A DNA stretch of 64,000 bases from Penicillus capitatus (taxonomy: Eukaryota; Plantae; Chlorophyta). A program made the position numbers and the translations under genes. A model generated the notes under the pieces. The model worked only from the letters and a program-made list of their open reading frames with translations, was not told where the DNA came from and did not search any database. Every line of letters starts with the position of its first letter. Position 1 is the stretch's first letter. Shown here one piece after another: positions 1 to 64,000 of this stretch. The DNA lies in the NCBI GenBank assembly GCA_965649825.1, contig OZ287701.1, forward strand, positions 485,101-549,100. The letters run 5' to 3'.

Positions 1-3000
1 TCCGTTCGAATCTTACATCCACGAGGTAGGTAACGAACACACACCTGTCACCGACTGAACGCACGAACAAACGCACGCACGCACGAACAAACATCTCTGC
101 TTGTAGATTGTGTATGCGCTGGGTCGGGGTTTCGGTTTCCAAGCCTTTAACGTGAATCCGGACACCTTTAACGTTAACCCTGACACAAACGTAAGCCGCC
201 GTTTCCACAGCACAGACACACGTAGACATGTCATGATGCCTCTAGCCGCATCACTCCGGAGAAGAATGGGTGGCAGGTGCTGTTTTCGTTGCCAGTGATC
301 ATCTCGTGCACATTCTGGCCAAAAACATGTACACACGCAACATGGCAGAAGGTCCACCCCACACGCACACAGCTCGATATCTCTAAGCCATTCCTTAGGC
401 GATGCACGTCACCGATTTATTCTGTCTTCTTGGGATCTGCACGGCAAAATCATGCAAAACTATTTCAAATGGTGTGACCATGTGAACCTTCCTTATCGTC
501 CTTCCTCTCAGAGCGAATGGTTTAACAAAACTGAGCCGTTCAGTGACGAGGCTTGCCATATGATTCTCTCGGAAGTGGGTTTGTTCTACTTGGTTTGGAC
601 AGAGGCACACAATCTCAGATACTTGCCGGAGCTATTGAACTTTCTCTACTGGACCATGCGCTTCAGTCCAATATTCGAAGAAGCAGCAAATGTTTCGCAG
701 GCGACGAAAGGAAACATCCAACCAGTCCCCACGGATCCTGAAGCGGTAAGATGCGTGCCGTATGGAATGGCAGTCCACTGTGTCCTGTCAGATTGTTGCG
801 AATCTACGACAGTACCGTGAAGATTTCCGTCGAACGTTCTGGGTTCAGATCATGAAATTGCGAGACCGTTGGAATAATGAAGGCGTCGAGCCAACGCCGA
901 AGCTCATCAGTCAGTACACCGGCGTGGGAGACAATGAAGCGCCGATTCTTGGGGAAGTCATCCGTAACGGAGATGGTGGAGAGTTTCTCGATCTCATTGT
1001 TCAACCAATCTTCAATTTCCTGGCTATCGAAGTGACCACTCCCATCTCTTGCCCTTACCCAAAACCATCGATCTGCCTTGCTGTACGCAGTTAGACGAGA
1101 AAGGAGGAAAACAGAGTATCGAGATCATTAATCGTGTTAACTATGACGACGTGAATGAGTCCATGTGCAATAGAGGACTCGTCCATCGCACATTGAAGAA
1201 GCTCAAAATCGATGGCAGCAAAACCAAGAACGTCAACGATGCATTCGACGCCATAAAGCGATTGCCGTTTGACGCCGAGGTGAGGCCCAGGCGAAAATGC
1301 CTTCTCCTCATTCTTGTTTGCAGTCGGGCGAGAAAGACCTCGATGTCGCCACGGCATTCTGGAGAAGATACTCATTTGCCAAGACGTTCCGCGAACGCAG
1401 AAGCTACCTTCAGATTTTCAGAATGTTCTGGAGAATGTTCACGTTCCACGCTCTCATGTTTCACGAGCTCCTGATTATTGTAAGGCCAATCAATGGACAT
1501 GTCTATCCCTCTTGATGACGCCTGTCGTGCATCTCAGGCGCTCTACGGTGTGGAAGACTTCGATATCGAGTCCTGTCAGGAAGAAGTGAAGAGGGTGCTC
1601 GAAAAAAACGAAACGACGACGACGGATTCGGAATGCGAAAACGTGTCAGGATTCATTGCCGCACACTCTTCGCTGCTGCTAACGCATTGCTTCCTCGTCG
1701 TTATTGAGCGCTTATCTGCTGGATATCTCTCACTTGGTGTCAAAGTACGCTCCGCTGTTTTGCATGTCTCCATCCGAGTGACGCATCCATCTGCATTCAG
1801 GATCCGAGTAAGAAAGTGAAGAAGCGTCGCAGCAAGATGCGCAAAGGCTATGATGATCTGGAAGCTGCCGATGAAGCTGAAGGTCTGACGAAGAAGAAAG
1901 AGAAGAAAAAGAAAGAGAAATTTCCGTCCATCCGAATTGAAGGGACCCCTGTGGGTGTCTTCGGTGAAGGCCTCATCTGGCTGGCGCTCTTCATCGTCAT
2001 GGTTGCCGTTTTCGTCTTCCAGTTTCTCGAGCCAGAGAAAGTCGGCGTGGCAGGAATGGAGAAGAAAGACTTTAAACTCTACTGGATTCTCGTCTCTGGT
2101 ACCTACCTTGTGGTCAATGTCGCCCATGCGATCTGCTCGACACGGGATGGGTATCAAGTCAGCATCACCAGTTACTTCTCCCTAGGATTCCTGAGAAGAT
2201 TTTCGATTCGGGGCCGTCCGGTGAACGAAGTATCGCCGACCAGTGTGCTGAAAGTCTCGTGGCGTGTGTTTTTCTGGAACGCGTTTTTCTGGACGGTCAC
2301 GTTCATCCTCAAGGGTCTCTTCGATTACTTCCTCATCATTGCTCCCCTTGCAGGTGGATTGGAAGCTCTTTCGCGTGAGAGCTGGCTGTCTTCTGTTTTC
2401 CCAAGCGACAAAAAGATTCTCAACACCGGTGTGCCTTTGCCCGAAGACGGTGATTTTCTGTTGATGATTGCACGTGCTATTCCGTCCTTCTTGATCACCC
2501 TCATTGATACCTCTGTCTTCTATATGATCATGGCCGTGATTTTTGGTATGACGAGAGGTGTCGTCTTGCTCAACTTGGGTGTCGTTGGCAATTTCGCCCA
2601 AGTGCAGACGGAGTTCCGTCGTGCGCCAAAGCAATGGTGGCAACGATGTATCTCACCCGTTGGGCAGACCAACATCCGGGAAAATCTCTTGAAGCAAAGA
2701 TACCTCCTGCCTGAAGATCAGGTCGAGCCAGAAGAAGAGAACGCTCTAAAGAAGGCAAAGAAGAAGAAGAAGAAAGACAAGAAGAGCAAGAAAGATAACG
2801 GCCAAGAGGGTCCCGTGCCCGAAGATGAAGCGAAGCACGATGTGTTCTCGACGACGTGGAACGAGATCATCGATGATCTGCGACTGGCAGATTTGATTTC
2901 CAATACAGAGAGAGATCTGCTGAAGTATACGCGATTGCCATGGCACGAATCGATGTATCATAACAAGATGAAGCCACTGATTCCGCCCACCTTCATCTTC

Positions 3001-6000
3001 GCTGGGCAGATGCAGAAACTGGTCGAGATTCCGAAACCCACAAGGGCACAGATCTTCTTGGTAGAGGAGTTGCGCGATTGGTTGCTCTATCTTTTGGTGC
3101 AAACGGAAATCATTGACAAAGACTTTGGCGATTCGATGAAGAATGCTTTCTTCTTGGAAGAACCGTTCGACAGACATCACCGTATCTGCAGGTATGCATC
3201 ACCACTCCAAGAGGAGATGACGATGGTCGGCTGTCCAGGCGAAAACTGTTGTCGGCGGTGACGGAGTTCCTGAAATCTTTGGCCTCGCTCTCACGTGTGA
3301 ATCCACAGTTGCAGGACAAGTGGGCTGCCGAAGTGAGCAAAGTGCGTAATGCCATGGAGAGCGTCCTCGAAGGTACACGCACCTCTGTACCTAGCATCTG
3401 CCTCACGGTGCTTCCTTCTCTGCAGAAATGTACTACGAAGTCGAAGCTCTGGGAGATCACAAACGTACCAAGCGACTCAAGATCGGTGCAGGTTATCTGA
3501 AAAAGAACATTGAGCTCATCAAACGGTTTATCACGCATCTCAAGAAGACCTACGTCCGAAAAGAAGCGGGAGATGCCTTGGACCAGAAGCTCTCCGTGCT
3601 GTTCAAAGATGAAGCTGAGGGCTCCAACGCTGAGCTGACCGAAGAAGAGGATGCCGGTCCAGGAAGCCGTGTCCCGACCAGCACCTATCTCAAGATCATC
3701 AACGGCTTTGTCAAGAGACTCACGACGCCCAGAATTGTGGCCACGCCCAGTGGACGAGAAGCCCGTCAGTTCTTGACGTTTTTCACGACGTCTTTGTTCA
3801 ATCCGCAGCTTCAGCAACCTCCATCGCTCGTGACCATGATGTCATGGACAACACTGGTCCCTGTTTACGCAGAGGATATCATTTATGCAATGGAGCACAC
3901 CGAAACGGCTGTCGCCTGTGGTCTGGATCCAAAAGGGAACATCGGAAACGTTACAGATCTGATGACCGATACAGACACCCGTGTTTCACTGCTGTCCTAT
4001 CTCAGAGCCGTCTACCCGAAGGACTGGATGAATTTCCTCGAGAGAATAAAAGACAAATTCGGCATCGAGTACGAGAAGCCAGAAGATCTCACGGGTGTCG
4101 AGTTCTGTCAAGGGGGAGAGTTCTATAAACACCAACAGGAATTGCTCCTTTGGGCGTCCTACAGAGGACAGCTGCTTTCAAGAACAGTCAGCACAACTCC
4201 TGCACGCCTGAGCCAGACGCAACGAACTCTGTGACGTAGGTCCGTGGAATGATGGTGTACGAAAAGGCCTTGAAGCTTATAGCATTGCTGGAGCATCCTC
4301 AGCCCGATCACATGGATGATGATGACTACCAGGTTGCCATCGAAGAATGCGTTGCTGCAAAATTCAGGTACCTTGGCGGCGTTCGTTGACCTTGTGCTCA
4401 TCGGAAGGGTGCAGGTGTGTGATTGCTGCACAAGTGTACGGATCCAATCGGAAGGGAGCCAAACTCAAACAGCGTTGGGATGCCAGAGCTATCGAACTTC
4501 TTCTAGACAGGTTGGTTCTCTCCTTCCTTCGCCCTTGACGCACTCAGCTCGGCAGGAATCCGACATTGCGTGTCTCTTTTATCGACGCGGTGAAGGGAGA
4601 AGATCATCAAACCCAATGGGCTGTCCTCATTCGTGGAAACCAGATGGGTGGCGAGAGCGCCGTCGAAGAAATCTATCGCATTCGCATGCCGTACAATGAG
4701 GTCTCCAATCGTGGTATTGTCATCGGTGAAGGAAAACCGGAAAACCAGAACCACGCTATTTGCTTCGCCTTTGGAGAAACACTGCAAACGATTGATATGA
4801 ACCAAGACAACTTCTTGCTGGAAGCTATGAAAATGAGAAGCTTGTTGCAGGAGCTCAAGACTCCGGAATTCAACCCGAAACGATCTCCGCCAAAGAACTG
4901 CAAGGATTACTCCTCTAGGATCTGCAGAAGACTCGATAGGAAGTACATGAAGAAACCGGTGCTGGTTGGATTCAGGGAATGGATCTTCTCGGACAAGGCT
5001 GGTGCATTGGGTAGCTTTGCAGCCGGTACTGAGTTTGCGTTCGGTACCATTCTGCAGCGTGTCATGACCTTCCCTGGAAGAGCCAGATTCCACTACGGAC
5101 ATCCGGATGTCTGGGACAAGCTCTATATCCAAGTCCGCGGAGGAATCTCCAAAGCGACGAGAAATCTGCACGTCTCTGAAGATGTGTTCGGTGGTCTAAA
5201 CGCAGCCCTTCGCGGTGGCAAGATCGCTTACAGGTGTGTTTCGTGGATATGAAGGGCTGTTTGGTGAATTGAGCGTTCCTTGGCAGGGATTACATTTCTG
5301 TGGGCAAAGGTCGTGATATGGGCTTCGTTTCCATCAACGGTTTCGAAATCAAGATCTCTGGAGGAAACGGTGAAGTCTGTGTCTCGCGTGATCTCTATCG
5401 TGTCGCCACGCGTTTTGACTTCTTCCGTATGTTATCGGTCTACTACTCTGGACCTGGATTCTTCATCAACAATGCCATTCTGATGACAACCGTGTATCTG
5501 CAGACATGGGTTCTGGTGGTGTTGGCCCTGGCTGGTGCTTACCTCATCTCCAGTGGAACACTTCGCGAGGCAGAAGGTATTGGTCTACTAGACGATGATG
5601 CAGAAGAGACACCTGGCGAAGAGCCGGCACCAGATGAATCGTCAGCTGAAAATCGAAGACTTCTGATGGACGCCAATCGCCAGATTCTGCAGACATATGG
5701 ATATGCCGCTGACACGGTGGACGAGGAGCCTGAGGATGAGCCGGAAGATGAGCCAGTGGACGCTGCAGCTGAACTTGCAGCTGGAAATGAAGAAGACGCC
5801 GCTGCAGACATCTATGCGAGTTTTCTCGATCCAGCGTCACTTGAAGACACTGGCGGCGGAAATCCCAGTTATGACGTCCCATCCTTTGAGTATGTCGATG
5901 ACGGCTACGCTGAAGCTTACGGTGATCCAGACGACGAACCTGCTCCTACAGCAACCTCCTCTGGTCAACAATCTTCCGGCAGTGCTCCGGCGGGCATTGT

Positions 6001-7865
6001 CCGTCAGGCCGCGGTACACATCCACTCTGAAGAGAAGCACATGAACAGTATTGTCTCCATGTAGGCGGGCGTCAGGCAGGAGAGCTCCGCGGAGATCCGA
6101 GACCTCATTGCAAAGTACAATGACACCGAAGCAGGTCTCAGGGATTTGGACACATCTGTCGGTATCACATCCATTGTTCAGCTGGGTATGATCACGATCA
6201 TTGCGTACATCGGAGAGCTGCTCCTGGAAATGGGCGTTCTCCAGACACTCGTTATCATCTTGGTCCAGGTATCCCACCCTCTCCCTGCACACCCTCTCCT
6301 GACAACAATGATCTATGCAGGTCATCTCGGGATCATTGGCTTTCTTCATCTTCAAGCAACAGACGGATGCATCTGCCTTTGTGGAAGATATGACTTATGG
6401 TGGTGCGCGTTACGTAGGTACGGGTCGTGAGTTTGCCTTGATGCACAATCCCTTTGTGACACTCTACGTCCGCTACGCAAGAACGCATTTCTACTTCGCC
6501 TACAGTCTGGTGCTCCTCTGTGTGCTTCTGGCGATTCTGGATGTTCCTGGGTATGCCTCGGCGACCTTTGGAGCATGGATGGTGGCTCTGTCTCTGCTCT
6601 TTGCGCCCTTCTGGTTCAATCCCGTGCAGTTTGTCGTGAATCAGACCAAGACAGACTACAAGCAATTCAACAGATGGCTCCAGGGAGAAGAGCCCGATCC
6701 AGACAGCAAACAGACATGGTATACCTGGCACGACAAGCAGATGGCCAAGATCCGAAATGAACAGTCCAATATCACAGACCATTACCTCAATGGCATCATG
6801 TCCATCGTATGGAGCTTCGTCATCAATGGTCTCCTGTGGCTCGCTGCGATCTCCCAGATCCGAACCAACGACGATCTGGATCACGTCCAGGATCTCGAAG
6901 ACGAAATCCAGTAACACCAGACTGCCTCTGAGGAATACGTGCTGAGAATTGCCGATGCTTTAGGGATTTGGAGAATGCCATGGCACGTGCGACCTCTTCC
7001 AATGTCGACGATGTCGATTTCTTGGTTCGCCAGAAGAACAGGATTCAGGATCAGTTGATGCGTGAGAAGGGCGACCATTTGGGATTGTCGAAGAAAAATT
7101 TCCCCGACAAGTTCAGGAGTTATGTCATTGTGACGGTGCTGCTCTTGGCGACAGGCGCCTTCCTCTATCTCATCTTCTCCTGCATGAAAGCACGTGGCCG
7201 CCAAAGAGGCGCAAGAATCATCCGTGTGTTGGCGGGTGTCGGCTTCATCCTGGCTTCCTGTATCATGACGATGATCCCTGGCTTCCTGCTGACGAAGGAC
7301 GACAAGAACGGATGGCGTAACCTGATGTTGATCTACTATGCCAATCTCAACCTCGTCATCTTCATCATTTCGGTACCCTCCCCCACAATCTCGTTGCCGT
7401 TTCTGACGCATCTGTGGCTGTGGCTAGTTCCTCGAACATACGTTCTTTGATCGTGTGTCCGTGCGGCATCTGGTGGATCGTGCCTACTTTGTACTGGATA
7501 ACATTTGCTCCACCATTCTATTTGCCGTGCTGTTTTTGCTCTCCTTCATTCGCATCGTCTCCATCATCCAGAACACACTTCTCTACAACGTCTCTGTGGC
7601 GAGCTCGATTCAGAGCAGAGAATTGGTTGAGACCATCGGCATCGAGAGGCTGCGTCAGAAGAAGGACGATTCGGAAGATGGAGATAACAGAGATCGCACG
7701 AACCAAGTGAGCGAAGCCCTGGAGCGTCTGACCGATCCAAACAGAAGCAGAGAGGGCGACATGGGAGCCTCTACCCGCGAAGGATCTTTCACCAGAGGCG
7801 AGTCCATGTCAAGAAAGAATCTTTATAGAAGCAGAGAATCCACGATGAGCGGTAAGCACCCCTAA
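1..7865 (+). CDS. CALS: Callose synthase / 1,3-beta-glucan synthase (GT48), multi-exon, 5' end outside window
   Basis: FKS1-domain motif LFYLVWTEAHNLRYLPELL (452-740). Glucan_synthase motifs: WASYRGQLLSRTV, GEGKPENQNHAICF, QTIDMNQDN, VGFREWIFS, HYGHPDVWDK, RGGISKATRNLHVSEDVFGG. C-terminal TM block with APFWFNP. Exons are joined by ~50-nt GT-AG introns; stop TAA at 7863-7865. Confidence 0.96.
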
Positions 7866-8717
7866 CTCACTCATCGGTCTCACTCTTTTGACACGGTGCT
7901 GTCTTGGCAGATCGTTATGGAGGTGTGCGGACCGGTTCGATGGATGAGCACGGTGCCAGTACGAGCAAGTATCAATATCCCAAACACTCTTAAACACCAT
8001 GTCGTATCCCACCTTTGTTTTTTTTCTTGTCGAACACGGCGTTTGTTGTGACAGAATAAACGAACTCTCTCGATCCGCTTGACTGCTGAATATTGTGACC
8101 CCCGTTTTCAGTTGTTTTGCTAACTGGTGTATCGAAGAGCCACAACAGTTTGCTTAGGCGTAGTGGTGGATTCGGAGATATCGGTGATTCAATCATTCAA
8201 GTGAGACTCCTTAGAGGGTTCTAAAGTTCGTGTGTGCGTGTTTCTGTACTTAACTCGTCGCCGAATCACCTTTCAATTGCTGTTTTCTTTCATGGCTCTG
8301 CGGCAGAGACCGTGTCTCGGCCTATAAACCCGCTGTTATTACTAAGTGATCGACATCTGGTTCATGTGTCCGAGTACACATGCAACTCTCGTCCTGTCCT
8401 TAATCTGAAATTCGTTTTGTCTGGAACGTTTTACACTCGAGTAACATTCTCTGCATGGCTTTCGTGATTGAGCCATTGGGTAGTGATCTTCAGAATCAAG
8501 CATACGTGAAGTTTTTTGAGCTTCGCTACGACAGATCGTTTGAAAAGTTATTGTTGCTCACATACCGACAGATAACAAGCCGCCCGCGAGCATGGATCTT
8601 GAAGTGAGGGAGAAGATTCCACCATACCATTGGAGACAAACCATCTGTTGTGAACAAACAGTTTAATCCATGGACAACACGTTTGAAGAATCGCGTGTCG
8701 ATCGGCGCAAAGATTCA

Positions 8718-10445
8718 TCATCCACTAGAAGAAAAACAGCTGACGGCGGTGCTCAGATCACGCGTCTGTGGGGTGATGATGCTGGAGTCGGAGAGGCGTC
8801 TGGGACGATGATCACGATGCCGATGATTATGCGTCCACATCCAGAGCTTCTTGAATCGATCGAGTTTCTTAGCGAGTGCCTTCGTCGCGCTTCTCTCTTC
8901 GAAGAGCTTTGTCTTCCACTGCAACGCGCGCTGGCGAAAAGCACGTTCCTGTTGCAATCTGCGCAAGATTTCGCGCTGATGTGCCTCTTCCGCCATCTCC
9001 GTCTACACATCGCCGCCATCAGTACTTAAGCGCATGGACACGTACATGCCTTGGACTGCAGCACCAGACGTGTCTTTTCCAACTGCTCGGCCTTTCGGCG
9101 AAGATCCGAGATGCGTTTCATCACGTGGCCCAGGCGATGCTGCGCGCCGTTTGTCCATTGCATCTTCTGGTGTTCGTACTTGGTCTCCATCTCTTCCAGT
9201 ATCTGACGACTCTCCAGCATCTCTCCCTCTTTCTCCTGTAACGGTCACATATTTCTCACTCTTTTCGCATACGCCAAAGAGCGCACACACTTCTTGCAGG
9301 TGCTGAAGTTTCAAAGCGAAGGCGGATTCCATTTCGTGCATCGCTTGCGCGTGTTCCTGCTTCAGATCTTCCTCTCGTTCGAGCTGCTCCTGAATCCATT
9401 TAATCCGCGCCGCTCTCCACTCAATCTCGTGTGTTCTGCATCGCATGCCATTCGGCAACACATGTCAACAACTGTGCGCGCACCGCCGCATCTCTTGGCG
9501 GCTCTTCTCGAACTTCGTCTGCCATTCTCCACTCATCACCTGTCCCGTCTCTTGCGCTGTCTGCCATCCACACCGCAGCCATCTCAGAAATCTGTCCATC
9601 CACGATGTCGGACCTCCAATTGCATTCGCAGCATCTCTGCCGTTCTCTTGTGGTCCGTTTTCTCCCTTTCGAGATCACCGATCTGCATTCCGACCGAAAA
9701 CATATGGTCCTGGGCAGCGCACGCGATCGCTGTACTTTGTAGAGGCTTTCGTTCAGATCGGCTCCTTTCTCTTTGAGCGCTGCCTCAAGATCCGTCGCTT
9801 TGGCCGCATACATTTCCATCTTGGCCGCACTCTCGTTCAGCGATTCACGCAAAACGCTCATCGCCTTTTCCATCCGTCGAATTTCCGCTTCCTTTTTCGC
9901 CCCGTCCACTTGCAGCAACTGCTTCTCTTTCTGACACCGTTCCAAAAGGTCACGCGTATCCGCCAACTCCGCGTTCGTTTGCGTCACTTCGGCGCCGTAA
10001 CTAGCTCCCAACTACGCAACGCCCTGCGGCATCGAAACGAGAGAGGGTATAGAAACGCACGGTATCCAGCTCCCTCTGCAGGCGCTGTTCGTTGGACTTG
10101 CTCAGATAGAAGGCATCCTGCAGTTCCTCGATGGCGCCCTGCCAGCATCCGAATCGTTGTGCCGAATCATACACAGTCACAAAGATTCTGTCGCCTTAGT
10201 TTTGTGCAACAGGCCGCGTTTCTCATCCAACTCCGCGTCTTTCTGCTGAATCTCGGCATCGCGCAGCCGCAGCGTCGACTGAGAACCGTCAAGGTCACCA
10301 CACCATTGCGGTCGCTCTCTTCGCGCACCTGCAATTTCTCCATCGTCATCTTTGGCGTCTCCGTCATCTCGCCACCTCTACAAACACCACGAAACAGCAC
10401 AACGACATTTCCAAGGCATGCCTCTGCCGATACGTTGCTGTTCAT
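8718..10445 (-). CDS. Multi-exon coiled-coil protein of unknown function
   Basis: Successive minus-strand E/K/R/Q/L-rich heptad-like exons (ORFs 9421-10011, 9026-9220, 8718-8996), separated by short intron-like segments. The start and some exon boundaries are uncertain. Confidence 0.55.
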
Positions 10446-10713
10446 CGATTCCCCCTTGCCGTCGGGACCAGTCGAGCGAGCTGTTAATGTATGCTTAAAT
10501 GGATGTTTCGCAGAGACTCATACATCCCCTGAACTTCTCTAGGCGCTTTTTGCCAACAGCAACAACACCGACATCGTATGCGACCCATACCAAACGTTTA
10601 ACCTCGTCGCCATTCTTCACAGAGGAGATCGACCGATTTATCCGTCACCAACAAAAACTTTAAATAAAATGAATGGCACAGAGAAAACGACCACATGGAT
10701 ATCGGTTTCCATT

Positions 10714-11907
10714 TCATCTGCTGTTTTCCCACGGCTCAGAAACGCGAACCAATGGCGGCGGTGCACCGGGAGGTGACTGAGCTGGGAAGGACGCATAGCG
10801 TTGCTGAAGAGACGGCGCATGGGATGGCGTGTTCTGCAGGGATTGAATTAATGACTGGGGCAGAGATGGCAATGGCGATGGGATGGAGAAGGTGGAAAAA
10901 GCGGAAGGCATGGGGAGGGAAGGGTAGAACGAACTATGAAGACCGGAAGGCTCCTCCAGCACTGGCGGCGGCGGGAGATTCTTCACGACGTCTTCAATGC
11001 GACTCTGGCCGAAAGTCAGAGCAGCTCTGGGAAAAGGCACGACCTCTTCTTTACTCTTTTCTTGATGTGACTGGATCAAGTGCGCGGCGTAGATGTGACG
11101 TGCGTTGTTACGCTGAGGCAGTGCCAGAGGTGTCGTCCCATCATCACTCTCATTCGACCGTTCCTCACACTTCAGCTGCTGGCACACATCCGTTTGGCGC
11201 TTGGCGAAGGTGGAGGATGGGACTTGGATGGAATGAAGGTGTGGCGGCGGTTCGGTGGATTTGACAGGTGTGTGTGGTCGGTCCGGTTTCGGTTCCGTAT
11301 GATTCGTACAGATCAGTTCGGGTCCATAGATTCCTTTCAGCGCATCCAGCACGGCAACGGGGAGGTATCTCTCTTCGGGCACCGTACCCCTCTCTTCCTG
11401 CATCGTCATGTTCTGTTGTCCATTCAGCATCACTCTTTCCGGGACGGAAGTTTCGAGGCGAACGGGCTGCGGCTTCGGTCTCACACGTGATGGCTGTTGG
11501 TGAATGACATGTCGTCGAATCGGCTCCGACGGCGTCGTTCGATGCAGAGAGTGATAAACACGTCGGCCTCCTTCGCGGAAGACCGTCCGAAACGGAGAAT
11601 GCGTTGTCCTGCCGCTGCCGGTTCTTCTGGTCCGCATCGATCGCTCGTAGCTGCCCGAAGAGAGCGATCCATCATCGAATGTCGTCTTTCGTGTCTGGAT
11701 CGTGCGGCGTCGGGTCGGACCAGATGTCCGTCGCGTTTTCGGGTGGGATCGGCGTTTGGTAGAGGGAGGTGTCTTGGAATGCTGTTGTTGCAGTCCGTCG
11801 CTCTCAGAGGCAGAGAGGCGCTCGGTGAGCGCATCGGTCACTTTGATATTGGCCAAGCAGTACAGCGCCTCGGCCACTTCATGTTCTTCCTGCGTATCCA
11901 CGGTCAC
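10714..11907 (-). CDS. Low-complexity nuclear-type protein (397 aa), possibly TIME FOR COFFEE-like
   Basis: Uninterrupted 397-aa ORF rich in S/R/T/P. It contains QEEHEVAEALYCLA near the N-terminus and RNNARHIYAAHLIQSHQE internally, which resemble my recollection of two conserved blocks of plant TIC proteins. Not verified by search. Confidence 0.55.
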   Translation of the reverse strand: MTVDTQEEHEVAEALYCLANIKVTDALTERLSASESDGLQQQHSKTPPSTKRRSHPKTRRTSGPTRRRTIQTRKTTFDDGSLSSGSYERSMRTRRTGSGRTTHSPFRTVFREGGRRVYHSLHRTTPSEPIRRHVIHQQPSRVRPKPQPVRLETSVPERVMLNGQQNMTMQEERGTVPEERYLPVAVLDALKGIYGPELICTNHTEPKPDRPHTPVKSTEPPPHLHSIQVPSSTFAKRQTDVCQQLKCEERSNESDDGTTPLALPQRNNARHIYAAHLIQSHQEKSKEEVVPFPRAALTFGQSRIEDVVKNLPPPPVLEEPSGLHSSFYPSLPMPSAFSTFSIPSPLPSLPQSLIQSLQNTPSHAPSLQQRYASFPAQSPPGAPPPLVRVSEPWENSR

Positions 11908-12393
11908 TTCCGCTGCTGCCTCGGCGCTTCTCTTTCCTCCTTTTACTGCTGGTCTCTAATAGCGCACCCACCACATCCATCAACATCTCACACATATATG
12001 CACGTCACATCATTATGATCACACCTTCTTTACTAGACTGGCAACGAAATGATCCTTCCGTAGATCTCGCGGTCGGTTCTTCATCACTAAACAGTCGGGA
12101 TGAACGTTTTTGAATGGAGGAAGGATGGATGGTCATGTACGTGTTCGGGGTTTCGTGGGTATAGACAGGCCCAAGAGATTCGCTGGATACTCGGAGCTGT
12201 GACATCGCGTCATCCCCATGAAAGCTAACTGCAGCACACCGTCGACGTGACCAACCGGCAGCATCGAGAACGCGCTCGAGAATAGCTGGCGTGCTAAGAC
12301 GACGGTTATCGCGTTGAGCGAAGAGCCACAGCGCCCGCGAGCGTCAGACGTAACGTCGTTCGTCTGCCCTCAGACGAGGCGCCGTCGCGTCAC

Positions 12394-13748
12394 ATGGCAG
12401 AAACGACGACGTCGTGTGCAAGGCTTCTTACGCGAGCGCTGTGTCGTGTCCTGAGCGTCGTTTCTTCAACGGACTTGTGGACGGCCTCCGTCATTCCGCG
12501 TCGCGCTGCCTCCTCTGGGCACACACGCAAGGACACGTCTTCCATCGTCTGGCACTTCAACAGGATCCGCCGTTCGACAGCGATTCCACCCTTTACTGCA
12601 CACCGTGTTCCTAGAAATCACGTTGACGGATCGCAAATGCCCTCCGTGAAAAAACGGCGAGGAATGCGACGAACGGAGAGCCCACTGGTATGGCATGCGG
12701 CGTCGTCAACGACGCGACCGCCGCGCTGTGAATCGTGCCCAAAAACGCATCGACGTATACGACGCCACCCGTCGAGTCGCGTAGCTTCGACAGAGGAAGA
12801 ACAGAAAATCGAGTGGCGTCGGGTAACGCGACGACGGCGTTTGCGCGACGCCCGACAAAAGAACGCGTTCAGAGCGCGACGCAGAGGGCGTACCTGTGTA
12901 TCGACTGGGTAGCAGCGTGGCGATGAGTAGCTGTCTGAGAAACAAGAATTCAAGAACGAAAGAAGTCGTACGTGGTGGATCAGGTCGTAAGCGGCGTCAC
13001 ATCACATGCTGCGTCCTCTGCAATCGAAACCCTCGACGTTCTGGCGCCTACGAGGCAGACGACAAGACGTGCCGCACAGATTTAAAGGACCGTACCCCGA
13101 CCCGCCGACGCTCGAGCAATGGCGGGTCGGTTAGCGATACGCGTGTACGGCTCGTCGACAGAGTGCTGTAAATGATAGGCACCGCCCATGGAGGGAACGG
13201 AAGAAATCTTGCGCGCCGCTCTGAAGAAGCGTCGCATGCGAAGCGGTTATGACCCTAGAGAATCGGTGAAGAAGAAGGGGAAGATACCTTGGATTCTTGA
13301 TGTCGATTTTGCGACGAATGAAGTGCATTAAGGGCGACGACGTGATGCGACGTGCAGGGAATGTGGATGCAGGAGATCTGGTGCTTTGTGGATGACATGG
13401 ATCTGGCAGAGCTCAGACGCCAACGCGTTAAATTCGGACTCAAAAACGAAAACGACGCCTTTGAAATGAAGAAGGCGCTGTTTCTCTTGGTGAAGCATCA
13501 GGTGAGACATGCCTACAAATGTATCCATGGAAATGATGTGACAGCTGTGTGGGTGGGTGGGTGCACGATAGGAGTATTACCAGAAAGAAGCCGATGAGAT
13601 CATGGAACGGAGAATACGTAAAGCAAACGTACGTGCTGAGCGCCGCGCCGTGATGCGTCGTCGGTCGCATTTAAATCTTGAACCACGCAAAGGTGTGGTC
13701 TCTCACACTCTTTGGAAGAAGACATTGTGTGACAGATATGGAAGATGA
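12394..13748 (+). CDS. Multi-exon hypothetical protein with basic N-terminal (transit-peptide-like) region
   Basis: Hand-spliced exons give ...EEEQKIEWRR.../KQEFKNERSRTWWIR/FKGPYPDPPTLEQWR/APPMEGTEEILRAALKKRRMRSGYDPRESVKKKGKIPWILDVDFATNE/EIWCFVDDMDLAELRRQRVKFGLKNENDAFEMKKALFLLVKHQ/EYYQKEADEIMERRIRKAN...*. Most junctions are GT-AG; no domain was recognised. Confidence 0.55.
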
Positions 13749-14018
13749 TAGAGATCTATTAGATCTAGAAGTGGGAGTGTCCTGGGCCTTCTTGGAAGAC
13801 GTCGAAGTGCTGGGGGAATGATGAAGCTGTCACATCATTCCTCCTCTTCTGGCTCCTTCTTCACCGAGAGCAGTCCCTTCAGCTTCATAGCCAACGCCCG
13901 ATCGAGATCTGGACGCCTCTCATGTGTCACCTGAACACTCGAACGCCGTCACATCACTATCCTATGTAAGAGAGCGGGCAATCGGATTGAGTCTCAGAGC
14001 AGATCTTGATCGATCTCA

Positions 14019-14475
14019 TCAACGATGCGACAGCATCTCAACACTAGCATGAATTTTGACATCATCGACGGCAGACGCTCCCTCGTACCTTGAGGATATC
14101 TTCATAGCAGGTTTTGGCTGAGGTAAAAGGCACGATGTGTTCGATCGTGGCCGAACTGGGACGATGACTGTGTGGTTCAATTTCGATGACTTTGATCGTC
14201 CCTTCTTCATCTCCCATTGCCAAATCGAATGCCACGACATGACGCAGTCCTGTGCACAGGATGGCGTTCTATGTGTGGAGGAGGTCAGTATCTGCCGTAC
14301 CGGTGTAGCCTGCCACATGGAGGCCATAGAGGTTGCCGACTTCACTGCTCGCTTGAACGTGGCGATCGCCGCCAACCGACGTGATGCGACCTTTGATGTA
14401 TTTGCTGTTTTTCTGGACACATGACCAGACGAGTTCTGGCGAGGCGCACGGGAAATCAGAAATGTCTAAACCCAT
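14019..14475 (-). CDS. RPL28: Divergent ribosomal protein L28e-family protein
   Basis: ATG at 14475 gives MGLDISDFPCASPELVWSCVQKNSKYIKGRITSVGGDRHVQASSEVGNLYGLHVAGYTG/LRHVVAFDL..., matching the L28e N-terminal pattern (S-x-E-L-x-W-x-x-V-x-x-N...F-S-x-E-x-x-N-L...Y-S-G-L). One clear GT-AG intron. The 3' end is uncertain and the canonical C-terminal helix was not found. Confidence 0.55.
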
Positions 14476-14767
14476 CGTCGATACGGGCGATTCACCAACA
14501 GCCGCCGACACACGAACAGACGTCGCATCAAACATCCCGATCGATTGAACGAACATACACCCACCATGCATCGAACGTTCCGCGGAGCGAAGGTTGTCGC
14601 ACGGACAGCACGGCGATACACGTCCGAAACGTTTTCGAAAGTAAACAACCCGCTCCGATATCTTTCGTTCAACCGTCTCAGGTCCCTCCTTTCGTCCAAG
14701 AGGCCCCATCTTCGCCAATCGACCCTCCGACCGCGCACACTCTCGGGTATCGCACGCATCGGCACCG

Positions 14768-16797
14768 ATGAACGCTTCCAAGTGCATGATGGTGCAGAGA
14801 TGGCGGCACGGAAGAACCAAATCGCGAGCCGGTGCAGAAATGGCAGGCGATCGAGCGGGATCGTCGTGGACGATTTGGTACGACGTGGTCATCGGGACGT
14901 GGTCGATCGGGCGAAACACCGTTCGAAGAGGTTCGATCGACGCGATCGCTGTCATCGACCTTTCGATCGACGGGTCTGGCGTATCACGCATGGGAGAAAC
15001 GACTGGAGGAGAAGCCCCTTCCCGCGATGCCCATTCTCACTTCTCTGCGCCGAAAGAATGCCACGCAGCTATCGGTCGTCAACGATGACGTCATATCTAT
15101 TCTGAGAGATGTGACGACGCTCAGCGGGGCGTTCATGAGTATGTACTGCCGACATGGTAGCATGGAAGAGGCACAAAGCGTCCTCCATTCCCGCGCCATT
15201 TCTTGGATCGAGCAACTGTGCCTTCAACTGCGCGATGGCCGTTACGAATTTCCGATCGTTTCGCAGCTAGAGCCAAAGAGCATGGATCAACCCAAGTATG
15301 ATGGGACGTTGCACGAAGTGCCGCCGTGGTGGCACAAGACGATACCTGAGGCGATACGACTAACATTAGAGGCTGTGTTTGAGCCTCACTTTCTTAAAAG
15401 TGCCCACGGCTACCGTCCCGGTAAAGGATGCTACACAGCCCTGAAGGAAGTGAAGTATGGATTTGCTGGAGTGGATTACCTGATAGTCGGCGATCTGAGT
15501 CGCTGCTTAGAGACCTTTGATCAGACAATACTGCTCAATGCCATACGGGAACGCATCTCGGATCCCGCTTTTCTGAGACTTGTGGAGAAATGCTTGGCTC
15601 AAGACTATGTCGATCTGTCCGTCGTCGACTACAAGAATATCGGATTGCCGCAGCCGACGCTGTTGGGCCCCATTCTGTGCAATATCTATCTCCATGCACT
15701 GGATGTCTGGTTGCAAAATTGGTCTCAGTGTCTCAGCGTTGGCGGCGACGTGCGAGATGCCGCGGGGAATATCTATGCCGTCGTTGAGAATCGCAGGCGA
15801 TTCGGGATGACTCGTCTGGAAGATGCCAGGGCATGGAAATCGCCAACACTCCAAGGCATGACCCATGATGGGACAGCAGCTCCTTACGGATCGCATGAGA
15901 TGGCTGTGTAGGTGTGCGCTACGTCCGCTATGGGAATACGTTCTTGATCGGCGTCCACGGATCCGACAGCGATGTGGATCAGTTCGAAGTGGACCTCGCG
16001 CGCTTCATCAAGACGCGTCTCCATCTGTCATACAAGCAGTTTCAGTACAATCGTGCCTTGGCCACGTCTCCAGACAAGGAATACGTTGTCTTTCTGGGTG
16101 CCGAGGTGTACGTTGCCCCACAGATCTCTTCTCCGGGTCTGCATCCCGCATCCTCCGAGGCCGGGCAGTTACCCAACCGTCCGCGACTGTGCGTCCCAGC
16201 ACGGTTGTTGATGAAGAAGCTCGAAGAGAACGGTTTCGTCGAGACGGCGCGTAAACGGCCACGCTATTGTCATCGATTGGTCATGTGGGAATGTCATGAA
16301 ATCGTGAAGTACTATGACATCGTGATCAAGTTGTTCTGCATGTACTACACATTTGCAGACAACTATCACTGCTTGCTCCTTCTGTACGACGTCATGAAGC
16401 AATCATGCTCATTGACACTTGCCCGAAAATTGCGGCTCAAGCGCATGTGGCATGTGCATAAGCGATTGGAGAAAGATTTGATCGTGCGCGATATGGAAGG
16501 GGTGGCGCTCGCTTCCTTCGAACGTCCACGATTCGAGCGGCCGTTTGATCCATTCGTCGGTCGCGATGTGAATCCATTTGTCAGGTGTGAATCCATATGT
16601 CATCTTCTATCTATTCTCAGCAAAGAGTGTGTCTTTACCCCAATGATGTGATGGATGTGTTGTCTAGGATCGAACGCCCGTCCAGGCCGAAGTTCCCACC
16701 CGTCAAGCTAGGCGAAGCTTTTCACGAACCTCAGTTTCCCATGAGTAAAATGGAACGCTCCGTCCGTTCCAAGATTTTGGAAGGACAGCAGTCATAA
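14768..16797 (+). CDS. Nuclear-encoded group II intron maturase (nMAT-like): degenerate RT domain plus domain X
   Basis: RT motifs: EAIRLTLEAVFEPHFLKSAHGYRPGKGCYTAL, GDLSRCLETFD, GLPQPTLLGPILCNIYLHALDVW, and YVRYGNTFLIG (canonical YADD replaced by YGNT). Domain X: LCVPARLLMKKLEENGF...YYTFADNY...SCSLTLARKLRLK. Split by spliceosomal introns (~15856-15911 and 16585-16667); stop TAA at 16797. The N-terminus is R/S-rich and acid-poor. Confidence 0.9.
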
Positions 16798-17144
16798 CAA
16801 ACAACATAAGAAAGCATCATTTGACTTTTTCAAATGCGGAAAGCAAAGGCACATGGTTAGCTTTATCCGACAGTCCACGCCTATCATGTGTGCTTTATTG
16901 CAGATAGAGTGGCGGCCTCCGTTGCTGGGAAGGATGAAGAAAGGAAGGAATCAAGGAGTACACAGAAGGAGTAAGTCCGTATACGAGGCCAACAGTCAAG
17001 GATGAAGACGACAGATGTTCAGTAGATACACGTAGTAGTAGTAGTAGATTCATCTTTCAACTTGAAACAACGCATGGACGTGACTGGTAAGCTGATGAAA
17101 CGACGAGGCCATTCTCAAGAGTACTGTCATCCTTCTTCCTTTCT

Positions 17145-18596
17145 TCAAAGCAAGACTTTTCCCTCAAAGCTTGTCAACGCTATCGAAAATGCCTGGACCG
17201 TAGAAATAATAGATGGATTAAAGTCCATGATGAAAACATTGGTGTCCACCTGGGCATCACACACAGATGTCATTGCCAGGGCCCATCATGATGTGATGTG
17301 ACGTCTTGTTGGCTGTACCTTTCCGAACTGCATAACGACCTTACCAGCCCCATCCGAGTCACAGATCAGTTGGAAGTTCTTAACGGATGCGAGTTTCACA
17401 CGTCCTCTAAAATTCAGACACCAGCACTTGAGGCCTTCATTCCAGTGCGGCGGTTTATTGACGAGCTTCATGTTGCTGGAGTCCACACATTGCTGACGCG
17501 GTTCCACAGATTCCTTACACAAAACTACATCGCCCATCTCACTCTTTCATCCAAACACTCTCACTCTTAGACAGAACACACCTAGTGAAGATCGAGGAGA
17601 TATCGTCTCTGCTTCGGCTTCATCTCCTATGGGCCGATAAACTCGATGCCGATGACAGAGACGCTCCATCAGTTTTTGCCTGCGCTCCTGCTGGGCGTCA
17701 CCTCCACAGGGGAGAGAGTTATTCAATGGCTTGGGCAAAGACACATGTAACCTACACAGAGATATCCATCACACTTTTCTCTCTGTGCATCTCACTCTTT
17801 TTGACGTTTACCGTCTCGGACGCATCATCCCTTTCATTCGAAGCTTATACTTTACAGATGCAAGGGTCTCGTGTCGTGGTAAGTCCATCCCCACTTCTGA
17901 CCGGGAGAGAGCGCAGGAGAAGAAGGAGGGCTCGCATCTCGTCAGTTTATGACTGGTGCCCAGTACGTTCGATACCATCTTCGCACAAGGAAGTCCCGTT
18001 CCTTGATACGTCAAGAATATCGACGTATGCTGCCTACAGCACCCAGAGATGCCGATCGTCTCACGAGAGAGATGGCACCATGGATGCTGGGTAGCGGAGA
18101 GAAGGAATTTTGAATGTGTGGACGATGGGTCATTTCCCAAGAACAGGCGATAAAGTGTCGAGGTCCCTCTGAGCTTCCCTGTCTGGCTCTCTCGTACAAT
18201 GTAGCACTTAATCATCGCGCTTTCTGCTCGTGGACTGAGAGCAAAGAGCTGAGCGGGATGCGTCAGTGTCATGGGAGATGGTCCTTCCCAGAGATTTCGA
18301 AAAAGACGCGGGGCTGCGGCTTGTTTCCAACTCCGACAGACAGTGCTCATTGCGAAGAGAGACTGAACGGTTTGCCATCCCTGCGTGATATTCTCGAGAT
18401 TCTGCAAGATGAGGGCGACAAGCGATTCCGGCAATTCATTCCAAGGCGTCGAGGCGTCGTCGCCGTCTTCCTCGTTGTTGAGTGCGTCGCGGCGGAGAGA
18501 GGCTGTTCTGTGCGCAATGGGCGAAACGCGACGTCTTAGAAAACGTGGACGATCCTCCGAACGCACTGACGGACGCTGTCCTTCGGTTTCAACCAT
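17145..18596 (-). CDS. TLP: Tubby-like F-box protein
   Basis: N-terminal F-box ([18 protein letters not shown]...MSTVCRSWK) and C-terminal Tub domain ([33 protein letters not shown]...[16 protein letters not shown]...[14 protein letters not shown]). Confidence 0.93.
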
Positions 18597-18744
18597 TCGC
18601 TGAGTAGCACGACGCAAGGTGGCGCAAAAATGGGTGGAGCGAAAAGAATCGCGGTCGTGTCGTTCAGAATCTAAGCACAGATGAGCGACCGCGTCACAGG
18701 CAATCCACCGTCTGTTGAACGTACATACACTTCGAGTGCAGCAG

Positions 18745-20868
18745 CTATCCGTCGCATTCACTGGGAGCGGACGTCGCTGGAGGGGCGGCAGACGTCACAT
18801 CCGTCGTGGATGTGGGCACGTCGGCGAGGGGTGCCGAAGAAAAGACAGGGAAAGGAAGCATGGTTGGTGCGGCGCCATTCCAAGAGGTCCCTTGACGGCA
18901 CATGGGCAGTGATGTGACCCACGGAGGCGAAGAGCGCATGGCGGCGAGGAGATCGCTGTGCGAACGGCGATTGCCAGGTGGGCGGCCTGGGCGACCAGCG
19001 CCTCGACCGCGTCCTCGGCCACGTTTCGGCGGAGCCCTGGCTCCCTGAAACGCTGTCGACCGCATCGTCCTCTTCTCCGGCAGTTTTCTGCGTTTGGCAT
19101 CGAGGCCTCCCAGGACACAGAGGTGCCGTTCACGCTCAGCCAGTTCCATCTGCATGAACGCCCTCGTCACACGTGGTCGTCCGTTGGCGTTGATGTGACC
19201 TGTTGGTGCTTGGTAATATAGATATCGTCTGAGATATCTTCTTCGGAAGACCCCTCATCTGCCGACAGCTGCAGTGCCTGCATGACTTCCTGCGGCATCG
19301 TCGCGGAGGGATCCGTCTCTAAACTTTGCTTCAGCATCCGTTTGGCGTTCTCCCATTTCTCTGATTTGTCCGGTGTAATTTCGAGGATACTGGGAACAGT
19401 GATGTTCATCCGGGTCGGCTTCTCCACGCTTGCACTGGCGCCGAAGGATTCGCTGTGGTGCAGCGCGTGTTCAAAGTCACGGCGCGATCGCTTGGGTTCC
19501 AGAATCTCTGTCGAAGAGGCCGGCTTCTTCCGCAGAGAGCTGGTTTTTTGAATGGGTCGTGCTGTGGAGTACATCCTCGATTGACTGATCTGAAAGCACC
19601 CACCCACCTACCCGTGAGCAAAGGAGGATCGATGGCGAAGAGGGAGATGACTCGTTGGCGTGTGGACAGAAGGGCAGTAAGTCGCGTGAGTTCTTCGCCC
19701 AGGATTCCCAGACTGGCATGGAGACGACCAGGGTAGCACTCTTCGTCGCAGCTGTCCTCGGCGTCAGAATCCGATTCGAGTGGTGGCGGCTGGCGCCGCC
19801 GTTCGATCTCGGACATAAATTCTGGACGCGTCATTGGCGGCGCCGCCGTTCGATCCATTCCGTACTTTACCGTCTCTTCCTCGTCGTACGGCCGAGCAGC
19901 ATAGTGATCCAAATAAGAACGCAGCTCCCGCATGCGTAATTGCAACCACCTATCACACATCCATGACGTCACACACGCTCTCCCAAAAAGAGTGAGATCC
20001 TACACACTGCGCCGTTCCAGAATCTCCCGTTCATCCGTAGCCCGAAACGGTTGCGCCGCCTGCGTCAGCACCGCCGGCATCACCACAGGATCTTTCCACT
20101 CTTCATACCGCACGGCATCTTCGATGGCATCCTGTCAAAGAGTCCACGAACGGAGTGATGGAGTGGTCGAGAGAGAGAGAGAGAGAGGTCACACATTGAG
20201 GGTGTTCTGCATCTTCATGACGGATGGACATCCCTGCCCTCTCATGTCGCCCTCGGCATCCGTTTCCGAAAACGAACTGTACCCATCTCCTGCCATACTT
20301 CCATAGACCTCTCCCCCATCCTCCGCCATCTCTTCTTCCGCCTCTAACGGACTCTGCATCGCTCTGGGCGATTCAGGCGGGACAATGAGGAAAGGATTCA
20401 TGGGCGGCGTCAATTCCTTCTCTTCGAATTCTCGTGCTTCCTCTTCGGCAGCAGCAGCGGGACCCCCAGGATGCAAGAGATAGATCGCCTGGCGTCCCTC
20501 GACGTCCACCTCACGCAATCGCTCGTTGCCCTCTTTGTTGAGCGATACAGCAACGCGGTAGACCACACTCTTCTTGTCATTGAAGTACAGTGCGTTGCGC
20601 AGCATGAGATTGAAATCGGCGAGGAACGCCCCCCACGTGCGATACTGGCGCGTGTCGATTTTTTCGCGCATCATCGAAAAACACATTGGCTTCTCGATCA
20701 CCTGAACCCAAGATCGGCACCGTCAAGCGCAACCGTCAGGAAACATACCGACGAGTAGCCTGGCGCCTCGGCTTCCGTCACCGGCAGAGCGAAGTAGCCA
20801 AATCGATCGATCTGACACAGTCGATTAAGTATCCGATTGAGCACTTTGCCCGGTTCGAATTTGGACAT
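18745..20868 (-). CDS. Bromodomain protein with C-terminal PEHE-like motif and GRP/RG-rich tail
   Basis: Bromodomain: DRFGYFALPVTEAEAPGYSS/VIEKPMCFSMMREKI...FNLMLRNALYFN. Later exons give EEDISDDIYITKHQQ/...MELAERER, resembling the PEHE signature (EDLSD...RH...E..ER), followed by KRGRGRGRGAGRPGRPP. Confidence 0.8.
20169..20186. repeat. (GA)9 microsatellite within an intron of the bromodomain gene
   Basis: Perfect GA run read directly from the sequence. Confidence 0.9.
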
Positions 20869-21296
20869 CGTATCGACAAGCGAACGAACAAACAAACGCA
20901 CAAGCGCGCAGCAACGTCGACAAGACAAGCGGCGAAATGCAGACGGCACATTAAAAGGCACATTTGACGCACGTCACATCACGTCTGCATAACGCTCAAT
21001 TCCGAATGTCGGATTCTCTGGCGGCTTTGGTGGTGGTGATGAGAAGCAACAACTACTACACAGATAAAAAAGAATGATAGATAAGACCACCCTTGCTCAA
21101 ATTTTTTCCAGTTTTAAGAAGCATGTACGTGTGTGTATGTCTTACTCTCAAGGATTGTCCACATTCATTATCTCAGCCGTACACATCAGCAGCGGCAAAA
21201 AATAACCAACATTGCAACATAGTTAATATACAGACAGCAAGGACTTCGCTGTTCGGTGCGAGAAATGGTCAACGAGATCTCTGCGTTCTCGTTCTC

Positions 21297-24050
21297 TCAG
21301 AATTCAACCATCTGATTCTTTTTCCAGCCCAGATGAAGGAGATTCGGTTTACAGGCGATGTCCAGCATCGGCTTGGGGCCACACATCAAGACGAGACCAT
21401 CGTCTGAGGCCGAGTAGATTGATTGATTCAACATAGCTTGGTTGACAAATCCAGATGAATAGCTCCATTTGGCAGGCGGGGCATCTAACGTGTACCAGAT
21501 GTCAAAGTTGGCGTGTTGATGGGACAGCTCTTCAAGTTCTTTGTGGAGTAAGATGTCGTCAATCGATCGATTGGCATAAAGCAGCTTGATCTGCGTGGTA
21601 TCTGAAGGATCGCTCAGGACAGCTTTGATGATTTGATACATGGGTGTAATACCGGTACCTCCGGCGATCATTGAGAGCTGCTTTATCGTGCCTGGACGTC
21701 GATTCTTGATATACGTCCCTGTGCCAGTATAAGTAAAGTGTCCGATGGGGCCCTTGACATCCAAGGTGTCCCCGATCTTGAGCGTGTCCAAGTACTGTGA
21801 CATCTTGCCACCGTCCGGAAATTTGGGATGCACATGTGCGCGGTAGATCTTGACGACCAGGTCGAAATGACCCAGATCACTATCGGAGCTAGAAGGCGTG
21901 TAGGCTCTCATGCACGGCTCTCCACCAATATCTGCCACAAGAACAGATCATAAGCAGCAAAGCGGGGCGGTGTTTATCCACCTGCATAGATAAACATGTG
22001 TTGCCCAACGGGCAGTCCCAGTCGATGCTCTGGCGATGGCAGAGCAAATCGAAAGAGACGCGTGTCGTGGCTCAGCTCGATCTTTTCCGAAAGGGCAAAT
22101 GCCGTTTTCTTTTTGGGATTGAGCGCGACAAGTGCTCCTGCCGGGTCTTCTGTATCGTTCTTTGTCGGAATGGCATCGGATGGACCCGTCAGATCTCCAA
22201 TGTAGTAATTCTGTAGCAGTGCCTTGGCATTGGCAGAATGAATGGCGTTGAATTCGACGGTGGCGTCCGATCCTGCCTCGATCAGAATAGACTCGGCACC
22301 GCCAGGGTGATCCTCCAAGTAGGACGTCGCATCGTACACCTTTCCTTCGTGCACAAACCAACACGAGGCCTCTGTCCTGTGCTTGGCCACTTCCTCCATC
22401 GAAAATGTCTTCTTCGCTGAAACAGCATCCACATGGTTGGTGGTTGGGCATAGGCAGACATAGAGGTCAGGAGGTACCTGGCATCTCAAGGGGAACAGGA
22501 GGCAAGGCACTGGGAGCGGAATTCTCTCCATCCGCATTGGCCTCTTCCCTCCATCCCGTATTACCCAGAACGCCCATCTCTGTCGGCGCTGGATGTTGAA
22601 ATCTGAGGGCGATTTCGCCGTCCGTCTGTACGTGTTTGTGAATCCGAACTCTGAAATGACAGTTGTTCATCATTCCCATCACATTCCAAGTGATCTTATC
22701 CGGTTGGATGTTCTGGGATGAGTCTACCGCACGCACAAGGAGCTCCTCTGTTTTAAGGAAGTCCGAAACCTGCAGTTGCAATCGCCACATCACCCAGGTC
22801 CACGATTTCCCATAGCCGTTGTCCGAAGGCATCCGATCGATCTCGGCCTGACGCCACGTGGAGCCAGAATCGATAGAGACCTCCACTCGAATGACATAAC
22901 GGCCGCCACCCGTGTAAGCATAGCCCTTCACAGTGTACGGTTTGTCCCTCTTGAGACTCAAGGTCTCGTCATGCCACGGCCGAGCCACAGCCGAATTGAT
23001 ATTGAGCTCATTGATAATGTACTCTGGCTTGTACCACCATCCTAAAGGCAGATCTTATATACGATCGCATACGGTATGCTCAGCATGAGATACCCTCTTT
23101 CTCAGCCAGAGTCTCGTTGACATGAGGTGGCAGAACACGGTTGTCATGGTAGTGATAGAAATTCGTGCTTTCGTTGTTTGTCACAGTTATTTCGCTAAGC
23201 CATTTGACCATGCGCCCACCGATGAATCCAGGAATGATCATTCGGACGGGGAAGCCGTGATCGGGTGTCAGCCAACGGCCGTTCTGCTTGTAGGCCAAGA
23301 GAACGTCGTTGGATGGGTCCATGGCATGACCCAACGTCAGTGATGTACCGTAAGAACCGTCATCGCCTTTCGGCAACTCACCCTTCGGTCCGCGGAAGCA
23401 CACATAGTTTGCTCCCTCTCTTGGACCTTTTGTCCCCACGTGTCTCAGAATATCACTCAGTCGCACACCTAAGTCACTCAAACGTCAAATCATCTCACTC
23501 TTTTGCGCGGTGTTTACCGGTCCAGTAAGAACAGGAGGTGGCGGTGGGACCCCAGTTAAACCCAATCGACTTTTTGATCGTGTTCTCTTCTTTGCGTCGG
23601 TTGCCGGCGCAGGTGACTGTGACAGGGACAGTCACACTTTCGAATTGAATGATCTCATCCATCGTGAGTGACATGGGACGATCGACAAGTCCCGTGATCT
23701 CAACGCGATGACTTTTCCAATCCAATTTTGGCACGGCGCCGTGATTGCGCACGAGATGCAGCGAGACCGGCGTGACGAATCCCGCCTTCATGAGTAGGTC
23801 CATTGGCGGCTCGCAGTTGAGGGGATGACGTCCCGTCAGACGCAGAATCGCAGGATGGCGTGGAATCCAGCTATCCGGTGTGCCGACATCTTTCGCGTCA
23901 ATCTCGTGCGCGGGGAGGTGAAGGTCCCACGCGTCAGAGCTCTTGTCCAGCTCTATAGCACAGACGGTCGAACGAAGCCGGTCGTCATTGCGTCGTCGTA
24001 CGTTTTTCGACTGGAGCACCGAGTGCCGCGTGGGCGAGGGTGGCAGCCAT
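21297..24050 (-). CDS. NIA: Assimilatory nitrate reductase [NAD(P)H]
   Basis: Mo-cofactor domain (RLTGRHPLNCEPP, LVRNHGAVP, CAGNRRKE, PDHGFPVRMIIPGFIGGRMVKWL), dimerisation domain (WNVMGMMNNC), cytochrome b5 (HPGG), FAD domain (HRLGLPVGQH, RAYTP) and NAD domain (MIAGGTGITP, MCGP). ATG at 24050 followed by a 67-nt intron. Confidence 0.98.
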
Positions 24051-24121
24051 GACGATGAAGGAAGTTCGCAATGAAGACAAGCGGCTAAAGAATCCGAATT
24101 CGCTGATTAAATCTCAAAGCA

Positions 24122-27100
24122 ATGGGTCGCAGTAAGCGTACAGTCGCTCGAAGAATACCACATGGTGGGTGCAGTGCATAAGGATGCATCTCAGAAAGGG
24201 TTAACTGATGGAAGGGACCTACAGAAGGGGGTAATACGGGCGCGATCACGATGGGACGTCTGGAGATCGACGCATTGCCGGGAATTGCTTTCCCAAGATC
24301 GCAATCGATGCCTTTAATGCCTTGCATTATGTATTAATGGGGATTGACTGGAGTCGTTGGCGTGACAGTGATCGACTGGCGCGATGGCAGGTCGTGGTCG
24401 CGGATTAGAAATGACAAAACCTGCGTGGATGACTGGTAAGGTCGAGGGAGATGGATGTGTCTGTGCTTCAATCCTGCCTCATGCATTGCAGAGCGCGACG
24501 GAGCAAATCTGGGCGCCGGAGCACAGACCCATGCCGTAGACACCTTCCTTTCTTCGTTCCTATCGTGCCACGATGTTGTGACTCTTCAGGTCGCTGCGGC
24601 GCCACACATCGTGGCAGGTGTGAGGCGAAAGGGCGAGAGCGTCGGAAGTGACGTTTGTTGTAGGTGCGGCTTTGCGTCAGGAATCGGATTGGTCAGAGCA
24701 CACAGCGGCAGACGGGCGTAAGTACTACTATAATCGCCGTACACGTGAGTCCCGATGGGAGAAGCCGAATGAAGAGCTCTCCCAAGAAGACCAGGAAGAG
24801 GAGGCGCAGAACTGGAAGGAATTTACGGCGGCTGATGGTCGAAAGTATTACTATAACAAAGTGACGAAGAAATCGAAATGGACGCTGCCTGAAGAGATTC
24901 TCAAAGCCAAAGCAGCTCTGGCTGTCAATGAACCGAAATCGGCGGCTCCAGTTCAAGTCGTGAAGCTATCGGAAAAACGGAAAGAGCGTGCGTCGGCGCA
25001 TCAGCCATCATCCGCCGCAAAGAGCGTCAGTGTCAAAAATGATTCCGCTGCCGAACGATCTCAGAATGAAGGAAAGAAAGTGTTCAAAGCGCTCTTGACG
25101 GCGGTGCATTGCAAACCGGGATGGACATGGGATCAAGTGATGCGTGCCACGGTGCACGATGCACGTTACGGAGCATTGAGTACGTTAGCCGAGAAGAAAT
25201 CGTGCTTTGAAGAGTATCTGGATGAGATGGAGCGCAAGAGAGAGGAGGAGGAGTTAGAACGAGACAGAGTCCATCGCGATGGTCTGATCGCTCTGTTAGA
25301 CGAGCATCCCGAGATCAACTACACCACAAGGTGAGATCTGTACGAAAGAGTAACCGATGGCAGTGTGACGGAGAGACGATGTGTGATGGAAAGGTATCAC
25401 AAGGCCAAAGAGATGATTGGAGAGGATCCCAGATGGACGGCAATGGACGAGGCCTACCGCGAAACCGTCTATCTGCGATTTCTAAAAGAGAAGCGCGATC
25501 GGATGCGAGAGGCCCGACGAGAGCATCGTGATGATAACATCCGAGCTTTCAAGCAGCTGCTCATGAAATACAAAGTCAAGGTAGGTGGCGTGTCTTCTCT
25601 GTGTGTTGGTGATGATAGAGAGGGAGTGGGTGCTAGATGACAACTCCCTATCGCAGAGCCTGTCACAAGCTTCAGGGATTGGATGATTACGAAGCGCTGG
25701 ATCGATTGGATCGACTGGAGGTGTACGAATCGTACATTCGTGAATTGGAGAAAGAATACTATGACCAAGCGGAGACAGTCGAGGCACAGGAGAAGCGACA
25801 GGCTCGCAAGAACCGAGATGCCTTCAAAGAGCTCATCCAACAGCATGTCCAGGACGGTCGTGTCAGTGCCAAGATGCGGTGAGATGAATGTCTGATGTGA
25901 CGTTTGTGTGAAAGAGTGAGGGATGGGTGTGTTTAGATGGAAAGAGTTTTATGCGATGGTGGCAAAGGATCCAGCTTACTTGGCTGTAGAAGGGAATAAA
26001 TTTGGCTCAAGGCCTCGTGAGCTGTTTGAAGATACCATCGAGAAGCTGGAGGAGGATTACGACAAAGACAGGGCGTTGATGAAAGAAGTGTATCGCGGCT
26101 CGACCATTGTCGTCACCACTTCCACCAAATTTGAAGAATTCAAGAGCGCGATGGAAGCAGAGGACGAGAGAATGAAAGAGGCATCGGAACAGAACGTGTA
26201 AGGTTCCCCGCAGGGACAGGGCTAAAGGGCGAGACATGGAATCGGATGTCTAGACGGATTATCTACAGCGAGCTGTTTGCAAAAGCAACAGAGAAGGAAG
26301 AAAGAGAACGACGGCGCAGGAAGAAGGCAAAGGAAGATTTTGCGGCACTTCTCAAGAAGAGCGGCCAAGTGACGGATGCCATGACATGGGAAGAGGCAAA
26401 GGAACTCTGTTCAGACCGCATCGACCCCAAGGTCTGTCGATCTTGTTGCGCCTGAGCCTGATCCACGTGCCTTCTTTGCAGTATGAGGCTGAATGCAAGG
26501 AGGCGTTGCAGGAATACCAGAAGAAGCAACGCAAGAAGGAAGAGCGGCGAAAGAAAAGAGTGAGAGATTATAAGCGTAAGAGACGGTGGATGGACATTGT
26601 GTGCAGGGGAATTTGCCTGGGAGTTCTTCTGGGGATGAAGTGCGCCCCTCGCGCTCGCACAGAAAGCGACACGGCAGTAGTAACTCAGATACAGATGTGC
26701 GAGAAAGACCGATTCGATCCGGAAAGTAAGCAGCTTTTCTCGCTGTGTGGGGTGATCTATGTCCGATTCCTGTTGGCAAAGGTATCGTTCCGATGAAGAC
26801 GTCAATCTGGAACGCGAGGCCAAGAGGTCCAAAAAAGAGAGACACAAAGAGAGGAAACGGCATAACGAGAAGAAATACAAACACGATGGCCATCGCAAAA
26901 AGTGAGAACCGAAGAGTGATGGATGCGACAGGCAGGGAATATTCGAATGGATCGCAGGCCCCGAACAAGACGATCGCGTTCCAGGACCCGTTCGCCGTCC
27001 AGCAGACCGTCTCAACAAGAGGAACCGCGTCCAGCCGAACGTGCCAAAGAACATCCAGAGAGGCATCCGCAGAAGGAGATGACCGGACGCGGTAACATCT

Positions 27101-27278
27101 CATCGTGTCTCCTGCCGAAGGTCCCATCCGCGATGTGCCTCGTACAGATGCCGAGAAGACATCGACCGAAGAAGAGGGCGAGGCGCGACAGACGCCTGCA
27201 GAGGAGGGAGAGACACGGATGACGCCTGCGGAAGAAGGCGAAGCTGTCGAGTCTCCGGCAGAAGAAGGAGAACTGTGA
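24122..27278 (+). CDS. PRP40: Pre-mRNA-processing factor 40 (WW + FF domains, RS-like tail)
   Basis: Two WW domains (DWSEHTAADGRKYYYNRRTRESRWEKP; NWKEFTAADGRKYYYNKVTKKSKWTLPEE), several FF repeats (VFKALL...WTWDQVMR...DARYGAL), an R/S-rich C-terminus and stop TGA at 27278. The start is uncertain (ATG at 24122 or 24411). Confidence 0.93.
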
Positions 27279-27448
27279 TCGCGTCTACGCGGCACGATGT
27301 CTGTCTATATAACGACAGAACAACCCAATCCGGCTGGCTTTGAATATTGTCCATTGTCCGGCGGTCGGCCGTTAAACAGTTTGCATATTTCACGAAAAGA
27401 TCATCTTTATGAAAACAGATGAAGCATTTCTGGTTACTCCCTGTCTTT

Positions 27449-28190
27449 TCACTTTCCCTTATCCTCATCGTCATTCGAATTTTCCTCGTTACCCGCCTCA
27501 TCGAGTTGATTCCACAGGCGTTCGAGGTCTTCCAAATCGAGTTCCGGGGCACAACCGCATGCCGGAGCCTCTGGAGGCATTCCATCCCCATCACATGTCA
27601 AAGGGGTATAGTCATCATCGCAGCGCGAGGCAATCGAGTTCCTGCATTGGACACACACCGTATGTGACATTCACTCTTCGCAGCATCTGGCACTTACAGT
27701 ATAAACACAGCAGGAGCTGTCAACTCATTGGAACAGAGGACCTCAGTGAGAGCCAGCAGACATTTTTGAGTGTACTGTCGAAAGCAGAGCAAGTGTGAAA
27801 TGGCAGGAGGCTGAAAAGGATGGCGTTACTTGAGCGAAGAGCTCCATGCATCCATCCACACAGCAGCCAGAGATAACGTTCAGTTCGCCGCGACATGGCA
27901 ACAATTGCAAAGGACTGAACTCGCCGCAGCTTTCTGGAATCTCAACCGTCAAAAGCCGAACGAGATCCGTCACTAGAAGCATCCAACACCGCTATGTGAG
28001 GAAGCTCGTGTCGTTGAGCGCTTACATTGCAGAGGCACATCTGCCGTAATTTGATTCTCCGGTCGGCATCTCTGCATGGGCATAGCCGTCAGGTCGGTGG
28101 GTAGCATGGGCGACGAGGCCGTACCTGAGCATTGGCCAGATGCGAAGATGTGAGCGTCAGACAGAGAAGCGCGATAAACAGAGGAGACAT
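27449..28190 (-). CDS. Small secreted cysteine-rich protein (5 exons), prolamin/8CM-like Cys spacing
   Basis: Hand-spliced: MSPLFIALLCLTLTSSHLANAQ/RCRPENQITADVPLQ/LTDLVRLLTVEIPESCGEFSPLQLLPCRGELNVISGCCVDGCMELFAQ/YTQKCLLALTEVLCSNELTAPAVFI/LNSIASRCDDDYTPLTCDGDGMPPEAPACGCAPELDLEDLERLWNQLDEAGNEENSNDDEDKGK*. All four introns are GT-AG and in frame; clear signal peptide. Confidence 0.8.
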
Positions 28191-28484
28191 ATTGGCGAAA
28201 TGGCGCTCTTGGGAACGAGGGCGATTAAATAGTAGAAAAGTTCACAGAGGAATTCCCAGAGTTCAGGGGACGTACACAACCGACCGCGTATGAGTTAATG
28301 GGAACGCGGACGGAACAGACGGTTAGAGCCGCACTTTCCCGCGGACGCTCCAGCGACACGTCGCTCTGTTAAAGAAGGAACAACAGACATACGACCTGTT
28401 GTGTGAAATTCTGTTTAACAGGATTTCTGCCCTGCCCTTTTGCGAACATCATCTCAGTCGTCGATTCACACAGTCTCCTGCGCT

Positions 28485-31400
28485 ATGTATCGTTTGTCGC
28501 TATTTCTCTGTTGCCTTCTGGCGCTTCTGGTCTTGAGCTTTGGTCAGACCAGGCAACGTTCGCAAGTGACTTTTGGAAGGACGGACCGTTCGACCTCATG
28601 CACTATCGAGATGGTGGGAACGAAAGCAACACGGAGACGGGAAGCCACGATTACGGCACGTGTTGTCTGTGATGAGAGGACACTCTATGACCAAGAGCTT
28701 CCCCTTACGGAGCTCGACGAAACGCCACTCGATCACGTTAGCGCACGAAATGCTCGTCGGATGGTCTCATGTTGGGAATGGTTAGGGGATCCGTCTGTTC
28801 GCAGAGACATCCTTCGGAATGGCTTACGTGTACATGGGAGAAGAGACCGATGCCAATTTGGTCGGATCACTCTTTCGACGTCTTCCAGAATTTGGATCCG
28901 GTGAAATGGCTGCGCCACTGGTGATCACAGATGCGAATCTCGACATCACGAACGTTACATTCATGAACAATCAAGCCGCTTATCGAAGCGGAGCCATGAT
29001 CGTGTCCGGATCATCCAACGTCGATTTGCTCAATGTACGATCACATAGCACTGCACGAGAGATGAAGCGTGTGCGATCTGTAGTGTATCTTTTCTGGCAA
29101 CGTCGGAGAAGAAGGGGCATTACATGTGACGGAATCTGCACGCGTCGATGTGGACGTCTCGTACTTTGAGTTGAACAATGGTACGGAAGTGGGTGCGATC
29201 AAGATCGACGGTCGATCTGTGGCCAGTGTGTCCGAGTGTGCGTTTCGTGCCGATTACGGATCGGAGATGGCCAATGAGATATATGTGACGGACGATGCCA
29301 CCGCCATCATCGATGAGAGTTCGATCGATGGAGAAGACGCAGGATCGGATTTCGATGCATTTCTAAAAGATCCCAGTCGACCCGAGAGCGACGCTGAGAA
29401 CTTCGCACTTCCGATCGCCGCCATCGCCGCCGTCAGCGGGAAATCGACCGTTCTCTTCTCCGATTCCTCCGTCGGTGGACACGTCGGTCGTTTTGGAGCG
29501 ATCTACGTTACAGGCGCACCAGTTTTTCAAGCACTGAGGACAGAATTCTCGGGAAATCGGGGCGTAACGGGCGGCGGTCTGTTTGTGAATTCGCAAAGAG
29601 CAGGCTATGCTCGAGTGATGGAATGCACCTTTAAGGGCAACACAGCACGCAATGGCGGCGGTCTCGTCTTCGCAGGTATCTTTCTCAATGCCGATTCGTC
29701 GACCATAACTCAGCAACTTCTGTCGCGTCAGGCAACGGCACCTACGTCATTGACGAGTGCACCTTCAAGAACAACACAGCTCTGAATGGAGGTGCCGTGT
29801 GGGGAGACTATTCCGAAGATAACGGATGTCCCAGAGGATCGGCCGGATCAAGAATTACCATACAGGATAGCACGTGCGTTCTCCAAAACCTAACCGTTTC
29901 TATTCTCACCCCATCACACAGATTCGCGCAGAATATGGCGATCCAGAGTGGCGGTGCATTTTTTATTCGATGTACCGATATCTACGCAGAGGACTCCGTG
30001 TTCCGCCAGAACAGAGCAATGGATGGCGACGGTGGATTCGTCAACGCAGGCAGTACCTTTGATCTCCGATTCAGTGGCTGCGATTTCGATCAGAACACAG
30101 CAAGTGAGCAGCTCGTTTTTAGACTGGTGTGTTTTCTTAACTGAGTGCAACAGGTGGCAACGGCGGTGCGATTTATGTGGAGGACATGCATGATATCGTG
30201 TCTGACGCTTGCACATGGACAGGCAACAGAGCTGGTCGCAATGGCGGTGCGATTGCTTCGATTAACGGCAATGAGATTCTGTTTAAGAATTCGGAACTGC
30301 GTAAGAGTTTCAGTGGAAAACACGGAGGCGGTGTTTTCGGATCCAATCTCAAGAGAATCAAGTTTCGAGACACATCTACGGAACGGAACGAGGCGGGAGG
30401 TCGCGGTGGGGTTATTTCTGGATCCAATGTGTCGGAGTTTCGATGGCGCGATGTTATCGCCAAGATGAACCGGGCGGCGATCGCGGCGGCGATCGATATC
30501 AACGGTGGCGATCTTTTTGAAGTGAAGCAAATGCAGTTTCCAGATCACAAGGCGACGACCGGAGACGCTGGTGCTATTCAGCTGAACGGCGTGCAGAATA
30601 TTACGATCAGAGATGTGGATTTCTTGCAGAACGAGGCTGCCAAATCGTGCGGCGCGTTTTCGATCCGCCGAGCGACGAATGTGATCATCTCCGACGCGTT
30701 AGTGGAAGCGAACGTCGGTAAGAGAGGTGGTGCTGTCTGTTTGGATGACGTCGATCGCGTCGATCTGTCGTCGATTCGATTCGACTCGAACATCGCCGAA
30801 AACGGAGATGGAGGTGCACTCTACGCGAATGCATCCCGATCCGTTTCATTAAGTGACGTCGTTTTCATAAACAATAATGCCAGCAGATCGGGAGGCGCTC
30901 TATCGATTGCCGATGCCGGAGATGTCGAAATGATGGGATGTTTTGTCGAGTCGAATCGAGCCAACGATGGCGATGGTGGGGCGATCAACTTGAACGGAGG
31001 CCAGTCTCTGTCGATGACAAACGTCACGCTTCTCGAGAACGAAGCCAGCGAATCGGGCGGCGCCTTGTCGCTTGCCGATGCCGGAGATGTCGAAATGATG
31101 GGATGCGTCATCGAATCGAATCGAGCCAACGATGGCGATGGTGGGGCGATCAACTTGAAAGGAGGCCAGTCTCTGTCGCTGACAAATATCACACTTATCG
31201 AGAACAAAGCCGTCGGATCGGGAGGTGCCTTGTCGATTGCTGATGCCGGAGATGTCGGAATGATCGGATGCGTCATCGAATCGAATCGAGCCAGCAATGG
31301 CGATGGCGGCGCGTTTCATTTCAATAGAGGTCAGTCTCTGTCGATGACAAACGTCACGCTTCTCGAGAACGAAGCCAGCGAATCGGGCGGCGCCTTGTCG

Positions 31401-32466
31401 CTTGCCGATGCCGGAGATGTCGAAATGATAGGATGTTTTGTCGAGTCGAATCGAGCCAACGATGGCGATGGTGGGGCGATCAACTTGAAAGGAGGCCAGT
31501 CTCTGTCGATGACAAACATCACGCTTCTCAAGAATAACGCCAGTGGATCGGGTGGTTCTGTGGCATTGACAAATTTAGGATCAGCTTCTTTGGAGGAGAC
31601 GAAGGTCATGAACTCGACAGCGCCTTTCTCTGCCGGCGGCCTCTTGGCCGACAATGTCGCCAAAATGACACTGAACGGATCGTCCTTTTCACGATGTGTT
31701 TCGCGCGATGGTGGAGCTGCCTACTTTAAAGGCTTTTCTGAAATCGAAGGCCAAAACATATCCTTTGAACTCAACTCAGCCGAAAACGGAGGAGGCGCGT
31801 TTCTCTGCAGACGTAAGCCACTTCGATTGACAACATTCGATCACTAATCGGAATGCGTAGAGCAAACGAAGGTGGACCTGAAAGGGAGCCATTTCTATCA
31901 CAACGCAGCTCGCGATGGATCGACCCTCAATGCAGACTGCAATTGTCAAGTGGATATTCAAGATTCCGAGATCTATCGAGATGAAGATCGACCGAATAAT
32001 GGAGATTTCTTCAAGACCAATCGATACTGTAGCAGCGTCTCTACTTTGGGAAACAATTTCTTTGGCCGTCCCGAGAACACCGACACGGAATGGTATGAAT
32101 GGTTGGCGATTATCGGCGGTGCAGTCCTCGGCTTCCTTCTCCTGTCCCTTTGCTTTTGCCTTTGGCGACGACGAAGGGCTGCCACTAAAGGAACTAAGCG
32201 AATGAAATCGGACATTGAAAGTCAAGCCGATGCAAAGGTGCAGCAAACACAGCACTAGAATTGACATAGATGACTAAAAGGGGATGGTACAGGGCGAAGA
32301 TGGAGAGAGTGAGGAAGATGCAAGTGATGAAGAAGAGGACAGCGATGAAGAGTACGAAACTGATGATGGGGATACGAGGTAAGCTCTTCTCGTGTCGCAC
32401 TCTTTTTACGAGATCTTATGTTTTAGTTCGGATGGAGATGAAGATGAACGCCGAAGAAGAGAATGA
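28485..32466 (+). CDS. Type I membrane protein with Pmp-like (GGA / FxxN) right-handed beta-helix ectodomain
   Basis: Signal peptide MYRLSLFLCCLLALLVLSFG. Dozens of F/VxxN...GGA[I/L/V] motifs (ORFs 29126-29785 and 30177-31847). A single TM helix (WLAIIGGAVLGFLLLSLCFCLW-RRRR) and an acidic cytoplasmic tail (GEDGESEEDASDEEEDSDEE...). Multiple GT-AG introns. Confidence 0.85.
30891..31550 (+). repeat. Coding tandem repeat, 4 x 165 bp (55 aa)
   Basis: Unit GGALS[I/L]ADAGDVEMMGCxxESNRANDGDGGAINLxGGQSLSMTNVTLLENEASES starts at 30891, 31056, 31221 and 31386. Confidence 0.95.
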
Positions 32467-34009
32467 GACAACGTGATCACCACGAATTGTCAGTCTGTTG
32501 TTCACAAACTTCAAAATCAAGCATCACCAAGAGGAGCATTATAAAAGCATAAAGGATCAGCACTGTGGTACTGACCTGATGCGTATGAATCATGATGATC
32601 ATATCGTTAGTCAAGCATTCAGATACTCATGCTACGACGATCTGTCCGGTGGCACCTTATGACAGATAACCGATAGAATACGTGAAAACCGAACGGTGTA
32701 CATTTTGTGCCGATTTGGAATCGTAGATTTTGCATGGAAATTGAAGAGTGTCACCGTCCTTTCGTTAAGATCAGCACACGATGAGGTGTTTCTAACCATC
32801 AGCGCTGGAATGATAGGTTTCGATTCGAATTCGATGCGATTCGTCAACGAGCATCAGACTCCGGACATCGAGATCATATCGCTATCTCGTAAGTCCATGA
32901 TCGATTGCCATCGCACATCGCCAGCAGGTATTGCTCTCTCTGGCGGCGCATTACTTAAATCGGCGGCACATGCGTTTTCTTTGAGTAAAGGCATTGAGGA
33001 AAAGTTACGTCATTATGACAAGCCACTGGGTCCTACCTATCATTTCATCCGTCACATCGCAACAGCTGCACTCCGTCGATTGCGAAGCGACGCGTCTATG
33101 TCTGTGATACAGCCGCATATTCTTTTCTGCCGAAATGGGAAGGCAGTGTTCTACGTCGAATGCGAGATCGATCGAGAGGCCGATAAGCGAAAAACGTGGA
33201 GTGACGCGTTTTGGTATCTTCTGTCGACAGTGTTCTACCGCCTGTTTTCTTTTTCGATCCCTCTCCCGCGTTTCCATTCTACTCGGCAATTCTGTAGCAT
33301 CGATTAGGAAAGCCGAGTGCCTCAAGGATGGAGAAGCAATCTGCGTGATCACTGTTCACGACGAAAAGCGATGCGACGTGCTCATGCCTGTAGAGTCTCG
33401 TTCGGTGCATCAGAGAAGAAGAAATTCCAAAACAGAGATTCCAATTCAGCACACCTCTGCAGATACAAAGCCCGGATTCTCGTCCAACCATACGAAATAG
33501 GAATCCGATCGCTGTCTCCATGCTGACACGTAGTAGATCGTTTCGACAACAGTGTCGCGATTTGTATCCATCCATGCACCCGACTCAATTCTGTACGGAA
33601 ATTCAGCCCAGTCGGTGCTTTATTCTTCGACGGAATGCATTTGACATGTAGCCAAATGATAACTAGTAAGTAGACATCTACCAAACTACGTCACGTCCAT
33701 CGATCGTGAAGATGCTCTCTCTACAGTACGATGCTGTACAAGGACGTGATCTGATATCATGCAGGGTGTTTGTTCATCCTGTGCAGCAAGGTCAAGCGCC
33801 AAGGGACATTGTCGGCGATTGAAATCTGCCCAGAGCCTTTTCTTCTTTTTTCGCACAATACGTCTGCCCGGTATGTTATGTACACTCGAGTCACAATCTT
33901 CATTTAGAAAGTCCATCGCGCTTGATCGCTGACTTCATTTCCTGACCCCGACGCGGACGATACCTTGCACGCGTTGCAATTTCTACCTGCGTTGTCTTTC
34001 TCAACGATC

Positions 34010-37000
34010 ATGAAACACACATTTCTCTACGCATGCATGTGGTTTCTGGTTCAAGGACCTCATCGGTCCGCTGGTATCCGCGGTGCGTTGCGCGATCGTC
34101 CCACGTTAACCACTCAAACTGAGCTATCCTATCAGATGTGGACACCCTTAGCCTATCGAGCTCCTTTATCCAGCACGAAACTACGGTACGCTCTCCGCTG
34201 TTCGGCACCGGATAACTGTGCTGACTGACTATTCGAACAGTATGGCGATAAACAGCTGACGGGTGAGGCTCTCCCTTGCCTAACCAGCGCAGCGAGGGCG
34301 TCTCGTTTGGACGGGGAACACGGTGTCGGTATCCCAAGCAACAAGGCAGAATCGCTAATTGCGGTACGAGAATCGTAGCACTGAAGCGATCGTACGAGGT
34401 TTGCTTCGTAAAGGACGCGAGTCCTGTGTTGAGAAAGAGATTTCCGTACGCATGCAGCCTGAGAAGAGACGGCAGCGAAGAACATGTCTGTGGTGGCGTC
34501 CTTGTCGATGAACGATGGGTCCTGACGGCGGCACACTGTCTATGGAACAAAGCGAAGAACGGACTCGGCCACAACGCCCTTGTCCATTGCAGCATCGACG
34601 CGATCGACACGGACGATCCAGCAAGCGTAAGGAGAACTGCAACAACAGATACATAACACAAACGCTCAGCTGTACCGTTGCAGTTTTATAGGTCGACGCG
34701 AGCATACTGGCCGCGAGAGTGGGATGGCGATTTCGAGCATGGATACGACGTCGGATTGGTGCGGTTGGACAGAAGACTTCCTCTCGAGAGACCACGGGTT
34801 GACAGAACGGAACACCGACTTCGGACGAACGATCTCCTGATAGCGGCAGTCTGGGGCTCGCAGGAGGAAAACAGCACTGCGAGTGCGCCGCAGTCAGCTG
34901 CGAAGTTTCCTTTCCTTTCCGTGAGTCCATGCGAAGAGAAATTCGAAACGAGACTCGAAGACTCCGTGATTTGCGCCGAGTCCGTCGGCAGAAACTCCTG
35001 TCGGGGTGGGCGATCGTCTGTCAGACTGTTTCGCGCCTTCCGTTGCTTTCGTGTCCTTAGGTGATTCAGGCTGGCCGTTGCTGATACCGCACGTACCTAA
35101 GGGTAACATTGCTCAGGGAAGTCCACATCGCGACCTTCTCATCGGAATCTCGTCGCTTTGCCCCGATGCGCGTCATGCGGAAACGCTTTCCATATACACG
35201 CGTGTGTCCGCTTTCTGGGAGTGGATTGACCAAACGATAAGAACAGAAACAGAGGTAAGCTGCCACCTTCGCTGGACCTCCCTTGCGTTCTCGCGTTCGC
35301 GCCCGCCTTCCGTTTTTCGCACTGTCGGGCGATCGACACAAACTGACCCGTCGCCATCCGCGTCGTTTTGATGGACTATTCGGTCACGTGCAAGAGATTG
35401 ATTGATCTCTTGTCTCGTGATCATAGATATCGGGCTGTCTTAACGGGAAGAAGAAGGAAGACCTCGCGGCGTCGCATGAGAGAAACGAAAAAACACTGCG
35501 AGGACGGCGACGCTGGGTAAAACGGCGACGAGAAAGCTCCCCCGTTCATAGATTAGTGTCGACAGGATGTGATGAGATCTGTCCGAAAGGAAGAAAGCTG
35601 GAAGGACAGAGATGCCATCGACGACGGGCTCTTGCCGAGTGCAACGTCCGATGACGACCTAAGACAAAAATCCCTCTTGCGTGGCTCGTCAATGCTTCAT
35701 CGGACAACGGTTTTCGACGCGGTAGACAGTATCGAGGTAATTCTCGTTGCAGAGCAATTCGAGAGATAATTTGGCGTGCATAAACAGTCGCATACCAATA
35801 GCGAGACGAACGACGTCGCCGTCGACAAGCAGGGGAAATCTCCATTGCATGTTCAAACCGAGAGGCTCGACGACGCGTTGGAAGCTGCAGAGGTAATTAT
35901 ACCCATGTGTGTCTTATCTAATAGTGTATTTGCCACAAGGCGCTCCTCGATCACGGGGGTGACATCAATGTTGCCGATGTTGATGGTGGCTATCCGTTGC
36001 ACCTTGCCGCTCGCCAAGGACATCTACAGATCATGAAGGCGAGTGTCGATTCCATTCGCACACCTATCTCTAAGAGCAACGAGTAGTTGCTGATATCTGC
36101 CGGCGCGGATATCAATGCAAGAGCAGCCAACAGAGATACACCGTTGCATGAGGCTGTCGCTAACAGGCACGATGCCGTCGTGGAGGTAAAACCGATTTCT
36201 TGCTGCGCAAAATATTCAACATCCAAACAGATGCTTCTGCTGAGAGGGGCAGATGTCAACGCTGTCGGGGAGAACGGTTGGACAGCGCTTCATCACGCTG
36301 CCCGTGCTGGACTTCTGGAGATCGCTGCAGTAAACGCTCTTCGAATCACCTTTTATGTATCGATGCGCATCGTTGGCAGGCGCTCCTCAATCATGAAGCC
36401 AAGGTCGACATTGCTTCGCATGACGGCTGGACTCCGCTTCACTATGCAACCCGTTACGGATTCGAGTATCTTACCAAAGTGACTGAATACTGATCTGCGA
36501 TTTCCTGCGCTCAAGATGCCTCACAGGAATTTCTTAAATATGGAGCCGATGCTAATGCCGCTAATGGCGAAAGGTGGACGCCGCTTCACATGGCGTCGCG
36601 ATATGGACACTCCCAGATCGTCAGAGTAAAACTCGCAATCTGTTCCAAGGTTCTGCTCTGGATGGATATGCACTTGCAGGTTCTTCTCGATAAAGGGGTA
36701 GATGTCTCTGTCGGCAACGGCAAAGGATGGACAGCACTTCACATTGCGTCACGTCGTGGCTATGTCGAAATTGTTCAGGTATAAACGCCTCACTCTCCTA
36801 AGTCCTCCGCTGAATCGATGTATCATTTCAGCAACTCTTAGACAATGGGGCGGCTGTTGACGCCGTCAATGACGAAGAATGGACTGCTCTGCACGAGGCA
36901 TCCCGTCATGGACACGACGATATCGTCAGAGTAAACCTCAGACCTTCTAACAACGCTCTCCAATGTAGAGCACACCCACGTGCTCGCAGATTCTCCTTGA

Positions 37001-37575
37001 TCACGGGGCGGAAGTAAACGCTGTTGATAACAAAGGATGGAATGCTCTTCACAGGGCCTCTCGTCATGGACACAATGAGATCGTTACCGTAAACACAAGA
37101 ACGCATGACGTTTCTACCTCGGCGTTCTTCTGTTTGCAGGAACTCGTCGTTCACCAGGCGGATGTCTCTAGTACCAATGGCAAGGGTTGGACGGCTCTGC
37201 ACATGGCATCGCGTCACGGACACACCAAGAGCGTCAGAGTGCACACCACGTCTACTTCGAATCGCAGTGACTGATGAGATGTGAATGTGCAGAACCTTCT
37301 TGATCACGGGGCAGACGTTCAGGCTGTTGAAGAAGATGGCTGGACACCGCTTCACTTGGCATCTCACGCTGGACATTTTCGCATTGCCAAAGTAAACTCG
37401 CGTAACACGCATAGCGTATGGCGAAATTGCAGTTTAGGATCTTGTCGTTTTCGGGGCCTTCAAGGAAAGCCGCACGAAAACTGGAGAGAATCCGTTGGGT
37501 CTCGTTTGCACGACATCGCACTGTCATTGTTCAAGCGAGATTCATTCGGCGCTTGAAGAACTATTGACGCCATAA
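34010..37575 (+). CDS. Secreted trypsin-like (S1) serine protease fused to an ankyrin-repeat array
   Basis: Signal-like [16 protein letters not shown]. Protease motifs: RFPYACSL...[49 protein letters not shown]. Two linker exons follow, then one 105-nt and ten 99-nt ankyrin exons (35940-37391), and a terminal exon 37438-37575 ending ...SALEELLTP*. Confidence 0.88.
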
Positions 37576-38339
37576 ACCTCTGTTTCTTATAATTTGTTCT
37601 TTATCCATTGCATTTGCGGTTTCTCCCCTTTGTTTTTTATTCAAAACCCCTTATGTGGCACTAACAACTTCTGCAGTTGGCTTTGATTGGTATAGCTCAT
37701 AAACCGTATTTATCATTTTATTGACAGGCATTGGACCCATTCCTTTTAAGGTTGTTTTCAATTAACGACGAGAAATGAGACTTCTCAAAGTCACAGATGT
37801 CATTTGACAGATCTGCATTGTAAGAGAAGTCTCTTTGTGGTGAATCGAACAGCCGTTTATCGGTTTAGGACCTCAATCATGCAGCCGGGCGTATGTCATT
37901 GAGACTTCGGAGAAGGAATTCAAAAATAAGAGAGATCACGCGATACAGGGTTACTAATCGTTGAGCACATCTTGTCTTCCTCGATACGCTGTGCAGATCA
38001 CTAACTACAAATCGACTCAACTCATAATCGTCACAGAAGAAACGGTTAAACGCTTGTGACTTGGCATCGCTGCTTTGTCACGTGTCGTCAGATAGTTATC
38101 GCCGGCATGATCCAGCATCGCAAAATCGGCACGTCGGATTAAATATGACGAACTGTGCATTCGAAGTCAAGATCAATCGACCGATGTTCTTGAAAAATCA
38201 CACCAAATGCCGCGATCAAGTGAGTCAGTTCAGTTCGAATATACCGAACTTCCGTTTAAATCGGGCATCCTCGATCGTTTAATTTTCAGCCGTCCAAGTG
38301 TATAAAGGCACCGGACCGTTCGATTTTAGCGTCCGTACA

Positions 38340-39970
38340 ATGCCGGAGTCTTTCGAACTTTTAAAAGAAGAATGGATTCATCCGCAAGGCGTCCAAGACG
38401 GAACGTTTCGTCTGGCGCCAATCGACGTCTACTCTCTCAACACTTTCGTCTTTATTTCGTGGCCATTTTTCTTCGACTACGATGTGGATGCTGAACACTT
38501 AAAAGAGGCTCTAGAAAAGCTGTCCGTCAAGTATCCAATCCTCTGTGGCAGAGTGGTGCCAGACGTCGATACACGTTACCGCATTGAAGTGCGGAAACAC
38601 CGTCGCCTTTCGAAGACACCCAATAACAGTGATATTCCATGCAGGTCAATTCCGAAAACGCTCAGGCGTTCGGCTTCCCTTTCTTCGAGATGCAAGCGGA
38701 CATGACCATCGCATCCGCCATTCTGACCTATGGCAAGATAACAGCCCCTCATGCCAATTTCCCTGTGTGCCCAGAGATGCCTTTCTTCATGGAAGCTGTA
38801 GACAGCAAAGCCATGCTGAGGTACATTGTCTACTGTCATCCACGATCAAAAGCTAACTGTGTCCTCTAGTGGAGAGAAGGCTCCGGTCGCAGCACGATTG
38901 ACGCATTTCAAGGACGGCTGTGCGGTGACCCTCCTCATTTCTCACATGCTGATGGACGGGCAGCGACTCATCGAGCTGTACCGTGACCTCGGAAGGGCGT
39001 ACCGCGGCGAGGAGATTCCCGACAGATGCCACGACCGTTCCTACATGTGGCCAGATCAGCTGGCCAAGTACTTCACTTTCCTGGGCGACGATATTGCGCA
39101 GTTTCCACGTAAAGTGCTGCCAGAAGCAGAAATGCCATCCTTTGCTCATTTTCAAGACGATTCGTTTTGCCTAGAAGCTCTGTACTTCTCCAAGGTTGTT
39201 CGTCATCTGTCACATCATATCATTCGAAGAGTGTCTTGCAGGAAACGTTGGCAGACATGAAAGCAATGGTGAAGCCGATCTTGGAGGAAGGCCAGTTCGT
39301 CTCATCCAACGATGTCCTCGTCGCCTTCAATTGGATGCTTTCAACCGAAATTCGAAAAAAGCGAACTCGGCCCGTTGTCAGCGGTTCAGATCTCGAAATC
39401 TCGAACACCATGACGCTTACAATAATTGAGTATTTGAAGAACGGCTCCGGTTTTTTTCCGGAGAACTACTGCGGAAATGGCTACGGGTATCGAACGCCGT
39501 CTTTGGAAAGCCTCGATCTCGAAGGAAAGTCTCTTGGAGCGACTTTCGCGGAACTCTCTCTGATAATACGCAAAAGTGTGACAGATTTCAGGACGCAACC
39601 ACAAATTCAGGCAAAGTCAGCGTTGGCGCATTATCTAATTGCTTCGACTGGAGAGTCTGTGATGGACTTTACCGCGTTGAGAGGAGGCGTGACGAACATG
39701 GTGAAGATGCCTACGGCAGAAATCGACTTCGGCGGCGGGTCGCCAAAGATGGCGTACATTGTCGGACCTGCTCCCTATCCTGGAGTTGAGTATGGTGCAG
39801 CAGCACCTGGACCGGGTAAAAGAGATGGGATCATGTTTCATTTGCAAACAACTGAGAAACAGAGCCGCAGGATCAAGACCTCTAGCGTCGTGCGCGAATG
39901 CGCCCCGGGAATGAAGCTGCTTTTCAGCGATTTTTCCGAAGACGAGTTGCACGCGTTGCTCGACATGTGA
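38340..39970 (+). CDS. BAHD/HXXXD-type acyltransferase (Transferase family)
   Basis: LKEALEKLSVKYPILCGRV, catalytic SHMLMDG (HXXXD), VSSNDVLVAFNW, NYCGNG, and C-terminal IDFGGG (DFGWG variant). Three short introns. Confidence 0.9.
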
Positions 39971-41613
39971 CGACATCACACTCTGAAAACTTGGAACGAG
40001 CGAACGAACGGGGCGGTGTTTCCCTTATGTTTCCTATATCTATGACTTTGTGGCAAATTTGTTAAGTGATCAGTCTAGTTAAGTGACATGTCTGAGTTAG
40101 ATATGCATGTGCAGTATGTGTGACACTGAGCTCCTGTTTCATTCGTACCACTCATATTGCGTTGGCCTTGTCTTGTCATAACCGAATTAAGTCTCGGGTG
40201 AAGGATGGATGGTGTCCTGAAGATCTTAGCAGTTTCGTCAGAGAAACGATGGAATGGACGCGAAAGCAAAGCGGTCGATAATCAAAGAAATGCTGATCGG
40301 ATAGTGTTCTCACTGCCTTTCTCTTCTTCTTTGTCTTAGATCACTACAGTGTGAGAACATCGAATACTGGTTGCTTTTCGCGTCGATCAAAAGATGAGAT
40401 CGATCGGCGTTCGGATGCTGCATGCATTTAACGCAAATCGTCGACAAAACTCGATACGATACAGAAACCATCGACACGACGTATTCGCCAGTCAACTTGT
40501 CAGGAATCGAACGATCTATTCCTACCTGTCGTATTTCACCGTTTCGCGATTACTGCCACTGTGAGAGTCGACCTGTCGGCTGAGTCCGAACCGGATGGCG
40601 AGTCGCGCTGGGAGCTCCCTCGGCAATGTTATTTACATAACTGTGGACGAGTACAGCAGACAGTTCTCGCATTAAGTACACCGGATTAAACACGTCAGGT
40701 CATTACGCGAGTCTCCCGTCACGCGTTTTTCCAATTGTCTTCGGCTGGCGTGTCGCCACATGGACGGTTGGCACAACGGCAGCGTCTTCTCGCCAGGAGA
40801 CCCGAGGCGATGGCGGGCGCACCGTCACAGCCACGTCAGCCTGTGATCGATCGATTAGAGAGAACACCGAAGATCGGTTCGCCGATTGCGGATCGTTGGT
40901 CATACCTCTTAACAGAGTGATGGATGCGATGAAATCGTACAGTTATCAATTAATATTCAGGATGTCGTTATTATGATGTTCGACGAAATGCGTTACGTGC
41001 ACTTGAGAGTCAGAGCTACAGTTTTCGATTGCATATCGTTCAAGAAAAAAGAAAAGAGTGCGCTCTCTCCTCCATCACTTACCACGGATACCGCCTGACT
41101 TCTTCCGAACGAAGTAGAGGAATTGCACGAGAATGTATTTTGACATGGACAGGATGCACGATCCACGACGCTCTTTAGTTTCATCGACTACTCTTTGTCG
41201 ACAAATGGCGATTTCGATAAGGGAACAGCGTACTTGATAAGTAGGTAACTAGCGTGTTCTTCCACGCCAACAGGTAGGTACTGCTTTGGTTTGCTTTGAA
41301 ATCTCAAATCGATCGTCATTGGTCTTATAAACAGATCTATCAAACGCTTTTCCGAAACGACCTTATCGATCGCTGCTAACTTATATTTATTCGATCGATC
41401 TTTAGCTCGTTAGTACCTGCTTTGTTCTAGACGCATCCGAGCTTCGCAATCGGCGAGAAGAATAATCGAGGGCAAGGTATTCGTGTTTAGACCGCCGACG
41501 GAACATTTTCTACTATGTGAGACATTTAAACAGGTCCGTTTGTACACATCGATTGCGCTTTGCTCGATGTTAGCGATGAAGTTTTTGTTTCGTTCGTGAA
41601 TGTAGTGTCACTG

Positions 41614-42560
41614 TCAAGAACCCGAAAAGACAAGAAGAACTGAAGAAGAAGATGACGCATGACGTGAAGCATGACGAGACCATAACGTCATGATACGAAT
41701 GCATATAAAAAGGGGGTTAAAGAACTTTGAATGTCTTTTTGAAAAACAACACCTGTCTTTAAAAACAACGTTTGCGCTACACTCGTTTCCAACGTTACAG
41801 TAGCCTGGCGTTTCTTGTAACGAAACGACACTCTGACATATTTGCCTCATTCGCACACAAAAAAAATCTTGGGAGAGAACTGCGGTTTAGCCGTCGGAGG
41901 TTTACCATAGCTGATGATCTAAGGCGCCACTGATCCTACGGTGGGGCTTCAACGACTGGCTGAGCTCGCCGTAATTTAGTGTCACTGAGATGAAAAGACT
42001 TGTCTTCCGGTAAGAGATACTCTTTGTTAAGGTATCCAACTCGAAGTAAGACAAGGCATCGAGTTGTGAGGTCGAAGTGACGTTTTCGATTGTTTGACGC
42101 TGAGAACAGCTTATGTTCGTCTCATATCCTTTGACAGCCACCTATCTGCAAGTGCGTGTGTTCTGCGTTAGTTCGTTCGCCGCGGGAAAGCATGAAGGTC
42201 GACATCAGGTTATATGACCGAACTCTTTCAAGAATGATCAGGACAGCTGTGACTGCTGTGAAGACACCTTGTCAGTCTCTTTGCTCTCTACGGTATCCCA
42301 GATGTCCTCAGACGTAACGAGAACTTCTCCATGGTTTGCGCGATGGCGAGGGCTCCTATGGGATGAGGAGCGAAAAAAGTGTTGCTCGTCTTTGGAACGA
42401 CACATCTCACACACAGAGAGGAAGTCTCGGATAAGATGAATAAACCAAAGAAGATAGCAAAGACCAAACCGGCAATGCCGAGAATAGACAACTTAGTTAC
42501 AAGGAACGGCAAATGTTCGCAACAACAGAACAGATTGTAAACTCAGATAGTCAGACATAT
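41614..42560 (-). CDS. Possible type II membrane protein gene or gene fragment
   Basis: Hydrophobic segment LSILGIAGLVFAIFFGLFIL followed by exons that splice in frame (SPRHRANHGEVLVTSEDIWDTVESKETDK/VAVKGYETNISCSQ...). The 3' part could not be spliced without a stop. Confidence 0.3.
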
Positions 42561-42653
42561 CAGGATCTCACAGTGCGTACGAAAGGTTTGAAAACGCCTT
42601 AGAATGCAATTCAAAAAGAACCAAGTAAAGTAGGCTAGGCAACATCCAACACT

Positions 42654-43500
42654 TTAAATGTCACCGAAACGTTTATGCATTTTGTTCAATCTCTCCATGC
42701 ACAACAAAGATTCATTGTCCATTCCGATTCTTGACAAACAAACAGCACAAGTGCTCATGCAATCGACGGTGTCCGGATGGTCCGTGTCGCCGTGGAGGCG
42801 CTCGCACATGTCGAGGGCCCTCTTGTACAGCGGCACGGCCTCGTTGTCTCTCCCCGTTCGTCCGAGTCCGACGGCGTAGCTCTTGATGCACTGGACGGTG
42901 TCCGCATGGTCCGCGTCGCCGTGAAGGCGCTCGTATATGTCGAGGGCTTTTTGAGCATAGGTAAGCGGTTCTTGCAACATGCATATCTCTCTGTAGGATC
43001 GTGTCGTGTGTTGGAGTAACTCAATTTCCACGCTAGAGTCCTCCGAGCTCTCGCAGTGTTTGAGAAGTGTCGACCCGTTTCTTGAGAGCAAAGATTACTG
43101 TTCTCGGTTCGAACGGTCCGTTCTCCACTCGTCGATGTATCGGCCGATTGAATCCACTATGGTCTTCACGTGGTCTCCGATTGTGCTCTTTAATTGTTCT
43201 TCGGATTCTGGAATGTGGCTGGAAGCACTGTCGTTGGTCTTTAGGAGGAGGTGTCTTACTAAAGTTGCGTCTCGGCGTGGATGTAGATTTTATTCGTCTT
43301 TCTGTCCCACGCGATGTGAGAGAAGCGCTTAAGGATCCTTATGGAATTCTGCTTTTTCCCCGGACTGTCCATCATCACCTTCGTGTCACTTGTACATCCA
43401 CTCGACAGGCACACCATTCGGATCGAGCAGCGCTAGCTTGGTGAGAATGTCGAGCGAACGGCGGCCGAGGTCGTTAGGTTCCTCCGAAATCCGCTTGCGC
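42654..43500 (-). pseudogene. Decayed STAND/NLR-like gene: winged-helix plus TPR repeats
   Basis: Conceptual translation: RRSLDILTKLALLDPNGVPVEWMYK*HEG...IRILKRFSHIAWDRKTNKIYIHAETQ[frameshift]LVRHLLL...DRSNREQ*SLLSRNGSTLLKHC...AQKALDIYERLHGDADHADTVQCIKSYAVGLGRTGRDNEAVPLYKRALDMCERLHGDTDHPDTV. In-frame stops at 43386-43388 (TGA) and 43095-43097 (TAA); 1-nt frameshift near 43262. Confidence 0.75.
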
Positions 43501-44085
43501 TACACTTCTCTCAGTGTTCCATTTGTGACGTTGACCTCTGCAGAGGCGCACGATCACTTCGCCTTGTCAAATTCCGCGACAAAAATTGACTACTTCTTTT
43601 AAACAAAGACAGAAAACGGAAAGAAGAGAAAAAGATGTAGAGAATAGAGTTCTCGCTGAGACCCCGTCGACAGCGGATGGGTTTATGTGTTCTCGAAGTC
43701 GTATTGAAGATGATATGACTTGGCTTGCTGCCATAAGCCAGACATCTTTCTGTCCGAACGCAAATGTTTCGCTGACAAGTGTGTAGAATCTCATGGCCGA
43801 TGAAGTCGTCTGTATGCAATGCAGTTGACGGCAATGCCGTTGAAGCTCTTTTGTTCGCTTTGCGAAGGAGAGGCGAGATGCGCGGCGTTTTCGTCACGTC
43901 ACATACTTACAAACTGTCACAGAGAAAGCGCATTGCTCACTCTATTGAGTGCAAAATGCAGGTCACTCTTTTCAGCAAGGAAAAGGAGGAAAAGTCCCGT
44001 CACAGCTTCGGATATTGAGCTCCATTTACGAGCTCAGCTTGCGAAAAGAAAAGACTGTCTATCATGCTAATGGATGTCGATTTGC

Positions 44086-47000
44086 TTATGCCTCGACGGC
44101 CAATTGCTCGGCATTGTCGGGGTCTCCAGATGTACCGCACAATTTGCCAATCGAATATTTGAACTCGTAGCTGATCCAGTGCGCCAGAACGCGAAACATG
44201 CCAGCGTCAGGTGCGACGTGCTCGTTGCGGTCCCTTAGCTTATACTTCAGGAACTCAGCTGCAAACTTGAGAATGTAGAAAAGGAAAACGCAAAATACGA
44301 TGACATTCAGCAAAGCGCACGCGACTGTGAGCAACTCGCGAGTGACGTTTTCCGGATAACTCTCGTCTTTGAGCATGGAAGCTGCCAACGTCGTCGCCAC
44401 TGACACGAAAAGAGACGCCAGTTCCATTCCATTGAGGTCTTTGAAGTCTTCACGAAACGGCGTTGCCAGAATCTGAGACAGGATGGCAAGCATGATGACA
44501 TATGCGACGCCGGTGATTGGCAGTCCGCTGTCGAACAGGTGCGCGCAGAACACCAGAAAAGCAATAATGGCCTTCCTTGCGACGATGGCAACTTCCCAGT
44601 ATCGGCGATGATCCATTCTGTAAGATCGGTAAAGAAATCCTGTCGTCTGGTACGCCCAGCTGCTCTTGTGGCTAAGGTGTTGCGGCGACCTCTTGAGGAA
44701 GACGACGAAAAGCGCGAGCAGTCCGCCGTACACTGGACACACGAACGCAACGACCACTCCGCAGAGGAGTTTCGCGTGGTCGCCTTCGTAGCACCTCATG
44801 CCCGTGTCGACAGCCCAGTATGTGCGGGTCGCGTTGACTTGCGTAAAGTCTGCTGAGTCGTGCACGTTGACGCAGAGGAAGACGCTCAATGCGGTCTTCA
44901 ACACCGGCACAAGCGTAACATACCAGATGACCATCGCCGAAAGCACGGATCTCTTCGGCAGGAAGCGTTGAAGTCTGTTGCTTTCGGGTCTCGCCGATCT
45001 CGCCGCCCAGAACACGATCCAACAGAGAAGCACGGAGCATGGGACGATGCACACGCTGACGACGAGTGCCAGAGCTGTCGGCTGCAAGGACAGGTGTTCT
45101 GACGTCAGACACACGACGGATCCCCGAATGCCTTCAGACGCGAGACCTCCAAGTAACTCTGGCGGCAGAAAGAAAGTCGACACGCGGAAACCTATGAAAT
45201 TTTGGTCTCACCTGCCACTGTCGCCATAACGATCACAGGAATCGCCCATCTTACGTCAAGAGAAGCCAGAAGAACAGTCGTTTGGACGTAGCTCAGAGTG
45301 ATCTACAAGACAATGAGTTCAGTGCGAGCTAAGTAGGTTGACGTGTGCCTTGAACATTTCGACGGCTTTCCATTTGGCCAAAGTTTTTTCGGAAGCAGGC
45401 ACTCCGGCGGTTTCGATCTAAAGCTTACTCGTTCGGGTGGATGCGCTGATGATGTGATTCTAGACTTACTTCCCTTCCGAGGCGTGGCGATTCGATGACT
45501 TCCTCCGACGTAGACGGTGCTCTCTGCTCATGAGTCTGCACGGTCTCTCCGCGAAGAACGCTGACCGTGCCGTGGATCGTTATGCCCGTCATAACCAGAA
45601 GAATGATCACCGACGTCAGAATGTAGATCACGTTGAAGATGCCCTTCAAGCACCGTTTGCATTTGGAGGATAGACCTGACCCGAAGTCGTCCTCACAAGA
45701 TCCACAGAGCGGTCCTGTGTGACCCTTCGAAGAAACAATCGTATGATTCAAACGTCCGAAGAGTCAAGTATGTAGTTTACTTCGGCACATTGAGCTTGCA
45801 TGTAATCTTCGATCCATTCTTCTTCGAGATCACAGCTCGAGACATTTTCAACCATGGCATTCAACTTTTCGGAACGGCCTTGGAACTCACATGCGGAGGC
45901 AGGCAGACATCTGTGAAGATTATCAGAGCACGGCGTCTTCAGCCAGTAGCCTTCTTCTGGTGTGATCACTCGAGATTCGCAGTTCCCATTCTCCGGACAA
46001 GGATGGCAAACGGTCGCTGAAAGGAGGAAGTTGTACGTCGTGCTGCTGCAGCTCTCACAGAATCCAGCATTCGACACAAACTCGCCGACGGAACAGTTGT
46101 GGACTCTCACGGTAATCCCGACGTCCTTGATTGCCTCTCTGTCAAATTCGACGATCAAGCTGTACTCTCCCGGAGGTACGAAGCCTTTGATGGATTGAAA
46201 TCTACAGGATCCGTTCTCCATCGACAGAAGAATCGGCCAAGCCAAGAATTCACGACTCGGCGAGAACATGTTAGCATTGACTCGGCGGATGACTCTTGTA
46301 ATTCTTTGCCCCAGTCCATCGAGTAGCTTCACCGTCGCCGTCGGCAGATCTGTGCCAATTTGGTATCCATCTATCACACAGTTCGCTCCTCCGCTCACGC
46401 AGATGATCTTGTTGGCGTCCTCTAGTGTCATCTGTGCAGCTGAGGCATACGTCGCGACATCCTGTCCATAGACCTCGGCTCGATTGCCTTTCCACGACGA
46501 GCAGATGTCCTTTTCCGATGCGACATATCTCAGATCTTTCCACTCTTGCTCCTTGTAAAAGTCTAATCCTGCGTCTGACGAAGCTTCGGTGCAATGAAAA
46601 CGGATGGCTTCTAAGTATCCAGCGAAGACTGCTCCTCCCGCGATGCTGGCTTCATTGCTTGAGAACTGTGTTCCCGACAAAACCATGACGGGACAGTCGG
46701 TGCCGTTGGCGAGGCATTCTTCTATGCTTTCACTGTAGTCGTAGAAGAGTGCACCTAGAAGTACGCATCGTTGACGGTCAGTCTTACAAAAAAAGGTCGG
46801 TGCCTACCTCCCACCTTGGCCACATTGTTCTCGAATTGACTTTGGACTAATTGCAAAGCCAGACTCTGATCCAAATCAGCGTCAAAGAAGATTACACCGC
46901 CATTGCCTCCTCTCGCCGAGTTGTTGTGAAGCTTACAGTCCGAACAAAGGACGGTTGATGACTCAAAGCCATACACACCACCACCGCTTTCGTCCGCTTG

Positions 47001-49671
47001 GGCATAGAGAATGGAGAGATTGCGCGCTACCAAATGAGACTCCTTTGACCAGATTGCTCCGCCGTTTTTGGACTTTGCTCGTTCAACCGTAGAGTCGACG
47101 ATAAGGATCGAGCTGTTTTTAATTGCCGCAGCAAAACCACCAGAGATCTTTGCAGAGCTGCGAAGGAATTGTGATTGCGCGACGTCCAGACTCGAAGTCC
47201 CTGACCAGAGGAAGCCACCGTATTTGGATCTGCTATTGACAGCGACGGTAGCCTTCACTATTATTATTGAGTTGCTCGAGTACAGGAATCCACCGCTCTT
47301 CTCTGCGCTGTTGTCCGTCGCATTAGTGTGCTCGAACGTCACATTCGAATTGTCAGCGTAGAAGAACGCGCCATAAGCCGCTCTGCTAGCCGTAGCGTTC
47401 GTACAGACCAGCCTCACTGTCGACTTCACAGCATCACAGAACCCGCCATTCGCCTCTGCGCTGTTGCCAATCGCGTTCGTGTCCCTGAGCGTCACATCTG
47501 ATTCTTCAGCCCATGCGAATCCGCCATGTTTCTCTGCGCTGTTGCCAGTCGCATCGGTGCGATCCAGCGCCATTCTCGATTTTAATGCACAGACGCATCC
47601 GCCCCATTGTGCCTTGTTGTCGGCGGCGTTTGTGCCGGATAGCTTCGCCATCGAATTGCTCGAGTACAGGAATCCGCCATGTTTCTCTGCGCTGTTGCCA
47701 GTCGCATCGGTGCGATCCAGCGCCATTCTCGATTTTAATGCACAGACGAAACCGCCCCATTGTGCCTTGTTGTCGGCGGCGTTTGTGCCGGATAGCTTCG
47801 CCATCGAATTGCTCGAGTACAGGAATCCGCCATGTTTCTCTGCGCTGTTGCCAGTCGCATCGGTGCGATCCAGCGCCATTCTCGATTTTAATGCACAGAC
47901 GCATCCGCCCCATTGTGCCTTGTTGTCGGCGGCGTTTGTGCCGGATAGCTTCGCCATCGAATTGCTCGAGTACAGGAATCCGCCATGTTTCTCTGCGCTG
48001 TTGCCAGTCGCATCGGTGCGATTCAGCGTTACTCTCGAGTTCTTCGCATAGACGCATCCGCCCCACTGCGCCCTGTTGTCGGCGGCGTTCGTGTCTATGA
48101 GCTTCGACTCTGAGTCTTCCACGTAGACACAACCACCCTTGTCAAATGCGACATTATCCTGGAACACGGAGCCGAACACTGAAATCTTCGACCCGTAGCC
48201 ATAGATCACGGATCCTCTTAAGCCCTCATTTGCACCGAACGTGCAGTTCTCTATTTGGACAGACGACCTCACTGAATGAACACAGTTACTCTTCATTCCC
48301 TCGTTGACTCGCGTGCTTAAAGCATTCCTCCTGAACGATGCATTCGAAAGTGAAATGTCGCCTTCTTCGATTCGAATGATCGTCAGGTTGTTTTCGGATA
48401 CGGCGAATCCCTGGATCGTGGTTTTTGATGAGTTGTGACCGTAGAACAAGGAAGACTGCTGCCCATCAGCCCCGGCGACTCTGTTTCCGGATACGGTGCA
48501 ATCTTCCAGTCGGTTCTTCTGTGCGAGGTGAACTCCACAGGCTTCGCCTGAGCAGACGTTGTCCGAGATCGCCACTTTGACCATCTCTAGTTCTGAGCAG
48601 GATGGAGAAGTCAACCGGAGTGCCGACGCTGCAGTCAGGTCGTTCTGACGAAACGTGAAGCGGTGCAGAGCCACGAGACCGGCGGCAGCTTCATTGCGGC
48701 ATGCCTCGACTTCGATAAGTGACCGGGCTTCATGTGTGCCGTCGAATACGCACTCTTCGATGGTAAGATTGACAAAGGTAACATTTCTGGACCTACAGGC
48801 GAAAAAAGGATTACCGTCTCACTCGAAGCTGTCTGTCTTACTTTATGAGAAATAGTCCTGTGTTTTTCTGAGGACATGTGAATCTTGTCTTTGTGGTTGA
48901 ACTTTGGGAGACGGCGTCTTTAGAGTCGACGCCGCTGATTTGGGTGGTGAGGGTCAGTTGCCATGGAATGGTGACAGGCGACGATGGACGCACCACGTCT
49001 GTCACGTCAAACGCGAGTACATCGCCTTGCTTTGTGCAGTTGACTAGCATCTGCAGGTCGTTGTCTACTTCTTTAAGGACGCCGTTGTCGACGAGCCATG
49101 TTTTGCCATCTGCTGTAGTATACCTTTCCTTGGCCTCTCGCGTCAAGGCACATGCGAACCCTGACAAGTTCAAACGCCGTCAGAATTCAGCGTTCTGTGC
49201 GATGGACAGGAAAAGTCGAACCTGTAGCGATTCCTTGGTTGGATATGCTGTAAAGTGGTGGAGCGCGCTCCTCGTTTGCCATCTGCAGACAAAAGACGGA
49301 ATGGTTTACGCCTTCGCCGTCGAATGGCGACAGGCGAATTCGTGGCTTACGTCTTGAGGATGCTTTGCGGTGAGGTCGGCTGGCGTTTCAGACGATGTGG
49401 GAGGCAGTTTGTCGTCCGTGTTGCCTAAAACGCAACACAGCACCGCTGGAGAGATGCTACGATGCGAGTAAAGGAGAACCGTCGGCTGCAGAAACTGCGT
49501 CTGGCGGACGCAGCGACGCGCTTTGAACAGCGCAAGTAAGTCCGACTCCATGCGCGAGCGCGCAGCAGAGCAGACAGAGTTTGAAACGAGGAAGAAAATT
49601 TCGCATCGTGTGGACGTAGAACGCAGAAAGAAACGTTGCAGAGTGATCTGTTTCGTTTTCAGAATCATCAT
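44086..49671 (-). CDS. Large receptor-like membrane protein: Pmp-like beta-helix ectodomain, Cys-rich stalk, multi-pass (about 7 TM) C-terminus
   Basis: GG[F/C/A]-xxN repeats (46755-48674). Cys-rich CxxC...CP...C...GYW...C (45748-46686). GHTGPLCGSC, then MFK/ITLSYVQ, then a multi-TM region with FLYRSYR...YWEVAIVARK (44086-45183). The start codon is uncertain. Confidence 0.87.
47518..48020 (-). repeat. Near-perfect coding tandem repeat, about 3.3 x 153 bp (51 aa)
   Basis: ccgccatgtttctctgcgctg recurs at 47521, 47674, 47827 and 47980. Unit KAQWGG[C/F]VCALKSRMALDRTDATGNSAEKHGGFLYSSNSMAKLSGTNAADN; the full copies appear to differ only at the C/F codon. Confidence 0.96.
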
Positions 49672-50995
49672 CAGATGATTGCCTCGTCCATCGAAAAGAC
49701 AGATGCGTCCTGTTCTTTCGACGGCCAGACGCGACGCGGATGGACTGGCGAAATCGTCGTCAGCAAACTGTCTGCGTTCTTAATCGGCAGAGTCGATGAA
49801 ATCGCGACAGTCGAGGAAGCGATGCAAAGAGGACTAAGTTCCATCCATCCTGTCCGTCCATCCCTTTCGCTTTCAATGCAGTAGTTCACTGTCGGGTCAC
49901 ATCAGATCGAACTCGTTCCATCAGCTGATGAAATAGATGCTGGCTCAGTCACTCTTCCACGTCATGAATGCGTAACTTGGTGGACATTGCCCATGTCTGG
50001 CAGATTCTCCACTGAGCACAACACATCTACTGGCAACGGGAGAAAGTGATAATCAAATTCTACCTGTCCTTCCTGCCTTCCTTGATCAGGACTTCGTCGA
50101 AATATTCGTCAGGACACCCATTATCTACTCTGATGTGACGGTTGTCAGAAAATGAAATGACTGTTGCCAGATCTCGTTTCCGTGAGAGGTCTGGAAGAAA
50201 GGCCTGCTACCAAATCTCTTCGCCGTGAGCGCTCATGTTTGACGCATAGCCCAGAATACAGCGCTTCTAAAGGAGGACGAACTGGCGATCATCAACGCCG
50301 GTTGCAGTAAAGAGTGTCTTTCCAGCGCGATCACTTATCGCATGTCTGCCGACACTCTTTTCATCGCCATGTATCACTCTTCAGCGAACAAGCATGCTGT
50401 CCATTCTCGAGTGCAATTGGACTGCCTTTCTAACAACGTCAGGGATTGGCAAACGTGGAGAAGGTGTCGTGCAATTGCTTTTGCATTGATATGGCATCAT
50501 TGCCTGCAGAAGGGAGTCCGTGGCCGCAGGGTTTGTAGGTGCAAATGGGTCTCTACGGAAGAGAAGCCCCAGGCAGTCGGGAGGTCAACTTCCTTCAGCT
50601 TCTGCATCAACACACAGTTTCTGACGGGCTTGTTCGCATCGAGTGGCTCTAACGTGTCGGCTTGGCTGTCTTGCGTGTTTCATGCAGGACAAGAAGAGCT
50701 GAGATTTCTTGATGTGACGTTTGAGGGGTCTGGTCCGTCCTGTTGTAGGACAGACACAACAGATGAAGCAAACACGTGGCACCGTCGAGTGACTCACCTT
50801 GTATTCTCTAACAGAGCGTCACTCGAGACCTGCTCGGACTCTCACGTTTCGGCAACTGTTCGCCTGCGGTGGATGGTCTGCCCAGTGCAGAGATGATGAA
50901 GAACTGCATTCCGTTCGTTTTTTCAGCGGTGCAGAAAGTCCGTCACCGTGTCATAACACCGTAGACATCCGACCGTCTCCGGATTTCTGCTCCGC

Positions 50996-51865
50996 ATGTG
51001 GTCGTGGTGTGGCAGAATCGAAGTGCGTCGCTTCAGACTCTACTTCTACGGAAGCTTCAGGTACGCCGCACTGCACGAGACGCGTGGGCACCGCTGAGCC
51101 AGGTGGCATATGGATACCTACGGAGCAGGGGCGGTGCTCTTCTATCCAGACGGCCGATTGACAGGGTACCTACGCAAACAAACACCTTGGTGCACGCGTG
51201 TGATTCTCAGCTTAGGTATGGCGCACGCAACGATGGGTCTGTTACTGCATCGCAGCACGCAGCGTACGAAGCTATACTTCTCGGGATGTTTATGGCTCGC
51301 ATGCGCCAAGTGGACAGTATTCTTATCATGAGCAACGAACAAAGCGTGATCAAGCAAATGCGAGTGAGCAGATGAACTGAAGAAAACATGCCATGGTGAC
51401 AATGCCCCTGTGTCCAGGGAGAGACACCCGTCCACTCAGAACGCATTATCAAGGGATACAAAATGGCGAGCCATCTGCTCCCTTTATCGTTCACTGGCAG
51501 ATCTGCGTTACTGGAATGTAGGCGAAGACTTTGCAGACCCTGTTTCCACACATTGAATTCCAGATCGTCACCAGATCGACGGTCGGTGAGTATATAAGTG
51601 CAGGCTGGTGATCCTTGTTTTCTGTTTTCTTCAGGTGTGGCTCGTCAAGTGGCGAGGATTGCGTTATGTTCTCCGAAAGCAAAGCCTCGACTGCGATGGG
51701 CGCAGAAACAGTAAGTGTCATAGATGGATTCTTTTTGTCTTGTATATTGTGTACCATCACGTTGTACTTGTCGACAGACGTCAGCATCTCGATGTAACGG
51801 TCAGAGTCCTCAGCGGAGGATGCGTTCAGAAGTGGCTGTCACATCATGCGATACGACGCCTCTAA
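50996..51865 (+). CDS. RNase H1-like (RVT_3-type) protein lacking the catalytic acidic residues
   Basis: Spliced: RFRLYFYGSFR/WHMDTYGAGAVLFYPDGRLTG/YGARNDGSVTASQHAAYEAILLGMFMARMRQVDSILIMSNEQSVIKQMR/GETPVHSERIIKGYKMASHLL.../..TRSTV/GVARQVARIAL. This aligns by eye to the xLxFDGAS...GAGAVL...TNNxAEYxAL..GL..A.....I.V.GDS.LV..Q pattern. One internal junction and the start are uncertain. Confidence 0.7.
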
Positions 51866-54619
51866 GTGCCATTGCCCATCAATTCCACGTCAATCCTGTC
51901 CATCTCATCGATTTGCGGCGCATGGAAATGACGTCACCTACTAGATCTAACGTCATGCAGCAAGAAGCTGTCACATCATCGAAGACAACACGCGAACGCG
52001 CACATGCATGTTTCCCAACGTTGAAGCGTTTTCGTTGGCAGCGAAGGGAAGGATCCAAACGTCCGCGTCATTGGATAATCCTCGGAAGAGTGACGGACTC
52101 TCTTAAGCGAATCTTCCCCTCTCTTCTGCCATCTTGCTGAACGTGCAATTGTGTTCATGGCAGATACAGCTGTCACTTATGGTAGCACTTCGCTCAAGCA
52201 GCTCTCTACCGATACATCAGCTCAGCATGTGTGGATGTAGAGGCACTCCAAATCACTGGACGTGATCCAACGCCCCTGCATATAGAGAGTCTGTCGCTCG
52301 TACGATGAAGAAGGTTGGCTGGCTATAGAGAACCCGTCCATGGGAATGTCATCTCTCTTTCGTGAATGGCTGACCCATTCGCCGTCGTTAGGCTGTCAAC
52401 TAAGTTACCTTCTGTCTCCGATGGACAGTCGGAGATCCTACACCACCTAATACACGGGCTCGAGCTTGGCTGTGAACGTGAGCGGCCACGTCCCATTCAA
52501 GACGTCAATCAAGACGAGGCCAGTCGTCAAAGTCAGATCTGGTTGGGTCAGATCGCATGTTCTAGCACTGCATCGTGTTGCGATACGCCTGCCCATTAGC
52601 CACCAATTCCAGACAGCAATGTCTCTCTTTCCTCTTCTCGGGTTCGGGTTAGCATAGAATGAATGCATGATCTCCAGAAACGTGGGCCAGCACTTGTCAA
52701 AATAACGGCTCGTCTACATTGTGCATACATAGATAGAGTGTTCGGTCTTCCTCGGATTTGGGTTTATAACGCCTCACAAGAATTGACAGCCAGTTCGCTG
52801 TTGTCTATTCATTCTCTCGTCCTTGCACAACAGACGCAGAGGCGGGAGCCTTGAAACATGCGCCGTGCGAGCATTCAGAACACGTGACCCCAAACACTTC
52901 ACGATCCCTTCCGACGAATCGTCGCGCTTCTGCTGTCTCAGCGTTTCGTCGAGTCCAGCGCATTCCTCTCTTGCGTCTAATGCTAACATCGTCAGATTGC
53001 GAACAGTCTTTCTCTTACGAAGTCTTCGATATGAGGTTTGTTGCACGAGGCATCGCGGTCCCAAAGCACAACGAATCAATCAACTGTGTTTCAGGCACTT
53101 GCATCGCCCATCTGTCAAAAGAGTGGCGTTATATCCTATTGCAAGATGGCACGCAACGAAAAGCTTCGCTTTAAAGAAAACGTTCTCCACACTGGCGGTT
53201 GTCAAGATGATAGAGACTTGTCTGAGCAGTCCGTGTTTATTGTAAGGCTACTGCGTTTGCTACAGGAATCCAAGTAGATCCGCCATCGACATACCGTATC
53301 AAAGATCTTCTATCAGTGAAGAGAACCGATCCGCATCCGCTTGCGCCAGTGGAACGGCAATGCACATACATCCTTGACGTAGTGCCAAGTCGCTTGTCTT
53401 CATCACGTGCTGCACTTCGTCGTAGACGTACGTGATCAGAAACTCCTCAGCGATGGAATCTTCGAGCAGTTGCACGGATAGCGTTTCAAAAGTCCTAGTT
53501 GGACTGGAATGCGAACACCAGACGCGTTTTCGCGACAAGGTAGCGCGATTGCTAGAATGGACGATCTAAACAATCTCGCCCAACAGCGTAACATCCTCAA
53601 GAATCAGGTTGAGAGGCATGTTAAAGGCAACAATAAGAAATGTGGCGACACAGTATTGTCTCATGATGGAGTGCAACAGCCACCTCTCTATGTCTATGTA
53701 CATATACACCATGTTTAGGATTCAGGTTCAGAACTCAATGTCGCTGAACGCCCCTTTTCGTAAGTCAATCAAACGACTGGCTCTTACTTCATCGTGTCGC
53801 ATCAGAGCGATACCTGATAGTATACAGAGTACCGACACGACAACAGAACGCTTTCGTCGCTACGCACTCACAGTCCGTGAAGGTTTAAGCAACAGCATAC
53901 CCGTGCGTGTGTTGAGGTGATGCGATGGTGAGTCAACCGGATACCGGCTCCTAAGTCGGTGATTACTTGATAACGAGTGGTCTAGGCAATGAAGTTTTTT
54001 TCTCCGTGGAGTCTAACACGCTTGAAAGTCGATCACTTGCAGAGACCCGGTAAGACTGCCTGTCGAGTTGTGTCCATGCAGTTCACCAAGAGATCTTCCA
54101 AACCGATAGATACCTCCTAGAATATCACAACTCTGATTGCGACCTTGAAGCAAGCCATTGACCGGCCTCATGACGATCCTCTGTAATAAGATGTGCTGAA
54201 GTAAGACTAGACGACAGGAACGCCCTCAAAGAACACGATATGATAGGGCGCGTCAAACATAATGATGCGCGATGATGATGACAAATGCGTTACAGACAAG
54301 TTTACTGTCTTCTTTGTGGCTTCTATTGCCTCTACTTTCATACGAGCTGCTGCAGGTGTTCGAGCTCTTACAGACAGGTACAAAAACAATTCAAGTCATT
54401 CGTTGCGATGGATCGAGATCCATCTCTAAACTTGAGTTCAGAAAGAAAAGAGTAAGATGCGTTTTCATAGACAATCGATGAAACATGACCAGACGAGGCG
54501 ACGAGTACGTTTACAGAGGGCATCATTTGTGCCGGTGTCGCCTGTTACTTCCAGAACGCACCGTTTCACCTAAACAGAAACGAAGGAGGTCCAGAGCGCC
54601 GAACAGCGTAAGATCGAGG

Positions 54620-55439
54620 TTACGTTGGCTTGTATCCAAGGACACATGCTGGACAGTCAATCAGCTCAGTCTGCTCCTTCTTGAGCCAGCAATGGCGATG
54701 ATCCCTTCTCCAAACAAACGCAATGCACTCTGCGCAGACGCAAGCGAGATTAGTTGCAAGAAAATGGAACGTAGACGGGCGGACCAGAATTCTCGTCGCA
54801 GTGCTGTGCGCAGACGTTCGGGTCTTGGACGCCTTCGAAGTTGGGACCGCCGACAGGGATGTCTCCTCCGTATCTGTCGTGACCGTAGTCAGGATTGTAT
54901 TTGCCGTCCAACGCCTACGACGCGACATTCGTCCGAGCGGCCATGTGCAGACACACCCTACAGGCTCTTCAAAGTTCACGCCGAGGCATGTCATGCAGTC
55001 TCTGGGGTGGTTGATCTGATCTTTGAGATAGCACGCTCCGTCTTGAAAGATGAATGCCTTGCAGTCTGACGCATTGAGCACAACAGTCACATCAGCGCCG
55101 AAGTCGACAAGAGAAAGGTGAACCACCTGTGTTGGCGCTGCACGCGTCACAGCACGCATTCTCGTCCGCAATATCAGGAACCGGAGAAGGTTCTAAATCG
55201 CCATTCGGCCACACTGTGCCAAGATAGATATCGCCACAGCCTATACGCAAGGCAAGCACCGACGGTTCGTTCAGTACGTTGCGGAATCGATAACCAAACC
55301 TAAGCACGGTCCGTTTGAGCATTGTCCGACGACGGAATGCGTTCCCTGCGACACACAGGAATCAACGCGCCGCTCGACAAAGACGCAACGTCCGCACCGC
55401 GAAGAGCAGGCAAACGAGCAGACCGATGGCGAATCTCAT
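54620..55439 (-). CDS. Secreted protein with two PAN/apple domains (6 exons)
   Basis: Spliced: MRFAIGLLVCLLFA/GTHSVVGQCSNGPCL/GCGDIYLGTVWPNGDLEPSPVPDIADENACCDACSANT/DCKAFIFQDGACYLKDQINHPRDCMTCLGVNFEEP/ALDGKYNPDYGHDRYGGDIPVGGPNFEGVQDPNVCAQHCDENS/ECIAFVWRRDHRHCWLKKEQTELIDCPACVLGYKPT*. The C-x3-C...C-x-x-F...C-[YW]-LK pattern occurs twice. Confidence 0.88.
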
Positions 55440-58400
55440 CTTCGATAGGACAGCGACGAGAGAAAGGCAGGTAAGTCTTCAAGGACTGGAACAAACGATG
55501 TGGATAGAGGAGCGAAGGCCAAAAGCGACTGATGGTGAAAAGTCGCAGAAGAACGGCCTTTTATAGAATCGAGCGCTTCGACTCTGCGTCAGCAATATCC
55601 GACCAGGTCGTCCTGTGCTGGCTGCGACGCATTTGCGTTTGATTGGACTTCGAGGCTGACGCCTGAGTCGGATACGCGCAGCAAGTTCGTTCGGCTCCTT
55701 TCTCCGGCACGGAGAGAAGTTGTCCAGAAAGAACACGCGTCAGTGCCACGCGGCTTGGATTGTAGAAGCGCGCCGTGCAGAAGACAGCTGTCCGTCTCAG
55801 AACAAGCGTCGACACGGTGGTTCTTGGCTTCGCTTTTCTTCAGAAAGGACAGACGGGAGTCATAAACAAAGAAGCACGTGCAAAGTCGGCAGGACAGAAA
55901 ATCGGCAGGACAGAGGAACGACGACGAGAACGCGACATCAGTAAACGCGCGGACGACGCGAATCGAAAGCGCCGCGCTCGCGGTAAGCTAAGGTATGCGA
56001 TAGAAGAGCTTATTGACGTCGGTTCCGCGACGGAGTTCCAGAGCGCGTCAACGCGGTGCTTGTTTGGCGGCGTCTCACAGATGAACATCTTTTTCTCCGC
56101 CACAGTTACCATGGATGTTTGTATCCGTATCGTCAAATAACGAAAAGACGATGTCTTCGGCGTCTGTCCGAGACGGCGATGAATATCCGATGCGCGCGGG
56201 AAATGCATGAAACACCTTACCTTTGATAAGATGACAAACGCCAGCGAAGGTGACCTCTTAGCAACGGAGCAAGAAAATAAAAGTAGTAGTTATTTAAAAC
56301 CATGGCTGCAGTGTCACAGCTTCACGTCTGTTAACGTACGTCTGAGCACAGCAGTCTGGATAAGATTCAGGTGAGTCCTTAGAGTCAGTCATTCATTCAC
56401 ACAGTTACATTCACTCGTCTCCAGTACGCGTCTTCCACATGGCAAGAGGAAAAAGACTCCTTCGCAATACATCTTCAAGGACCCAATTCACGCAACAAAC
56501 AACAAAAATCTGAAAAGCTAACAGACAGCAATAGATGCGAAGAATGGATTCCGGCTCAGATATCTCATGCACAGGAGGACTGTGCTTCATCGAGAGAATG
56601 CGAAAGGGACTGTGTCCCGTCACACTCCGTGAAGGATCTTCTTAGTGATGTGCTCTGTGTCTGCGAGAGAGGCGATCGAACACATCGGACTTGAAAGACC
56701 TACACGGCACACTCTTTAAGATCTGACAGTAAGTACATGAATGCGTGCATACCGCATCGAAAGAGTGATCCGGAATGCATCGGAATTCAGCGCAGGACGT
56801 AGACAGCGCTCGAAGTCGTCTGAGTCTCCCGATCTCTATGTCATTTTTTTGCGTCAGAGAACAAGCCCTCGATCAGAGATCCGACAGAAGTATTCACAGC
56901 TGGGTCAATCAGCGTCAAGGTAAGCAAGCACACGACAATCGGTAAAGGCACCAGACGACTGCTGTTATTAAAGAAACTTAGAGCCTGCTATGTTCAGACC
57001 TCGTGTGCGTCTGAAGTAGCTGACTGCTGTCAGAATCTAGATGCATTTCCAGAAGCGTGCGACATATACTCGCCGGAATCCATCTCCTGTTTTCTGCGAG
57101 CCGCTGAGGGCAGTCCGGGTTACGGAGCGTCAGAAATACTCTTGGACGTCTGACAACGATCTGCGTATCGAACGACGGACAGAGAGAGACGACAATGCAC
57201 CAGTTGCGATGTCCAAGGCTGACGAAGGCGTTGTCACGTCAATCACTTCTTCTTCCAACTCATGTGTCTGTCCTTTCCCCTCCTCCTGCAAGAAGATATC
57301 ACACTTTTCGGCACGAGAGACAAGAACATACGAGACTCGTGCAGTTAAAATGCCAACCGTCCTCTTTTTCGATGTTGGTCAGCATGAACAAATGCAGTCT
57401 GTCGTGCATGGAATCTTCGACTCGTCCAAGCTTCGGCCTCTCCCGGCAACACGATCCCGTTCTCGCCTCGTCTCTACCGGCGGCTGCGATGGAAGAAGAG
57501 CGCTGCTTGCCACCGCTCGACTGTGCATTTCCGAGTTCCACCGACAGATGTCTGCAGTCTGAACTGCGAACAAACGAACATGCATTCAGCTTCGTCCAAG
57601 AGGTAAGAACGTCACGTTCTTGAATCACTAGTCGACAACAGCCTGGACAGAATCCTGCTTCATGGACCCATGCGTCCTCACGCTCTGATCGTACCGCCAC
57701 TAGGAGTACGAACGAATCTTTGAAGCGATGTGACGTTTGTTGCCCTTCGCTCTCATAGAATCGTTTCTCGAACACTCCCGGAACCGCCTGCAGTCTCGAA
57801 AGAGATGCATAGGTGTGTCTCGAGTACAGTCGAGAAACCACTCACGTGCTTCTCCCATGTCCGTATCTCGAATCGCATTCTCTCGTCTGCCTTGCTGATC
57901 AGAACCTCTGATGTCAAGCCGGCGTCGATGCAGCCAGACGGATATCGTATAATCGAGACGGATCACGTCTAGATCGGTTTAACGACAGCGGAGGCTTTCC
58001 GGACGCGGTCCAGGCGAATCGTGCGACGCTCGTGAGTTGGAACGTGTCGTCTATGCAACGCGTAACGTAACAGAACCTCCTGTTATCGCGATCAGGTATT
58101 TCGTGCATGTCCCATTGGATTTTTGTCGTTATAGGATGGCAGACTGCCTTTTGGCCTCTGTTCGTAAAATCTGTCTTACTGTAAACGCAGAATGTCTTCA
58201 ATGAGAGAGTGACGTCACAGTCGATTTGGCCGACAGGCCGCTCACGGATCGTGTCCCGAAGACCTCACTTCGAAATCAAGAACCTCAATGTGCAATGACC
58301 GTACAATTACTGTGCTCTTCGGCAGGAAAGACAGATGCCAGCGATAAGCGTGATGTCGGTTTGACTGCAGCTTAAAGAAGCGCAGGCGCCGGGAAAGCGA

Positions 58401-59135
58401 CACGACAAGACGATCGGGAAGGAGGCGAGATCATACGCGCGGTTGCATTGACGATTTCGCAGTTTCAGCGTGGCATGTATGTCTCTGCCAACATGCATAC
58501 AGCTAACGGAAAGGTCTTCCTTTCAACGGATGATATACCATCCAGCATGAGACGCGGCGTTATTCTCTGGATCCGAGCAAAGTCCGAACTTCGATGGACA
58601 TTTTATCATTATCGAAATAGAACGATCTCTCTGCAGAAGTATAAACGGACTAGTGCTGGATGAACGCTTATTGCGCGTCGATTACGATGGCGTTCCGAGG
58701 CAGACAACTGCGACGGTCTAGAAAGGTCTCGTTTGTTTTCACATCTGTTCGGATGTAAACAACCCGAGAAGCAATACTCCTTTTACGAATCCGATCCTTT
58801 CGGACTAAACTGCGGAGAAAGAGATTTGCAAATCGAGAGCTACTGTATGTTTGTATTGGTGCGGATGCACCGAAAACTCCTCATTTGATGAGGATCTGTA
58901 GAAGAATGTTTAGAGAGTTAAGGAGTTCGTCTGGAGTTGTAAGTAAGAAAAGAAGCAGACCATGGATGTCTCAAAAACCCTCTACCAAGAATGGCAGATG
59001 CGGCGCATCCACAGTCACACAACCTGCCCGAACAGATCACAGACATCGAGTCCCCTCTCCGCGACGGGCATCGTGAAGAAGAAAAAGAGAATGAAACTGT
59101 AGGGATGAAAAACTGCTAGAACTAGAGCAGAAGAT

Positions 59136-62100
59136 TCAAGGGGCCAACAAGTCTTCCAGCTTGGAACGGACGTCCTCGGGACATGAGGTGCTAGCTTTTG
59201 TGCCAATGAGATCCAAAGGTATTTTACCCTTTGCGGTGATTAACTTGGATGCCCCGGCGTCCAGAAGAACCTGAAGCAAGACCGGTCGAGCGAAATGAGA
59301 AATAACGTATCTGGTGTTTACCATGACGATCTCTATCTCGCCATCTTCTGCGGCGATATGAAGCGATGTGCGTCCTTTTTCATTCGCGGCGTTTACGTTA
59401 GCTGCGCCGCCCAGGAGAACCTAAGTGTAGACTGGTTGAGCGAAATGAAAGAAACGTATTCGGTGTGCTCACCTCGGCGATCTCTGTATTGCCATTACTA
59501 ACAGCGAGGTGAAGCGGTGTCGATCCGAAAGAGCCGACAGCGTCGACATTGGCACCGGCATCGAGAAGAACCTGAGAGAACAACTGGTCAAGCACCGTGC
59601 ATAGCAACGTGTTTGGTGCTCACCTTGACCATCTCCACGGTAACATTTCCAGCAGCTGAGTGAAGCGGTTTGTTTCCTTCTTCGTCACTAGCGTCGACAT
59701 TGGCACCGGCATCGAGAAGAGCCTGAGGAAACTTGTGATTGGTCAAGAAGTTGTGAGATGCTTCTCAAGCTCACCTTCGCGACATCCGTAAGACCTTTCT
59801 CTGCTGCGTAAAACACTGGAGACCAGCCGTAGTCATTGCCGACGTTTGGATCTGCGCCTCTTTTTAAGAGTTCCTGTTGATCTCATTAGAGTATTGCACA
59901 AGCTTCAGTGAGATGCACCTTTACGAGGTCATGGTATCCCCTTGTAACAGCTATGTACAATGGCGTCATTCCGTTGCGTGGCCGTATGAATGCACAGAAA
60001 GACGAGGAGATCCATAGCTGCAAAACACTTTCAGAAGAGGAGAATCGACATACCATTCACCTCCGAGAATAAACGATCTCGCTCTTTATGATACTCCAGA
60101 AGATTGCCATCATCAACGACGACGTTTACACTGTCCTCAGTTGCAAGCGCCTATGATAGCTTTGCTTTGCATGACGCATCACGAGGCCAACGGGCGCACC
60201 TTGACAACCTCTAGTTTGCCGTAAAAACATGCACAATGCAGCGCTGTTTCTCTTTCTTCGTCGGCAGCCAAACCGTTTGCCCCTCTGCTGATAAGCATCT
60301 TGTCAGACAGCCCGATTATATTTGTTAACTGTCGGCGGAAAAAGCACCTCCACTGCTTCTACACTTCCGAACTGTGCCGCCTTGTGCAAAGCCGTCACTC
60401 CGTTTTCGTCGACGGCATTTATCTTTACTCCGTGATCTAGCAGCCACTGACGGCGACACATCAGAGCAGATACAGGATGCAACTCCACTCACATCGACGG
60501 CCTCTGCATCGCCGTTTTGCGACGAAACAAATAGAAGTGTTGTCGCCTCGTTCATGCTGACGTTCACATCGATGAGCAACTGATCGACGATGGACGTCCA
60601 ACAGATCTCTGGGCACGAGGAACTCACTTTCATAATCTCGAACTGCTTTTCGTCTGCCGATACGAGCAACGGCGTCCATCCATTTGCATCGGCCATTTCC
60701 TTATCTGCTGCATTTTCGACGAGCATCTGAACACCTCTCGCGTGAAAGAGAGGAGCAGGGTGTCGACGTTTGTACTCTCGCGACATTCAGCTGTCCAGAC
60801 GCCGAGGCGATGAGCAGTGGTGTCTGTTCTTCGTTGTTCCTTGCATTCACATCCGCCCCGTTGGTAACAAGCACCTACACCGTCCATCTGTAAGTTCGTG
60901 AATCGCGAAACGGTGCTGTCGCCTGCACGATTTCTGCATGTCCGTTCTCTGCTGCGACATGCAATGCAGTCCACCCGTCCTCCCGAATGGCCTCGACATG
61001 GGCTCGTAGACCGATCAACATCTGTTCTCGATGGCATTTGATGATCAACTTGGGGGAGAAGACGGACTGACTGACCTCGACGATATCCTTTCGTCCTTGA
61101 TTCGCCGCCACGTGCAAAGGCGTTTGTCCATAGAGATCCCTCGCCTCGATACGCGCCCCAGCTTCGATGAGTGCCTACCGATGACACGATGTCCGTGATG
61201 CAGGTCACGGACAGAGCTAGGCGTTACCTTGACGACCTCGGCATGTCCAAAAACTGCGGCTTTGTGTGCAGGGGTTTCATGGTTCCTGTCCGAAGAGTCA
61301 GGGTTCGCTCCCTTCTCTAAGAGAATCTGTAGTCCACATGTGTGTGAGAAGTCGTCAGCATACTGGCATCTGGGTTACCTTAGTGACGTCTAGGTGTCCG
61401 TTTCTCGACGATAAGCTCAGTGGCGTCTCTCCTTCGATGCTAACAGCATCGATGTCAACCCCGAAATCTAACAGAGCCTAAAGCAGGCACCGTTTTCTAT
61501 CTAGGATTTCCACAGAAAGACAAAAATGGCAGATATAGGCAATGACTATGCGACGGTTCTGGTCACTTTGTTGTCTTCCGAAGCAGAAAGCAAAGAAAAC
61601 TGCTTCCGGCAATTCGCCCACAGTTGCCGTTTGTGTTAGCACAGTAAGAAACTCGGGCTGTGTGTACTGCTCACCTTGACCACCAGTTCCGAACCATATC
61701 TCGCTGCAATGTGCAACGGAGTCAGATGGTCTTTGTTCTTTCTGCCAATATCACCATTCTGCGCTTTGAGAACCTGAAGACATCCAGTGTGAGCCATGTA
61801 CAGACACCGACGAGCGAACATTCCCCCCGCTCGAGGAGCGACCAACCTCAACACTTCGGCGGGCATTGAAAGCCGCTGCCCAGTGAAGAAGTGTCGAGCC
61901 CTGTACAAGATAATCACGTTTCGCCTTGTCATCGTAGTATGTCGCATTGGTCGACAGTTCTCCGAAAAGGCCACCCCACACTGTGGATTCGGCATCATTC
62001 CTGAGAGCCTTCAACGTTTCCTGTCGACGTACTCCAACTCTTAACAGCGAAGATTTCTTGTTGTCTTCACCAGGAGCTGCAGCCGCAAGGGGGTCTCTTT

Positions 62101-62160
62101 CTTGGTGTCGAGTGAGTCGCCGAGGTCTTCCCTCGTCTCCTCGTCGAAAGCCTTCGGCAT
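59136..62160 (-). CDS. Ankyrin-repeat protein with one repeat per exon (about 16 repeat exons)
   Basis: Exons such as VLKAQNGDIGRKNKDHLTPLHIAARYGSELVVK (61773-61675, 99 nt), ALLDFGVDIDAVSIEGETPLSLSSRNGHLDVTK, ALIEAGARIEARDLYGQTPLHVAANQGRKDIVE ... VLLGGAANVNAANEKGRTSLHIAAEDGEIEIVM, and terminal VLLDAGASKLITAKGKIPLDLI...SKLEDLLAP*. ATG at 62160 is tentative; upstream exons are possible. Confidence 0.9.
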
Positions 62161-63198
62161 CTAGGTAACCTCTCCGTACAACAAGCGTTAAGCAGTCGGC
62201 TTCGGCGTAAGGTCCGTTTATGCTGACAGCCAAGATGGCAGGCATGTAGCGCGTTCTTGCACGGCAAGCATGACGGGACAACGAAGCATCCGAAGAGGCA
62301 GAGATGGCTGTACACGTTTACATAGGTCTTCCACAGTAGAACACAACATAGAAACGCTAGAGTCAAAGCATCCATGAGCCAAAGAAGTCGGTCTCATGCA
62401 TCGACGAGGCCTGATATGCTTCAATGCATCCAGCACGCTCATCTAGTGCAGGAACAAAGTAATCAGCATGATGCGACCTTCTCCCTGTTTTGAGCAACGT
62501 GCATATGGACTGTGGAGAAAAACGGAGATCGGAATCAAGGTCTAGTCCAGAAGTTTCGTTCGACACATACAGGCGTTCGACTCATCTCTTGTACGAACAA
62601 CTGCATAGAATCTCGCTAATCAGAGGAAATAGAAGAAACACGTGCAGAGATCCTTGGACACTGCACATCTTTGCACGTCGTCGACGAGCGGATCGTTGAT
62701 CTACCGGCCGTGACTGTTGCGCCTAACCACGTTTGCAAACCTTAGATTGCAAGATGAGCTCGGAGAGATGAGAGTGTCCAGAGAGGCCCAAGGCCGGGGA
62801 GAGTGTGTTTTTGTTACTTCAGAGAAGATCGCATAGAACAACAGACGGATTTAAGGCATCGAGCAAAAGCAGCACTTCGTGACTCACTCTGCACGTTTGG
62901 CAACTCACAAAGACCGTTCAAGAACGCTGAAGTGACAGTCATTCTGATTCGCGCCACTGCTCTCAGCTGGGAGAGTGCAATGACAGCAGAATATGCACAG
63001 GTTACTTCCACACGAGACGGTTGAGTACAAAGAGCCACGTCAGATTCAATAAGTTCAGTTTCGTCGGACCTGACGCCGAACTGCGGTCCGCCTGCCGCAT
63101 GAAACGACGTCTAGAAAGATAAACGACTGCGACATCGCGCATGTCATCCGTCGCCCGGCAAACTGCAACCCCTTCTTCTATCGCATCTGGCATCTGGA

Positions 63199-63801
63199 TT
63201 GCAGTCGAGGATGAGAGTTTGGCAGTGTGCGTTGCGCGGGGACGGACGGGAATCTTGTCCTGGGTCTGAAGGTGACAGAGTCGAGGCCACGCTCTTCCCA
63301 TGCCTATATGAGACCTACCCGTCGGACAACAATATCATCGGAGGAAGTCTCCAAGTAGACGAACCCGTTGGAGTCACGTTTAATAAGCTTTCCATTGCGT
63401 TTGGCGTCATAGCCCTTGTCGTCTGGGTCGTGGGAATCATTCGTTTGAGACAAGAAATCCGAAATGGAAACAGCCCCCTGATCGCCTTTCTGGTCTACGT
63501 TTTCGTTGTCGCCGTCGGAAGTGTCGTCTGTGGCGTCCTGCTGCAATTGCAACTAAACGATTCCTCGGATGTCGTCTGTCGAGGTTACACTTCTCTGTTC
63601 GGGGAGTACGTGGAGTGTGCTATCGGTTATGTGTGCAATGGCAACAAGTTGGAGAAGGAGAATGACGGTTCGGATGTTGCACTCATGCTGTTCTTTTGTG
63701 CCTCTGCTTTTCTCTCCCCTGTCTTCGGCGCAGTAGCTTTGATGGTCGTCATCGTGACAGACGTCTTGCAATGTGACTGTTTCGTGTTCTTTCCCAACTG
63801 A
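63199..63801 (+). CDS. Small multi-pass membrane protein of unknown function
   Basis: 200-codon ORF with three hydrophobic stretches (LSIAFGVIALVVWVVGII; LIAFLVYVFVVAVGSVVCGVLL; VALMLFFCASAFLSPVFGAVALMVVIV) and a Cys-containing loop. The true start is uncertain. Confidence 0.55.
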   Translation: MQSRMRVWQCALRGDGRESCPGSEGDRVEATLFPCLYETYPSDNNIIGGSLQVDEPVGVTFNKLSIAFGVIALVVWVVGIIRLRQEIRNGNSPLIAFLVYVFVVAVGSVVCGVLLQLQLNDSSDVVCRGYTSLFGEYVECAIGYVCNGNKLEKENDGSDVALMLFFCASAFLSPVFGAVALMVVIVTDVLQCDCFVFFPN

Positions 63802-64000
63802 CGGATCAATTCTGAATGTCGCAGTCGACGTCTACAGATTCTGAGATGTTTGGCAATCGATACGGTTCATTCACACTGGAAAACGAGAATACGTTCAATC
63901 TAATAAAAAATACGTCCGTCGTCTGGTTGTCGTAGTCACAATTCATATCCTTCCAACCTCACCTGTTGCACATTGGTGTCTGTCTGTTAGCATCCATACG

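Follow-up and report, generated by a model that had tools for sequence, protein, structure and literature searches.

In the literature searched, nuclear maturases have been described for land plants alone, in line with the first-pass annotation of the locus reported here, which knew of no chlorophyte equivalent. The nMAT1/2 and nMAT3/4 genes have been traced to the mat-Mpo1 and cobi84 types of Marchantia (families F03 and F10) (PMC3927076; PMC10012718). Plant type I nMATs, which carry an N-terminal mitochondrial presequence, act in trans in the splicing of several mitochondrial group II introns (PMC3927076). MatR and MatK, encoded within organellar introns, also serve several introns (PMC3927076).

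We analyzed a 64,000-nucleotide stretch of Penicillus capitatus DNA (contig OZ287701.1, positions 485,101 to 549,100; hereafter the window), which contains one copy of a maturase gene, located on its plus strand. We consider it likely that this gene encodes a domesticated nuclear maturase of a siphonous green alga, which would be imported into an organelle, most probably the mitochondrion, and would act in trans as a splicing factor for ORF-less group II introns, and that it most likely arose separately from the plant nMATs. Domestication in the nucleus, already proposed from the first reading of the DNA, is upheld by synteny, introns, purifying selection, loss of YADD and endonuclease (En) in 10/10 clade members and absence of a ribozyme.

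Like Arabidopsis nMAT1 and nMAT2, the algal gene is a free-standing nuclear gene apparently descended from a group II intron protein of mitochondrial lineage, with domain X conserved, the RT degenerate and D/En gone; the presequence of the plant proteins has a putative counterpart in the alga. Unlike nMAT1/nMAT2, it belongs to a chlorophyte (Bryopsidales) and not an embryophyte host, its RT5 motif is Y-G-x-x throughout the clade, it carries lineage-specific spliceosomal introns including a GC-AG intron, and its origin is probably separate from the Marchantia mat-Mpo1-like mitochondrial ancestry of the plant genes. The scaffold of RT0-7 plus domain X is shared with mitochondrial cox1-intron RT/maturases and bacterial LtrA; unlike those, the algal gene lies outside an intron and outside the organelle genome, and bears spliceosomal introns. 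It also resembles MatR and MatK, maturases cut down to a splicing role with domain X well conserved, a degenerate RT and no En (PMC3927076), and differs from them, encoded as they are within organellar introns, in being nuclear.

The maturase gene is a free-standing gene of the nuclear genome, as seen in its conserved spliceosomal introns and its conserved microsynteny with nuclear genes. Its neighbors, described as ordinary housekeeping genes in the first-pass annotation, are indeed nuclear genes held in microsynteny across species: glucan synthase, an RPL28e-like gene, a Tubby/F-box gene, nitrate reductase and a WW/FF gene occur in identical order at a sister-species locus (L006) and at L008, where the maturase-like proteins are 88% and 56% identical, respectively, to that of the window. 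The first exons of the ribosomal L28e-like gene (14062–14476, minus strand; a weak Pfam Ribosomal_L28e match of 6.9e-5, below the cut-off) lie head-to-head with the maturase gene, their ATGs about 90 bp apart, and this layout recurs in L006, L008 and Caulerpa L001.

Sequence comparison points to a maturase gene of four exons with a product of ~658 aa. Exon 2 (14798–15855, plus strand, as are all features of the gene) encodes a low-complexity N-terminal extension followed by RT0–RT4 (fingers and part of the palm), exon 3 (15912–16584) encodes RT5–RT7 and domain X (thumb), and exon 4 (16668–16797) encodes a C-terminal tail, a vestige of the beginning of domain D that is kept in all orthologues, and ends in a TAA stop with no HNH endonuclease. 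The two introns proposed on first reading were both confirmed by comparison. Intron 1 (15856–15911; GC..AG, 56 nt) lies directly 5′ of RT5 and has the same position and phase in four species, represented by the window, L006 (GC..AG), L008 (GC..AG, 128 nt) and L007 (GTAAAA..AG, 42 nt); it is not present in Caulerpa L001/L002 or in L010. Intron 2 (16585–16667; GT..AG, 83 nt) separates NPFVR from IERPSRP and shares position and phase across six loci (the window, L006, L007, L008 and Caulerpa L001/L002); gene model P0002 of Caulerpa lentillifera extends across this site. Removal of each intron restored a gapless alignment with orthologues. An alternative donor for intron 1, GT at 15814 (98 nt), was ruled out because 14 orthologue-conserved residues (LEDARAWKSPTLQG) would be deleted. 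Compared with L006, the exons contain no frame-breaking indels in 1974 nt (none across the 1058 nt of exon 2 or the 673 nt of exon 3), and the introns carry indels of 2, 2 and 6 nt. The matches returned by a junction-spanning search for spliced transcripts were unspliced genomic ORFs only.

The 5′ end of the gene required revision. The first-pass annotation had placed the start at ATG 14768, which is in frame 2, out of frame with the homology to Caulerpa and L006, which follows frame 0 from near 14798 onward; translation probably starts at ATG 14566. From there, exon 1 (14566–14681) would consist of the ATG and 38 codons, MHRTFRGAKVVARTARRYTSETFSKVNNPLRYLSFNRLR, specifying a basic presequence-like peptide, and would be followed by intron 0 (14682–14797; GT..AG, 116 nt; donor cag/GTCCCT, acceptor GTGCAG/), which encloses ATG 14768. 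Intron 0 is postulated because the join from frame 1 to frame 0 requires splicing. Both features are based on one close comparison, with L006, in which exon 1 is 96% identical at the nucleotide level with zero indels and intron 0 falls to 69% identity with a 2-nt indel; the L006 counterpart of the exon 1/intron 0 interval stays in frame even unspliced. A 53-nt N-terminal intron at 14747–14799 was considered and dropped for 14682–14797, which was preferred because conservation with L006 ends at 14682, with the first AG (14796-97) as the natural acceptor. The R/S-rich, acid-poor N-terminus noted initially was read from a stretch that is not the real one, but the better-supported exon 1 does have such a character: its peptide contains ten K+R and one D+E, with the first acidic residue at position 21 and a muH of 0.87. 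Short basic first exons of an analogous kind were found in L008 and Caulerpa L001.

The RT subdomains and domain X reported earlier were recovered in sequence, profile and structure searches. A phmmer search against the PDB matched LtrA (1.4e-32) and other group II RTs, aligning query residues 100–294 and 337–515; Pfam PF01348 (Intron_maturas2; 1.6e-17, 64 bits against a cut-off of 20.8) located domain X (maturase/thumb) at 16178–16474, residues 431–529 of the Pfam query; and the top Foldseek match was 8h2h_D, LtrA on its intron (E 2e-16, 563 columns). Pfam RVT_1 matched 15321–15719 at 3.2e-5, under its gathering cut-off. In the AlphaFold model the core is confident and residues 1–111 are predicted to be disordered.

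The catalytic motifs are absent, as had been noticed from the translation. At RT5 (15929–15940), YGNT replaces the catalytic YADD, as seen in the translation and in the alignment to LtrA (VRYVRYGNTF here vs YVRYADDF in LtrA). YADD is missing in all ten clade members, whose variants are YGNT, YGTN, YGNN, YGAN, YGGN and YGSD, and is retained in 103/161 relatives; the RT3 Asp is likewise missing in Caulerpa L001. The window protein ends ~60 aa beyond domain X and contains neither PF21368 HNH nor Cys/His (Zn) motifs. Relatives such as P0003 have PF21368, and homology to P0003 stops just before its Cys/His HNH motifs; an HNH motif occurs in none of the ten clade members. With YADD and the HNH endonuclease gone, the protein should be incapable of reverse transcription and homing. 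The stated lack of ribozyme context also stands, as Rfam gave no hit at the gathering threshold in the whole window or at E<=1 in 12500–18500, and organellar-type intron or exon DNA is missing from the flanks. The features of a canonical mobile IEP (YADD, HNH and location in domain IV of a ribozyme) are thus all missing from this locus.

The gene is under purifying selection, strongest in domain X. Overall dN/dS against L006 is 0.178 (dS 0.38), with about 0.19–0.27 in exon 2 and 0.05 in domain X, the most constrained part. Between the two Caulerpa-type loci L001 and L002, dN/dS is 0.095. The alignment to Caulerpa runs without gaps across about 588 aa, at which distance dS is saturated. Neutral evolution of a relic, the outcome against which the first-pass annotation had set its reading, is contradicted by the dN/dS of 0.10–0.18 and by the exons free of frame-breaking indels.

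Orthologues that could be named come from Caulerpa lentillifera and Ostreobium quekettii (Bryopsidales), in agreement with the chlorophyte host assumed initially; the O. quekettii protein P0012 is only 46% identical to the window protein, which rules out O. quekettii, a candidate raised by a GC content near 51%, as the source of the window. An alignment of 161 sequences (MAFFT --auto) was used for a neighbor-joining (NJ) tree comprising the clade and its 150 best relatives from 1.84 billion proteins, and in this tree a 10-member clade is set apart from organellar intron proteins with bootstraps of 100/100. The exhaustive protein search found clade members solely of Bryopsidales type and no match between 46% and about 33% identity. 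Plant proteins were absent from the nameable hits and from the 14 hits of a profile search. The nearest canonical relatives are the mitochondrial cox1-intron proteins P0003 and P0004, about 30–32% identical and equipped with YADD and HNH. As part of the explanation that we favor as a whole and regard as likely, the gene would be older than the split between the Ostreobium and Caulerpa lineages.

In the proposed mechanism, a protein encoded within a mitochondrial-lineage group II intron would have been the ancestor; its RNA-binding scaffold (RT fingers/palm and the domain X thumb) would have been kept, and the polymerase active site, DNA endonuclease and ribozyme lost. The present gene would be transcribed and its mRNA spliced in the nucleus, followed by translation in the cytosol and import of the product, through its putative short basic N-terminal presequence, into an organelle, most probably the mitochondrion. 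There, by analogy with nMAT1-4, the protein would act in trans, binding group II introns without ORFs and stabilizing their active fold so that splicing can proceed. Organelle targeting by the basic amphipathic exon 1 is suggested by its predicted peptide, and a trans-acting role in organellar group II intron splicing by the parallel with the plant proteins. Mitochondrial and plastid presequences of chlorophytes are alike and hard to distinguish. Plausible clients are the ORF-less mitochondrial group II introns, judging from the mtDNA of O. quekettii, which has 28 group II introns and just 4 ORFs with an RVT domain (PMC6944098). The plastid genomes of Bryopsidales were rich in group II introns early on, and several lineages still have them (PMC5888179).

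Several other explanations were weighed against a mitochondrially imported splicing factor. The same nuclear maturase might instead be imported into the plastid, or dually targeted, and act on plastid group II introns, which we regard as unlikely. The resemblance between green-algal plastid and mitochondrial presequences would permit this. So would the group II introns of Bryopsidales plastids (PMC5888179) and the possible dual localization of Arabidopsis nMAT4 (PMC3927076), but the closest canonical relatives are mitochondrial cox1-intron proteins, the mitochondria of Bryopsidales are the compartment richer in group II introns and poorer in ORFs, and exon 1 encodes a short Arg-rich amphipathic peptide of the typical mitochondrial kind. 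Somewhat less probable still is a domesticated RT-like RNA-binding protein with another job, such as a cytosolic or nuclear RNA chaperone or a factor in other organellar RNA processing. The predicted disorder of residues 1–111, the conjectural status of the targeting exon and the co-option of RT-derived proteins elsewhere, for example Prp8 (PMC8393795), are compatible with such a role; the strongest constraint, however, falls on domain X, the full RT-X scaffold, through which LtrA contacts intron RNA, has been kept, organellar group II introns without ORFs are numerous in the lineage, and the architecture is that of type I plant nMATs.

Concerning ancestry, orthology to the land-plant nMATs, through transfer in a common green ancestor or acquisition from plants, appears very unlikely. 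The domain architecture is the same as in type I nMATs (RT degenerate, X present, without En) and the NJ tree was built without plant nMATs, yet published phylogenies place the origin of nMAT1/2 and nMAT3/4 in land-plant mitochondrial maturases (PMC3927076; PMC10012718), which argues against membership of the algal gene in nMAT1-4; in addition, the clade is confined to Bryopsidales-type members, beyond which identity drops from 46% to about 33%, and the nameable hits include no plant protein. An origin independent of the plant nMATs is thus probable, given a clade that stands apart from its 150 best relatives and the published land-plant origins of nMATs. There is next to no room for a NUMT/NUPT relic, that is, decaying and non-functional organellar DNA: the catalytic motif and En domain are lost and the unspliced ORF is interrupted twice, but the interruptions have conserved positions, GT/GC..AG ends and variable length, at least six loci of different species have an unbroken ORF after splicing, the low dN/dS and conserved synteny speak of maintenance, and organellar-type flanking DNA is absent. 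An active nuclear retroelement, whether a mobile group II intron or the RT of a non-LTR element, would account for the RT homology and is equally improbable in view of the single copy in the window, the syntenic locus across species, the loss of both YADD Asp residues and the absence of endonuclease and ribozyme.

The Bryopsidales gene would be a second occurrence of nuclear maturases, and probably an independent one, beyond those of land plants (nMAT1-4 and their bryophyte and lycophyte relatives). In its host lineage, mitochondrial genomes are swollen by group II introns, most of which have no maturase of their own, and the gene could account for the persistence of ORF-less introns in Bryopsidales. 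It would offer a natural comparison for organellar introns growing dependent on trans-acting host factors, a model often invoked for the origin of the spliceosome. It also yields candidate genes for work in Bryopsis, a genus with published cell-biological tools.

A broader and more tentative proposal, which we put forward as a possibility below even odds, is that siphonous green algae independently built a small nuclear maturase toolkit of at least two ancient, catalytically dead families, the window clade and the P0075 type, acting in trans as a general splicing apparatus for the proliferating, ORF-less group II introns that fill their inflated mitochondrial genomes and perhaps those of their plastids. 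Were this so, the passage from self-contained introns to a shared, protein-dependent, spliceosome-like system would have been replayed convergently beyond the land plants. The second maturase-like family (P0075/P0045/P0080), with no member in the window, is En-less and has degenerate RT5 motifs (CGSS, YAGT and HGVN). In the NJ tree it is the sister of the window clade with bootstraps of 97/100, a grouping that may reflect long-branch attraction because P0075-type proteins are about 26–28% identical to the window protein, below the canonical P0003 (32%). P0075 itself sits amid nuclear genes, in the same sample as the orthologue L008.

On the forward strand, the maturase locus is divided among two long ORFs, 14832–15911 (frame 0) and 15914–16651 (frame 2), and a short one at 16597–16797. 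Excision of a 56-nt GC..AG intron at 15856–15911 (intron 1) and an 83-nt GT..AG intron at 16585–16667 (intron 2) gave a single frame ending at TAA 16795–16797. Orthologous loci were recovered from two Caulerpa-type sequences (L001 and L002, GC 42%), a sister species (L006, from ENA, 88% protein identity) and three further loci (L007, L008 and L010). Intron 2, which falls between NPF(V/I)R and IERPSRP, has an identical position and phase in six loci (window, L006, L007, L008, L001 and L002), with unrelated sequences of 52 to about 87 nt. For intron 1, site and phase agree among the window, L006 and L008 (all GC..AG; 128 nt in L008) and L007 (GTAAAA..AG, 42 nt); the Caulerpa loci lack it, as does L010, which has an intron within RT0 instead. 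Because position is conserved, length is variable and the ends are GT/GC..AG, both introns are of spliceosomal type, and the comparison indicates that they are real, including the GC–AG boundaries that the first-pass annotation had called probable. GC donors occur repeatedly (window 15856–15857; L006 9661 and 10833; L008 10827): three species have one at intron 1, and L006 has one at its inferred first intron; L007 has a canonical GTAAAA donor where the other three species use GC at intron 1.

The start codon originally proposed, ATG 14768, was rejected, as it lies in frame 2, whereas from about 14798 the homology to Caulerpa and L006 follows frame 0, which is closed by a stop at 14787 and has its first ATG only from 15027 onward. 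In nucleotide alignment with L006, 14566–14681 is 96% identical with zero indels, while 14682–14797 is 69% identical with one 2-nt indel, conservation resuming at GCAG/AG. The latter interval is a 116-nt GT..AG segment (intron 0) whose removal links the ATG 14566 exon to frame 0. We infer that this exon and intron 0 belong to the gene model, giving four forward-strand exons (14566–14681, 14798–15855, 15912–16584 and 16668–16797) and a product of 658 aa. In L008 and Caulerpa L001, a similarly short and basic first exon, which could be spliced in frame, also separates this upstream neighbour from the conserved exon; the L006 counterpart of intron 0 is 114 nt and is in frame without splicing too. 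The peptide from ATG 14566, MHRTFRGAKVVARTARRYTSETFSKVNNPLRYLSFNRLR, contains ten Lys and Arg against one acidic residue, has a high helical hydrophobic moment and appears presequence-like.

The spliced product matched Pfam Intron_maturas2 (domain X) at 1.6e-17 and RVT_1 at 3.2e-5, the latter under the Pfam cut-off. Its top sequence match among solved structures was LtrA, a group II intron protein from Lactococcus (1.4e-32), followed by other group II intron RTs. YVRYADDF of LtrA aligned with YVRYGNTF, confirming the reported replacement of YADD by YGNT (15929–15940). The protein ends about 60 residues past domain X without an HNH motif, whereas its nearest canonical relatives run on into Cys/His HNH motifs and have PF21368. 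An AlphaFold model (13 sequences) had a mean pLDDT of 65, with a confident core (112–600) and low values at 1–111 and 601–644; its top Foldseek match was intron-bound LtrA (8h2h_D, E 2e-16, 563 columns). With gathering thresholds, Rfam returned zero RNA families across the entire window, and a search of 12500–18500 at E≤1 likewise gave zero; no group II ribozyme surrounds the gene. The absences of endonuclease and ribozyme noted at first pass thus hold, and the product retains a maturase RNA-binding scaffold but lacks the polymerase active site.

An exhaustive HMMER search (1.84 billion representatives) gave 6844 matches, only a handful of which exceed the ordinary intron-protein background of roughly 30–33% identity. 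The orthologues of Caulerpa lentillifera (g4224.t1, EukProt) and Ostreobium quekettii (evm.model.scf_116.7, P0012) are 60% and 46% identical to the window protein, which makes the window organism a chlorophyte of Bryopsidales type, nearer to Caulerpa than to O. quekettii. P0012 (1047 aa) has an N-terminal extension of roughly 480 residues missing in every other orthologue, possibly two adjacent genes fused by the annotation pipeline. P0013, from a 724-kb ENA contig, is the window gene's own unspliced ORF. P0017, an N-terminal orthologue fragment on a 938-bp ENA contig, ends in DRKSTRLNSSH, a translated Illumina adapter, reflecting adapter read-through.

In a tree of 161 sequences built by a simple method (NJ, Kimura distances; reconstructed orthologues included), ten sequences formed a maturase clade in 100/100 bootstraps, with the window, L006, L007, L008 and Caulerpa grouped at 100 inside it. 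All ten carry Y-G-x-x at RT5 for YADD (YGNT, YGTN, YGNN, YGAN, YGGN, YGSD), which 103/161 sequences retain, and none of the ten has an HNH motif. The closest canonical relatives are mitochondrial cox1-intron ORFs. The clade's NJ sister (97/100) is a degenerate, En-less set (P0045, P0075 and P0080), a grouping that may be long-branch attraction because pairwise identity to this set (26–28%) is below that to the canonical cox1-intron protein P0003 (32%). RT5 in this second family (P0075, P0045, P0080/P0172) reads CGSS, YAGT and HGVN. The window holds no copy of it; P0075 (L009 8001–9668, Logan SRR33785045) comes from the sequencing sample that also contains L008 and lies on a 207-kb contig beside the nuclear genes VDE, aldehyde dehydrogenase, Tra1 and Rad17. 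Nuclear maturase-like families in these algae therefore number two or more.

A decaying organellar relic, named at first pass as one refuting outcome, would evolve neutrally. Between the window and L006, dN/dS was 0.178 (dN 0.067, dS 0.38), at 0.19–0.22 in RT, 0.08 in the C-terminal tail and 0.05 in domain X; the two Caulerpa-type loci gave 0.095. No frame-breaking indel occurs over 1974 nt of exon relative to L006, whereas the three introns have indels of 2, 2 and 6 nt, and the alignment to the Caulerpa protein is gapless over about 588 residues although synonymous sites are saturated. A decaying NUMT is ruled out by the low dN/dS, intact exons and gapless alignment.

The neighbours are ordinary nuclear genes, in keeping with the first description. 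A ribosomal L28e-like gene (14062–14476, reverse strand; weak Pfam match) lies head-to-head upstream, the two ATGs only about 90 bp apart; conservation of this pair in L006, L008 and Caulerpa L001 suggests a shared bidirectional promoter. Beyond it is a multi-exon 1,3-beta-glucan synthase, and downstream are Tubby/F-box, nitrate-reductase-type (50-nt intron) and WW/FF genes, in an order identical in L006 and L008. The maturase gene is nuclear, intron-containing and kept by selection.

Land-plant nMAT1–4 are trans-acting factors for organellar group II intron splicing (PMC3927076), and type I nMATs share the architecture of the algal protein (degenerate RT, conserved X, no En). In a limited literature search, reviews and phylogenies placed nuclear maturases in land plants only, with mitochondrial maturases of land plants as their source (PMC4424553, PMC3927076, PMC10012718). 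A chlorophyte plastome paper only speculated on nuclear maturases (PMC5088586), the Bryopsis genome preprint applies 'maturase' to organellar ORFs only, and the Ostreobium genome preprint uses none of the terms 'maturase', 'group II', 'reverse transcriptase' or 'splicing'. We argue that the algal maturase is not orthologous to plant nMATs and is probably an independent chlorophyte case of nuclear-encoded maturases. The presequence-like exon-1 peptide would direct import into an organelle, where, by analogy with nMAT1–4 (PMC3927076), the protein would bind ORF-less group II introns and promote splicing in trans. The mitochondrion is the favoured candidate destination, because mitochondrial proteins are the nearest canonical relatives and the O. 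quekettii mtDNA is rich in group II introns (28 of 47 introns) and poor in RVT ORFs (only four ORFs have an RVT domain; PMC6944098); plastid location or dual targeting seems less likely.

Elsewhere in the window, long forward-strand ORFs at 29126–31847 encode a right-handed beta-helix/Chlamydia-PMP-repeat protein (Pfam Beta_helix 1e-14, Chlam_PMP 1.6e-11) with a tandem repeat at 30879–31552 (165-nt, 55-aa unit; 4.1 copies). Three long reverse-strand ORFs at 44086–48674 (365, 312 and 639 aa) have zero Pfam matches at E≤0.001. Compared with the remaining window, 24001–32000 shows markedly positive GC skew (up to 0.22) together with AT skew over about 8 kb.

Follow-up and report, generated by a model that had tools for sequence, protein, structure and literature searches.

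Two ankyrin-only genes with one repeat per exon in a green alga, probably built by ancient duplication of an exon–intron module

The window, a 64,000-nucleotide (nt) stretch of the Penicillus capitatus assembly GCA_965649825.1 (contig OZ287701.1, positions 485,101 to 549,100), contains two paralogous ankyrin (ANK) genes on opposite strands. Gene 1 (35572–37575, plus strand) has 13 exons and a predicted product of 465 amino acids; gene 2 (62245–59136, minus strand) has 18 exons and a predicted product of 698 amino acids. A preliminary description of this DNA covered gene 1 and did not include gene 2. The splice sites and 5′ ends of both genes, as well as the 43-nt intron b12 of gene 2, were inferred from sequence. 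The contig also holds genes for SufBD and CFA20, which were taken to indicate a plastid and a flagellum.

Gene models

Gene 1 comprises the following exons.
35572–35736, plus strand: exon 1, from a provisional ATG (frame analysis); N-terminal cap with a half-repeat at its end
35788–35892, plus strand: exon 2, 105 nt, phase 0-0, degenerate ankyrin unit
35940–36038, plus strand: exon 3, 99 nt, ANK unit, followed by a GC-AG intron
36087–36185, plus strand: exon 4, 99 nt, ANK unit
36231–36329, plus strand: exon 5, 99 nt, ANK unit
36380–36478, plus strand: exon 6, 99 nt, ANK unit
36527–36625, plus strand: exon 7, 99 nt, ANK unit
36680–36778, plus strand: exon 8, 99 nt, ANK unit
36832–36930, plus strand: exon 9, 99 nt, ANK unit
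36990–37088, plus strand: exon 10, 99 nt, ANK unit
37140–37238, plus strand: exon 11, 99 nt, ANK unit
37293–37391, plus strand: exon 12, 99 nt, ANK unit
37438–37575, plus strand: last exon, C-terminal cap repeat with a TAA stop (...SALEELLTP*)

The preliminary description had claimed ten consecutive exons of one repeat each, and exons 3–12 bear this out: every interval is exactly 99 nt, is open in frame 1 and translates into one 33-amino-acid ankyrin unit, and the intervals are separated by phase-0 introns of 48, 45, 50, 48, 54, 53, 59, 51 and 54 nt. AG stands before every interval and GT after it, save for the GC donor at 36039. The claimed span of the array, 35788–37575, is correct at its 3′ end but the gene starts further upstream, at the provisional ATG, which has an in-frame stop 8 codons before it. 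All 12 introns are in phase 0 at the same position of the repeat, and retention of 9 of them would introduce a stop or a frameshift. The pattern of AG, a 99-nt open reading frame and G[T/C] has a density of 0.004 per base, and a ten-long chain with 45–59-nt spacers is expected about 2e-9 times by chance in the window, which excludes a chance origin of the chain.

A trypsin-like serine protease is encoded on the same strand only 316 nt upstream, and gene 1 could be its C-terminal part, joined in frame across a 310-nt intron (35256 to 35565): the last recognizable protease exon ends in phase 0 at /GTAAGC (the slash marks the boundary), and the AG at 35564–35565 continues in frame as DVMRSV.... 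We consider such a fusion unlikely. All other modelled introns measure 43–61 nt, with two exceptions, both in gene 2 (73 and 197 nt); the whole trypsin domain is present by ...WI, and its reading frame can simply continue to a stop near 35371; the protease has a hydrophobic, signal-like N terminus, and a secreted ankyrin array would be unusual; and gene 2 carries the same N-terminal cap without a protease. The protease is probably a separate gene.

Gene 2 is organized in the same way.
62245–61847, minus strand: exon 1, from a provisional start; N-terminal region that ends in a half-repeat GSTLLHWAAAFNARRSVE
61773–60628, minus strand: exons 2–8, seven 99-nt ANK exons
61773–61675, 61477–61379, 61326–61228 and 61174–61076, minus strand: exons 2–5
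61021–60923, 60874–60776 and 60726–60628, minus strand: exons 6–8
60579–60493, minus strand: exon 9, ANK unit shortened to 87 nt, phase 0-0 kept
60446–60348 and 60298–60200, minus strand: exons 10 and 11, both 99-nt ANK exons
60150–60061 (90 nt) and 60017–59919 (99 nt), minus strand: exons 12 and 13
59873–59775, minus strand: exon 14, 99-nt ANK exon
59774–59322, minus strand: three consecutive modules of 151 nt, in each of which a 52-nt intron precedes a 99-nt exon
59722–59624, 59571–59473 and 59420–59322, minus strand: exons 15, 16 and 17
59270–59136, minus strand: last exon, C-terminal cap and stop (...SKLEDLLAP*)

The introns in the region of exons 2–8 are 48–54 nt long except for one of 197 nt, and one has a GC donor. 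Exons 12 and 13 together form one long repeat that carries a 30-amino-acid insertion; this repeat is split by intron b12, the boundary of which is provisional. In total, 24 exons of the two genes, including fourteen of gene 2, are 99 nt in length, and the other array exons (105, 87 and 90 nt) are likewise multiples of 3. All 31 exons are open, and all 29 introns are GT-AG or GC-AG. At both ends the two genes have homologous exons: exon 1 of gene 1 matches the end of exon 1 of gene 2 (E = 6e-6) and the last exons match each other (E = 1e-8). Between them lie 11 internal repeat units in gene 1 versus 16 in gene 2, and the units of the paralogues are about 48% identical.

Predicted proteins and relatives

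The spliced product of gene 1 matches Pfam Ank with E = 5e-92 (10 stretches) and Ank_2 with E = 5e-86, and that of gene 2 matches Ank with E = 2e-113 (12 stretches). Both score above the Pfam thresholds and fall within PF00023 and PF12796, with tandem units of about 33 residues that show the G-x-TPLH-xA and GADVN motifs, and the Pfam search identified no domain other than ANK, and no signalling domain, in either product. The best matches among solved structures are the membrane-binding domain of ankyrin-1/2, NOMPC (E = 1e-110) and designed ankyrin-repeat proteins (DARPins; E = 7e-97). Inspection by eye shows neither a signal-like hydrophobic stretch at the N terminus nor a membrane segment, which makes both products probably cytosolic. 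They would form solenoids of about 12 and 17 repeats and, judging from the fold, may act as protein-binding scaffolds.

In gene 1, the residue before T-x-L-H, a contact position that usually varies, is tryptophan in 8 of 10 repeats. This residue is one of the positions that are randomized in DARPin libraries. The eight tryptophans would line up on the groove that normally binds ligands, and such an invariant line of aromatic residues points to a single, conserved mode of binding rather than a variable surface. Entropy across the repeats is high at concave-face and back-face positions alike, as in any ANK protein.

A protein search for an orthologue of gene 1 returned only generic ANK proteins of at most 43% identity; neither an orthologue nor an entry that corresponds to the spliced product itself was among them. 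Two near matches are not built as one repeat per exon: the Halyomorpha ‘ankyrin-3’ locus is intronless, and a Scytosiphon ANK protein is encoded by 2,322 nt for 742 amino acids. A scan of JGI metagenomes gave a single, unrelated match (38%), and an Rfam scan of the window gave none. We also searched for the array by synteny with glucan synthase and the downstream acyltransferase and found no ANK array in about 100 kb of the same and related contigs, the related contigs covering the wrong side of the glucan synthase.

Intron position and module duplication

Across both genes, 28 of 29 introns lie between positions 19 and 20 of the Pfam Ank profile (16 of 17 in gene 2, the exception being b12), and all are in phase 0; the placement after position 19 follows from the mapping of the Pfam Ank stretch 305–335 to profile positions 3–33. 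Within the repeat, the introns interrupt the ...IVK/xLL... stretch, the middle of the second ankyrin helix. Independent insertion, twelve times at one of 99 positions, would have a probability of about (1/99)^11. Tandem duplication of a module of about 150 nt, one 99-nt exon together with an intron of about 50 nt, is the most likely way in which the arrays grew.

The youngest part of gene 2 retains more than a shared position. Introns b15, b16 and b17 align as homologues (z = 3.8–6.8 versus shuffles) and accompany exons B16, B17 and the last exon, and the length of the modules here is constant at 151 nt. The adjacent exons B15 and B16 share an identical tract of 31 nt (P = 1e-5), whereas the next longest identical run among 253 unit pairs is 14 nt. 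Homology is detectable in these 3 of 29 introns and not in the other 26, for which the case for module duplication is their positional identity. There is some support for evolution of the arrays by whole modules, from the homology of b15–b17, the 31-nt tract and the difference in unit number between the paralogues.

The genomic background is different. Introns interrupt the ANK genes once per 99 nt, compared with about once per 400–600 nt in a nitrate reductase gene, although the introns of the latter are of the same size (49–61 nt). Named relatives of the Mo-co dimer domain of this nitrate reductase, at 43–51% identity, include those from Closterium, a Chlorella cluster, a glaucophyte, fungi and Rapaza. 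The GTAAAC donor, previously noted among the introns of the array, is used by this unrelated gene too and is therefore no sign of kinship between introns.

Taken together, the best explanation overall is that ancient module duplication gave rise to two ankyrin-only genes for solenoid scaffolds, and we regard this as probable. Tandem duplication of the exon and intron module would have built both arrays, with each copy holding an intron at one point of the repeat in phase 0 because the duplicated module carried it. Most of these duplications would be ancient, and the copies would since have drifted apart while purifying selection maintained the ankyrin fold; at its 3′ end, gene 2 would retain the marks of later events in its homologous introns and the short, conversion-like tract.

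Age and selection of the repeat units

Identity between repeats at the first, second and third codon positions is 0.57, 0.67 and 0.37 in gene 1 and 0.50, 0.61 and 0.33 in gene 2 (random expectation, 0.25), which is the pattern of coding sequence under purifying selection. Synonymous divergence (dS) between units is undefined or saturated in 14 of 45 and 31 of 78 pairs, and has a median of 1.5–1.8 elsewhere. DNA identity does not exceed 70% in any pair, a value reached by exons 9 and 10, the closest pair within gene 1. With synonymous sites near saturation, most of the array growth is, by this measure, old. Tandem Repeats Finder reported no repeat in 35000–38000, because the units are too diverged.

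Exon cassettes and diversity

The preliminary description had pointed out that any 99-nt phase-0 exon can be removed, duplicated or swapped in frame, which is correct as arithmetic, and had proposed that the array serves combinatorial diversification of a binding surface, in parallel to immune receptors. On that proposal, a recognition surface would be varied through skipping, duplication or exchange of cassette exons, whether over evolutionary time or by alternative splicing, as has been proposed for the brown-algal LRR and TPR receptors. Several features are compatible with it. The exons are symmetric and equal in length and have their boundaries at the same structural point, so that in-frame loss or gain would keep the solenoid regular; modules have been duplicated, one tract is conversion-like and the paralogues differ in unit number; between B15 and B16 the non-synonymous divergence (dN = 0.43) exceeds the synonymous one (dS = 0.32), over only 33 codons; and NLR-like genes exist in a related genome, as indicated by an NB-ARC-TPR gene on a related contig of the same sample.

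Nonetheless, ongoing diversification is not supported. The units are deeply diverged, and neither near-identical exons nor near-identical paralogues were found; only two such genes occur in about 125 kb of contig examined; and the NB-ARC-TPR gene on the related contig is intronless. The parallel to immune receptors likewise finds no support in products with only ANK domains, in introns free of relic or reverse-strand exons or in a contact position held by a conserved tryptophan. Short introns go with intron-definition splicing, which disfavours exon skipping. With introns of 43–59 nt, intron definition is expected here, and all exons would normally be included, with skipping rare. Introns of about 50 nt also leave no room for relic exons. 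The longest intron of gene 2 has a length, 197 nt, that equals 49 + 99 + 49; a decayed exon was looked for in it and not found, six-frame reading revealed no ANK motif in either it or the 73-nt intron, and tblastn located no ANK units outside the modelled exons.

We therefore judge it improbable, slightly more so than the protease fusion, that the exons act as a generator of diversity. A fuller version, in which an ankyrin-only family varies its recognition surface by gain, loss, conversion or skipping of interchangeable 99-nt exons as a counterpart of the proposed brown-algal LRR and TPR cassette receptors, is a shade less probable again; if it were true, exon-cassette diversification would have left its footprints near the 3′ end of gene 2, as module duplications and a conversion tract.

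Other explanations

An alternative history has every repeat acquire its own intron once the array already existed, for example by insertion at a recurring proto-splice site or through an introner-like element. Most introns are indeed dissimilar to one another, and repeats could in principle present one target site many times. This history is very improbable given the identical position and phase of 28 of 29 introns; moreover, the exon ends lack a consistent MAG/R proto-splice motif, no copies of the introns (sought as introner-like elements) occur elsewhere in about 190 kb searched, the youngest modules have introns and exons that were duplicated together, and neighbouring genes are roughly five-fold poorer in introns. 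Just as improbable is a decayed or unexpressed pseudogene array with a functionless splice structure: the prokaryote-style ORF-fragment calls of the record do miss the array, but every exon is open, every intron has GT-AG or GC-AG ends, and divergence is far greater at third codon positions than at the first two.

Significance

With module duplication as the preferred reading, the locus would be an unusually clean record of how a solenoid protein grows, in which 28 of 29 introns mark the seams between duplicated modules, the youngest modules keep recognizable copies of their introns and the neighbouring genes are intron-poor. It could serve as a teaching and benchmarking case for the evolution of repeat genes, and such genes are overlooked entirely by gene finders and by the ORF calls of the record. 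Variation in exon content between cells, strains or transcripts, if true, would raise the importance of the locus greatly.

Comparison with known systems

Among solved structures, the repeat domain of ankyrin-1/2 is the best match. In animal ankyrin genes such as ANK1, exons of 99 and 198 bp encode the 24 repeats. Literature searches yielded no source on ankyrin exons of 99 bp in animals. Both P. capitatus genes resemble ANK1 in having one repeat or a multiple of repeats per exon with fixed intron position and phase. They differ from animal ankyrin genes in their tiny introns (43–59 nt) in a setting of otherwise intron-poor host genes, and in that their products consist of nothing but repeats: the spectrin-binding and death domains are lacking, and sequence identity to animal ankyrins is at the generic ANK level only. 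DARPins and the ankyrin spring of NOMPC share with both products the regular, consensus-like 33-residue repeats and the long solenoid; unlike DARPins, gene 1 holds tryptophan fixed in 8 of 10 repeats.

In Ectocarpus, the ROCO-LRR and NB-ARC-TPR families undergo shuffling of exons that each encode one repeat (Zambounis et al. 2012, PMC3341825; ROCO follow-up, PMC11378527). Both genes described here share with these families the design of one repeat per exon of constant length, a multiple of three, such that the number of units can change in frame. They are built from ANK repeats rather than LRR or TPR, lack a ROC-COR or NB-ARC signalling module, have no inactivated or reverse-strand repeat exons in their introns and have no recent duplicate loci distinguished by their repeats alone; divergence between their exons is near saturation, whereas it is low in the Ectocarpus families.

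The closest likeness is to a class of repeat genes described by Street, Rose & Barrick (2006, J Mol Biol 360:258, as summarized in PMC4585158 and PMC3995336), in which the exon equals the repeat unit, a correspondence attributed there to duplication of intron/exon modules. As in class 2 of that study, exon length in both genes corresponds to the repeat unit, and intron position and phase are constant; a direct trace of duplication, homologous introns beside homologous exons, is present here in b15, b16 and b17. The locus is a further case of a known way in which repeat genes grow.

Two ankyrin genes with one repeat per exon

The preliminary description reported ten consecutive 99-nt exons, each encoding one ankyrin repeat. 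All ten intervals are exactly 99 nt, open and bounded by AG before and GT after (except for GC at 36039), every interval translates to one 33-residue ankyrin unit, and the spacers among them are 45–59 nt. As AG-[99-nt ORF]-G[T/C] has a density of 0.004 per base, a ten-exon chain with such spacers is expected only ~2e-9 times per window, which excludes a chance origin. Extended outwards from the array, the model of this ankyrin (ANK) gene, gene 1, has 13 predicted exons, 1,398 nt of coding sequence and a 465-aa product. All 12 predicted introns are phase 0 and 45–59 nt in length, and 9 of them, if left unspliced, would lead to a stop or frameshift. The spliced product matches Pfam Ank at E = 5e-92, with no non-ANK Pfam family above the cut-off; among solved structures it best matches the ankyrin-1/2 repeat domain, NOMPC and DARPins.

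Ankyrin gene models, predicted from sequence
35572–35736, plus strand: gene 1 exon 1, ATG at 35572
35788–35892, plus strand: gene 1 exon 2, 105 nt
plus strand: gene 1 exons 3–12, ten exons of 99 nt
37438–37575, plus strand: gene 1 last exon, ending in TAA
62245–59136, minus strand: gene 2, 18 exons, 698 aa

Gene 2 was found by tblastn of the window with one repeat. Fourteen of its predicted exons are exactly 99 nt and one is 87 nt; 16 of its 17 introns lie at the repeat position used in gene 1, and the sole intron off this position divides a long repeat into 90 + 99 nt. Its introns are 43–54 nt in length, except for a 73-nt and a 197-nt intron. In single comparisons, genes 1 and 2 show homology between their first exons (E = 6e-6) and between their last exons (E = 1e-8), which makes them paralogues; the end exons are conserved, whereas the count of internal units differs (11 in gene 1 versus 16 in gene 2). 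GC–AG ends occur in 2 of 29 ANK introns, at 36039 (GCGAGT, gene 1) and 60922 (GCGACA, gene 2), and at both sites it is the GC donor that maintains the 99-nt exon length and the register of the repeats.

Pfam Ank profile positions 3–33 align to gene 1 residues 305–335. The exon boundary that follows residue 321 hence lies between positions 19 and 20 of the profile (...IVK/xLL..., slash at the boundary), which in the ankyrin fold is the middle of the second helix. Because all boundaries are equivalent, removal or addition of a unit leaves a regular repeat, and the in-frame arithmetic of the preliminary description holds.

Genomic context

Other features of the window and of ERZ25074695 contigs
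~3428–6914, plus strand: GT48 1,3-beta-glucan (callose-type) synthase, several large exons
14832–16651, plus strand: RVT_1 and Intron_maturas2, two adjacent ORFs in different frames
17808–18761, minus strand: F-box + Tubby ORF
20189–20701, minus strand: bromodomain ORF
~21300–23905, minus strand: assimilatory nitrate reductase (Oxidored_molyb, Mo-co_dimer, Cyt-b5, FAD_binding_6, NAD_binding_1)
24648–25334, plus strand: WW + FF domain ORF
30177–32240, plus strand: large right-handed beta-helix/Chlamydia-PMP-repeat protein
34010–35255, plus strand: trypsin-like serine protease (signal-like N-terminus, WVLTAAHC His motif, GDSGWP Ser motif)
38298–39970, plus strand: acyltransferase, weak Pfam 'Transferase family' match, just downstream of gene 1
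L010 (piece of related contig ctg332023_28x_l) 12926–17011, minus strand: NB-ARC + TPR_12 protein, 1,361 aa
L013 (piece of the contig of the window, at ~490 kb) 20169–21110: retrotransposon polyprotein (RVT_1, Integrase_H2C2, rve), ~65 kb upstream of the window

The F-box + Tubby, bromodomain and WW + FF ORFs, all unremarkable nuclear genes of a eukaryote, confirm a nuclear context. Contig ctg340429_39x_l (723,813 bp; ENA metagenome assembly ERZ25074695) has a gene call identical to a 254-aa ORF of the window's glucan synthase, and the matching coordinates place the window at approximately 554,949–618,948 of that contig. The gene calls shown for this assembly are ORF fragments, with the glucan synthase in several pieces, consistent with the earlier remark that the array is hidden in the ORF track. 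Also on this contig are genes for CFA20, which marks a flagellum, and SufBD, which marks plastid-type Fe–S assembly; taken with the assimilatory nitrate reductase of the window, they indicate that the organism is probably a flagellate alga. Glucan synthase relatives at 54–70% identity were found only in metagenome and Logan assemblies, and a word-indexed search returned no named homologue. The acyltransferase family has at least 4 copies (70–86% identity) on the same 724-kb contig, including its pieces L009, L012 and L013.

The protease lies directly upstream of gene 1 and has several short introns; its final donor (35256) could in principle join in frame to 35566. The beta-helix protein continues into AIIGGAVLGFLLLSLCFCLW, probably its single transmembrane segment, and then into an acidic tail. 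The RVT_1/Intron_maturas2 ORFs (group II intron maturase) sit amid otherwise nuclear-looking DNA, and an Rfam scan of the whole window gave no group II intron RNA; they may have been inserted from an organelle, or may form a maturase-like nuclear gene that has an intron or frameshift.

The Mo-co dimer domain of the nitrate reductase has named relatives at 43–51% identity that include Closterium, a Chlorella cluster, a glaucophyte, fungi and Rapaza; the source may be a green alga. The nitrate reductase gene also provides a yardstick for introns. It has four short introns (49–61 nt), roughly one per 400–600 nt, versus one per 99 nt in the ANK genes; the predicted ANK introns are ordinary in size for this genome, but not in density. 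One nitrate reductase intron starts with GTAAACAC. GTAAAC donors, noted earlier as similar among the ANK introns, are therefore not confined to them and do not mark kinship.

Age and origin of the arrays

TRF detected no tandem repeat, and pairwise DNA identity between units is 28–70%, highest for A09/A10 of gene 1 (70%) and B15/B16 of gene 2 (69%). At the three codon positions, identity is 0.57/0.67/0.37 for gene 1 and 0.50/0.61/0.33 for gene 2 (random expectation, 0.25). By the NG86 method, 14 of 45 gene 1 pairs and 31 of 78 gene 2 pairs have undefined or saturated dS; the remaining pairs have a median dS of 1.5–1.8. Together, the low identity, codon-position pattern and near-saturated dS point to duplications that are mostly ancient, with copies kept under purifying selection.

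An origin of the arrays by tandem duplication of a one-exon, one-intron module is well supported. Direct support comes from gene 2, in which introns b15, b16 and b17 are homologous (gapped scores of z = 3.8–6.8 over shuffles, plus alignment), three consecutive modules are each exactly 151 nt, and exons B15 and B16 share an identical run of 31 nt (permutation P = 1e-5; the next longest among 253 exon pairs is 14 nt). The shared run indicates that conversion or a partial duplication took place later. Among the remaining 26 ANK introns there is no mutual similarity, as expected of old neutral sequence. Module duplication is also the parsimonious alternative to twelve independent intron insertions at one of 99 positions, which have a probability of ~(1/99)^11. 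A search of ~190 kb turned up no further copy of any ANK intron, which makes an introner-type origin unlikely.

Comparison with known systems

A protein search with gene 1 returned only generic ANK proteins (identity at most 43%), and two named near matches, Halyomorpha 'ankyrin-3' and a Scytosiphon ANK protein, are intronless or nearly so. The JGI metagenome scan found no close relative, and following synteny via neighbouring genes along ~100 kb of the window's contig and related ones turned up no ANK array.

The preliminary description proposed that the array is a substrate for combinatorial diversification. Introns this short imply intron-definition splicing, which favours intron retention over exon skipping. 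Only two ANK genes of the exon-per-repeat type occur in ~125 kb of contig examined. Positional entropy is high on both repeat faces, as in any ankyrin protein, and in gene 1 Trp directly precedes T-x-L-H in 8 of 10 units, at a normally variable contact position. The brown-algal work (PMC3341825) supplies five criteria: phase-0 exons of constant length that each encode one repeat; a repeat domain joined to ROC-COR or NB-ARC; introns that contain repeat exons in inactivated or reverse-strand form; unsaturated dS as a mark of recent turnover; and positively selected contact residues. Both ANK genes likewise show one repeat per constant-length phase-0 exon. Unlike the brown-algal ROC-COR and NB-ARC genes, their products have no signalling domain by Pfam and their introns contain no relic repeat exons; the 197-nt intron of gene 2, the length of which would fit 49 + 99 + 49, lacks an ANK motif in any frame. 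TRF, pairwise identity and dS gave no sign of recent turnover of units. The NLR-like NB-ARC + TPR_12 gene on ctg332023_28x_l is a single uninterrupted, intronless ORF, whereas the ANK genes are intron-dense. The exon architecture stands as the sole support for the proposal, and a diversity-generating function of the predicted arrays, while conceivable, is so far not supported.

In animals, ANK1 also uses exons of 99 and 198 bp for its repeat domain. As reviews recount the work of Street et al., all exons of genes in their second class are multiples of the repeat unit and originate by local duplication of intron/exon modules (PMC4585158; PMC3995336). Genes 1 and 2 match the class, as described there, in every feature tested, and are a further case of this already-known correspondence between exon and repeat.
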